From Hydrolagus colliei (Eukaryota), in NCBI GenBank assembly GCA_035084275.1, contig CM068750.1, positions 6,386,001-6,450,000 on the forward strand: DNA of 64,000 nt. The letters run 5' to 3'. The notes beneath the pieces are model-generated. The model had not been told where the DNA came from and did not search any database. It saw only the letters and a program-made list of their open reading frames with translations. The position numbers and the translations under genes are program-made. Position 1 is the stretch's first letter; every line of letters begins with the position of its first letter. This document shows, in pieces, positions 1 to 64,000 of this stretch.

Positions 1-252
1 AATCTGATTTTTGACATAAAGGCATACAAAGGCAGTTAAGTAAACAATAATAGAAATATAAAATATTTTGTGTCAGGTTGTTGGGAGTTAGAAAGGACAG
101 TCCCCTTTCCCTTCAGAGCTGAATTCATTACCTTATACTGTAATAGGAAATGAAATAAAAAAAGTCTCAATTAGATTTTAAAATATTGTCTTTTGAAGGA
201 AAACAAATGTTCTAGTATTCACATATGCAGGTTATCAAACATTCGCAGGTTA

Positions 253-451
253 TCAAAAATTCTTGCTATGTTGTGCATACCACTGTTGCCTTTGCTTGCG
301 ATTTTCAAGTTCTGAAAGAAGGGCTTGTCTATAAGCCTCATAGGACTTCACAATCCTTTCCAGTTCCTTCATGAAGAGCAGTTTTAGCATTCCTTGGTAA
401 GTGTCCAGGTCTGCTAGTTGGAAGAGTTCCCATTTCAGAATGTGATCATAT
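253..451 (-). CDS. SAV1: SAV1 coding exon 5 (SARAH domain, stop TGA at 255-253)
   Basis: tttag acceptor; [65 protein letters not shown]. Confidence 0.95.
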
Positions 452-3400
452 CTAAATTAGTGATAGAGACCAAAAGTGACCAACTCTGCATGAACATTTT
501 AACCTAAATTAGTTAGTAATTTGAAGTATAGAAATTATGTTAACAGCACAATTTTAGCAATAAACTGAAAATCTACATAACAGTTTGAAATGTTATTACA
601 TTTTAGAATTAATTAATCACACTTTCTAAATGCTATATACTTTTGTTCTAAGAATTCTTGAAATTTGATATAGTGCCTTTTACATTGGGAATAACATCTC
701 AAAATGCTTCACAGGATTTACTGTAATCTGTGGTGACCATATTTGTTAGGCAAACATGGCATTCAATTTGCATACAATGTCCCACAAACCCATTTTAAGT
801 AAATGCCTAATTTCATCTGAGATTGTTGCCCAGAACACCAGAAGTAACACCCTTCACTTTTAGAATATCTGTATGGAATCTATAATATCCATCTGAACAT
901 ACAGATGGGATGTTCCAGGCTGACACTCCTATATTATATATTTTAAATAATTTTTGGAGATTTTGCATATGCAGTGTACTCCAAGGCCAATATAGATTAT
1001 GCAAGGTTTACTCCAAGGTAGCAGTGTTGCTTTAGACCAGTGGTTGGCCAATAGAATAATCATGGAAATATCAAAATAGCATTGATTTATGCTATAAATC
1101 AAGAAACATTTATTTTGTTAGCCATTGCTGGTTTAGACAATTGTGGGATTGAGATTTGATTTGGGACGTCCTCTTGATGTGAAAGGCGCTATAAAATGTA
1201 AGTTTTGATTGATTGATTGATTGAATAACCTGGAACAAGAGATTTGAAGTAATAGTAGTGGGCTGAACGAAGTGCACAGAGTGCAGAAATTTGCCAGAAG
1301 CAAGTAATTTCAGCAGCATCATTTTCCATACAAGTGCTTACTTTACTGGAGCCCTGGCATAGACCTTCAACCAATCTGGGATCTCTGCAGTGTGGTATGG
1401 GTTTGCAGGAACTAGGACGAGCTGGTTTCGATCAGGGGGTCTTGGTTGGTACGCGACAGGAGGAGGAAGAGGTGGAGGCTGGTCATACCGAGGAACACTG
1501 CAAATTAAAGAAATAATTTCAAAAATATTTCTAAAAAAATACAAATTCACATGAATGATTCATCGACACAATGCTTCCCGCACACATTTGTACACAACAC
1601 AAATAAAATGTTCTCTGTTGAAATTTCAAAGTGAAAAGTTTGAGATGGAAGTTAACCAATATGGAACATGGAACATCATTGCACAATTCATGGAACATCA
1701 TTGCACAATTCAACCATCAATTTGATTCTACTCACACAAACCTTATGACGTAATCTAAAATAAAATTAGATTTAAATTTTCTTTCATGATCAATAATAAT
1801 AATCCTTACATTTGATATAGCGTTTTTCACGTCATCTAGACGTCTCAAAACACTTCACAGAATATACTGTAAAGTAAATTGGCTCTATTTGTTGGTGAAA
1901 CATGGCACGCCAATTGCGCACAATTGCAACGAGAATAAATAAAGCAGCTTTGATTGTAGGATAAAATTAATTAGTTCTTTACTGTACCTGGGTGCACAGG
2001 GATGCTTGTACTGAGCTCGCTTGTTGATATGATCGACATAGTAAACTCCAAATTCGGCCGATTCAACTCTCTCCCACCCAGGTGGCAAACCTTCTCTTTC
2101 AAGAGGATGACTCCAATGAGTTGTGTTAGTATTATGATCTATAAAGTATTTCCTTCCCCGAATAGTCCAGTCTACTGTCCAACCAAGAGGAAGAGGCATT
2201 TCATCAGTACCATAATTTGTCAGGTTTCCTAAGGAAGTTGAAGGAATTCTTCCTATGCCTAAAGCCAAAACGAGAAAGTGTTAAGCATCATTCATCCATG
2301 AGCTAAATTAATAAATGTTAAAATAAGTTAGGATAGCTAGAATGGCACACTATTGACTATGTTTAATGGCTCCAGAAAATAACTGAACTGTTGCTAGAGT
2401 AGAGAAAAAAGATCCATAAGATCACATATATATTATAGAGTGAAACATTCTGAAGACCATATCTCCTATAAGACATGGTGCATCTGGAATTTCTTTCTAA
2501 AATCCATGTGAAGACCAAACAAATGGAAGAATTAAACTTGTGCCTTCAACATAATTTCAAATGCTCAACATGCATTTTCAAATGCACAATTTCAAATTGC
2601 TCAACACTTAAACTGAAACATATATACAGCTGGATTTAGTTGATTGTACCCCTCTATAAAAAAAAGCCAAATTGCTGGCATGGAACAAATGGGAAATTTG
2701 AAAGGAGGCAAGCAATCGTTGTGCTAAAACTACCCTTAGAACAACTTTGCCAAAACTAGAATTCAAATGAAAATACTCCAATAAAAAGCAAATAAAAGTT
2801 TAAACTACGTAATCTTTTTACGCCATCTTATCTCTTACAACTAACTCAAAGATTAATTTTCTGTAAAAAACAAAACAAAAAGAGCAACTGACTTTCACAA
2901 CAAATTCCTTTTTGTTTTCTAACACAATGAAATACGGAAGTTCAAAAGAATGTTGATCTGGTTCCAACAGAATGAATTAGAATGTTTTTAGGTCAACAAA
3001 TTGCAAAGCATTTATTTACCATTTACTGTTTGATCAAAATTTCTCTAAATCTTTCTACCTTCATACTGAAGAGATATCAATGGCTTCTGATGGCTCAGTT
3101 CATAAAGCCACTGCCAATACAGGGAAACCCACTCATAACACTGCCTTGTTTATAAGTGCAGGTCACCGAGTACTCATGCTCTCAGCTATACCCAGCTTTC
3201 TGCACTAAAAATTAGCCGACTCCCTGATCGAGTATGTTATTGATATCAGTTTTTCAGTCTGTGCAGGCCACATTGTGTGAGACAGGAACAGATGACAGTG
3301 GTGACGTGTCAATCCTGGAGTCAGCCATTAAGCTACTGAATCATCAGATGCACACAATAACGTGGTTGCTCTGTATGAAGGAGAATGTTTCAGCAAAAAA

Positions 3401-6400
3401 ATTAATAACCCAATTCAATGTCATGGATGTGTGCAATAGTCAAAACATCACAGATATTGAAATGTGAAATGCAAGATTTAGAAAATAACCATCAAAAACA
3501 GGTTTGAGGAAGATCCTAGGTTATATCTTACTCCATGATACACTGAGACCAGTTCTCAATTTACCTTAACAAAACACAAAATACTACAGATGCTGGGAAT
3601 CTGAATCAAAAACAAAAGTTGCTGGGGAAACTCAGCAGGTCAAGCAGCATCCATGAAGAAAGGAAAAAGAGTCAACGTTTCGGGTTTTTAAAACCTCTCC
3701 CTCCAAACAAGCCCCAGTTCTGACGAAGGGTTGACTCTTTTTCCTTTCTCCATGGATGCTGCTTGACCTGCTGAGTTTCCCCAGCAACTTTTGTTTTTGA
3801 TTTTCAATTTACCTTACTTTTTTTGAATATACACCTTTCTCTGCTACCCTAATTTCAAACCACACTAAAAGAGATTAAACACATTAACATTCTAGTGGGC
3901 ATAACTTGATGGAATTTCCTTGCACCCCATAATTGCAATAAATTGGTTCAACTAGGCTTCCCAGAATGCATCCACCACTGAGCAGTACTGTAAATGGAAA
4001 GTGCCCTTTGTCTTTGGTAATCATATCAGATCTATTTTGGAGCAAACATGCAACAACTTGCATTTATATAGCGCCCCCTCACGCAGGGTAGCAGCCTTGA
4101 GTGCTTGGAATAGAGCACTCTGCAACAGAGAAGGGGGCTAGAGAAGAAAAAAAAATTGCCCTTCTCATGACTGTCAGTAATGCCAAGTTCCATAAAGAAT
4201 TTACCCAACCCTATGATGGAATCCAGTTTTACAGGATTGAGACACAATCTGAACTCAGCATATTCCAAAGACATTCAGAATATGCAGTTTCCTCCATCCT
4301 CTAAAATATTCATTCATTGTACAGCTTGGGATACCTCCTTTTCACCTGTGGTGCTCAATGAACGTACTCCATCCACATGTCACTGGATCACCACTGACAG
4401 CTTGCCTGGTTATGGAATGGTGACAGATCTGCATTTCAATGTTCCCTCTCCTTTTCTTGCTGTCCTGCAAGAAAAGGAAAGGGAAGGCTATTAGCAGATG
4501 GAACTATGCTATATCCATAAGGCAAGTGTAAAGGCTAAATTATATTTGATAAACCCTAACAGTCCATTTATTTCCTCTCCCTTTCTCAGATCAATCCTTA
4601 AAACCCCATACGTGAATCATAGATATCAGGAACTCACCAGGTTGGGAAATACAAGCCCCATCGCACAATGGTGAAAAGTGTATAAATATTTATGAGCCAG
4701 CTTATGGCAACACTATTTGCGATTACAAAAATGGAAAGATGAAAATAAGCCAAACTAAATACTAACATTGGATAGGATTGTAATCAACTGATAAAAGGTA
4801 ACAAGTCAGCAGTAATAAAGAAAAGAGCAGAAAACTCCAGCATATTCACCACAAATTCCGTTTTGGGGTAGAACTGCTAATTAAGATTATGTTTACATTG
4901 ACACAATGAATAAGATAATGATATTTTCACTGTTGATTATCTTTTCATTCAAATTGAGTTTTGAATTTTACGGAATATTGAATTAGTGTATGAAAGTTAT
5001 CATTCGTCCCAAATTTACATGAAATGCATGTTCTTCTAACATAGGTTCTTTAACATTGGTAATTTTTTGTATTTTTGAGAAAAAGCTACTGTCTACCGAT
5101 TGTATGCTACAATATTTACATTTAATTAATTACATACATGCTCTATAAAATAGTCAGGAATTAGAAACAGCAAGAATCTTTTTCCTGTCAATAGTGAAAT
5201 ATTTATGAATGAAAGTAAATCATCGGTAAAAAGTTATGGATACTGTGTTTTAAGAAAGAAAAATCTTGACACATTTGTTTAAGATATAATAATAATCATC
5301 CTTGCATTTGATATAGCGCTTTTCATGTCTTCTAGACGTCGCAAAGCGCTTCACAGAATATACTGCAAAGTGAATTGAATGTACATATGTGGGTGTAAAG
5401 CGGCAGCCAATTGCGCACAGCAGTATCCCACAAAGTCGTAGGTGAACAGTCAGCACACCAATCGTCCTCTTAACTACAGTATATACTGAAGTGAAGTGAA
5501 ATCAAAGTTCTTAACAATGAATTAGCCACAATCATCCCAATTTCATCAGAAGCAAGTTAGTATTTTGATCCATTTACACTTTGGAAAAGTTAAGTTTTCC
5601 CTGTCTATAAGCAACTGTATCATAACAGTTTACATTTCTGTTTATACATCAACCTTGAAGTTCAAAAATACTTCTTCGGATTTTCTTTCCACTTACAATT
5701 CCTCAAGTAGCACTAAAGCTTACTTTCCCTCGAAGATTGAAAACATAAGGCACATTCTCAAGACAGGATGCAATTAAGATCACATATTGCTTTAATCATA
5801 TGCATTTTCTACCTTGCTACTCCAACTGAGAAGGATCAGCAGAATTAAACACTCTTTTAAAAAAAACATTTCTATTGCAGTTGCTCTTTGTCACTTTGCT
5901 TGGAAATCAACCAAGTATGTGGAAATTGCCTGAAGCTGTTCAGTCAAGAACTACTGAAAACTATTGCTATTACAACTACTTCAGACACTCCATTCCCTAT
6001 TCAGATTTTAAAGTTGCTTAAATTTTGCCATTTAAACTTAAAAGTTTTTCCTTGGGAGAAGTTAGATTCTGAATCTGGGTTATTAATTCAGTTTCCTTCC
6101 CTACTTTCCTTAAAGCAATGATGTAATTATGTGCTACAGGGCTATTATTTATGGCTCAGCCATAACACTCTTTCCTCTGAATCAGAAGATTGTGGATTCA
6201 AATCCCATGTCACTGCTTTGAGCTCACAATCAAGGTGGTTGGGGGCAGTGTAACGTCCGAACGTCTTTGGTTAAAATGAGAATATAATGATAAACTGAGA
6301 TGCTGTCTCACTTATAAGATGAAGTATTTGAAAATAAAAGCATTTATTTCTGGTGACCTGGCAAACAATCCGCCAGATTAAATATTGGTCATTCACTTCA

Positions 6401-7961
6401 CGGCTGTTTGAGAGACTCTTGCTGCCATGTTCAGCCTCACATACACACGGACTAAAGTGCTTTGAGAGGTTTTGACCCGATTTGGCACTGTATCATATAC
6501 AGTACAAGGATTTTGAGTATTTATAGGGTTGGGTCCCCATCGTTGATGGTGGATTCGTACTTGTATGAATGATACAGGAACACAATACAGAAGTCCAGTG
6601 ACACATCATTACCCAAATATGTCAAATGGTGCAAAGTAGGAACGTTTTGTATTAAACTGAAGTAAAGAGGTCAGAACACTTTAAAAATAGTTAATTCAGT
6701 TCAAAGGAAAACTAAATGCTTTATCTGAATATGCATTCCCAGATAGAAAGCTTACCAGCCGCAAGTCTTCCCTGTCCCTGTGGTAACCGTGAATAAGGAT
6801 CATGATTATGATCGAAGAATCTTTGGTCGTCACGGAAACGCTCAGCTAAGTGACGACGCCTTTGCCCATCATCATAATATGGGTCAGGATAGTAATACCG
6901 GGCACCAGGTTGACCAGCATCTCCGTTCTCTGAGTTTATTTCAGGTGGAAAGGATTGAGATGAGGTACCATATTCTCGAGGGACTTCAGACAGATTTCGT
7001 GGAATGTAGGAAGATCCCGAAGGCCTGCTGCTCTCTTGCCTAACTATTTCATGAGCTGGCCTTTGGATAGGACCTCGTAGAAAACTTTGGTTTCGGGAAA
7101 CCACCATATCACCAGCGGAAGGGTAAACAGAAGATCCGGTTTCTGCTAAAACATCAGTGCGCCTCGGAATGGTTGGTCCATGGCGGATAAATGAAGGCAT
7201 CAAATCTGTAATTAAGATAGTGGTGTTTAATTAAACACAGTTTAAAAAACAATTGGGAGATTAAACGTTTACATAGCACTTTCACAAGCCTGAGTTGATG
7301 AAGGGGAGGGAAAGCATGACCAAAATTAACAATGAATACTTGCATCAAGGCAAGTTTTGAAGATAAGGAGAAAGGGAGGGTGGAGAGGAAAGAAGATAAC
7401 TTCAGACATCAGCAAAATATCTCAAGGCTCACACACAAATGGTGGAGTGGACAAGCTGGGGGAAGTTAATCAGGTTGGTGTTTACTGAACAGAAACAAAA
7501 ACGACATTTGACCTCCAGTCTTTTAAGACGGATACCCTTCAATTAACACATCTTGCGGAGTCCTAAAAGGGTCAAACGCATTCCTAGAAAAATAAAAACA
7601 TCGCAAAGGCGGTGGTGGGGAAGCGAAGTTTAAGCAGCGACGGAGCCAACTGTCCCCTCAGGGATGGAGCGGTGGCGCCCGGGCTGCCCAAGGCAAACGT
7701 GCACATATTGTAGCTCACGTTAAACGTTAATTAATGTTCAAAGAAGAGTTCAGTGTTAAGTGTCGCTGGTCTCCTCGCTTCCCTGTCCCAGGTGAAGCAG
7801 CCCCGGGTTTCCACCATAACTCGGAGCACTCCCACCCACCCACCCACCCACCCCTCCCCTCACTTACTCCTCAGCATCGGAGACGTCTCCTTCTTGACAT
7901 ATTTCCCCTGAACCTCGGGCGGTTTGGACGCTTCGTTTTTACTTTTCTTCCTGGATAACAT
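253..7961 (-). CDS. SAV1: Protein salvador homolog 1 (Hippo scaffold, two WW domains plus SARAH), 5 coding exons, 389 aa
   Basis: Exons 7961-7868, 7205-6756, 2258-1988, 1497-1342 and 451-253 are all GT-AG with consistent phases (sum 1170 nt). They translate [14 protein letters not shown]...[16 protein letters not shown]...WW-WW...[31 protein letters not shown]...[10 protein letters not shown], recognisably SAV1. Confidence 0.97.
1342..1497 (-). CDS. SAV1: SAV1 coding exon 4
   Basis: cag acceptor, gtaagc donor; [17 protein letters not shown]...[17 protein letters not shown]. Confidence 0.95.
1988..2258 (-). CDS. SAV1: SAV1 coding exon 3 (two WW domains)
   Basis: tttag acceptor, gtacag donor; [30 protein letters not shown] and [30 protein letters not shown]. 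Confidence 0.96.
3569..3803. mobile_element. Non-autonomous Penelope-like element forming a foldback, with 13-bp target-site duplication
   Basis: Arms 3604-3676 and 3730-3802 are reverse complements with 1 mismatch in 73 bp; flanked by TCAATTTACCTTA at 3556-3568 and 3804-3816; carries broken CTGACGA and GAAACGTTGAC hammerhead half-motifs typical of Penelope termini. Confidence 0.75.
5285..5435 (-). mobile_element. 5'-truncated tRNA-SINE (L2-type tail)
   Basis: Reverse complement of the shared tail GTGAAGCGCTTT...GACGTCTAGAAGAC..GAAAAGCGCTATATCAAATGCAAGGA(TTA)n. Confidence 0.8.
6151..6512 (+). mobile_element. Degenerate Deu-domain-like SINE
   Basis: tRNA-like head (ctctgaatcagaagattgtggattcaaatccc), a body resembling 39133-39645 and an L2-type tail. 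Confidence 0.55.
6756..7205 (-). CDS. SAV1: SAV1 coding exon 2
   Basis: ttacag acceptor, gtaagc donor; [17 protein letters not shown]...RNQSFLR...GQGRLAA. Confidence 0.96.
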
Positions 7962-8700
7962 CGCTTGCTTCAATTCACAGGAACTCGGGCCGCCCGTCCC
8001 TCAACATCTCCGCGGGAGCAGCGCGGACCCAAACGCGACTGGGCGCCGTCGCCTGATATAAAGAGACGCTGGGGGCTGAGTCAGGCCGCCGGAGGTTCTC
8101 CTCAGAGGCCCAGATGGTGTCAACGACCGAAGCAGACGCCTGGCTTTGAGGCTGACCTAACACCCGGGCGGTGTCTCCAATCCCCCAGGAGAGGGGGGGT
8201 GTTGGTATTGCTGTGGATGGTCCCAGGGCTCGCGCTCCGGCGGTTGGTGGGGGCACGATCTCGCTCAGGCTCTCGAGCCGCTGGGAATCGGATCTGAGTC
8301 TGCGCAGCCCGCGGAATCCTGGGAACTGGCGATGCCGAGTGAGTCTGTAATTCACTCTCCCTTCGCTTGTGCGGTAACAGGGTATTCAAGTCCCGTATTG
8401 CGGCCTAATATTTCACCCTCAATAGTCAATATTCGCACTTCCTCCTCATTCCACAGTCGCACACATAAAGTAACCCTAAAGATATTCATAACGTCGCGCC
8501 TGCTAATGGGTAGGTAAGTACAGTCACAACAACCCGGCCAATTGGGCGTTAACCCTCCCCAATCAAACCACCATTGGCTGGCAACGTAATACGGTCCGCG
8601 AGCCTGTGTTTACATCCCCGCAGACAATAATCTCTGCCATTGTGGATCGCTCTGTGACGCCGCCCCGGCGTGGAGGGCGCTGTATACGGTACAGTACTGT
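7600..8700 (-). promoter_or_regulatory. CpG-island promoter and 5'UTR of SAV1
   Basis: The main extended GC/CpG-rich block in the window, spanning exon 1; CCAAT boxes at 8538-8545 (CCAATTGG), 8559-8563 and 8573-8577; GC box near 8660. Exact TSS not determinable. Confidence 0.8.
7868..7961 (-). CDS. SAV1: SAV1 coding exon 1 (ATG at 7961)
   Basis: [31 protein letters not shown], then gtaagt donor; missed by the ORF track. Confidence 0.95.
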
Positions 8701-8756
8701 AAATGCAAATTGTTCTTCGTATAATCTGCCACTGCTTCTCCATCCCTAACACACAC

Positions 8757-8867
8757 ACAAACAGAAGTCGACCGGAAACACTCAGCAGGTCAGGCAGTAT
8801 CTCGTGAGAAAGGACGGAGAGTCAACGTTTCGGGTCCACGACCTTTCGTCAGGATGTTCTCCACCCC
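8757..8867 (-). mobile_element. Penelope-like terminal fragment
   Basis: Similar to the arm of the 3569-3803 element (ctcagcaggtca.gcag.atc...gagaaagga...agagtcaacgtttcggg). Confidence 0.7.
8811..8867 (-). ncRNA. Candidate minimal type I hammerhead ribozyme (Penelope-type)
   Basis: Minus strand reads CUGACGA-AA-GGUC-GUG-GACC-C-GAAAC-GUU/GAC, with flanks able to form an interrupted stem I. Activity unproven. Confidence 0.55.
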
Positions 8868-8934
8868 TACTCATCGTCATTCACTTACAGCCCTCACCCT
8901 CCCATCGTTACCCACCCTCCATTCATCTGTACCC

Positions 8935-9180
8935 CCAATAATAATAATAATTCTTGTATTTTAATGTGCCTTTCACATCTTCTAGACGTCTCAAAGTGCT
9001 TCACATAATATATTGTAAAGTATAGTGATTTGTGGGCAACACACAAACAGTCATGGATTGAGTGATCAAAATACTTTTTTTTTGTCTTGAGGGATTATTA
9101 TCGGTCATGTGGAGTAAAGAAACTTGCTCAAGGTTTTTCCTTGCCACGAATCAAACCCAGATCCTCACGCTTGCAAGGCT
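8935..9180 (-). mobile_element. Degenerate tRNA-SINE
   Basis: Reverse-complement tail with (TAA)n and body motif gtggagtaa.gaaacttgc.caaggttt shared with full-length copies. Confidence 0.7.
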
Positions 9181-9204
9181 TATACCCTTAATTATACTCT
9201 CTGC

Positions 9205-9690
9205 CTCCACCCTCAATTCCAGGACGACTGCCTGTCAGACATCGTCCTGGATGAGAGACAACTTTCTACAGTTGAATGTCAGCAAAACCAAGGTCCTCCT
9301 GATTGGCTCGCAACAGCGCCTCCGCACCTTAGGCACTGGCAGCATCAGCATCCATGGATGCACACTCCACCTAATCAAGCCCATCAGGAATCTGGATGTC
9401 TTGTTTGACCATTAGCAGTCTTTTCTCCCGCATCCACACCTCCGCAACATCGCCTGTCTCTGTCACTGCCTCACCCCTCAGGCCGCTGAAACCCTTACAC
9501 AAGTGTTTGTCACCTCACGGCTCGACCACGGCAACTCCTTGTTGACCTCCCCAATCTTTCCCTTCATGAGCTGTAGATCATCCAAAATTCAGCAGCTATT
9601 GCCCTCCTCAATCCTGGCCCCAGCTCGGGTCTGAAACACTACGTCCAGCTCTCGACGTAAAAGACGTTATACAAATGTAATTTTGTTGTT
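9205..9690 (+). mobile_element. L2-clade LINE ORF2 C-terminal fragment (degenerate)
   Basis: Frameshifted translation CLSDI.SWMRDNFLQLNVSKTKVLLIG...IRNLDVLFD...HLRNIA...AETL...FVTSRLDHGNSLL...IQNSAA, typical of the post-RT region of L2. Confidence 0.85.
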
Positions 9691-10262
9691 AAGCTGCTGC
9701 TCACTGCTCCTTCATAAAAGAAATGTGTAATTTTCCAATCTTTGTACCAATTGTATCCAGTTGTAATCTTCCCTTTCCCTTAAATACCATAAGACAGTAA
9801 CCTTTGACAATGACCTTATGAAAATGTGTCTTGAAAATAAACATTGAACAACACTGACCAAAATATACTGTACTAATAGCAAGTCATCTTTTGGCCTCCA
9901 AACTGGACAATGATTTGTGGTGTGGAATGAACCACAAAGGAAGAAATAATAATAATAATACTAATCCTTGCATTTGATATGTTCAAATTGAAAGAATAAT
10001 AGACTAGAGCCTATCCCATACTGTAATTTTATAGTCCCACCAATCAAAGAACTGTTAAATATGCAGAAACATCACATGGCATCTAAATTGTTTTTAATTA
10101 TTCCAACAATGCCAAGAATGTTCAATGTTGCTACTAGCCCTGCCTTACCTGGGAGCTATTAGCATGGAAGTGATACTCTAGTGTTAAGAATTTTTGAAGT
10201 GTGAATCCTTTGGTTAAATTACGGTTCTTTATAGTTTCAGTATTTTTTTCAACAATCAAAAA

Positions 10263-10272
10263 TTTATTTATT
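10263..10272 (-). terminator. Probable NIN polyadenylation signal (two overlapping AATAAA)
   Basis: Plus-strand tttatttatt about 1 kb after the NIN stop, followed on the minus strand by a U/GU-rich stretch. Confidence 0.55.
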
Positions 10273-11264
10273 CATAACATTAATATTTCTAACACAAATT
10301 GTAATTTCTATTCAGACATCATTTTACAACCATTGCTTTAAGCAAATGATATTCCCAAGCACCCCATTGATCAGCCAGGCATAAGATGTGTGGGTTAACA
10401 TATATATTTATGGCTTGCAAACATGACCTGCATCTATCCATACTGTTATGTTCAATATGGAGGTATGAATGTTGTTTTCTGTATTCAAGACAAATAACAT
10501 TTTTACAGGAACAATTACATTTTAGGCAGCATGATACATCTTGAAGCACCACATGGCAGCTGGTTTTACACAAGTGTAATAAATGTAAATGCAAATACTG
10601 TCACAGGTTTAATCTGATTGTTCTGCATAGTATAATCTCAAATAAAAACTCAGTATTTACAATTCTTTGACAAGATAGTGTTGCCTTTTTGTCAGTGTTC
10701 CACACTTAAATGAATAAACTATACAAACTATTTAAACATACTTTTAAATTATCAATAATAATATTCTGCAACTGGGTTGTATAAAAGGAAAAGTAGGCCT
10801 TAGTTCCAGCTACAGATGCACTTGTTTCCTCACACTAATATCACAAAAACTATTTTAATTGGCTTTGTTCCAGTCACATTAATCTTTGGCCTACACAGAA
10901 TGTTTAAAGACAAATCAAAACACATCTAACTCTTTATGCTTTTTTTTAAAAAAAGACAGCTTTATATAAAAAAACTTTTCCCTCATAAGTCTCTTAAAAA
11001 GTAACCGTCTCCTTCACGTGAGATTATTGAATATATCCTTAAATACTGAGGGGTGACGTATACCAGTGTTTTGAAGGCATCGGTAATACTGTTAAGGTTA
11101 GAGCAATATTTACTTTTCTCTCATTTTGCAATTCTCAAAACATTCAGAAGTCCAGGAAAAAGCAAGTACTTGCTAAAGGAATATTTAAAGTATAAAGTGC
11201 AAAAGTGTTTCTAAACATGTCCTTCTTTGGACTTTATCGTTTATGACCTTATTAATATAACATG

Positions 11265-11477
11265 TTAGGTTGAGTAACGAGCTGAGGCAGCAGAAAGTGA
11301 TGATGTTGATAGGTCCTTGAGAATTTTATTAAGGCCTGCAATATTTTCTTCAAGTAGGTAATTTTTCTTCTCAGTTGTCTTGTACCGCTGTTCGGATATC
11401 TCCAGTGCCTTGAGTAGCTGTGCGTTTTCAACATACAAGTCCTTGATCATTTCATCTGCTTTAATATTCTTTGACAT
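11265..11477 (-). CDS. NIN: NIN last coding exon
   Basis: cag acceptor; MSKNIKADEMIKDLYVENAQLLKALE...ARYST*. Confidence 0.93.
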   Translation of the reverse strand: MSKNIKADEMIKDLYVENAQLLKALEISEQRYKTTEKKNYLLEENIAGLNKILKDLSTSSLSAASARYST

Positions 11478-14400
11478 CTGCAAAGCAAAATTCTGTTATG
11501 AAAGTTTTCCCTTTGTTCAAAGGAACAAATCTAATGGTTATTTTAATACTAAACCATTCATTACAGGAACTTAGTTGTATACGAATTATACCTTTGTACA
11601 ATATTATTACACTCTATTGCTTGTTAAATAGGCATTGCTGTTTTTGTATTGTGGCTGAAACAAACACTCAGTTACTAATAAACAGTGAACATACCTGTTC
11701 TTTCAATTGATTGACTTTGTCCTGAAGATGTAACTTAACATTCCTCAGTTTATTTTCAACATCTTGCATTCTTTCTGTCCTTTTCAACAGTTGTTCATAT
11801 CCTTCCTGAAAGGAAAATATTTATTAGACTGATTTCTGTTTACAGTCAGAAAGAGAGGCAAACTGCATAAGAAATTGATTCACCCATAATCTGGGGAGGA
11901 ACTGGAGGTACCGTATTAATAACAATATTTTGCTTGGCAATGTATTTCAAAAAGATACACAACACATAGAATACACAAAAAAATTATCTTTATAATAAAA
12001 ATAAAATAAAGGTCCCCAAAGAATTTAGAAATCAATTGTAATGAAGCAAAATAGTTACTTGAAGCAGTCAGCTGAGTTAATAGTCAAATGTGATTTCACA
12101 GGCAAAGCAAAAACACAACTAGCTTGCACCTTTTTATGCAGTTAAGTATATTGGTAAGGATCTTATCGATCCACAGCAGACATCTCAAAAGTTTTAGTGC
12201 TTATCAAATGGTTATGTAAAAATCTTTGATTGTTCTCCACACAACTAGAAAGCGGAGGTACAAATAAGCTTTGCACAATTTGCATTAATTCACAGCAGCA
12301 TTGTACAGTACTGTACTTTGGTGGCAAACATTGAAGAAATGTGCAACATAGCAAATTACCGCAAATAGTATACCTAGTGAGCACAGGCTAGTGGTATGAA
12401 AATACATTTAGATGGACCCTGTCATGTCAGTACTGTAATGTGTCAGCTGGTTGAAAATAACTATTTGATTGTGTAAAAACAGTTTGGGTAAATCTTAGAT
12501 CCCGTGTACACAAACTAAGCCTTAGTAGTAATAATGCCTTTAAGGATCTAATATCTTTTATCTCGAGTGCAAGTTGATTTTTTCTTTTATTCAAAAACTT
12601 CAGTCGCAAGATTTCAGTTTGTCCAAGATATATACAAGCACAATTAATAGCTATCACTAATGTTCATGTGGCTTGTGATTATGACAAAAAAATCAAAGTC
12701 AGAGGATATCATTGTGATCAACAATGGATCTAGTTTTAAGTACCTAAATGTTAATAGCCAAAGTCTTCGCAGTTATGTTCCAATGATGGAATAGTAAGGC
12801 TTAGGTTATCAAACAATCAGAATTTGGTTCAAAGCACAGAAAGGGGAAAAGAAGGATAAAGTAGAGTTGATCACCTATATCTGTTCTCATACACCTTTTG
12901 GTAGTGGAATACACAGTGGAATTGACAGATGTGGAACAGAATGCCTTGCTGCTTAGCTTCTCAGCTAAGGATTGGGCTGTGGCACAATCATACTATGGGG
13001 AAAGTGCAATTGGCAAACGCAAAACATAGTGAACTGGTAGTGTATTGAGTAAAAGCTATACTGTCAGGCAAACATTCAAATGAGAAATCAGTCGGATGAC
13101 TACAGTACAATATCAAAATACACAAAAAATAGAAATTACAAATTTATTGTCAAAACAAAAGGTATAACAAAAAAAGATGCGTAGTCTTCTGAACAAACCA
13201 GATAGCTGGTAAACTGAAATCGTCATGAGGAAATATTACAACGATCTATCAACAGTGCAAAACCAACAAAGCAAAAGTTATAATTAAGGGAACGATGGAG
13301 ATCTATTAGTTGTTGTGTATTAACTGTACATAAGCACTGCTGTATTATGTGCCACACATAAATATGTATACAGAGAGGAAATTATGTAATAAATAGCAAT
13401 AAAAGGATTTATGAATTATGTAACTAAGTAATGATTTTCATTCATGTCATTTATTCATCCCACAATCCCTTTGCCTTGTCCCTCCCTTGCCTCCTTCTAG
13501 TCCAGTCACACGACCCTCCGTTTCAACCATGCCGTCAGCTACCATCTTGCTTCTGCCCTCCCTCATTCCAACTCCGCACCGCCCCCCCCCCCCCCCCCCC
13601 CCCACACACCCCACCATACTCGAGTCCTGACCAATGACTGTTCAGCACCTTGGGGCATCCTCCCGACATGAAAGGCGCTCTACAAATATAATTTGGTTGT
13701 TGTACATAATTTTGAGTACCTATAATGCATCTGTGTTTACACAGTGAATAATAGAGACATTGTGCCTTTATTAATTAGACCCCAATCTGGAGATTTGCAG
13801 CCTCACAGTGCCATTTAGAACAGCAGAGGTGGAATCAACCTTTACTATTGTTGAAACAGAGAAATGTTGCTAATTAACATTTTGCAGCAATTTCATATGC
13901 ATTATTTTCACTGAGGAGTTGATGGCTCAAAAAAAACTACTCAGTCCTGTTGTATCAATATCAAACACACACTAATTAGAAATTAAAAATTTATTGTCAA
14001 AACAAAGGTATAACAAAAAAAGACAATGCATGACAAATCAGGAAACCATAAATAACTACATAGAAAAGTTCAGTGTGATCTTTCAATTCAAATAGTGGGT
14101 CTGTGATGAATTTGTTGGAGACAGAAAATATAGTGTTAAAGCCTAAAATGCACAGAGTAACGGAAAGGAATGTTGTGTGTGAATGCATTTTACATGTTAT
14201 CAATCATCCATATTGCAGCAATACTGTCAATTATACTTTACTGCCTGGATGTTAGGGATACAACAAACAGTAGAAATTGAAGTAATGGAATTAAATTAGT
14301 GTATTTTATGTGGAATTGTAAACCTTGATGTACAATCCATAAAAGTGCCAGATATCTATAATGCTAGAAAAGTTAAATACTGTATTACATTAAATAAATT

Positions 14401-17400
14401 TTAACAATGTATATTACACATCAATGTCTTTTTTTCACATGAACTTACAGCTTTATTAAAGTACATTTCTACACCAAGAACATAATAAATTAAAAATAAT
14501 TTAGAACACTATTCTCTTCCCCACCCAATGCATAACCAAGGACAATAATTTTGCCCGGCTACTTATGAGAAACTGCTGTGTACTGTCAAAGACTTCACAA
14601 GTGCCCAATCCTCCTGTAGGTATCAGCATGCACAGCTCGCTGGTCCGGTAGCAAGGCCTACATAGAAAGAATGTAAGTGGTACACTTCACCCTGTAGTGT
14701 TTAAGAATTGACTCAAAATATCCCACACTACAACTACAAAAAACGGCAAATGCACGTAAAGAAACAAAAACAAACTGTATAACCACAACATCACATTTTA
14801 AATAATGAAAGGAGAGTTTCTGTAGCGTTTACATGGACAACAATGAAAAAAGTGATTATCAAAAGTGATTATCAAAATTGCACTATTATAGTCAACACTA
14901 CAGTATAGTCACAGTTTTGTGATTGCTTGCATTTTTACTGTACCCACTACAATAGGACTAGAGGCTTGGGCACTTCTCACTTGGAATGCTCTTTACCTGC
15001 TGTGTGTTGCTGTCAGCAGCATGTTTGTCCAGTTGTTCTTGCAGTTGACGACGCTGAACTTCCTCATGGCTCAGACGTTGCTGGAGCTGTGCTACTTGCT
15101 CTTGTGGCACCATGCTGCAGACCTGTTCTTTCAGCTGCTGGAGCTCACGGATATTCTGGGACTGGCTAAATGTCAGGCTCGAATTTGCATGTAGCAGCTT
15201 AGTATGAAGGAAAAGGAAATTAATAACTTGGATCAAATGTTTGCGAAATCAATCACTTAAATTGATGAGGTGCCCAAAGTATCTTTTGACCACACCTTTA
15301 GGATCAGTTTATCCTGATTCCTGATTTTAACAAAGAAAACTGACAAATTCTCATGTAGCTACATGAATAGCATTCAATTCACCAACAACATTCACCTTTG
15401 AGTAAAATATTTGTCTACGCACCACAATGGATTCTGAGGTGGGATGGGGAAGGGAAAGAGGTGGAGCAAAGGAAAGGGTAAAGAGACGGGCAAAGGAAAT
15501 CACAAGAAATACTGCGGACTCAAATAGATGCCCTGTTGTACCAATTTGGCAAATGTATATGAGGTATGGTATCAGTCATAATCTGGCACCGAATATGCTT
15601 TAGATTCAGGGGCTACTATTGGAAAGCTGTGCCATTTATTGGCTGAACATTATGACATTCATGCTACATTTCCAGTACTAAAAGGGTAACTGTAATGCTG
15701 GAATTGAACTATAATAAGGACATAATTGAAAAGACCCTAAATTTAGAAGCATTGTCAGAAACTTAAATAAAATCAAAGGGTCACAATAACACATACTAAA
15801 GAAAGTAAAATATCAAAAGTGACATGTGAAAAGCATCTTAAAGGTTTTCTAGAGTTATAAAAAGTAGTCAGGCTGTTCTGACTCAATTCATTTTATTGAA
15901 CCACATTTATTGTGAAGTTGTTTTTGAACATACCGTACATTACTGGGATTACTGAAGTGGCATTAGAACAAGGAGGCAAGTGGAAAGGATTGACATGGAA
16001 AACTGCTTTGAGCATAAACAGTCAAACCACAGCTGTCTGCAGCAATGTCAACTGTGATGTCTGATACAGACTAAAGTAGCAGCCACCACCGTCTCCTGTC
16101 TCTGCTGCAGACTCTCTAGGAAGCCTGTAGTTAATCAGTTCTCTGAAGTCCTAAGAACAGTTTGTTTTACACATGACTAGAGTCAGCTTTATACAAGATA
16201 TAACATAAAACTGTCATATTTTAGATCAGAAGAGATAGACTTGCAATCCATAGACCAAACTAACATATCCTTGTTTGCTTGAAAAAACATTTCCTGTCCA
16301 ACTGACATATGGCTAGACCACTCTGGAATCACATTGCAAATCCTGTTATTTGAGCGTTAAGTTGTTATCTTCCAGGAGACTTTGAAAAGATGACTAACTT
16401 CAGCGTGTGTAAAAACATTAGCCAGTTAGACCTGAATGGCCTGAACGGCAGCACGTCACATTCCAGATGACACTTAAACACACAACTGGGGAGATTTTGC
16501 ATTCCTGCCAGTTAATACAGATGGTTCTCTCATAACGCATTTTTACTGACGCAATCTTCCTTCCCTTGTCAGATATAAAAAGAACACAACGATATTTCCT
16601 CTCCAGACCAAACAACCTTCTCCAGCTGAATCACAGCTTATCCCCTTCTACCCTAAATAGGTGTTTCCCTGCCCGCTTTGAAAACTGATCAAAGGTCATC
16701 CTTTTGTGGCGTCCTCTAGCTCAGTGGTTAGAGTACTCGCCTCGCAAGTGAGAGACCTGGGTTTGATTCCCAGAGGGAAAAATGTTGGGTAAGTTTCCTT
16801 ACTCCACAATGCCTCTGTTTATCTAGCAGTAGGAACCCAGTTGTTATTCGTATTGCCTTTCTGGGCGTAATAATACATTTTTTATAAATTGGTCACTAAA
16901 TCCACGACTATTTATGGTTTGTGCAATTGGCTTCCATGTTTTGCCCCCCAAAAATAAATTTCAGTTTATATTCTGTGAAGCCCATTGAGCCATCTCAAAT
17001 ACCTGATAATACTAATCCTTGCATTTGATATAGCGCTTTTCACGTCTCCTATACGTCAAATCGTTTCACAGAATACATTGTAAAGTGAATTGACTGTATA
17101 TTTGTGGCGAACACACAAACTTTGATAAGGTGCTATATCAAAATGCAAGGATTATTATTTGTTTCAGACAATGAAAAGTCTGCTATGGATTTTCATAATT
17201 TCTGTCTTATTTAGATTTCCCTATTTGATTTTGCCCCTTAATTTTGACTGCTGTGACTGAATGGATTCTCCTGGAAACCTGCATTAAGGTGTGAAGAAGG
17301 ATGGCACAGAAACATTTGTTTTTGATACTGTACTTCTGCCACATTCTGAACAATATGTACATTTATCAAATGCTTTTGTCAGCAAATATGTTAAAGCTTG

Positions 17401-20400
17401 GAACAATACAAATTAGCAGGAAAGTCAACATGCAAAGTTGTGAAGTAGTAAATGTAAACAATATCTTCCTCAAGTACAAGGTATACAATTTCAACTACAT
17501 ACTTTATACAGTTCCAAGGAACAATGTCAGTCAAATGACAGCCTTGTAAACACTGTGATTATACAATGACAGAATTTGAAATGAAAAGCTCTATTGGCTT
17601 CACAAACTATCTTGGGCAGAGGACCAGGCCAATAAACCTTTCTGGTGCATCGTGTACCCAATTCACTTTGTTTTACATGCACATCAGTCATAAACACAAT
17701 GAATGCAAGAAAGAAGAGCTCAAGAACATAAACAAATGATTGGTTTCTGCTCATGCTGACCAGGAAATAGCCTACATAACACTTCTCCAAGGCGACTTGT
17801 GTGACTTTTGTGGGTAAATGCGTGGCTTAGATTGATATTGAGCCAATGGATTCAATCTCAGATAAGTTTCAGCGTCTTGGGACGTCCTCCCAATGTGAAA
17901 GATACTCTATCAGTGTAATTTTGTTGTGGTTGTCTCAGATTTGATGTCTGATCAGTGTTGTGTTAGCTGGTCTCTCAAAAGAGCAACAATGGGGAGCTCA
18001 AGAATACCAAATAAATAGAACATCAATTGATCACAAATTTCTTTCAGTTTTACCCAACATACCTGATCACTGGTCTCCATCAACTGGCTCTCCAGGTTGG
18101 CTTGGGTGTTTTGCAGCATTTCATTCTCTACTTTGAGGATTTCCAGCTCCTGTTCGAGTGAGCCCATCTAGCAGGAGAATGAATGCAGTTTCAGGACCAC
18201 ATGTAGATTCTACTCAATATTTCATTTGTGCATGATATTCATACTGGATTCGGATTGAGGGTAGATTGGCTACCATTCAATAGAGGTTACTTGAGCTCAC
18301 TATTTACGACCTCAAGTAGCCTCTATTATTGTTTAAAGAATCCCGTCTTGATATTTATTTCTTCCAGAGTTATTTCTCAGTCAACACTTTGAAAAATGTT
18401 GTTAAAAAGTCAACACTTTCATTTATTTTTCTCTGTACATGAAGACTGTTCACAGACAAATCTTACCTAAATGCAAGCATGCTTCCTTTCTAACTCTCTT
18501 GCCTCTCTGCCCTTCTAATTGGAAGTTCCTAGAAAGGAAAACAATCTTTTGTCTACTAATCATACACCTTACCTTCCTGTTGGCTGATAATAGTTCTTTC
18601 TGAATCTGGTCACATTCTCTCTTCAGGCTGAGTTTCTCCTGTTCAGCGGCTTTGACCATGGCAGATTTATTGTAGTGCTTCTGCTGTTTGAGGGTTAGAA
18701 GTGCAGAATCTAGATATTTGATCTGTCAAAACAAGAAAATAATATTATTATTCACTGTATATTTTTCATCGACGTATTAATTTTAACAAAAACATGTTCT
18801 ATTGAAATTTCACTGTGAACTACTAATGGTGTGGGATTTATGCATCCTACAATCCTTGCATTTTGATATAGCGCTTTTTCACGTCTTCTAAACGTCTCAA
18901 AGCGCTTCACAGAATATACTGTAAAGTGAATTGACTGTATGTTTGTGGGCGAAACGCAGCAGCCAATAGCACATAGCAGTGTCCCACAAACAGTCATGGA
19001 CTGAAATGACCAAGTTTTTTTTGGACGGATTATTATTAGGCCCGTGGAGTAAGGAAACTTGCCCAAGGTTTCGCCCAGACCTGCCTGGATTGAAAACACA
19101 TGTCTCACACTTGTGATGCGAGTGCTCTAACTACTGAGCTATAGGACTCCTCTTTTAACCCATACCAAATTAACCAAATCTCTGACCCTTTGAATTATTC
19201 AGTCCATTGGTTGGGTCACTACTCTGTGCAAACTAGCTGCCCACGTTTTTCTATAGATCAGAGAGTCCTCTGTAGGTCTGGTCGTAATCTTGCTCCTCGA
19301 AAGACAAATGGTTATTTGAACCCATGTCTAAAAGATGAAACAGGCCTTTGTTTTCAGTGGGCTACTTAGACGGATGTGTTTATATACAAATGTAACTTTG
19401 CTGTTTGTTTCTGCTGCTACTTTCTAGTTAGATGTGCCGATTCAGTTAGATGACAATGGCTGTTAGAAATGAGGCACAGTTACAGTCCTCCTTCAAGATA
19501 CAAAGCCATTCATTTTGAAGTCTGAAGGTGCTTTCTTAGGTACCTTCTCCCGGGCCTGCTGCAGCTCTCCTTTTGTGTGCTGAGCCTCTCTCTGAAGCCT
19601 CTCGTTCTCCTGCCTTAGCAGTTGTTGTTCCTTCTCCACCAGCCGAGCCAGGTCATCCCGGTACAGCCTCTTATGATTGTGTTGGAAGTCCACAGAATGC
19701 AAGTTCAGCTTTAGCACCTGATTCTAATAGAAAGATATCATGATCTTATTTAAAAATCAGAAGATTTGTTGAAGGCAACTGTATGGAAGGGCACCCCCGT
19801 TTTCGTTTTGTTAGATCTCCCCAAAGCATGAACCATTTCTTGGCTTACACTCATAGAACCACAGGGATTTACAGCATTTCACGTCTGTGTCGGCTCTTTT
19901 AAAGAGCAATCCTTTTAATTCTATGACAATACTGTGACCAACTGCTTAGCTGGAATGGAAGCATCTTCGAATGCCTCATCCTTTGACTGTCTCTTCCTGC
20001 CTGTGGGAACTTAGTGTGTTCTGACAGCGTCACTGTAACCCGCAACCAACCCAGTGGAGAATTCCAAGTAGGAGCGTCCAGTCCGTAGTGAATGAGAAAT
20101 GAGAAGCCTGTACCCATAAATAGGAAGCGGTTGCCTCCTCCCAACAATGGATGCTTGAGTATTGCTACTATTGTACAAGTTATTGTTGTACTTTTATTGG
20201 GAAGCATCAGGTTTCAGATTTTGCTCTTCTGAACAAACGTCCACAAGGTCAGGTTAGTTTTACATCTTGGGACGTCCTCCCGACGCGAAAGGCGCTCTAC
20301 AAACGCAATTTTGCTGCCGTTGTCAAAGAACGTTTCAGCCTTATTTGAAATGTTGCAGGCTACACATGACGGGATCAAGTAGAATTGATGTGGCATTGTA

Positions 20401-23400
20401 CCTCATCTTTGGTGGTCTGCAGTTCTTTGTGCAATGACACCACCTCCTGTTTCAAGGCCTCCTTTTCCTGTTGTGCGACGCGGAAGTCTGATTTACGTCG
20501 CGCTGCCTGGAGATGAGCACTTTGTAGGGTTTCGTCCAGACTCTTGATCTGGGAGATGAGACAAGGGGATTAAATTTGAATAGCAAAATTTCGGATGGAA
20601 AATTAGGTCCGATCAATAAGTTGAAGCCAGCGAAACTACAAGAATGGGTGTCTCTTATAAATAGAGATTTTAATGAATTCACAATTGAGAGAGCTGCACT
20701 ACAGTCCTGAAAAGGTGGGCAAAATATAACTTAAAATACTGCAATACCTTTTCTTGTGACATTGACTGCTGTGTAGCCAACACCTTCCCTTGTTGTTGCA
20801 ATGTTTGCTTCTCTTGTCTCAAACTGATTATCTGCATTTCCATGATGTTCATTTTGGCAATCTGTGTATAATAAGAAGCATTTGTTGATCAAGTTAGATG
20901 GCAATGGTTACATATTCCGTCTAAAACAAATGATATAAGGCGATTAACAGCGATCAATTAGTATTGAAAGTGCTTCAATGATTTCCATACCCTGTCAACG
21001 CAGCGGTTCACCTCATCACTTAATGTTTCTTTCTCCTGTATTAACTTTTCATTCGTACTCTTCAGAGAAGTGACCTCACTCTCCAGCTTATTACATTCAG
21101 ATAACTGGAGAAACAAGAAACTGCTGTTCAGCTTATTGAGAGACAAGGAAGTTCATTAATAACTGCATTAATGCAGAATCTATTCACAAGTGGTTTAAGA
21201 TCACTAAGAATGTCAACAACTATGAATCATCACTTCATGTAACTGTATGAAGCCAGTGTATTAATATCTGAACTGAACCACAACAATTCTCATATCTTTC
21301 AACAAATATTCTCACAATATCAGATAAGCAGAGAACTGCTTTGTGCAAAAGGACTAGAGTTACTAATATGAAGGCTTGGCAGCATCTTCAAATCACATGA
21401 GGAAAAAGCGCACAAATCCTTTTCCAAAAATATAATATTCAATGTTGTTATAAAGTACTGGGAGATGTGTGACAGTTTTTTTTTTTTTACACGTCAGGTT
21501 TATCATTATCAACACTGAAATGTATTATGTACTTAAAAAATAAATATCAACTGGCACAAAACCAACGTTCACTAAAGTGTATTCTCCAAATGGACAAATT
21601 CTATTTGTTATTAGAATTTTAAAGAAAGAGAAAAATGTATTTACAAAGAATCCTTTGGACAACAAGAGCTTTTCAAAATGACTGCACTGAAGCTTTGCGA
21701 GTCGCCTCTACCTGAATCGTCACGTCTTCGAGCTGTTCGCTGAGGAGAAGCTTGTCCTGTTCCAGCAGGTGATTCTTCAGCTCCATTTCAGACAAATCGG
21801 TCTCCAAAGCCGATAGGAGAGTGGATGACTGTCAGGAAATAGGCAAGATATACATGTAATGTCATGACTTCACCCAAAGCTCTGTTTTCATTCAGAGCAT
21901 CACTGGATGATAATGTGCAGCATCCGAAAGAGAAAGAGAGTGTAAACAAACTATCTCATCCGCAACAAATACACCTAGAAGACTATGCCACATTATCCCA
22001 CCCTTTTGGCTGAAAGTGGCTCTCTGATGAGAAGCAATTTCTGTCGCAAAATAGGAGCAAAGGATATGGAAATATTCTCCCTCACCCTCAGTTCTTCACT
22101 AAAAACACATTCAAGTAGTCAGTCAACTGTACGAATACTCCCTACAGCATGAAATGGGTATTGTAAATGCCGATTAGTAATTTGGATTTAGATATTAAGC
22201 GTTCAAAAGTCACTTTGAACGATTAGGCCACTATGGCTGGCTAGGAGGCAGTCATCACAATGATTTACCTCGGCTCGGCTGTTTTCCATTTCATTCATTA
22301 TTTGGGATTTTTCTTGCTCCCACTCTTCAAGCAGGTGCCTGTCCATTTTTTTCTCCTTCTGTCGCAGCAGATCAGTGAGCCGGCGGTTCAGATCCTGCAA
22401 GTCAGCTTGATTCTTAGAGTTTTTTTGGCAAAGGTCCTCGTTCTCTGCATCCAGCTGCCGATTCCGGGATCTTGTCTCCGCCATCTGATTTGGGGTACAA
22501 TTTGGAACAAAGGTTTTGAGAATGGTGGGCCACAGTCTATTAACTAATTGAGCAAGAGCACCACAGATATGGAAAGCAGTTAAAAGTCGTGACTCTACAC
22601 CTGCTGCAACTCAAACCAAGATGTTTAATACCTGGAAACTGCAAACACAAATAGCAAAATAGTTAACAATTCCTGAAGTCACAGTTGAAAGGATGTTTAG
22701 CAACAGTCTATAAATGACTTTCTTAAAAAAAATCAGACTTTTGGGGGAATTAGTATCAGCAAATGACCAAAAAAGATTAGTGCCTTCTCACAAATTAGTT
22801 GTAATTCTAAGATTATAGGCACCCTGCTCCAAATTTTTCCTGTCTTAATCACTTTGATACTGCCAGCATCTTCAAATAGATTGCCACTGAATTTAATTAT
22901 TAATCCCTCAGTTGCACAGGACCATGGATTAAAAATATTTCTGAACTTAACAAGTGACCTACATTTTAATATCAACACTGCATTATTCTACCTAGGATAG
23001 AAGTAGTAACATTACAGAATCAGGACTCCAAGCAGGAGCAGGCCTGTTGAATGATGAATTTCTCACATCATCATCATCCAGTAATAAAGCATTTTAAATT
23101 AACAAAAAGCACAGCTTACAATTCATACAAGGATCAGGATCCTGCTACGTAAAACCGCTCAGCAATTCTCTCATTCAAAACACTGTACCTAGTGTTTTAC
23201 GGTGAGAAGCTGTGCATCAATAGTGAACAGCTCCTTCAAAGAAAGATAGCTCGATAATATTCTAAATGTTGCAATTTTTACAGTTCATCCAAGTGGCATG
23301 TAGACTATATAGCAGGAACCAATATTTGAAACTTCTGAAAGTTTGAAATATTCTGAAATTATGAAGAACGTACCTGTTTGTTCAGCATTTCTATAATTCT

Positions 23401-26400
23401 CTGAGCAGTCATATTTTCAGCCTTTAAAATCTCCCCCTGTTGCCTGTAAAAAGAGAAACCCTTGTAAGTTTGCATTCAGCTTGATAATAAAGTAAGTGCA
23501 GTAGTTTGAAAGGTATAAACCTGGTTGTGCTGAATGCAAGCTACTAATAATCAAATGAGTACAGTAAAAGCCAGTTTATCTGGCACCCTTGGGACCTGGC
23601 CAATGCCGGTTAAAGCGCATGTTGTATGTTCAGCCGAAAACACACAAAAAATATTAAATTATTATTATTTTTAATGCATTTTCTGGATTAATTCCGGTTA
23701 ATTGAATGCGGACCTTTTTTTTAGGTGCCGATTATAGGGTAGTTGCGGTTGATCGGGATAAATGGGCTTTTACTGTATTATGAATGTAACACCGTCTCAT
23801 AAGTATTTCTAGGAACTTACATTAATTCCTGTTGCGCTTTATTCATTTCTGTTACTTTCTGATGAAAATTTCCTTCCTCTTCCATTTTACGTTTCAAGGT
23901 GGCATATTTCTCAGTGAGCTCTTCAGCTTCACTACTGTGTAAGAAAGAACGTTGCAAGAACAGGTTTAAACATGGTTAAGTGGCTAAGCCAGTCTGCTGG
24001 ACGTAATTTGATGAATCGGAAACTAAAATGCTTCATGCAAACTGACTGCAACTCCTACAAGAATATCCAAATTAGGTTGCGTTTGTAACATTTTCATGCA
24101 CATGTGTGCAATCTGAAAGACACTCACAGGGAGATGCAAAGGGTATGGTTACGATATCTCTAAATGTTTACTACTGAAACCCTAGAGGATAAACAAACAA
24201 TTTAGTTCTGCAATAAAATGTAACGGTGGATGACATCTTGTGGGGTGGTGGTGGGGAAAGAGATGAACATGCAAGTGAAAAATGGGTGACAAAGAAATCA
24301 TACAAGACTGTCATACAGAGACAATCAGGCATGCAGTGGTGCATTTCACTCAAAGACGAGGAACGGACAACACCTTTCTGACATGCTTTATGAAACACAC
24401 AAAAGGTGGTGCATTTTATACATTCCATAATATTCGCCACTCTATCTTTTCTTGCGCAGTTTAACATAAGCACTTGCATTCATCAACTGCTTTCCCTCGT
24501 TTTCTTACAGGGATAAAGTACCCATTCCCTGTATTAACATCCTTCCAACTCAACCTGCCAAATAAACACCACTTAGCAAAATACAAGTTGGTGGCCTGAG
24601 GGGGGTGGGGGGTGCTCAGGTTGGGGTGGGGGTGGAAGTGGAGTGCTCATGTTATTCAAAGTCATGAGTAAACGTTGTTTATATAGGGCAAGGAACGAGT
24701 TTAGGAATGCCAGAAGGTTGACCCAATTTTTGCAACTTAATGGTTTTTACACACTCTTGTCTAAGCGACAATTATCCTTGGAGAAATAGCCGTGATCTTA
24801 CAGAGACTAGTCTTGCTTTATGTCAGTTTCAGTGAAAACTACACATCTGATTAATGGCCTGCTAACAACTTTTGCTTTTAATGAATCAACTTTGTGGGAA
24901 TGAAAGCGCAATTGACATTCATAATGACGTTGGCAGCAATTTTTTAAGAACAGAATGTCCAAGCATTTACTTGGAGACTTTTGCATTCAACAACAGCAAA
25001 AAAGAAACAATTTCAAGCATTCAGACACCACAGGCATGATGCATATCAGTGCCCCCCCAAATAAATGCACCACCTCAACCCATTATCGGTTCCAGGCTTA
25101 CCACATCTCACAGCAGAAGTCAGCTGTCCATGCATTTTGGAAGGAAAAAGCATTAGAAATTAAATTGTTAATTGTAAACTTTAGCCAACTAAAATTTCTT
25201 TTTTTTAACAGCAAAATAGCTTCTCACAAATGACAGGAAATTTACTGAAACCTCACAGGTCAAACATGACCATTACCTGTTGACTCTAGCCTGACGTTCC
25301 ATCTCAGTAGATTGTGCTTGTAACTCAGCCATGGCAGCCTTCAACTCAACATTCTCTCTCTCAGTTTGAGCATTTTTCTTCTGTAATGCTAGAGTGGACA
25401 ATACGTTCTCTTCCAACTCTTTAGTTCTCTCTTTCAGACTGACGTTCTCTGCAACTACTTCTGATCTTTCTCTCTCAGACTCTACATGTATGTTTTGTAA
25501 ATCTTTAAGAAATACAAGCTTCTCTTCTAACCTTTCCGTCCTTACTTGGAGTTCTTGATGCTGTTTGAGTATTTCAACCTTCTGGGATTGATGCAGCTCT
25601 ACAGTGGACTGAAGGATCGAGAGTTCCTGGGATTTTTCTTCCAGTTCCCTTACCCTCTCTTTCAGACTCAGATTCTCTGAATTTCTTTGTGCTTTTTCTT
25701 TCTCAAATTCTTGCTGTGCTTTCCCTATGTTTGTCAGAACAACGACTTTCTCTTCTAACCGTTTAGCTTTCTCCAGCAGCTCTACATTTTGTTTCACTAT
25801 TTCTGCCTTTTCGTCTGTAAGAATTTCAATGGTATTTTGTAGGCTGACAAGCGCCAATACTTTCCCTTCTAAATCTTTAGTCCTTTCCTGCAGCTCTAAC
25901 AATTCAGAGCTCATCTCCTCGTTTTCCCTTTTCACTTCCTCATGAACAATTTGCAGCTCTGCAAGAAGCAGAGATTCTTTTTTAAGTTCTTGTGCCTTCT
26001 CCTGTAGTTGGCTGATCTTGCCGTTTAACGCTTGATTTTCCCTCAACAACCCTTCATTGATTTTCTGTGCGGCGCAAAGGGTCACTGCGTTCTCGAATGC
26101 ATCTTTCGTCGCCTCCTGCAGTTTGGAAAGTTCAGATCTCATCTCAGCTCTTTCTCTCTCAAATTCTTCCTGTGACACGTGAGGTTGTGCAGAAGCCTCT
26201 GCTTCTTCCATCATTGCCTTATACGTTTCTTCCAAGCTATGTCTCCTCAAGTTCAGTGCCGCTTTCTCCTCTTCAGATTCTGCTCTTACCTTCTCAAGCA
26301 ATAACCTCAACTGCTCCCACTTCCCCTCAGCCTCAGTCAACTGTTTGTCCTTCACTTGTAATTGTGCTTCCATTTCCCTTTTTAGACAAATCAGTTCATT

Positions 26401-29400
26401 TGACAACTTGCTCTCTCTCCTGGAGGTAGAGGCTTGTAACTCCTTAATTTCTTTCTGAAGCTGCTGATTTTCGCACGCAAACTTATTTAATTCTTCTTTT
26501 CCTGATTTTTCCACAAGTTCCCTCTCCTGGGCTATCGTATGAGAAAGTAGGGCTATTTTGTTTTCCAGCGCATCCTTTAGTCTCTCCTTTTCTTCTTCGT
26601 ATTCCTGTTGAATCTCCTCCTTTTCAAATTCCCACTGACCTTTCTTTTCCCAGAGCTGATCGCGGAGTTCCATAATTTCTTGTTGGTATTTCTGCTCAAC
26701 TTCAGACCTTTCTGCTTTGAGTTTCAGCATGATGTTTTGATGTTCTTTAGAATAGTGGGCTTCCATCTCTGAAATCTTCTGTTTAAAATCATTCTCCATG
26801 TTTTTCCTACGTGATGAAATGTCACAAATATTACTCTTTTAAAAGAAAACAATTTTTCATTACGATACAAGAAGCAAACCGTTATCTGAAGGAAATATCC
26901 TATGGAGTGTGATGTTATGGAGCCAGGAATTTAATGCTGTCATTGAATGCTAGTCATGTTGGACACTCCTGTGCGCTTTAAATATTTCAATAACTTAATT
27001 CAATGTCATTCCAGGAAATCCACTGGGAATAAATGACAATAATAATCTTTACATTTGATATAGAGCCTTATCAAGCCGTTGAGACATCTTAAAGTGCTTC
27101 ACAGGATATATAAAATGGATTGAATGTATATTTTGTGAGCACATTTCTCTTACAAACTAGCTAGACAGACAGCAAAGATCATTCTGAATCTCCGCACATT
27201 GCTTCAGTTCTCTTTTTCCAATTAAACAGTGGAATTGAAGCCGTTTGACCCTCAATCAGAAAATTCAACAGTTGAGCAAGAAAATGTTTACTCAAGTTTA
27301 CAGTTGCCATTTCTACATTACAATTAGTTAATTTTTTTTGATTCGTAAGATAACTAATAACCTAAAGCTAATGCATTTGTTTCAAATCAGTCCCACAGAG
27401 GAAGAAATACACTCACGTGTTCCTCCCTATGATTCACGATTAACTTTCTAAATCTATTAGGCCTTTGATGACGGTTACAAGGGCCTCACCTTTGCTCAAG
27501 AAGCTCCTTTTGCTTTCCTTCCAGGAGATCTCTTTGCACCTCCTCTTTCTCCTGCGTCAGGTTTTGCTCGATCTCAGAAATCTGTGTCTCGTAGACCTGT
27601 TGCAGTTCAGCTCTCTCTTGTAGGAATGTCTCTGTCAGTTCTTTTTTTTGTGTCTCCATTTGCATTTCAGCACTTTTCTGCTTTTCTAGCAGTATTTCTT
27701 TCTCTATGTGAAAAGACCTTCTCTCTTCGTCTAATTTCATCCTGAGAGTTTCTTCGTGTTTTTGCTTGAATTGTTCCTGCAGTTGACGTTTTTCTTCATG
27801 AAACCAATCCCGCGCTGCCCGTTTCTCTTCTTCGCACTTGTATTTAGTCGTTTCCTGCAGCAATTTAACGTACTTGGTCTCTTCTTGGAGTTCGGAAATA
27901 TGGCTTTTGAGATCATCTATTTGTTTTTCCATTTGGACAATATCTTCCTTGCACTTCTGTTTGATGGTTTTTCCCTCCGTTTCATATTTGAGTTTCGTCT
28001 CTTCTATTTGTGCCTCGTAAAAATGTACCTGGAGAAAATGTGGAAAAACATTGAGATCATACACTACTCCAGAGAGCTTTTATAAAAAAAACACACACTA
28101 TATGAGCACAAAATACGTTTGCACCAATTTTCAACCCAAGAAAAAAATGTCACCAGGTGTGAAAGACCAGTGATGATAGCAAATTAGTATATTTTATAAA
28201 AGATAGGTATTGCATAAGCAAATGTGATGATCAAAAGTATGGATCACTCAAATGCTTAAGTAGGCTATTTGCATGTGTAAATCATGAGTAGATAAGAGCG
28301 CATTTTGTCAAAGATCCTCTGAGTCTCATTGTGACAAGATAATTTGATCACCAAGATATTAATTAGCCGTCAAAATAGAATTACGAAGAATACAATTGTT
28401 TGAACAATGCACAGTATTTCCCAGAGAAACCAATCATTTTAGCCTTGAAGCAGCCAAATCTTTTCTATTAATAAATTACATCGCTTTGAGTCTGTCCGAT
28501 TTACTTGCCTTGGTTTCAAGGTCGACTTTCAAACTATCAAATGCCTGGTGATGTTGCTCTTTGATTTGCTCGATGACCATTTCTGCCTCAAGACTCAGAT
28601 TCAATGCATTACATTCTTCAGTTTCAAGTCCTGGAATAGAACGATAAAGAATTTGCTCAACAAGTTAGACGAATGCTTATTCGTGAAAATGTTTCTAAAT
28701 TTTATTTTTGCCCTGAGAGGGAATTTAAAAAAAAATTGTTTTAACATAAAGCACAGTTTAAAAAAGTTCAAAAACTGACTTTGCTGCAACAATTAATTCT
28801 ACATTAATACCATGCATCAAAGGAGAGCAAAGTGGACAAAACATCATAGTTCACATCGATTGGACAAACCGCATATTTTCATATTGACTAAAAGTATGAT
28901 TCCTAAAAGCTTCCCCCATTACAACAATCTATCCTTGAATATTGAGTGACAACTTGATAACACTACAACACAGACATACTTTTCACACTCCCAAACGGTA
29001 TGTCGAGTGTGGTTGAACATTGCAATTCGTCAAATGATCGTCAAATGCTTTGAGAGCTTGCTGCTGTACCTTGATCACAGTCCACCATGCCAGTCTGGTT
29101 ATCCATTTCGTCTGACAATGAACTTCCCCAGAGTTGTTTGAAACTTTTATCGTGGGTCTGATATGCTTGTAACTCAGACTGGAGCTCATCAATCCGATCC
29201 TGAAGCTCCTAATTTAGGCAAGGAGATTCAAAGCAGTGAGCGCACACCCGTCCAGACAGAACAATCAACTTTACCTGATAATGGTACAACAAGGAGTGGC
29301 CAAGTTGTGTTCTTGTCAGTTTCTAATACTGAACTCTTACAAACAAGTTAATTGCATTCCCACCCTTTTCATCTGGGAGCTACATCTGCCTGCAAACCCA

Positions 29401-32400
29401 TCAACATTTGATTTAAGTGCAGTCACTTTTCAACCAATTTCTACAATGAACGAGGAATGACCTCATCTTCATTCAACACTGGATAAGTTGCTTTTGCAAA
29501 CGCTAGACAGACACGGTGAAACAACTTTCTCATGCCCAAAAGATACAGAACAATTATGAACCAGGGTTTTTTTTAAAAAAAGGAAGGAATTCTTGGACAG
29601 GAAAAGATTAATTTTTACTCAATCTTCCCAGCTTTAGCCGGCCATAACTTGAATTAATTTCTCTCACACTAAATCGTGCAGAGGAGTTTCCTGAGCATTC
29701 CAGGCAGTTGCTCAGTGTAACGTAGACTATAAAAATTCCACTTCCACATAAAGAAATTGTCGTCAAACATGAAGTGGAATGAGTTGTCACTTTCTTGGCT
29801 GGATTTGAGTCCGATTCGTTAAACACTTGTCCAAAAGTTGCTGGATGTTTAACCACATTCTTTAGGGCAGCTGAAACTCTGCAACTTTAACAACAGAGGT
29901 TGGCTGAGAATGATGTACCTAAACATGACCAACTCCGTTCCTGCGTAATTCACAACACACGGTAGATTTATTTTCCCATTATTTACATTACATATTGGGT
30001 TCACTTACCCTGCACTGCTGTTCATATTCCTTTCTCATCCGTGAAAATCTTTCCTCGTGCAAGAAAAATTCAGCGCTGGTTGGATCAAGGTCTCCAAACT
30101 GTAAGAATGGATGGAAACAGATCTAACATATTTTGAAACCATCAAGTTGTTTGTTTGTAAAGTGGCTCAACTTTACAAACAGTTTTGCTAAAAGTAACAA
30201 TACTGCTCAGACCACAAGCACCAACACAGCAGACCAATACATAGTTGCATTGATAAAAAAAAAGCTACCTTCTCCTTCAGAATATTGTCCAGGTTCTTTT
30301 GCAGTTTCTTAGCTTGGTTCTCAAACCCCACCAGTTTCTCTCCATTTTCGAACAGTTCTCTTTCCAGACGGCTGTTTTCCTTTTAAATGACATTAAAAGT
30401 TTAGGCAATCTCACGCTATCCAGAATTGATTTTGTGCAGTATTGAAAGTAAAATAATAATACTAAAACCCAGAAAGTTTTATGTCTACTCATTACTATAT
30501 TTTTCATTCTATGTCAAATTGATGCAGCAAAACTTCACCAGGATATCACTGATACAGTGCTTTTACATTGCGTAAAAGTACAACTACAAAAGACATGTAA
30601 ACACAATAATGTGGCCTGGAATTGGAGTCAGCATTTCTCTGTAATTCATCTCAAATTCAATTCAAACAGCAATGTTCAGTTATTGGCTTTACTTGAAAGG
30701 AGCAAGTTCTTGTCTGACCCACAGCCAAAGCTTTGTGCTAGTGCCAAACAGCCTCTCCTTTCTTTGTCAAATAATAGATAGAAATGAAAATTAAAAGAGC
30801 TCTCACCTTCAAAGACAGTGTAAGTCGATCCCTGAGGTACGATTCCTCTTCTTTCACTTTCTCGATCTCCTTCTCCAGCTCGCTATTTTGCCTGCTGGCT
30901 TGCTGCAGAATCAGGTCTTTTTCTTTGGTTAGATCTGCCTTCAAGGCAGCAAGACGTTCCCTGTGCTCCTGTTCCAGCTTCCTGAAAAGCAAACATCAGC
31001 CAAGTCATGAACAATGTATTCCGCTGAAGGAACGGCGCTTTTTTCCCCAATTATATTTTAGAATTGTGAGAACCTTTGCTGGGGAGATGTGGAAGAATCT
31101 ATAAAAGAGTACACTGTATATAGTCCATGTGCACAACCTTGCTCATCTCATCCTTTTCTTGATGTTCTCTGATGCTCCAATAATGATCGTCATTTGACCC
31201 AAGAGAAATGTACACACTTCAATGAAACAGTTCACGGCATTTTGCTTTTCATTGACCCAGCTTTAAGCACCCATTGTGGAATCAGCACTGCCCGCCCACT
31301 GCCACTCAACTCATAGCTGTGCCATATATTCATTTGACGTTGTAAACGTTCGCTATTACATAATTTGGGCAGGTGGAAACAAACTACTTTGGGTAGCGTA
31401 GGTGTACATAGACGCTGAACATCCGTTATTCTTGTGCTTGTTTGCTTAACGTTGTTTCACTTAAAGTCACACTTTTCGCGAGGACTAAGTATATTGTGCT
31501 CAGTGAGTTGTCCCTTATCTTTACTCTCCCCACATGCAATGAATTAAGTTCTTTCTCTTCCTTAATCACATGGCTAAGTTCAGGAACCAATGAAGAGAAT
31601 TTCAGCACAAATTTGTGTTCCATAGTGAGACCACAGAAGGGCATTCAAAACCAATTCCCCATGAAGCCAAACTTCCAGCTAATGTATCCATTTGCACAAT
31701 AAACAGGCTTGACACAAGGTCACAAATCTACAGCAAAGTCCTGGAGATCAAGGTAAGACTGGAATACAAAGCAAGGCGTCATATAGATTGTCAAATACCG
31801 GAGATTGCAGTCATTGAGTCGTTCAATAGCTGCATGATGATCATCTACTTCAGAGGCCATCAGGTTTTTCAACCTATCTGCTTTATCCAAGTCTGCATTG
31901 AGTTTTTCCTTTTCTCTTAAAACCTGGTCTACCCGTTCCCTGAAAGAAAACATGATTGCTTTTCATAGTGTTCAGTGTATCACCGTATATTCAACTGGAA
32001 TCGTAACACATGAGTGCAAATATTGAATATGATTTTAAAACAACGTTATTAAGAGAATTGAACTGTGCCTGCAGGCGGGTTCATTTCTTTACAACAATTA
32101 TTGAAGGGAAAGTATGAGTTATATCTTTAGAAATCGTATAATTCTACAGGTATATCCAAGTCGCATTCAGTTTCTTACAAAAAAAACCTTTAGCTTTTTT
32201 GCACTAGTTGTATTATATAAATCAGATAAATGTCCAAATCATAATACAGTAATTGTACACTGTACTCCCTTGAAACATGAGGGCATGGAAAACAAGGTTC
32301 CTGTTTATTGTGTGTCACTCGTATAAAATCCGACTTATCCAAGTTTGCCTGTAATGCATATTTCACCCAAGTCTTGTTGTGGTCTTGACTGATACTACTT

Positions 32401-35400
32401 ATATGAGCTTTACTGTATTACACAGATTTCTATACTATTATTGTCTTTCAGTCACCTCTTCTTACAGTGTTGAACCTTGTTAATAATATTCCAAAATAGT
32501 ATGGGGTCAACAATTTTTAAAAAATGTAAATTTCATTACCAAACTGAAGTTGACAGCCAATATGTCCTATCAATATGACTTTCCAAGCACCACTGAAACA
32601 AACCAATCTCTTATTGGCACATACAACCCTTTAAAAACTCCACTGAATGAAAAAAAATCAAAAGTAGATCTTCATGGCCCAGTGTTAGGATCCTGGATGG
32701 GAACACAATGAAACTGTGCGGATAAAATCCGGGTCAGTGAGTGCAGCCTCCACACAACTCCTGAAGGCATTTGATGTCTTACCCAAGTCACGACAACATT
32801 ACATTTGTGTAGCTCCTTTCACGTTGGGAGGACGTCCCAAAGCGCTGGGCATAAGTCAATAATAATAAGTTCACAAGCAACTTATGAACCAGAATCTGTG
32901 CACGCTCGGTCTCCTTTTTCAAACTAAAAAAACGAAGAAACAATTGACTTACATTAAATGTCTAATCTCATGTTTGAAGCTGGCAAGTACCGCTTGATGG
33001 ATTCCATTCTTGGTTATCAGCAACTCGTTCTCCAAAGCCAGGGTGAGTTCAGTCAGGTTAACCTTGCCATCGAGGCCAAAATCCAAGGTCTGGAAACAGT
33101 AACCAGGCGAGTTAGGCATCTTACAAGCAAAACGCTGAACACAACATGACCACAGGACCCACACCTGGGCACTTTGGCAGTGTAAATCAAGATAAAATGG
33201 AGGCTGATTAATTTAAACTCATAAAAAACAACGATTGTATGGTTTTTTTTACCTTTAAAATTTCAAAGCCGTTCTCAATCCCCACCTCCTGCCAGGCATC
33301 GAGGATCTGATCGGCCGAGGTGTAACCTGTCCCGTCATCCAGACAGGAGAAGAGACGAAGGCCAATTGTACCAGTCATGGCAGATGGCGTAGCCGTGCGG
33401 CGTCCACTTTCATCAAAGGGCTAATATAGAAGAGGAGAAATAAGTATATAATCAAGGTGACCTCTTGGTTCATCTAAAGCTAAATAAAGCGGTGAAGTGT
33501 GTAACTTAACAACAGGACATCTGGAGAACTTGGGGGTGGTGGTGGGGGAAGATGCTGAGACACAGGATGCCAGCCACAGGAAAACTTCCCATGTTTAAAA
33601 GAGACTCAGACCAACTTACATGCAGCCTGCAAAACAGTTACCTCAACGAATTTGACAAAGAGCCCAATCGTTATTAGATTTATCCATTCCAATGTGTTAT
33701 TAATCCTTGAATGTTTTGGTATTTCACTCTATAATAACAACATTTATTTAGAGCCCCTCGTGCAGGATGGATGAGGCTTATCCAAATCATGTCAGTAGCA
33801 GAATAATTAAACCAGCAGCTCAGTGGCCAGTGTGTTGATGCAACAACTTGCTGCCTCTTAAAGTGTGATGTTTATTTTCCGTTCAGGATTCCCACAGGAT
33901 TGACTCCCAACAACTCGGCTGCGCCATCCAGTGGAGGCACAGACTATGTGACGAGCTACCAGTCTTATTATGTATTAGTACTGTACATATCAGTCAGACC
34001 TACCCAGCCCTTAGTCAACTGAGATCTATGAATGGAGTTGTCGTGGTCAGCCTGGTTAATGCCTTTCTCTTTGGCTTAGAAGAGGGGAGAAAGTTGGAGG
34101 AGGACATTAAGGCAACATCCGAAAACATAAACTTAGAAGGCGGGCAGAAGTCAACAATAATCATTGACCTCCCCCCACCCCCCCCACCCCCCCGATTGTT
34201 CAGGGAGGTAGTGTCTGGTTTGGTGCTGAGATATGCAAGCCAGCAGGATTCTAGTCACTGCCGATTTACCTGATATTAGTCAGATCAATAGTAGAGGAAA
34301 TCATTTTAGAAATAAAATATTGTACAGTAAATAAGTTTTTATTTAAAACTCTTTTTTTCTTGTATCCTAGACTTGCTGACTTTCTGACTATAACAGCAAC
34401 AAAATTCACTTTGTATAGGATAATTGAATGCAGGATCACTGGGTGATTAAGATAAATGACCTGAAAGGCGGCACGTCACTTTAATTACCTGTAAGGAGTG
34501 ATGTCTCTTTAGTTGCCTGTAAGGAGTGGAAGCAGAGGGAGGAGCTGATTGTCCATTTTTAAAGAGACCGTAGAAGAAGTCCTCCACGGTCATCAAGCCA
34601 TCTTGTTCTTGTTTCCGAACCAGCTCTTCAAGAACCTACAACATAGAAGTGAGCATTTTGCAATTAGAAACTTGGGTTTAGCCTAAAGGAACATGTCCTG
34701 TAGCTCAGTGGTTAGAGCACTCGCCTTACAAGCGTGAGACCTGTGTTCAAATCCAGGCAGATTAGGGCGAAACCTTGGGCAAGTTTCCTAACTCCACACA
34801 CCTAATAATAATGCGTACAAAAAAAAAACTAGAATAAATTGGTCATTTCAATCCACGATTGTTTGTGGGACACTGCTATGTACAATTGGATACCACATTT
34901 CAACTACAAATATACAGTCAATTCACTTTGGAGTACATTCTGTGAAGCGCTTTGAGATGTCTAGAAGATGTGAAAAGCACTGTATCAAATGCAAGGATTC
35001 TTATTATTATTACCTGTTGTTTGTGTGTCTCAGTTTTATACCCAACGAATCAGAAATGTTCCCATAATGACTCACCTTAAGTAGCTATGAGAGCCAGGCA
35101 ATATTATCATTAGCATTGCCACAGTTACCTTTAATGAAACAACTTGTCCGGTGCAAACCAACATTTGTGCCGGCATTGAGCGGACGGACATACAGTGCAT
35201 AAAAACATGAGCTCGGCCTCCACAGCTAACCACCAGAGGGAGTTAATCAGTTGCAATGAAGAGAACAAACACATTGAACTGCGAGCAACTGTTTTTTAGT
35301 TGCATTTTGCATTTTGCTCCTCCTCTGAAGGCTCAAAAGAGTTGAGGTTCAATTCCACAGATGACAGCAGCTTTCCAGGACCTTGTTCTTCACTCTGATG

Positions 35401-38400
35401 GGCTTGAGTGTTGCTGACCAGGTGACTGTGGAGTGTACCTCTGTGCATCCCTGTCCTGTTTTCACCCTAATATCACACTGACACGGCCTCCAGCAAGAGA
35501 CTCTGGATAATGATCAGTCAGAAATTCAGATAATTCCCTTCTTTCCAGCCTATTTTTTATATGTGGAGTCCTGTAACTCAGTGATTAGAGCACTCGCCTT
35601 ACATGCGAGAGACCCGAGTTCAATTCCAGGCAGGGCGAAGCCGTGGGCAAGTTTCCTTACTCCACGTGCCTAATAATAATCCCTCAAAAAAAATTGGCCA
35701 TTTCAATTCATGACTGTTTGTGGGACATCGCTGTATGCGATTGGCTGCGCGTTTTGCTCATAAATATACAGTCAGTTCACTTTACAGTATAATCTGTGAA
35801 GCCCTTTGAGACGTCTAGAAGACATGAAAAGCACTATATCAAATGCAAGGATTATTATTATCTTGAGCATAGAGACACTGAGGGTAGTGCTGACAACACA
35901 ACCAGGAATCCTTGTAAACAATGCAAACTAAACCACCACTGTCTCCTTGGGAACGCCGAAGAACTAGATTCTGCATTTGCAAAGATTTATCTAAATCCCT
36001 CGTTCTCCTATCAGTCTTGGATGTCTGGCAATGTCTAGATATTTGGTTGCACACACACTGTCAGTGTCATTACCAGCTTCTACCTGAACACAAAGGTTAT
36101 TCAGTAGTTGACAACTATTACTGTATTAAGTTACATTCAAACGGAGAGTTACCCTACATCAGTGTTGCAGATTAACCATGAGAATTGAAAGCTATGCTTC
36201 TCCATCCCCCACTCACCCACCTTTGTTCCGATGTTTATTTTGATTGTACAATATCATTATCTGGATGAGATAAATTAATTGTGAAAATTAACGGTATTTC
36301 ACATCGAGCATTCGTTAATTATTTTTTAAAATATTGAAGGAGAAGAATTCAACTGGAAAAATGCATTTCAATAGAAGATGACATTAATACTCTGGTGTAA
36401 TTTAGAGATCGTTAAGTCATAACCTTGAGAGATTGAGTGAACAGTCAGCCATTCATTGTAATGATGCCTAAACAAATTGATGTTTGAAGACATGCAGCTT
36501 TCTAAAATAGTACAGTAGAAGGTTCACTTGCCCTAATGGAGAGTATTTTCAATTCTCCTATTATAAATGCAGTCTAAAGTGCAGAGTGAACAGAAAATGA
36601 TAGTCAGAGTGCAACAGTATAAAATGATCCTCCTCCATGTGAGGAATAAACCATGGAGCAAAATAACTTTATGTCACAGAAGAAATTATTATGCTGCCAG
36701 ATCAACAACAACAACAAAATTGCACCTATACAGCGCCTTTCACGTTGGGAGGACGTCCCAAAGTGCTGAACAGTCTGGTCGGGACCCAAGAGGGGGGTGG
36801 GGGGGAGGGTCAAACCAGGGGGAAGGAGAGTGGGAGAGGGGGAAGACTTAGTGGGGCAGCCGAAGGCGCGGTCGAAGAGGAAGGTCTTGAAACCAGCCTT
36901 GAAGGAGGAAAGGGAGGAAGCAAGGCGGAGGGGCTGCGGGATGAAGTTCCACAGATCACCTGGAAATATTCAGTCACTCACTGTATTTCACAGGAAAACC
37001 AGGTGAAATACTTAGTCATGTTCAGAGTTGTACATATGATGCATAATTAAAGGTTATAATATGTACCTATATAGTACAATACATAGGGGAGTAGTGGTTG
37101 AAGGCACGGCCGCCGATGGTGGAGCGGAGGATACGGGGGACAAGGGGGAGGCCAGACCCGGTGGAGCTGGGTTGAGCTTCATTTCATCTACCCCCAAAAG
37201 GAATGGCTGGGTTAATAAAAAAGAGAAACAATATACAGTACTGTGAATTCTGGAAAAAAAAATCAGTGAACACTGGAAACACAGTGTAGGTCAAAGCAAG
37301 CAGTAACCTAGCAATTTCTTTCTCATGCTGATCAACCTGCTACACATTTCCAGCAATTTCTGTGTTAATTTGGGGGGTTTTGTTTTACTCTCCGGTGCAG
37401 TACTTGTGAAGGATTGTTGGAAATTGAGTTTGGAAGGTTCTCAAAATGGATACGCTTGATCATATGATGTCAACATTGCCACATGACCAGCTCCTCACAT
37501 CTTACCTAACCAAAATCAGTTTCTAAATCCACTCGTTAAGTCGTCAACTTTCACATCCTCACAACTAGAAAATCTTCACTGAGTGCAATACTAAGGTACA
37601 GTGTTCCAAAACAACAGGAATAGCATCCGAAACAATGGAGTAGTGTTCAGATCATGCAATGCTCTGATATATGCTGTATATATATATATATATATATCAG
37701 ATGAACAATATATATATGATGGCCCATGATGTGTGTGTGTATGCATATATATGCATACACACACACATCATGGGCCTTAATGCGATGGAGAGATCCCACT
37801 GGGAGGGTTATTATAGCTGCAGCATATCTGCATTGTCAGCGCACTGAACTCTCTTCTTGCAGGGAAGTCCCTCTGCAGCTCAGCAGATTCTGGTTAAATT
37901 CACACATGATCCAAGTATACGTAGTTTTAATACGGTTGAATACGATGCCTGGAGCCAACACAACCACACCTCAATTGATGTGCACATCAATGCACAACAC
38001 TGGCGAGGAAATTCACTGAGCTGGAGAATCCAGACGATTACAAATCCAAGTTACACATATGATGTGTTTGAAGACAAAATGCAGCACAGTTTGAAACAGC
38101 CTAAAATAAACCTATGTGTGTGTGTGTAATTTTTTTGGGGGGGGGTGGGGGGCTGGGTGGCTGTGATTGTTCATGGTGCAGTTTACAGTATCTCAGATTT
38201 TCCATCGGTAGAGCATTAGGAAATGGGAAACATTTTGGATTCAAAAAATTAATAAAACTACAAGTACAGTCACCTGTACAGATTAGAGATCTGTGAACTG
38301 AACATTTTCTTGGCCAAAGGAGAGTAAGTAAGTAGGGAATAAATCAAAGCCAACTTGCTTATTGGGTCAAAACAGTTCATCCAGGAATAGAGCACAATAA

Positions 38401-41400
38401 TGTAGCTCAGTGGTTAGAGCGCTTGCCATACAAACAAGAGACCTGTGTTTCAAATCCAGGCAGGTCAGGGCGAAACTCCACACACCTAATAATAATCCGT
38501 CAAAAAAAAACTATAATAAATTGGTGATTTTCAATCCACGACTGTTTGTGGGACATTGTCATGGGCAATTGGCTGCCGTGTTTCAACCACAAATATACCA
38601 TCAATTCACTTTACAGTGTATTCTGTGAAGCGCTTTGAGACGTCTAGAAGACGTGAAAAGCGCTGTAGCAAATGCAAGGATTATTATTATTATTAAAAGT
38701 GTAAAATAAGGATATTATTTCTTTCTGTATATGAATTCAGAGGAATTTCCTTAAACATTTTTTAAAAAATTACATTTATTTTACACACTGATATAATCTC
38801 ACCTCAGTGTCAACATTCTGCAGCCCAACTTGGTCACATATGGCAATCAGCTCTTTCCTGCTCAGATAATCGTCTCTGGTGACACCCAACTCCTCACAAA
38901 CGGCCTGAAGTCGTTCCTCGATCCAGTCTGGGTCAGCACTGAACATGTTCTGGCAAGAGTTTAAGTCATCGGGATTCCAAAACCGCAACTGTCCTGGAAA
39001 ACACGAGTTCCCTCATTAATAAGTAAGGGCGTGCCTTTAGGATTAAAGTCAACAGATCTTCACTAACCACTATTAACATAAGTTGCATGCAAAAGTAACC
39101 ATATGACTATCTGGTACACTGCGTAACAATGTGTCAGCCTGGTTCAGTTGGCATCATCGCAACCTCGGAGTTAGGATTCGGGTTCAATTCCCACTACGGG
39201 ACTTTGAACTCACAGTGGAGGTTGACACTCCAGCGCGGTGCATTGTTGGAGGCGCCACCTTTCGGATGAGATGTTAAGCAGAAGTCCATCATTTGAATGA
39301 ATCGTTAAACTGAGGCCCTTCTGCCTGCTGAGGTGGACACTAAAGATCTCAATGGAAACAATTCGTAAAGAGGAGTTTCTCCCAGTGTCCTGCCCCCAAA
39401 TCCTCTGGATAAAGTTAATCATTTATGACATGAAAGCGCCTTGAGACGCCGTCCGGTGTGGAGGGCGCTATATAAATCAAAGTTGTTGTTGACATAGTTG
39501 TTTGTGGGACATTGCAGTGTGCCCATTTGCTTCCGTGTTTGCCTACAAAATACAGTCTCTTCACTTTACAATAAGTCCTGTGAAGCACTTTGAGATGTCC
39601 TTCTGACATAAAAGACGCTATATGAAACGCAAGGATTATCATTAAGTAACGTAACTGCAATTATATGGTGAGTTACTGAACACCCAGAAATGGGAGTTAT
39701 TAAAGACTTGCTGGGGTTAATCCCAGTTGACATATCCGTTATGAATTCTTCTAAAAGGTTCAGTGGAATTAAATCCGGCATTAAAATGATATCACAACAC
39801 ATCCCGTTAAAACAAAAGCCTGAACCCAGTATTAGAGAGAGACTTTGTTCTAAATTGGTTTAAATTGTTCATTCTTACCTTCAGCCTCATATTCTTCACC
39901 CTGATCTGTGGAGGTCTTCCAATTCTAAAGAAGAAAATAGAATCCAGAATTTGTCATAAAGGAATCTGAAGACACTATTTATGTCACTCGGGCCCAAAGC
40001 AGCAGGTACCATGACAACCAGTGATTTACATCACGGACAAACAGCAGGGTTCTGAGGACGTCTTGAAACAGTTCTGGTCACATAATGTACCATCTTAGTC
40101 TTCAAACACTAAGTACTGAACATCACAGAACACAGTGATAAAATTACCAGCAATATTTTGCTGCCCTCACACAACCCAACCCCCCCACCACTTTCATACA
40201 AGAACTGTAGTCTTGCAATTTTTTTGTGAACGCAAGTCAATACTACTTAAGTCATAACCCGAGGCAGATATTGAGATATGTGGTGCCATGTCCTCAGGCA
40301 TTTAAAAAGATTCGAAATGAGGACTGGTGAAAGCCAGCTTTTTACTGCAGGCCTCAGTGTCCAAATCTTGCTATCAACACGCATTCATTCCTCTGTCTCT
40401 CCTTGTCTGAACAGTTTGATTTGCTGGTTATAAAAAGATGCACGTGGAGGTAGATTACAAAGTTACACGTTTGCTGTAGGCTAAACTAAACAGTTTCCTT
40501 TCAATCTGTTTATAGCCTACCATGAGTGAGACTGTTGCAATAGAGTGAAGGAGAGTTCCCTACTGCGGGATGAACAGTTCATATATTCCTAAATACATAT
40601 TGGATGGTACAAACAGTAAATATTTTATCAACCACTGCACGCCTCACTGAATTACATTGCAGTCAATACTCATCAATGTAATTGTGTTGTTGTTGTAAAT
40701 GTGAGTTATCAGTTCACATTTTGTGATGCTCTTTGAGACTTCTATGGGAATGGCTCTAGGCAAATATAAAAATGTTCTTGCTAATAATATTTGATATAGC
40801 GCTTTTCACGCCTTCTAGATGTCTCAAGGAACTTCACAGAATGTGCTGTAAAGTGAATTGACTGTAGAGTTATGGGTGAAACATGGCAGCCAATAGCGTA
40901 CAGCAGTGTCCTACCAACAGCGTGGATCGAAACGACCAAAATATTATTGTTTATCTTTTTCGAGGGGTTATTATCAGGCGTGTGGAGTAAGGAAACTTGC
41001 CCAAGGTTTCGCCCTGACCTGCTGGACATATGGAGGAGGAGAAGATGGGACAGTTTATCACTGAGCAGTGGAGAGGGGAAAAAAGGATGCTGCAAGCCTA
41101 AATGATGAAACATTTTTGTGCCTATCTGTACAGGCAGGTAGAAGACATCTCTGCATGATGAATATCAGCAGTTTATTTCAGTTAAAAGCAGCACAAAATT
41201 AGGGATTGTAAGGTGCACCTATTCACAAGACTTTAAAACAGATATATGACATTCCTTCCAAAAAATAAATATTTTTCACATTGCAAAATCATTTCAGATC
41301 ATTTTCTGCAATGTATTAAGTGTGTACATGGAGCTTTACATTCTTTACTAATGTCACTCTCGTGAAAATAGAATGAATTATGAATGTCCCCTGAAAATAT

Positions 41401-42519
41401 ATTTCTATACCAACATCTTAAAATAAAGAGTTTTGTTCAAATAAATTGATGGTTTCAAAAATGAATGACTAAATACATTCAAGGAACATGTTAACGTGTA
41501 GTCTACGCATATCCTGATCTGCGTTCAGAACTGTTTAAGCGAAATGATTTATACCTATTGAAGGATAAATTTCTAAGGCTATATAAAAAAAAGACAGGCC
41601 AGGGACATGGGCTCAACGCTGACTGTAAAGAGACACTTTCTCATTAACACTGGATAGTACGAAGCTTATTCAGCTTTGATCAGAACATACACTAACTCTT
41701 CCTCCCTCCACCCTCCCCACCCCCACTCCTCCCCCAAGGTTAAATTTAAACACTGCTTACATCTAAGCAATCTGATCAAACAGGCTGTCACATCAGCAGC
41801 GCTACCCAGAGAGCAAGCTGGATGGATTAGATCCACGACAGCAGTCAGTGAAATAGTGTCTCTTTGAACCCCTCAAAAACAGGGCAACTACAGATGGGCA
41901 TCTTTCTAATTGAAAATGGAAAACCACATTTAATCTGCATGGTTTCCATAGAAACAGGATTAAACGCGGTGGCGATTTTTTAAAAATGGAGCAGCTGGTG
42001 GAATACATCAGACACCCTATTATTGAGCATAACACTGGCCTACGGTAATTTAATAGTGGTACAATTTGGCCATGAGCCTTGAAATGCCTTCCCTCACTAA
42101 CACTTATACTATTTAACGGAGCCCCCGATTGAGACATCATGATAATTTCCTTTTGGGGGGGGGAAATCCACATCATATTTCCAAACGCAAAAAAACCATT
42201 TTGTGAGCAATGCTTATCTCTGCTGTTCAGTGCACTGCTTAAAGGGTAACAATTACCCAGTATGCTCTGTGTGACAGAGATAAATGTGGTTCAGAGGACA
42301 GACTTGCTCATTTGGACCGTAATATAAATCAATAAGCAGAAGAAACCATATTTATTCTTAAAGCAACGAATAACGCTATGTTTAGTATTGTACAGCTCAG
42401 AACAGTTCAGCTCTTCTTCACAATCCATAGCTAAGGATGCACTGATGTTGAAAACTTTGAGGCAGCAGGATATACACCATTATGCTACCATATATATGTA
42501 TATATATATATATATATAC

Positions 42520-42551
<32 letters not shown>

Positions 42552-45500
42552 CGGTGTTCTCACTTCAGAAGAAGATCAGAACACTGCTGGATTAAGTCAT
42601 TAATTACTCTCTGGGTAAAGAAATACTTCCAGATATCTGTCTTGAAACTGCACTCTGCAACTCTGAACCTGTGTCTTGTTGTCCTGCCATGTGAGATGAA
42701 TGGCCCATTAACACCAGCAACAAGTGGGCAAGTCAGGGCTCTTCAGCCTTGACAAAAAACTTTTATGTAAGATGTCAAATAGGATTGAAAAGGTAAACCC
42801 AAAACATTACTTTTAGATAGGCCGGAGCTGAGGGTTACAGCATAACCTATTGCTTGTATTGGACCATAAGTATTTCAGTGAAGGTGTTAACGTAAGGCAG
42901 TGTTGAAAGAGCTTATCCTGGTGCCCCAGCCAACAAATAAAATGGGTTCTTCACTTCACGGCTGTTTGTGGGACATTGCTCGATGACTGCCTCATTCAAT
43001 ACTGAATACACTGTCACTACACTTTGTAGTACATGCTGTAAAGTGTTTAGAGAAGTTGTTTTGATGTGAGAAGCACTATATTAAATGGAAGGATTATTAT
43101 TTGTTTCCGTAGAATGATGACCAGGCGATATAGAATGAAGTCAATGTAAATAATGTTCAGAACCAACCAGCACCTCAGCAGGTTCCATCAACCAAACAAT
43201 CAAAGATTACAAGAGAAATCTTTTAACCATCACAAAAAAACAAACTGTAGATTAAAGACAATCCCTTCTTACAAAGTTTTCTGCAGGCAATTGGGAAAAA
43301 TGCCTGAGAATCCAGATGCAGGAAATTCCAATGTACTGAGTGCACTGGTAGGACTGACAACTTTTACCTAGTGGGAGAAGATAAATGATAAATCCAGATT
43401 CAAGTTGACCTCAGGGTAAGGACAGAGAGAGAGAGAAATTCCTTGATCACATACATGTATGGCAGGACAAAATCTTGAGCAGATTTCCTTACTCCACACA
43501 CCTGATAACACCACAAGAAAAAAACCAATAACAAATTGGTCACTTCAATCCACTACTATCTTTGGGATACTGCAACGAGCAATTGGCTGCTGCGAATATA
43601 CAGTCAATTCACTTTACAGAGAAGTGCTTTAAGACATGTAGATGATATGATAAGGCACTATTTCAAAGGAAATAAATATTATTATTACATTTCCAATAGG
43701 GAAATCCCATTATAATCACAAACTGCTATATTTGCCAATTTTATCAAGTATCAGCATTCTAGCACATTGGGAGAGAGGCAAACTATATCATTGTAATGAT
43801 GTTTCTAGACAGCCTAATTGTAGCTTTTACAACTAACTAAAAACAGTAGTGGGCATTGTGCTTTGTGAGCTTATTGCTACAGGTACTTAAAAACCCTGCC
43901 GTGTAGTGATTCACTCATTAGTTAAGGCAACCTGCTTGACAAGTAGCAGGGATTATAAATGTATAATGACTTAGCTGTGCCTTTAAGACATTAATACCAT
44001 TTACATCACTGCTGCTGCTGGATATATTGCAAGAAACATTCATTTAGACATCCTGTACGTCGGATTACCATATTGAAAACCAGCTCTCAGTAATTTCATT
44101 GTATAGATGAGGTTGAACAAGTTCACAGGGCAAACCGGCTGTCCGATCAGAAAGCTTGGGCGTTCAAACAGCACAAATGAATCTCACTGGGGCTATGAAC
44201 CAAGCCTTTCAGTGCCATGTAGTTTATTTTGTGAACGATCAAGGGTACAGCATAGTTTGATCCAGGTCACTATGTACTGAAGCCTTTGCAGAAGGCAGAG
44301 CACATGCATTATTCAGATGGACACATGCACTGCTGAACCAAAGAACAGATGGTACAGGTTTAGTATTCTAGCCAGTGTCCTATACACTGGAATAAGCACA
44401 TGCTACTCTTGCTATTGTTTACTTGTCATAGCCTTTTTTTTACCCTTTATGCATAAACCTACCAACCTTTTGCACTTCACCATCTGTTTCATAGAGGCAG
44501 ATCCTTATTCAGAAATTAAGGGTACCCAAATAATTGTTACAAAAGCCCAGTCTTTTGTCAGTGCCTCATTAGCATTACACTAAATTATGCAAAGACTTAT
44601 GCATGCGCTGTAATCGCAGCAACGTGCAAAGATACGAATAGAAACGAAACATTTAGAGCCTCGAACTTTGTACCATCGTAGAAATAATTTCAATTTGTAA
44701 ATCCAATTGTTCACTATTTGAATATAGGATTATTTACTCACTGACCTGCAAACACAGAAAATGATTCTCTCTGTGGACTCCAATGGAGAGGACTGATGTA
44801 GCATACAGTATACTGTATACAGTACTGTACAACATTATGGCTTCTTATCTCTTGTTAACTGGGACTGTGGCCATTTCAAAGAAATAGAAAATCACAACAT
44901 CATACTCAAGTCTGTCTGTCTGTCTATACAGAGAACACAGAAATCAGCATGTCTGTCAGTGGTCACCTCAATAGTATTAAGCCTGTCCACAACTTTTGAA
45001 TACCTTTTCAATATCTGAGTGAAACACAATATCCTCGGTGGCTCAGAATTTGAATCTGGTCTTGCAAGATGCATCATTCCACCAAAACCACGATATTCAC
45101 AAATCAGATACATTACATTTATATGCAACTTTCAAATCAAGCAGACAATGTGTAAAGTAAGAAGGCTTGTGAGCAAAACAGGTTTCTGTCTCCTCTGACA
45201 TTTACTAGTTGGCATTTTTCGCTATTTGGTGATTTGGGATTCACGATGCACGTGAATTTGGGGAAAGCAGAAATTGCAATTCTCACATCAAAGATCCCAA
45301 ATTTGACTGCACTTTCCCAGCCTCAGTAAAGTGCCTTTCCTGTTTATTGAAATGGAAAACAGAGCCTTGGGTAACACATCATTTAGGGGAAATTTATTTT
45401 TCATCCTCAATACTTAGGAATATTTGTGCTATTGCACAGAATTGTGCATCAAGACAATAACTGCATTATCGTGAACTGTTTAGCACTATGTCACCTCCTC

Positions 45501-48500
45501 CTGATGTGAAAGATGCTATCTAAATGTGTATTTGTATCACCAGGAGAAATGATCAGTCTGGCCACATCCACTCACTAACCCAACAAGTCACTCTCCCTCC
45601 ACTTTCACCTTCAGCAATCACATGATGCTCACGTGAAACAGAAATCTGAGTGCAAAGACACGACTGCTATTCATTTGGCTACAATATGTTTGATGGTGAG
45701 TTTCTGCAAGCATAAGGTATATACTCTACCAGTTCTAGTGATTGGCCTCTTACACTGGCATTCTGGGCTCTGCTGGCAATACAAAATAACATTAAAAACA
45801 GACAGCTTAGCCATTCATTTAATCAACAGCAGGGTGGTGGGGGGTGGTTAAAAGTAATACTTTCTAGCACGTACACAGGGTTTGTTTATGCCTGAAGAAT
45901 AAAAATGTATGACCTCGTGAAGAAATTCAGCTTCCTCAACCCACATCAAAAGCCCACCTCGTGTCTGCCTGTTGCCAGCAAAGCCTGCTGAGACTTGAGC
46001 TCCATGACAACTACTGCATTGGCTTCAACCACAACACGAACAAGCTCCCAGTGGCACCATGTGAGCACCCTCGATGAGCATTCTCTCTAAAATTTACATT
46101 TGTGGCTTCAGATTAAGAAGCCACAAACCTGAATTTGCATTTCCTCTGTGACTGTGCATATAGTCACCTCTCTCATTCCCCCCACCTCCCACCAAGCTGA
46201 GCGTCGTGCCCCACCACAGTCAAGCGCTCTGAGACCCTACCTTGCGTAAGGGGCGCTATATAAATGCAAGTGGTAGTTGGTGTATGTGGTAATACAGTGG
46301 TCACGGGACATTAAGGGAATGGGAGTTTTTAAAAACAGATAATGTCACACCCACCTACATGTGTACAGTGATAAGGGTTGTGTAACAAACTGCTGGGAGA
46401 GGTGGTACTGTACAACAGGGAACTATGAATGGTTTCCAAAAGGAACTAGACACAACCCTGGAAATTGAAGATTGGTAGGACGATGAGCTAAATGTGTTCA
46501 AGGAATATTTTGGGACGTTTACTGGTTAAGCTAGATGGAACATGGGCAATGCGTAATATATACAAGAGAAGCAATGCAATTCTAGATAACTCTAATGTTT
46601 TGAATAAAGACGAGAGTCATTTTGGTGTATGTTGTTTTGAATAAGGTACAGAGGAGAGAAAACAGGCAGCTCCAATTAACACAGTCCCAAGTCACCAAGT
46701 TTTAGCCACCAGTGAATTAATTTTTTTTCCTTCACTATAACCTTGACTAAACAGATTAATATGTTTTCCAATACATCTTTTGTGCCAGGAAAACTTCTTT
46801 GCATTTATCCTGCAATAAATGTGGGAGGAAAGATTTATTTAGATATTACTCTACAAACAGACGCAAGGCTCGTCCTGAAATTCGGAATAAATAATCACAG
46901 GCAATAATTTACACCTTTATTTTGTCTTTGACAAATATTACCATAGCAACTGTTATCAGCTGTAGGTCAAAGTTGAGACCTTCTGACAATATATTCAGGA
47001 AAATATTTTATTTCTAAGCAAGTCTATAAATTTGAAACATGCTTCATGAAGCATTAGGCCCATTAAGCTTTCAGAGAACCACTCAAATTATAGAACAATA
47101 CTGCACATTGTGCAATGGGTATTAATGAAGCGTGTAATTCTCAAGAATATTAAAATATGCAGTATGAAACCGCACTGCAACTATATTTAGGAACTCCATG
47201 AAAGAAAGTATTTTTCGGCATCATAAAAAAAACAAAGATTCATTGGTTTGGTTTTAGGAATTCTTCGATTTCTCTGTCCTATTCTCGAAGAAATGAATGT
47301 GTCGAGGCAATACTTTTCAAGGGTAAGGAACACAGAAACCATTCAGCACATTGAAATCATCCTGGCAGTTTATTACATCATGAGATTTATTAAAATTTAA
47401 TTTCCCTGCCTTTCCTCCATATCCCTTAATAAAACCTACTCACAATAACCTATGCGTGTGTGGCGGCCACACAACCTAGATACATTTGCACACAGATTTT
47501 CACAAGGCCCAGGAAAAATGTTCAGATCTTTTTATTTGATGTTCATTACTAAACCAGTTTAAAATAAATAGATCAACTGCTGTGATTTATACACTCAGCT
47601 TTAAAATAAGGGCATATCCTTACAGTCTGCCATTGAGCAGTACTGTCCATTTTGAAACCAGCACAAGTTGAATTTCAGTTCATTTCAAAGCCATTAATAT
47701 GCAAGGAATGGTGTTACGAACATATTCAGCCTTTGTCCAGCACTAATTCAAATTATACTTCAAAGCACAGAGATGCATTTTTTTTGTGTCCTGCACTCAT
47801 AGAACACGTTTTGTTACCACTGTAGCAACATCAACGGGAATCTACATTGTGCTTCCACCGCTGTGTTAATTACACACCGCGTAAACAACTAAAGATTTAA
47901 AAGGTTTCCCTCTGAGCTCCTTTACAAAACCTCCACACTGTGTGTAACATGGCAGTATATTAATGAGTGCATCGACCAGAAGTAATTCTGTGTACACTTG
48001 GCTCTTTTTTGTATCAGTTTTGGGCCAATATGTAATTTGTGGTTGAATAATCAGATACACTCCCATCCCTGTGTTTTTTTTTTGCTCGTTGGAATCAGTG
48101 AAAAGGAAAATTCCAATTATTCACATTCGTCTCCAAATGTCCAATAAAGCTAAAAAATAGGAGGCTATCCATGAAACGAACGTAGAGCAGTCTGTATGAC
48201 CAAATCTCCAGCAGGAATATTTCCAGGTCTTCCTGGAGTAGGATTGTTGCCAGTTTTTGTTTTATTCTGTGAGATGTGATGGAGATCATGCAGCTCACAA
48301 AAGGTTCCATGGTCAGTCTTCGTAGAGATCTGTTTGCTTCACTCTGTGTAAACTTGTGTCTGCTTTAAGGAATAGCGCTATCTATCACTTTCAATTATTG
48401 TTAAAGTTATCAGACAATCCAGCCACTCAGCAGTAAAGTAAATGCACAATGTACCACATAGACACAAGTGTAAATATTGGATTAACCTGAGGCAAAGGGG

Positions 48501-51500
48501 TAGCTATCAAAAGGATTCACTACTCCGTTCTAGAAAGTATTTTTTTGTAACAACAGAGATTTTTTAGTGTGAATGCTTGGCACAATATTAGTGACACGGT
48601 CTGTGTGAGACCATTACCACTTTGTATTGCTGAACTTCACCGTGTTCTGGGGGTCAGGCAACTCATTTCATTTCAGATTGAAACACGGCGGTTAATTTAT
48701 TTGCTGTGAATACAATTGACTCCAGAAAATATAGAGCTGTGAAGCAAGCTCAAAACAATCCGATCGATACAGGTGAAAAAGAAATGGTTTTACCCCTACC
48801 TCAACAGCTACAGTTGTTGCATCTTCAGGTCCCAACCCATCAGCTATAGGTTCTGTGACTTTAACCTCCGTGAACTCTTCCACCGACTCCTGGAATTCTG
48901 GCGCTGTCCTTCTGCCGTATCGCTTGCCATCCTTAACATATTTTGGCTGCACTTCTGTGGATTCTGTGTACAGACAATTACAGTGTAACCAATCACCTAA
49001 AATCAACCCAGATAGCAGTCATGTTAATGTGACATTTTGTTAATGGAAAACCCAAACTTTTCAATATTTTGGTTCAAACGCACAAGAAGAAATCGAGATC
49101 GATAAACGGACACCAATAAATCCGATTTGTTTTTGAAAAAACTAAATAGTTCACCATAGCCAGCTATACAGCAAACACGCACTGTATTACAGTATAATGA
49201 TAGTAATCCTTGCATTTAGTATAGAGCCTTTCAGATTGGGAGGACATAGCAAACCACTTCACAGGATACACTGTAAAGTGAAGTGACCGCGTATTTTGTG
49301 TTGGGACACAGCAGCCACAGTTGTGCACAGCAAAATGTTCGAAAATCAGTTATGTAGGGAATGACCAATAATATTGGAGATTGTTGGCCGAGACACCAGA
49401 AGCAACTTCCTTCTCTTTTCGAATAGTGCTATGGGATCTTTAACATCTGTTAGAATAAGCGGGTAAGGCCTCAGTTTAACATCTCACACAAAGGACGGTA
49501 CCTCTGACAATGTAGCTCTCTCCCAACGATGCTGATATGGACTGTCAACCTCGACTGTGAATTGAAAATCCTCTCATCCTGGGGCATCATCTTGAACCCA
49601 CACCTGACTGACTCAAGAGGGGAGAGTGCTACTAACAGAACCACAACAGAACTTTGGCCATTCTCCTGTGTTCCCTCCCCCTTTACCATCGTGCAAGTTT
49701 TGAAGTGTGCTCCAACTTGCAGATTTTGTTTCTTCCATCTTAGTGGGAATTAATCCTTAATTATACTGTGGCATATCTGATAAGAAGTTAATAATATGGT
49801 TGGAGTGGTTCAAGGTTGCCATAACCTCACCCTGACCACAGTCAATGCTGCTTTATACTTGGGAGGACAAAAGATGTGCTTGCAATGGAGCGAGACAGTC
49901 AATGACCAACATTCAAGCCTCTCCTGCTGTGAAATAATTCAACTCGTTGCCGTGCCAAGCAACAACTGATCTTATCTCAGCTGTAGTGGGAGGATTCGAG
50001 CAGTACACAGCCCAGAACTCAAACTGGCCACAAAGGGTGAGCATGAAAATCCTGCTGAGCTAGGTTTAATTTATCTATTTAGAAATAGTAAATTGCTATA
50101 ACTTGGATAAACTTTCTCATACTGCAATCCAAATACTTTCAGTTGGGCTCCTGAATGATGATGCACTGTCTCAGAGTTTGTGGTTCGATATCAAACAAAA
50201 AAGCAGCAACTTTATATTTGATTTCAGTGAAGGAAGTGTCACAATGAGGCAAACCTGATGCAGTTCGTTAAAATGCTTCGATCTTGAGCTAGAATTATAT
50301 GTACTTGAACTTGAATTAAATGGTTTCAGGTCATCATTCAGACAGGTTAAGCACATTGTGGCTGTGGACACTAACTTCCATTGATCTAGTGAGCGTTCTA
50401 AGATCGGGAAGGGTATTAAGATTGGGAAGGTGGGTGCCTTTTATTTTCTACTATTTGGGAAGTAGAATAATGAGGTTTAATAGAATGTGTCTCTCTTTCG
50501 TCTTGTTAAGGACTCAGACAGAGAAAATTCATCCAAAACATCATAAATGGGGGTTACAAAGGTAAATCCTTTCTTGTACAAAACTGTGATCCCCATCCTT
50601 GCCAGGCTCCATGGTTTCCAGTGGATCGATTTCATTATCCTCAAACCCGCATACAAAACCCTTCACACCCTCTCACCTCCCTACCTCTGATTTTCTCCAC
50701 CTTCGCTCTCCCTTTCAGCCAATTCTGCCGGCTGCACATCCCCCATTCCCACCATCAGCAGAATCATATCATAAAATATCTAGCATTTCAGCTGAATACA
50801 TGTGTGATTGAAGAAATGCATTCACCAACAAATACGGTCACTATGATTTACAGTAAATCCTACGAACTGCTTGGAGGAATTTCAATAACTTGAAAAGGCA
50901 CTATATCAAATGGAAGAATGATTATTATATCCACTCCAGCTTCCAAGCTCAATTCACATTCACTGCCATTTCTCCACTCTCAAACATGACTAATTGAGCA
51001 AGGTGTGTTACCAGGTTACAGTGAAATGCATTCCCCTTTTGAGTTGACGTCACGCAGACCGTTGCAGGCTCAAGCTGGTATATACTGTCCATTTATTCTT
51101 GTGATTGATGTGCAAGGCTTTTCTTTCAGAAGCGACCATCTTTTGATATTGAAACAGTGGTGCATATGTCCTATGGTTTTATTTTCAAACACTAGCACAC
51201 TACATCAGTGATTTGTTTTGCAAACTTTCCATTTTCATCACATCACATGTATTCAAGCCATTCGTCAGTCAACCCTTAACACTTGAGATGTAGAGGAAGT
51301 AAGCTGTGCAGTAGAAATACTACCTCAGCTCCACTGGACCCAGCAGCCGAGCTATTACTGATCAAACGTGTAATATCACTACTTGCAAATATGTATGATC
51401 TGTGTAATGCCAATGCGTGCAATGGTTCACTGAGTCTCAACTCCTGTAACCTGGCTGCCATAAGCGATAGGGTTCAGTGAACCTCTCACTGAAACTGATC

Positions 51501-54500
51501 TGTTTTGTTTGGCTTAACTGAAGCACAACATCATGCATCGAGAGGCAACTTTCGAGATTCATTTTTCTAGCTTCCTATGTTACAATATACAACTAAGTGT
51601 ATCGGAAGAGAACGCCGGTTCTCAACAACAATAAATTACATTTGTATAGTGCCTTTCATGTTGGGAGGACTTATCTCTTAAATATTAAGTGAATCCATGA
51701 CAAGGCTTCTAAAGTCGATATTATGATTGAATCAGTGGACATAATTGAGAAGCACCTGTTTATGTAAAGCTTTTGTCAATGTCAAGGTCTTCAGCCTATT
51801 TTTATTATTGTCATACAAGGCAAGTAGACAATATTAGCTGACTGCACAGCTATTTTTGGTAAGTGGTCCTGTACACTCAAGCTATTTATATCAACTCAAT
51901 GTAAATCTCGGAGCTATTAATGCTTTGTTACATTACTGTATAACACAAGAATAAGCGATTTGACCCATTAAATCCATTCTTTTCAATGCCATTGCCGAAG
52001 AACCGTGTGAAAATGAACCATTAATTACCATGGTAGGAGGCAGCAAAAGATACTACAAACCTATTTTGTACATCCTGCTATTTTTTGTACTCTACCTTGT
52101 GATTTTTTTTCTATACAATATTTATTTCCTCCAATCCTATGCTCACAGTCCAAGTTAAGTGTTAAAATATTGTGCCCTTGGGTTGAAATGCCTTGTTTGC
52201 TTGTGTACAGAACACTGATTACTGTTTGTCAGTTCGGTACACAGCAGAGACTACTAGTCCTATGTGTGTGACAACAAATATCCTCTTTCCTTCAGGCCCT
52301 TGCTATCAGTGTTCAGAAGAAGGCACACTGTAAGAAAAACAATATTTTAGAAACTTGCGTTCAAAATTTCAATCTCGATTTATAGTGTGCATGACAATTT
52401 ACGTGAAGCTTGAAACAAAAACCTTCAGAACTGAAAATTCCTCTAACGATGTTATATAAGCATACCTGGTTCCTGGTAGCCATCATCCCCTGAGAAATTT
52501 CCGTCAATCGTAGTCGACAAAATAAGGATCAAAGCTTCTTTAAACTGTTCAAAATGTACCTGAAATGCATATGTGGAAATTACAGGTGTTAAAACAATGC
52601 ATCAGAAGCAATAACAACAACTTGCAATCATATAATTCTGTTACATATGTGTGATGGTATCCTTGAGTAACCAGGAGAATATTTAACATCTCCACTTCCT
52701 CAACTTAGATTGGTATAAATATATACAGTACTGTATATATATTTATATATATGGAACCAAGCGTATTCCTATCCTCGCCAGTTATCTACACGGGATAGTG
52801 CCTTCAGGAGAGTGTGCACGATTGGACAGGTGGAAAATAATCTTAAATATCACGTGGGAGAAAGAAGAGATGATAATTCGCTAATGTTTGCTTTAACAGG
52901 AATGACTGGATTAAGTGAAAACATTGTTTTCCCCACCCTAATTGAGTAAGAAGCACTTCTAAATTACACTACAAGTTGCTACAGGGAAAAAGTAGAGAGC
53001 AAAGATAGTTGGTGCAAAACACCAGCAGGGATTTTTTATATTCATGGATTGAAATAAATAGCCCCAATACAAACAGTCGCACTTGTCGGAAATACATCAA
53101 CTACTCGTGTGTCCGACCCTTAATCCAAGGTTTCTAAATTGCAGTTAATCTCTAGTTTTTTGTTCACATACTAAAAACAACAGGCCTTGTATTTCTCTTT
53201 ATTATAGACAACCAGAGTATTATCGGACTACGATAGTGCTATGATTCCAACTAACCCAACTTTCTGCTCTGGTCTGAGCTTTAAGAGAACAAATCCTTTG
53301 GAAATAAAGACGTTATTTTATTTTTGGAAAATATGGCATGCACGATGAATTTTTGCACACTTGGTGGAGCAGGATTGCACTCTTAAACCGTGTACACTGC
53401 AGCTGAAAACCATAATTAGGTTCGAAATTCCCAGCTGTTTTGTAGCAAATGTGAGTGGATTAAAGGGTTTGGTGAGAGCGCAATCTTACTTTAAATACTT
53501 CTACCTTTGGGAAGCAGATTCACTGAGAGATGAGCCTGGTATTTGCACAAAGCTAGTATAAAATGATCTCTGTAACAACTGGCCGTTTTTTTAAAAAAAA
53601 ACAGCTCAACACATGGGAAAGATGGCTAATTTGAAGTCTTCATCTGCTTAAATGGAAAGTGGGCTATAAGCAGGCATAAGCATTCCAGCTGGTTCAGTAT
53701 GGACGATTATTTCAAAGAGAGTGATTTCCAAAAAAAATTGCTGAATCCACCCACTTAATAATAACAGTAATAATCCTTGCATTTGATATAGCGCCTTTCA
53801 CGTCTTCCAGACGTCTCAAAGCGCTTCACGGAATATGCTGCAAAGTATATTTGTAAATTTGTATATTTGTGGGCGAAAAAGTAGAGTGAAATGATACGGT
53901 TTGTATTGGACTTGAAAATTCTTCAAAGTGAACGGATTTTATTTCTGGGTCCATTGTAACTCAAGCTGACTGTCTTAAACTGCATCTCAACCAAGCAAAT
54001 GTTTTCTAGGAGCTCTCTGTGTGCAATATGGAGCAGATTGCTATTCAGCTGCCAGTGCCTGCAGTCTGGCATGACAGATGTTTGACTTTCTGAATTTCAT
54101 TTACAACAGTGCGTGCTGAATAAATGTGTTACATACATTTTTTTTAAAAAAGGGAGTTGGAAAGAAGTCTGTGCTTAACAATGAACTGCTGGGGAAATGA
54201 CCTTTGAACCTCTCCAGCGCAGCACGCTTCGTGGCTTGGGTCACGATGGAAATCACTGCCGATTGAGATGTGAAACAACTTTACAAAGTGAAACAACGTT
54301 CCAACTTTAAAAGTGCACCATCAGTGTTGAAATAAAAAAAACTAGATGGGCACGCACATTATCCAAGACCAAGATTACTACATTCCTGTCATTTAAAAGT
54401 CGGGACCTGAAAAACTGCTGTAGAACAAAATGTCTATTTTTGCTAAATTATAAAAATAAATGGTTGAATCACCCAACGCAGTATATTTCTGCCCATTATT

Positions 54501-57500
54501 TGGGGACCGGTGAAGCAGATTCCCAGTCATTGCAACAGATTTAAAATGTGTCCTGTGGAGTACACAAGTATGGGATTCTAGCCCTAAAATAGTCTTAAGC
54601 CAATGAGCAAGGAGGTTTATAGTAGAAAAGAACAGCTGATGTGACGGCCAGATTTGGTCGTCCTTTGGATGCCTTCATCTACTTAAGAATTGGGATCAGT
54701 CTCCAACAGAGAATTGGGACACTGTGAACAGCGGAAATAACCATGTGATAACTGTGATTTTTTTTGTGATAAGTGGAAGTTTAACAATTTGTTTGAATTT
54801 GCGTGAAGGAGTTTTTTTTTACAAAGAATGATTTCCAAAAATTCTCTGCTCTTGTGCCCATTCCTAGTTAACAATAAAAATTAAAAAAAATATCTATAAC
54901 ACCACTTCACAGTACTACACATATTAACCTCCCCTGCACCCCCACCTCTCCCATCCCCCCAAAATAGCTTCAAATCTAGCAGAACAGCTGTGTTCCTGGG
55001 TCAGGTTAGACACAATGGGATTAATAGCCTTCTTCGGCACTGTAAACTTCTGGGGCTCAAATACTGTGTTGCTGCATCTCATCTCCCACTCACACATACA
55101 TGGGGCTGCCTTTGACTGGCAATTAGCAGCCTGTACTTGTGTTGCTTTAGAGTGAAAGTTGAGCTCTATAAGAGAGGTTGGGTCAGGTTGTTTGATGGAA
55201 GAAAAGTAAAGCTAAAATTTTCAATACTGCTTTCAGCAACATGCAATAGAAAGAGACTGAACACACATTGCACAAGGAAGCTGCATTTTTCAATGGCTTG
55301 ATGGTGTATACACAGCTTTGTTAAAGGATGGCATAATTCCGTAACTGAAATAAATAAATCGCCTGGCCCCGCATTAAAATACAAATGAGAATGGAAAAGC
55401 TGAGGTTACACCACCTTAACATAAGAGAAGGTGTCTTTATTTTACATCACTTACAGTAAGGATTGTAAAGTTATATCAACTGATAGCTTTGAGCATCTGC
55501 AGGATTCTTTGTTAAATGTAATGAATGTATAAGATGGACTCTAGGTTATTCTGCCAGGGTATTAACGCATCTTAGCAGTTCATACCCTGAGCTTTTAGTC
55601 TAGGTTATAGCCAACTAATAAGGTCAACCACCAGGACACATTGGTGACTCACTGATCCAGTCATCCTCAAAATGACAGCAGATGTTGCAGGACCAAGAGA
55701 GAATACTCCCAACAGTGTGTCTGTCTTGCCTTCAAAAAAGTAAACACTCCTACTGGGCAGTTTTGTCTTGCTGAATAGGAATCCTTATTGTTGGGACTAA
55801 ATCAGACATCTCCCAGGCTTGTCAGTGTGTAATTCAGCGCATTCAATGGGGTAATGCATTCACACCAAGGCTGCAGTAGCTGAGCATAGGTCTGAAGCGT
55901 GAGCAGCTGCACCATGACAGATGGCTCTCGCTTCAACAGGAAGCAATTTCGCTCACAACATTTCTAAATAAACTCCTCAAGAGATTACTTCACAAATCAG
56001 AAGGGCCTGGCTAATCATGGACCAACATAAAATCAATGACAGGGATGCGGGAAGCAAGAGAGAGAGGCAGCAAGTTACCTGACTTCTTCTTCTTCCTACG
56101 TTATGAGAAATGTTAATAGGAGCTGGGGGGGGGGGTGGGGGGGTAACATGTCTATTGAGGTGGATAAAAGTCAACTGCATGCCAAACTAGTGCGTGTTTA
56201 GATCGGAAAAAGCACAACAGTATTCGCCATTACACCATGGAAAAGCTACTGTTTTCAAATAAATACTGTTGTGCTTTCAAATAAAGGTATAAGGTTCATT
56301 TTCCATTCAATATTATTCACCTACGTGGTTAAGATCAATCCACTGAAGAGACTATTTCCCAACTCAGATGGGAATAGAAAACAGAATAGAAATTTCAGGG
56401 GGGAGTTTTTTTTGAAAAAAAAGAACATGCAATATTGAGAGTATTATTTCTGTAAATCTAAGGTAATCAGTGAGGAATAATGAACTGGCGTGTGTGAGAG
56501 TCACTGGCATCACAGATTTGATCTGTGTGAATAAGAGTGTAGGTTTAAGGAGGAGTAAAGCCTTTCTGGAATAATAACTTCCACCTGGCTTTTCCCTGCC
56601 CTTTGTTGCTGTGTTCGCTATGGCAGGCCAGCTGTTAAAGGGGGTTGACACATAGATTTTAATGCATGTGGGAGCAGCTGTCCCCTCTATTGCCCTGCAA
56701 CTGTCATCACAATTGTTGAAAAATCTGTACAAAAGATTCAAACGGTGCGTTCCGTAGACTGTAACAAAAGCAGGTTCTTTTCTTGACAAATCCAGTACGA
56801 ACACAGCTCACAGCTTTGATAAATTGTTCTGCAGTTTTTAATCCCAGAGAGAAGGATGCATTTGAAGCAAATATTTCGCTCTGCTAAATGATTTAGTAGA
56901 AAAAGCAACTTTCAGGTTCTTCAATTCCCCTAGTAAAACAAGCGAGTCTCTCTAGATATTTCTTATACAGTCTGTAGAAGCCAGAGATGGGTGTTACTCA
57001 GCTGTCCTGCCATCTTCCTCAGCTATCCCCAGCCCCAGCTTAGTGAAGTGTTTTGGGATTTAGTTCTGACTTGAAAGGCGCTTTGATGCAAAATGTTTAT
57101 GTGGCTATTCTGTTCATTCCATTATATCATGTGCTTGCACAATGGGAGATACCGTTATAAAGATACATTCCAAAATTTGCTGCACTTAATGCACAGAGAG
57201 CACGACGACACTAGATTGTTTGACCTAAACTATACTGGAAATAACTGTCAATTACACTGAAGATGATAAAAATTAATCTCATAACTCGTATTCTGATAGG
57301 CTCATTACTAATGGTACTCTTGAAAGTTGGCCTGCAAACACTGCAGTCCTCACAACTCTTCGTAGAAGACACTCCTAAATACCTGTGATGGATAATATCA
57401 ATCCTTTTTACTAGCAGATGATTTTGACTAAAATGCCTTCAGTACAGCATTAACCTAGCTTTACACCAGTATTGGCTCATTGACCCTTTGTTCAATCAAT

Positions 57501-59354
57501 AAAACACGCACGGACACTTTACCCTGACTAAATCAACATGTAATGTGCAAGAGGTTTGTGATGCTACATGGTAAAAGGATGTACACAATTGTACATCTAT
57601 AACATTATCTTCCTATTGCTAAAGTGTTAACTGAATTTGTGTGTTGGTTTAGCTCCAGCATTTATATTGGTTCTCTCACTCTAGGATATGGAGGGTTTTT
57701 TTTACAACTACTTCTAGAAAAGTAGAACAAACACTCCAAACCTAAGGAATGATAGCTTATTTAGGTTAAGGTTAAGCCAAGGTTACATTTCATTGAAGGT
57801 AACCATTTTTTTACAACATTGTCTAGTAGGATTTCCATAGTGGCTGGTGGTTTGACAAAAACTAACCAGCTTGCTGATCTACACCACTCAATACACCTTT
57901 TTATTTCAGCTTTGACTGACCGGCGTCTTCTTGACCCCATAACAAACTCCAATTTTGCTAATGGCTTTCTCAACAGGTCAACATATTGCAGGTCACCACT
58001 GGCTTTGACTTGCATTGGTTTCACATTGAAATGAGCAGGAAATGAAGCCTGGAACTTCTGCATTTCCTGAGGAGCAACTGCAGGAATCACCTTCAGCCAG
58101 TAGGTTTTGAAAACCACTGAATTCTACAAAGTGCCCAAAGAGAGAGAGAGAAAAAGTGAAGGCTTTGTCAGCACCTCCAGAGACAATAGCACCAACTTAG
58201 GTAACAAGTGGCTCATGAAACACTGACCATTGGATGGTAAATACTATTAATAATATTATTAATAATAAATGAATAATAATTAATAATATTAATAATCATC
58301 ATCAGTATTATCTACTGATGGGGGATGGTACAGTGGACAGAATCTTTCCGATGAATTGCCATTTAAAAACAATGTGCACTTGCATTCGCGCACATATGCA
58401 GTTGCTTTTTGGTTCCATTCCCTGTGCCCACACAGTAAACCACATTTTTGAAAGTACTGAGATCTGAGCAGGTATTGCAAACATTTAAAAATAAATCAAG
58501 GTCAGCCAAGGAAACTGCAACCTATTGGGAATCCTTTTAACTAATTTCTGGTGAAATCCTCATCCTGAATCTTACTGTTCTACAGTACTATCTGTTCTGA
58601 AATCCAGCCAGTTGCATGAAGCTATCCAAAGAATGTAGTGTTGCATTTGACCAAGTTTAACTGATCGTAATGTAACGACTAAATGACCTTATAGAGCCTT
58701 ACAAATATGTCACAAAATAATATATTGATGGCTAACATAATTTTCCCAAGTGGGTTAGTGAACCAGATAAATAATGGGTTAATCTACTTATGTATTGCCT
58801 GGAAAGGCCAGAGCCAAGATACCACAATTATCAAATAGAATGATTAATCTCCCAGTGTCTAACCTCCAAACATCAGAAATATCACAAACGGTTGCGAACC
58901 ATTGCATCTGAGGCATCCTCCTGAGGTGACAGGCCATTACATCAAAAATGTAAGGATTATTACTAATTATATTATGAAAATCGATCTCTAGGCTGGCCGT
59001 CAATCCAGGAATGGATTTGGAGATGCTGAACTCGAATTTGGTGTTCATTTCGTGGGTGAGAAATTGTAAGAGCTAAGCAGTTATGGTTAAGATATAAATG
59101 GATTGAGATTATAAAAAATCCGGATTACAGTTCAACAGGTTGAATGAGAAGGTGAAGCTGATTGCCCTTACCCTGCCTGAGAGATTTCCCTGAAGGAGAG
59201 TCTGCAGAAGTACTGGAGCAACTTCTTGCAGCTGTAGCATGTGGCAGAGATCAGTCAGCTCTTCCTGGCCCAACGAGCCTGTGCCTGTGGTGTCGAAACT
59301 GTCAAACACCTCTTTCAGCCGTGCTTCATACTTATCCTGCTCAGCTTCGTCCAT
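11265..59354 (-). CDS. NIN: Ninein (centrosomal microtubule-anchoring protein, EF-hand plus coiled coil), 29 coding exons, 1942 aa
   Basis: Manually spliced 5829-nt ORF with consistent phases; N-terminus MDEAEQDKYEARLKEVFDSFDTTGTGSLGQEELTDLC, C-terminus KDLYVENAQLLKALE...EKKNYLLEE; adjacency to SAV1 supports NIN over its paralogue NINL. Confidence 0.95.
11695..11805 (-). CDS. NIN: NIN coding exon 28
   Basis: AG/GT; EGYEQLLKRTERMQDVENKLRNVKLHLQDKVNQLKEQ. Confidence 0.92.
13440..13705 (+). mobile_element. L2 LINE 3' end fragment (includes poly-C run at about 13582-13603)
   Basis: Tail cagcaccttggggcatcctcccgacatgaaaggcgctctacaaat...ttgttg resembles the L2 end at 36702-36960. Confidence 0.7.
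14595..14657 (-). CDS. NIN: NIN alternative (putative neuronal) exon encoding a truncated C-terminus ALLPDQRAVHADTYRRIGHL*
   Basis: tctttctatgtag acceptor, phase 0 after the 14997 donor; peptide nearly identical to the mammalian alternative NIN tail as recalled (ALLPEQRAVHADSYRRIGHL). 3' boundary uncertain. Confidence 0.85.
   Translation of the reverse strand, partial: ALLPDQRAVHADTYRRIGHL
14997..15197 (-). CDS. NIN: NIN coding exon 27
   Basis: aag acceptor, gtaaag donor; LLHANSSLTFSQSQNIRELQQLKEQVCSMVPQEQ...DSNTQQ. Confidence 0.9.
16708..17160 (+). mobile_element. tRNA-SINE with a nested antisense SINE tail (about 17005-17115)
   Basis: A-box tagctcagtgg and B-box ggtttgattcc; host tail interrupted by a reverse-complement tail. 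Confidence 0.8.
18063..18167 (-). CDS. NIN: NIN coding exon 26
   Basis: AG/GT; MGSLEQELEILKVENEMLQNTQANLESQLMETSDQ. Confidence 0.88.
18573..18722 (-). CDS. NIN: NIN coding exon 25
   Basis: AG/GT; IKYLDSALL...EQEKLSLKRECDQIQKELLSANRK. Confidence 0.92.
18850..19150 (-). mobile_element. Full-length tRNA-derived SINE with L2-type tail
   Basis: Minus strand begins ggagtcctatagctcagtagttagagcactcgc, has a B-box and ends in the stem-loop tail. Confidence 0.85.
19544..19723 (-). CDS. NIN: NIN coding exon 24
   Basis: AG/GT; NQVLKLNLH...EQQLLRQENERLQREAQHTKGELQQAREK. Confidence 0.9.
20402..20548 (-). CDS. NIN: NIN coding exon 23
   Basis: AG/GT; IKSLDETLQSAHLQAARRKSDFRVAQQEKEALKQEVVSLHKELQTTKDE. Confidence 0.92.
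20748..20861 (-). CDS. NIN: NIN coding exon 22
   Basis: AG/GT; IAKMNIMEMQIISLRQEKQTLQQQGKVLATQQSMSQEK. Confidence 0.9.
20991..21104 (-). CDS. NIN: NIN coding exon 21
   Basis: AG/GT; LSECNKLESEVTSLKSTNEKLIQEKETLSDEVNRCVDR. Confidence 0.9.
21712..21828 (-). CDS. NIN: NIN coding exon 20
   Basis: AG/GT; SSTLLSALETDLSEMELKNHLLEQDKLLLSEQLEDVTIQ. Confidence 0.9.
22269..22484 (-). CDS. NIN: NIN coding exon 19
   Basis: AG/GT; MAETRSRNRQLDAENEDLCQKNSKNQ...EMENSRAE. Confidence 0.92.
23374..23443 (-). CDS. NIN: NIN coding exon 18
   Basis: AG/GT, 70 nt, phase 2 to 0; QQGEILKAENMTAQRIIEMLNKQ. Confidence 0.88.
23562..23775. mobile_element. Tc1/mariner (Tigger-like) MITE, 214 bp
   Basis: Terminal inverted repeats CAGTAAAAGCCAGTTTATC and CAGTAAAAGCCCATTTATC (17/19), flanked by TA on both sides. 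Confidence 0.85.
23821..23934 (-). CDS. NIN: NIN coding exon 17 (CAGTAG tandem acceptor)
   Basis: Phase 2-2; SEAEELTEKYATLKRKMEEEGNFHQKVTEMNKAQQEL; gtaagt donor. Confidence 0.85.
25277..26806 (-). CDS. NIN: NIN coding exon 16, large 1530-nt coiled-coil exon (counterpart of the mammalian large skippable exon)
   Basis: cgtag acceptor, gtaatg donor, phase 2-2; contains EKKGQWEFEKEE and RERAEM motifs shared with NIN. Confidence 0.93.
27490..28028 (-). CDS. NIN: NIN coding exon 15
   Basis: AG/GT; VHFYEAQIEETK...EKQIDDLK...QEKEEVQRDLLEGKQKELLEQ. Confidence 0.93.
28509..28630 (-). CDS. NIN: NIN coding exon 14 (GC donor)
   Basis: GLETEECNALNLSLEAEMVIEQIKEQHHQAFDSLKVDLETK, then AAG|GCAAGT. Confidence 0.9.
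29070..29208 (-). CDS. NIN: NIN coding exon 13
   Basis: AG/GT; ELQDRIDELQSELQAYQ...MVDCDQ. Confidence 0.9.
30009..30098 (-). CDS. NIN: NIN coding exon 12
   Basis: AG/GT; FGDLDPTSAEFFLHEERFSRMRKEYEQQCR. Confidence 0.94.
30269..30379 (-). CDS. NIN: NIN coding exon 11
   Basis: AG/GT; ENSRLERELFENGEKLVGFENQAKKLQKNLDNILKEK. Confidence 0.93.
30807..30981 (-). CDS. NIN: NIN coding exon 10
   Basis: AG/GT; KLEQEHRERLAALK...YLRDRLTLSLK. Confidence 0.94.
31799..31939 (-). CDS. NIN: NIN coding exon 9
   Basis: AG/GT; ERVDQVLREKEKLNADLDKADRLKNLMASEVDDHHAAIERLNDCNL. Confidence 0.94.
32953..33089 (-). CDS. NIN: NIN coding exon 8
   Basis: AG/GT; TLDFGLDGKVNLTELTLALENELLITKNGIHQAVLASFKHEIRHL. Confidence 0.94.
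33253..33420 (-). CDS. NIN: NIN coding exon 7
   Basis: AG/GT; PFDESGRRTATPSAMTGTIGLRLFSCLDDGTG...GIENGFEILK. Confidence 0.94.
34489..34635 (-). CDS. NIN: NIN coding exon 6
   Basis: AG/GT; VLEELV...MTVEDFFYGLFKNGQSAPPSASTPYRQLKRHHSLQ. Confidence 0.94.
34695..35012 (+). mobile_element. Full-length tRNA-derived SINE with L2-type tail
   Basis: gtcctgtagctcagtggttagagcactcgcc A-box, gttcaaatcc B-box, stem-loop tail and (TTA)n. Confidence 0.88.
35315..35550 (-). mobile_element. Ancient degenerate SINE-like repeat
   Basis: Loosely resembles the reverse complement of 63470-63800; family (possibly AmnSINE2-like) from memory only. Confidence 0.35.
35565..35861 (+). mobile_element. Full-length tRNA-derived SINE
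   Basis: Same head, body and tail as 34695-35012. Confidence 0.88.
36702..37170 (-). mobile_element. L2 LINE 3' end (interrupted at about 36960-37085)
   Basis: Minus-strand translation RSTIGGRAF...LWNFIPQPLRLASSLSSFKAGFKTFLFDRAF matches the L2 ORF2 C-terminus, followed by the 3' stem-loop and (TTG)n tail. Confidence 0.85.
38401..38695 (+). mobile_element. tRNA-derived SINE
   Basis: tgtagctcagtggttagagcgc head, intact tail and (TTA)n. Confidence 0.87.
38803..38993 (-). CDS. NIN: NIN coding exon 5
   Basis: AG/GT; QLRFWNPDDLN...DWIEERLQAVCEELGVTRD...GLQNVDTE. Confidence 0.95.
39133..39645 (+). mobile_element. Deu-domain SINE (SacSINE1/AmnSINE1 superfamily-like) with a nested solo LINE tail
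   Basis: tRNA-like head, then ctttcggatgagatgttaa...aaactgaggccc...aggtggac...aaagatc...gaggagtttctcccagtgtcctg resembling the Deu core as recalled; solo tail at 39432-39492. Confidence 0.7.
39879..39924 (-). CDS. NIN: NIN coding exon 4 (46 nt)
   Basis: tttag acceptor, gtaaga donor; NWKTSTDQGEEYEAE. Confidence 0.92.
40781..41020 (-). mobile_element. tRNA-SINE body and tail (head lost)
   Basis: Reverse complement of the 34695 family from gggcgaaaccttgggcaag to the tail. Confidence 0.82.
42490..42550. repeat. (TA)n microsatellite
   Basis: Interrupted TA run seen directly. Confidence 0.95.
42560..42840. mobile_element. CR1-like LINE 3' fragments
   Basis: Reverse complement of aagacagatatctggaagtatttctttacccagagagtaattaat resembles the CR1 ORF2 end (FFTQRV). 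Confidence 0.55.
43480..43690 (+). mobile_element. Truncated tRNA-SINE
   Basis: tttccttactccacacacct body and degenerate tail. Confidence 0.7.
48800..48963 (-). CDS. NIN: NIN coding exon 3
   Basis: AG/GT; STEVQPKYVKDGKRYGRRTAPEFQESVEEF. Confidence 0.94.
49198..49643 (-). mobile_element. Deu-domain SINE
   Basis: Reverse complement shares head, core (ggcctcagtttaacatctca...gacggtacctctgacaatg) and tail with 39133-39645. Confidence 0.72.
50590..50930 (+). mobile_element. Degenerate L2 fragment plus tail
   Basis: PILARLH...IDF...YKTLH...PPYL-like L2 ORF2 remnants, ending gaaaaggcactatatcaaatggaagaatgattatt. Confidence 0.5.
52466..52559 (-). CDS. NIN: NIN coding exon 2
   Basis: AG/GT; VHFEQFKEALILILSTTIDGNFSGDDGYQEP; missed by the ORF track. 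Confidence 0.94.
53755..53880 (-). mobile_element. SINE tail fragment
   Basis: Reverse-complement stem-loop tail. Confidence 0.78.
59172..59354 (-). CDS. NIN: NIN coding exon 1 (EF-hand; ATG at 59354, acceptor at about 59378)
   Basis: MDEAEQDKYEARLKEVFDSFDTTGTGSLGQEELTDLCHMLQLQEVAPVLLQTLLQGNLSGR, then gtaagg donor. Confidence 0.95.
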
Positions 59355-62300
59355 CCCATAGCACACCTCACCCACTACCTGCCGGCAGATGAAACAGAAA
59401 ACGTCAGCTCTTCCGGGAATATCAGAAATGGAAATGATCTCTTCACCCTCTGCTGAAAAGCGATGCATGCTTCACACTCTCGTACAAGGGGCAACCTTAA
59501 GATCAGTTAATCTGGATCAGATGCATTGCACTACCTACTCCAAATTCTGTTACACAGCCCAAGATAGATAAATTAATATCGTACACATTGTTCCTCTGCC
59601 AAACTCACTGCCGCTCATTTCACATATCTAGAAATCAGACAGTTTCTTGGCATTGGACTAATGATATCTGGCAGGGAACAGGTAAAATGATTGGCATACA
59701 ATGTAAGCAACCAAGCATTTGTTTTGGTAACTTTGGCAACTGTTTAGAGAGAGAGAAAAAAAAACAAGCAAAATGGACCAGGCCTTGGTGAGGAAAATTA
59801 ATGGTCACAATTAAGTCATTGTTTTGCATCTCACACAGTGACAAGAGTTACATGCGTTTGAATGGACTTGTAACCAGTCTCATTTGTCTCGTTCGTATTC
59901 ATATTCATACTCCATCCACATATGCAATGTTGCAGTCCAGGAGGCTGAATCGAAAGGAAAGCTTTTTTTAAAAAAAATTTCTCTTGACCATCATTGCACC
60001 TCAGCAGATTATTTTATTAAGGAGAGTGGATGGGAATTTTATTAATTCTATCAATGTACACTTTCACACAAATTATTTTCCATAACAAAAAAATCCCACA
60101 GTTACTGAAATCTGTCGTTTGTTTCAGGTATTATATTCCCAATTCTGAGATAATTTGATTTCAAAGGTTGCTGTCACCTGGGATCCAACCCTAATGTATA
60201 AAGGGGTATGTATAAAGGCTCTCCTTTGCCTAAAAATATCCCTGCCGTCTTGTAACAGTTGGCAGCCTTGCTCAGCCGCAGGTAAACTCAATGTTATTCA
60301 GAGCACAGAAAACCTGCTGCATCAATTGGATATAAGCTCACTCCCCACCCTGCTTACCAGGGGTGCAAGCTTTGCAGGAGGTTTTCTGAAGGAAGGATAG
60401 CAGCTGCAGTACCATGTCAATTCGGTGACAATGCACAGCAGCCTCAACATGCCCTCCAATACATCAGGAGCCCACAATCACTGGACAAACTCCTTTACTT
60501 TTCAATATATCAGCAACAATGATTCAACAATGGTTTCTATTCCTGCAGTGACAGCTAATTACCAATCACAGATGTGCTGGAACAACGAATACAAGAAACA
60601 CACACTGCACCTCAACCGCATCCCATATGTGCAGTTGAATCGGAGTCGCTATTTTGTTTATCTTTGGACTCTGACCTGTGAGGAAGAGGTGTACAAGTGA
60701 GGAACAGCGAAACCACACTTGGCCGGCCAGCTGTGGTTTTTCTGGAAACTGGCTTTGTGTGCTTTCTGTACCGTATACATCTCCTTGTCCAGTGTGGTTT
60801 CCAAGCTGCGACATTACTCTCTGAAGGGAATTAACGCACTGCCCATTCCAATTAACTCAGGAGTTTAAAACAAAATAAAAATGGTCCCACACATTTGCGG
60901 AGAGCCCTGGCCTCCAGCTGACTGAACATCCCCATGACCTCTGCCAGCGAATCTCTGTAAGAGGTCAAGTGCAACCAGATGAGACACATTGCAGATAATC
61001 TGCTGATCACAGCACAACAAATCAGCTCGAGCAGTTTTTTCACAGAATTTTCATTTTAGTCCCCTACGAGCTAAATACCAAATTCTCTTTGGAAAATCAG
61101 TTGCGACATCTTTGCCCACTGCCACTCATTGGTGTGTGAAACGGAAAGGACATTTATTATGGGGACAGTGAAAGAAAAATGCACCTGAATAAATTGTATC
61201 AAAATGGGCCTGGAACTTGCAGGCACTGTTCATCATGAGGAAATAATAACTATTACTCAATATTCTTACAAATCATCAACCGCACCCAACTACACAGAGC
61301 AACAGAAGTAGGAAGGGATGAACACCTAAAAGCCAACATACAGAAAGGCAGTAGGTGTTCTGGTAGTTTTATTACAGATAAAATGTAAAATAATTCCTTT
61401 TGTGAGCTTACTAAATCAATTCTAATGACATTTAATTGAATATTATGTTTTGCTTGGCAAAGGGCAAAACTAAACGTCAGACATGTTCAGTCATATCGGA
61501 TCTACCTCCTGCTAAGAAGCTGCCAGTTTCACAACAAATTATTCTGCAGCAGATTAATATGAAATGGAGCATATCATCATTTATCAGTCGTGCAAGAAAA
61601 ATGTTCTAATGACAGTATTGGAATCAGACAAATGGCCCAAGCGATTACCCAGTGACAAATAGTATTTGAAGTACTGTACTCTGAAAGCAATATATTTCAC
61701 AGAGCTGTGACATTCACAAAGCCGGGACAGACTGAATTTTAAATGTTAGTTATTATTTTGTTAAGCCAACTAATAGATTTCCCTCTAAAGAAGCTTAGCA
61801 TCAAGAGTGATCCTGTTAGAAGAGCACAACCGTGTTGGTAGTTTTTGTTTTGTGAGCTACAGTAACACTGTCAGTTTTGAAAAGTTTCTACCTTGTTGGT
61901 ATTCATCTCACCAATGTGGAATGTGCAGAGCAACATTCACTCTCCACATCCCAACGTTCCATGGCCACCTGCATCATAACATCACCGACTGCACATATGA
62001 TACTATGCAATTTGCATACCAACCATCCTGTGGCTTGTGTACAAACCAGTGTCAAACTATAGACACTTATGTGCCATCAAACAGTGCCCACGACTGACTG
62101 GTTTGATGTCCTCATTTTATAGAGGTTCTGATTTGAGAACAAGCCACTGTCAATCCAGAAAATATCTCTGCAGTAATGTACCATTCACAACATCTAAGCC
62201 ACCTCAATGAATGCAAACACAGCCAAACCTGTTCAAGCAACCACCTCCATTTGGCAACCGCTCCCCCCCACCCACCCTGTTAACAGCCTGGTTTGCACTC

Positions 62301-62519
62301 CAAGAAACCGTTACTCGGAAACTACCCTTACATATAAAGGCCACTTTGGCCCAATCCTCTGAGTGGTTATTGAAGGTTGACGGTTTGCAGAAGACAAGTG
62401 TCTTGCACAATGAGTTACTTTGTGGTGAATGTGATCCAGACATAAATGGCAGATATTCTGTATCAGAAATGTCCTACAAACAGTAATGAAATAATGATTG
62501 ATTAACCATTTGGGTCAAC

Positions 62520-62680
62520 TTGGATGGGAAAGAAATATTGGTCTCGCCCATTGAATCTTTAACATCATCCTAAACTTGAAACAGACCTCATGCTTTAACA
62601 TCTAATCCAAAGGATGGTATCTCTCACAATGCAAGTGCAGTGGAACTCAAGTCCTATGTGGAGCTGGAAACAACACCCTT
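62520..62680 (-). mobile_element. Deu-core SINE fragment
   Basis: aatctttaacatc...gacctcatgctttaacatctaatccaaaggatggtatctc resembles 49435-49510. Confidence 0.5.
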
Positions 62681-63469
62681 TTATTTTATTTTGAAAGGCA
62701 ATTATCTCGGAACTATGAAGCTTAGAAACATATTTTAAACAGTGTGACCTTTCTGATTTACTGACCGTGGATTTCTAACTTTATGGATTAAACTTTAACA
62801 GATTAAAAAAAGTGATGAGACACTTTTACTTCAAAGATAAAAAAATATAAACCATAATGGAGCACATCTCTCCTATAGAGTCAGTGGTTAGCTTTACTTT
62901 TGGTAAAATGGCCTTGAAGATTAGAACACACCTTTTAAAAATGAAAACTTATTAGTTTCAGAATGTTTAGGCAATTTTAAATATTCTCAATTTCATATAA
63001 TATTCTAAAGAAACGCATGATGCAGAAGATGTATATGTAAATTGTAAAGCATATAAGGGCATTCAGACTTCAGAACCTCCAAGGTTAATTCAATTCCAAT
63101 ATTAAACACAGTGGACAGGAATTTTCAATGAAAAAGCTTTGTTGCATATTACCTCGCAGATCCTTTTTTTTTTACAGACCAAAGGTTTCATTACAAAACT
63201 GTCAAATTTGAAAATTAAATGTGAACACCAATTGCAATGTTGTGATAGGCGAGCGGTGAGAGGGAAAGTTATGTCAATGGTCAATGTCAGTGGCACATAA
63301 ATTGGTTCCATTTATAGCAATAATGTGCAAGTGAGATTTTTGGTGAATTAGTGGGCATTCAAGAATCTCTGACAATGGGTCACACCCACAAGTAGATTGG
63401 TGGCTGCCCTGGTACCAATTTTAATTACGCCAAAGAATGAAACGTTGATTTATTGCACTTGCTTATTGC

Positions 63470-63800
63470 TTCACAAGAAATACAGGCCAGAGGCTTCTGG
63501 TTCAATCTCTCGGGTGATTTAACAGATCTCAGACGGAGCAGCAGCTGTGACTACACTTGTCCTTAGACCTGGGTTTGTGAAGGGAAACCTCTTGATTATT
63601 ATTCTCCATTGGAAAGTGTGCATTAGGGATATCAGGTGAACGTCGGATCAGACTCAGATCTTGTGCCTCGACAGTCAAACAGCCTTCTAATACACGCTGT
63701 CTAGCTGGTACATTAAACTGATAATATGGGCAAATTAGCTGATAGGATCTGGTGCCTGGAATAGCCTTACACCAGAATTATTCAGAGCCTTCAGGAGAAG
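63470..63800 (+). mobile_element. Ancient degenerate SINE-like repeat
   Basis: B-box-like ggttcaatc followed by a body ending gccttcaggaga; family assignment from memory only. Confidence 0.4.
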
Positions 63801-64000
63801 ATCACCCTCCTTATTGTAATGTACTTGGAGCTTGTGCAGTAAAAATAGAAATGCCTATTTAATCCACAAGGGTTGAGTGCCAAATTATACCCTGACAACA
63901 TCTGCTCTTCCTAAAATGGGGAGCTCCATGCCACAAGAAGCAACACCTGGTAGCCCAGCAAAAAACTTGTGAAATCTGAGAAGTCTCTTTCTTCATAAGG

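Follow-up and report, generated by a model that had tools for sequence, protein, structure and literature searches.

A 20-residue alternative tail of ninein shared by a chimaera and mammals is probably not encoded by the neuronal switch exon

The 64,000-nt stretch of Hydrolagus colliei DNA analysed here (hereafter the window) carries NIN on its minus strand, with the first coding exon near 59354 and the last at 11477, and within this gene the exon at 14657-14595 is likely to work as an alternative last exon. Taken as a whole, the explanation that we favor, and believe to be probably correct, is that of an alternative last exon encoding a shared 20-residue tail and distinct from the neuronal switch, based on sequence, phase, orthology, annotation, an unspliced RNA-like contig from a related chimaera, and a spliced junction in a bird-like contig. 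The exon itself is already known, being annotated from elephant shark to human, and is therefore no discovery. What is new is a homologue of the 61-nt neuronal exon at 17767-17561, devoid of splice sites, which represents a lead worth following. Our contribution is hence a correction of the identity of the tail exon, which cannot date the neuronal centrosome switch, and a testable lead, in the upstream counterpart of exon 29 that could do so, on when neurons began releasing ninein from the centrosome.

The tail exon and its signals

The exon map of NIN, obtained by tblastn with shark and Callorhinchus milii proteins, places the tail exon, in phase 0, after a common exon and ahead of the two final coiled-coil exons. 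Its coding part (14595..14657, minus strand) reads ALLPDQRAVHADTYRRIGHL in frame 0 and then TGA, and the same tail is present in C. milii models. The preceding 3' splice site (14658..14679, minus) is made of a branch-like CACTTAC/CTTAC (CTTAC at 14677), a pyrimidine tract and TAG, and an RNA-like contig of a relative begins exactly at this AG. The upstream common exon, equivalent to mouse exon 30 (14997..15197, minus, 201 nt), ends in the phase-0 donor CAG/GTAAAG, while the canonical penultimate exon (11695..11805, minus; mouse exon 32 equivalent, joined in X3 contig 16) and the coding part of the canonical last exon (11265..11477, minus; mouse exon 33 equivalent, with a UTR to about 10130) lie further downstream, the former being bypassed when the tail exon is used. 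An Rbfox-type UGCAUG sits across the V-H-A codons (14627..14632, minus) and is seen also in the bird-like contig L002 (at 2976) and in a two-frame reading of the barbet sequence. An ACUAAU is found at 14295..14300 (minus), and we judge it to be background, as ACTAAT occurs 24 times on the gene strand in 64 kb and the chance of one within 500 nt downstream is about 17%. L002 has an ACTAAT at a similar distance (+293), and the 3' flanks of the tail in the window and in L002 do not align significantly (28/200 shuffles).

The initial annotation had described the in-phase exon, its good acceptor, the peptide, the UGCAUG, the ACUAAU and a distant GTAAGT, and all were found as described. Two elements were unmentioned there, namely an AATAAA at 14457-14452 (minus) and a weak donor, TT/GTGAAG, overlapping the tail stop (14599/14598). 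The GTAAGT lies near 14448, with no strong donor between it and the tail stop, and GCAUG is absent between 14631 and 13532, or about 1 kb 3' of the exonic UGCAUG. The tail exon is single copy in the ~1.0 Gb genome. A contig from a DNA-like run, possibly of the source sample, spans 13674-16740 with one differing letter and no gaps relative to the window, and the region of the tail stop thus contains no indel error. The idea that a T lost after the tail stop masks a GTAAGT donor was dropped, given the ungapped contig and the fact that birds read through.

Other elements of this intron were recorded as well. A 70-nt direct repeat (13108-13177 / 13956-14023, 90% identical) holds an AATAAA on the gene strand in each copy; only these two copies were found in the genome, and they are possible further poly(A) sites. 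Also 3' of the tail exon, a strong-looking acceptor and a 63-codon open frame are located at 12992-12800 (minus), where RNA-like cover is low (bins 11912-13119).

Orthology and age of the tail

The tail is orthologous to the mammalian tail and originated before the split between cartilaginous and bony fishes. It is identical (20/20) to the ends of two C. milii UniProt models, matches 17-19 of 20 residues in eight shark species, all eight species retrieved having such an isoform, and 18/20 in birds, turtle, caecilian and four human RefSeq isoform models (P0108-P0110, P0113), which agrees with the figure of about 18 of 20 given for mammals in the initial annotation. Of 175 proteins in the NIN set, 102 end in the tail, and 75 of these carry the commonest tetrapod form, to which the window tail is 18/20 identical. 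Holders of the tail include a holocephalan, eight sharks, a frog (a bullfrog protein), a caecilian, squamates, a turtle, birds and mammals, and the deep conservation previously proposed is thus borne out. Within the cartilaginous fishes, the tail ends 8 of 26 shark proteins (8/8 species) and two of seven C. milii models, and all ten retain the large exon discussed below. A profile search with the tail gave five matches: two unrelated repeats, one bullfrog sequence and two further records. Among the 120 of 139 matches listed, the tail was not found in named ray-finned or jawless fish, which is weak evidence. Pfam has no family for the tail, and no copy of it was found at the paralogous locus on contig C3, where a paralogous last exon (L004, G000:C3:101401935-101402120) is 47% identical; we take this paralogue to be probably ninein-like. 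Three records (P0179, P0180, P0182) have divergent tails, one reading past the usual stop and two with T before His, in which the UGCAUG would be lost.

With 90% identity, the tail ranks highest among the 23 exon segments compared. The earlier statement that it lies far above the flanking exons holds for the upstream exon (40% to human and 44% to bird; 93-95% to C. milii ninein and 78% to a bamboo shark), but not for the two downstream exons, at 76% and 66% to bird, while the best other exon reaches 87%. The exon had also been called hidden, which it is not, since UniProt and RefSeq models already contain the tail; none of the papers listed in our literature search, with subscription journals and bioRxiv supplements outside its reach, deals with the tail in cartilaginous fish. 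The depth of this conservation is a good reason to ask about the role of the tail or of its RNA.

Compared with mouse exon 31 (ISO2/ISO3) and the C-terminus of human isoform 1, the chimaera exon shares its position between exons of ~200 and ~112 nt, a 20-aa tail (18/20 with human) with its own 3' UTR, and the replacement of 107-108 residues. It differs in its length of ~255 nt, an apparent value reflecting a shorter UTR, against 523 nt in mouse, and in having D for E and T for S. One could argue that the exon is an unused relic and that database models are mere projections from human, and the messy Ensembl-type models of C. milii would fit with that. Such a reading is largely refuted, however, and we regard it as scarcely credible, given 90% identity across the depth of jawed vertebrates, the shark tail isoforms (RefSeq in the clusters of seven sharks plus one found in UniRef only), the RNA-like contig and the spliced bird-like contig.

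Transcript evidence

Three runs (X1-X3) whose RNA nature is guessed, from one study of a related chimaera with tissues given as codes, were mapped along with one DNA-like run on positions 10100-28200 of the window. In X2, a 267-nt contig at a depth of 11.8 starts at the acceptor AG (14659) and stays unspliced as far as 14403. It extends some 190 nt beyond the stop and 49 nt beyond the AATAAA, and 14403..14594 (minus), also matched by a mouse ISO2 primer, is likely to be the 3' UTR belonging to the alternative last exon. The depth of the canonical 3' contig of X2 is 51.6, the rest of the tail bin is at ~2 (by hand arithmetic) and the next bin downstream at 0.95, contig depth being a poor measure of expression. 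In X1 and X2 a separate contig covers the upstream exon and stops at the donor of that exon, the pattern that branching paths would give, while X3 shows one canonical contig and X1 cover on the tail is slight. Among the 15 of 3967 joint rows listed, where SINE-like repeats dominate, the joint between 14997 and 14657 was not seen. Independently, in L002 the tail follows the upstream exon with nothing in between, and the next 2.1 kb contain neither a GTRAG donor nor the canonical exons. The SINE-like repeat family is abundant in this region (16700-17140, 18851-19158, 27028-27141 and elsewhere) and highly represented in the RNA-like runs.

The mouse ISO2 cloning primer, whose location appears to be in the 3' UTR, matches window positions 14512-14490 with a score reached in 1/400 random windows. 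Out of five mouse primers compared with the chimaera intron, this was the one good match (1/400), another was weak (10/400), and three had no match, including both primers for "exon 29a". The contig, the L002 read-through and the terminal nature of mouse exon 31 together make it likely that the earlier guess of a terminal exon was right. A different reading would have the exon act as a poison-like frameshifting cassette, spliced on to 11805 through the weak donor at the stop, as TT/GTGAAG at 14599/14598 would permit, with the next exon in that frame stopping after seven codons. We find this very improbable, as the X2 contig continues past the stop without being spliced, L002 and the barbet model likewise continue and have no GT there, and the mouse counterpart is terminal.

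According to the alternative last exon explanation, splicing from 14997 to the tail acceptor and early polyadenylation, presumably with AATAAA 14457 as the poly(A) signal, would replace the ~107-residue C-terminal coiled coil in a minority of transcripts that would depend on the sample. If what is known from mouse can be transferred, the CEP250/C-Nap1-binding tail would be lost, and such loss might tune centrosome cohesion and Golgi and actin roles, though it would not in itself take ninein off the centrosome. Among the points against this explanation, the X2 contig ends 49 nt after the AATAAA, a long distance, and there are 25 tetrapod proteins of less than 1500 aa (one of them partial) that bear the tail, most of them lacking the large exon.

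Relationship to the neuronal switch exon

The initial annotation had identified the tail exon with the Rbfox- and QKI-regulated exon that moves ninein off the centrosome in neurons. As a reading of the tail exon itself, that of a neuron-specific, Rbfox-driven centrosome-release switch as old as jawed vertebrates appears unlikely to us, and the tail exon is probably not the neuronal switch exon. The neuron-specific Nin exon 29 of Zhang et al. (2016), in fact, is 61 nt long according to PMC11422218. In the exon table of that paper for mouse Nin, exons 29, 30, 31 and 32 measure 61, 198, 523 (terminal) and 113 nt, and its coordinates and primer put the 61-nt exon 29 upstream of the 198-nt exon, and exon 31 at the position of the tail. 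The mouse counterpart of the tail exon would hence very likely be the 523-nt terminal exon 31, a mapping that relies on position, length and the rat and human proteins. When translated, the exon-29 primer given there corresponds to the NSVVG exon, which is found in rat and bird isoforms that soon stop. Exon 29 and the tail exon are both part of Nin, and either one leads to loss of the CEP250-binding C-terminus; exon 29, however, is one exon upstream and acts by frameshift, whereas the tail exon is downstream of it, keeps the frame, and lacks a donor at nt 61 that would make it an internal frameshifting cassette. Our literature search, with the reach given above, returned no match for a Nin 61-nt exon, nor for Nin exon 29 with Rbfox.

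The localization of the mouse isoform does not support the earlier claim either. PMC12135376 reports that an intronic acceptor gives mouse ISO2 a C-terminal end of 20 aa unique to it, along with a different 3' UTR, that a macrophage line produces ISO2, which has both exon 18 and the tail, at some 1/9 of the canonical form, that in macrophages GFP-ISO2 bearing the 20-aa tail localizes to the centrosome, and that ISO2 is dispensable for centrosome cohesion and Golgi positioning while it matters for actin recruitment.

With regard to regulation, the support for a neuronal switch in the tail exon comes in part from nomenclature. "Exon 29a" is neuron-included via Rbfox and "29bc" progenitor-specific in PMC6429586 and a citing review; Hayakawa-Yano 2019 has "exon 29a" neuron-included and Rbfox-dependent, and by numbering "exon 29a" is probably the terminal tail exon. 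The direction of Rbfox action is given in a conflicting way in PMC12221596. Further points in favor are the conserved exonic UGCAUG, the use of the tail varying by sample in X1-X3, the in-frame skipping of the large exon by C. milii model P0005, and an X1 contig break after the exon that precedes the large exon. An activating (U)GCAUG, however, stands downstream of the exon that it regulates, and exonic Rbfox sites usually repress; the chimaera exon has the exonic site only, with no GCAUG in ~1 kb downstream. In counts from adult mouse brain, the density of exon 31 is close to half that of exons 29, 30 and 32, a rough estimate with assumed read length, and all 26 shark proteins retain the large exon. 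As for QKI, its motif is at background frequency here, and in PMC6429586 Qk cKO leaves "exon 29a" unchanged and reduces exon 18, on which QKI acts; the QKI regulation proposed earlier is therefore not supported.

The tail may nonetheless be enriched in neurons. The Ensembl neuronal transcript ENSMUST00000220689, as tabulated in PMC11422218, contains exon 29 but not exon 18, and exon 31 is its last exon; as rat proteins put the frameshift stop before exon 31, the tail would be untranslated in this transcript, and exon 31 may be neuron-enriched as 3' UTR. In the explanation that we favor, the tetrapod neuronal switch consists mainly of the upstream 61-nt frameshifting exon and of exon-18 skipping. 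If the tail exon is not the neuronal switch exon, the age of the switch is not deducible from it, and the earlier proposal of a progenitor-to-neuron switch predating the cartilaginous/bony split does not follow.

Constraint on RNA and peptide

Strong constraint on the peptide or the RNA, as suggested in the initial annotation, is supported. It is conceivable, with chances just short of even, that selection acts mainly on the RNA, in the form of splice and Rbfox signals and structure, with the peptide largely a by-product of truncation, which would be compatible with the alternative last exon explanation. Relative to L002, the tail is identical at 51/60 nt and the upstream exon at 115/192, and synonymous third positions are kept in 13/17 and 14/28 cases, respectively, although the difference from the flanking exon gives a Fisher p of 0.073; the barbet sequence, read in two frames, keeps 14/18 synonymous third positions (p = 0.015 against a baseline of 50%). 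No difference is seen in the first 14 nt, which include the CTA and CCG codons, and non-conservative changes such as L/P, Y/C, R/Q and H/R occur, but the 14 tail variants all share HAD and RRIG. His is preceded by V, M or L, each of which can keep UGCAUG, and never by I, but T before His is also on record. UGCAUG is kept in both birds, where V-H-A codons would give it by chance 1 time in 8.

A GC-rich intron arm (14961..14975, minus) is complementary at 14 of 15 positions to exon 14613-14599, and the predicted 14-bp helix, which would enclose the acceptor, has a core pair probability of 0.55-1.0; it is, however, a post-hoc pick, reached in 0/1000 shuffles but in 15/1500 (1%) random window pieces. 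Such a helix (14961-14975 / 14599-14613) would pair the 3' end of the exon with the intron just after the upstream donor. Also counting against selection mainly on the RNA is an ISO2-specific knockdown with its own phenotype. Altogether, constraint at the RNA level is suggested for the tail exon.

A counterpart of the 61-nt neuronal exon

About 3 kb upstream of the tail exon, 17767-17561 is a recognizable counterpart of exon 29 without the usual splice sites. In L002 the 61-nt exon is at 323-383, with GCAUG at +31 and +350, and a blind HOXD70 alignment of L002 1-2758 with the chimaera intron 18059-15201 gave its best match between L002 225-418 and window 17767-17561. The single-copy homologue and flanks (17561..17767, minus) have a 73-nt core at 17670-17598. 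With 100-nt flanks its score was reached by 0/300 shuffles and 0/300 other window pieces, and the comparison of whole L002 with the whole intron by 0/30 and 0/30 controls; the exon alone was borderline (9/300 and 10/300; 17/200 with a first, simpler DNA scoring), significance being limited to HOXD70 scoring with flanks. A tblastn search with NSVVG peptides did not pick it up. The 73-nt core gives the same frame shift as 61 nt and both versions end in IVCE, but AA and CC stand in place of the orthologous AG and GT, and a DNA-like contig (17134-17894) shows no differences over the homologue. If the first AG following the pyrimidine tract (17667) were used, the exon would open with a TGA in frame, and a weak donor located 28 nt further would also shift the frame. 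Three GCAUG (17756, 17680, 17433) fall within 330 nt, against a background of 0.7/kb (p ~0.002, post hoc), and X3 contig 17 lies over 17526-17669 at a depth of 3.7 with unaligned ends. A possible 28-nt, stop-first microexon is seen at 17665-17638, with a UGCAUG just upstream. None of the 26 shark proteins has an insert at the exon-29 junction, which is moderate evidence, since short isoforms cluster apart and the finding rests on 12 candidates.

In this genome, the 61-nt exon would thus survive only as a homologous element without orthologous splice sites. A stepwise origin of the switch can be envisaged, a scenario that we advance tentatively and to which we assign a somewhat less than even chance: the alternative last exon would be ancestral to jawed vertebrates and largely RNA-constrained, while the chimaera 61-nt exon would either be devoid of splice sites, being not yet exonized or lost, or have turned into the 28-nt microexon, putting a stop directly after the preceding exon.

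The large exon and neighboring sequences

The equivalent of mouse exon 18 (25277..26806, minus) is a 1530-nt exon of phase 2-2, skippable in frame. Like its 2121-nt, QKI5-promoted mouse ortholog, it is large and frame-preserving; unlike it, it is followed by an intron with no ACUAAY but with five UGCAUG, and its skipping is seen in only 1/33 chondrichthyan proteins, a homology-type model, being one of the seven C. milii models. The five UGCAUG (24039-25134, minus), out of 23 on that strand, fall in the intron of 1.3 kb that follows the large exon (p ~0.005, corrected), and four of them lie just upstream of a ~42-codon exon starting at 23934 that Chiloscyllium plagiosum isoform X2 skips, making it a candidate Rbfox-repressed exon. 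The RNA-like contigs of the related organism have 12 extra bases in the exon at 23882 relative to the window. Downstream of NIN, at 1341-7230 (minus), lies a WW-domain gene, presumably SAV1, which would match the neighborhood of NIN in mammals.
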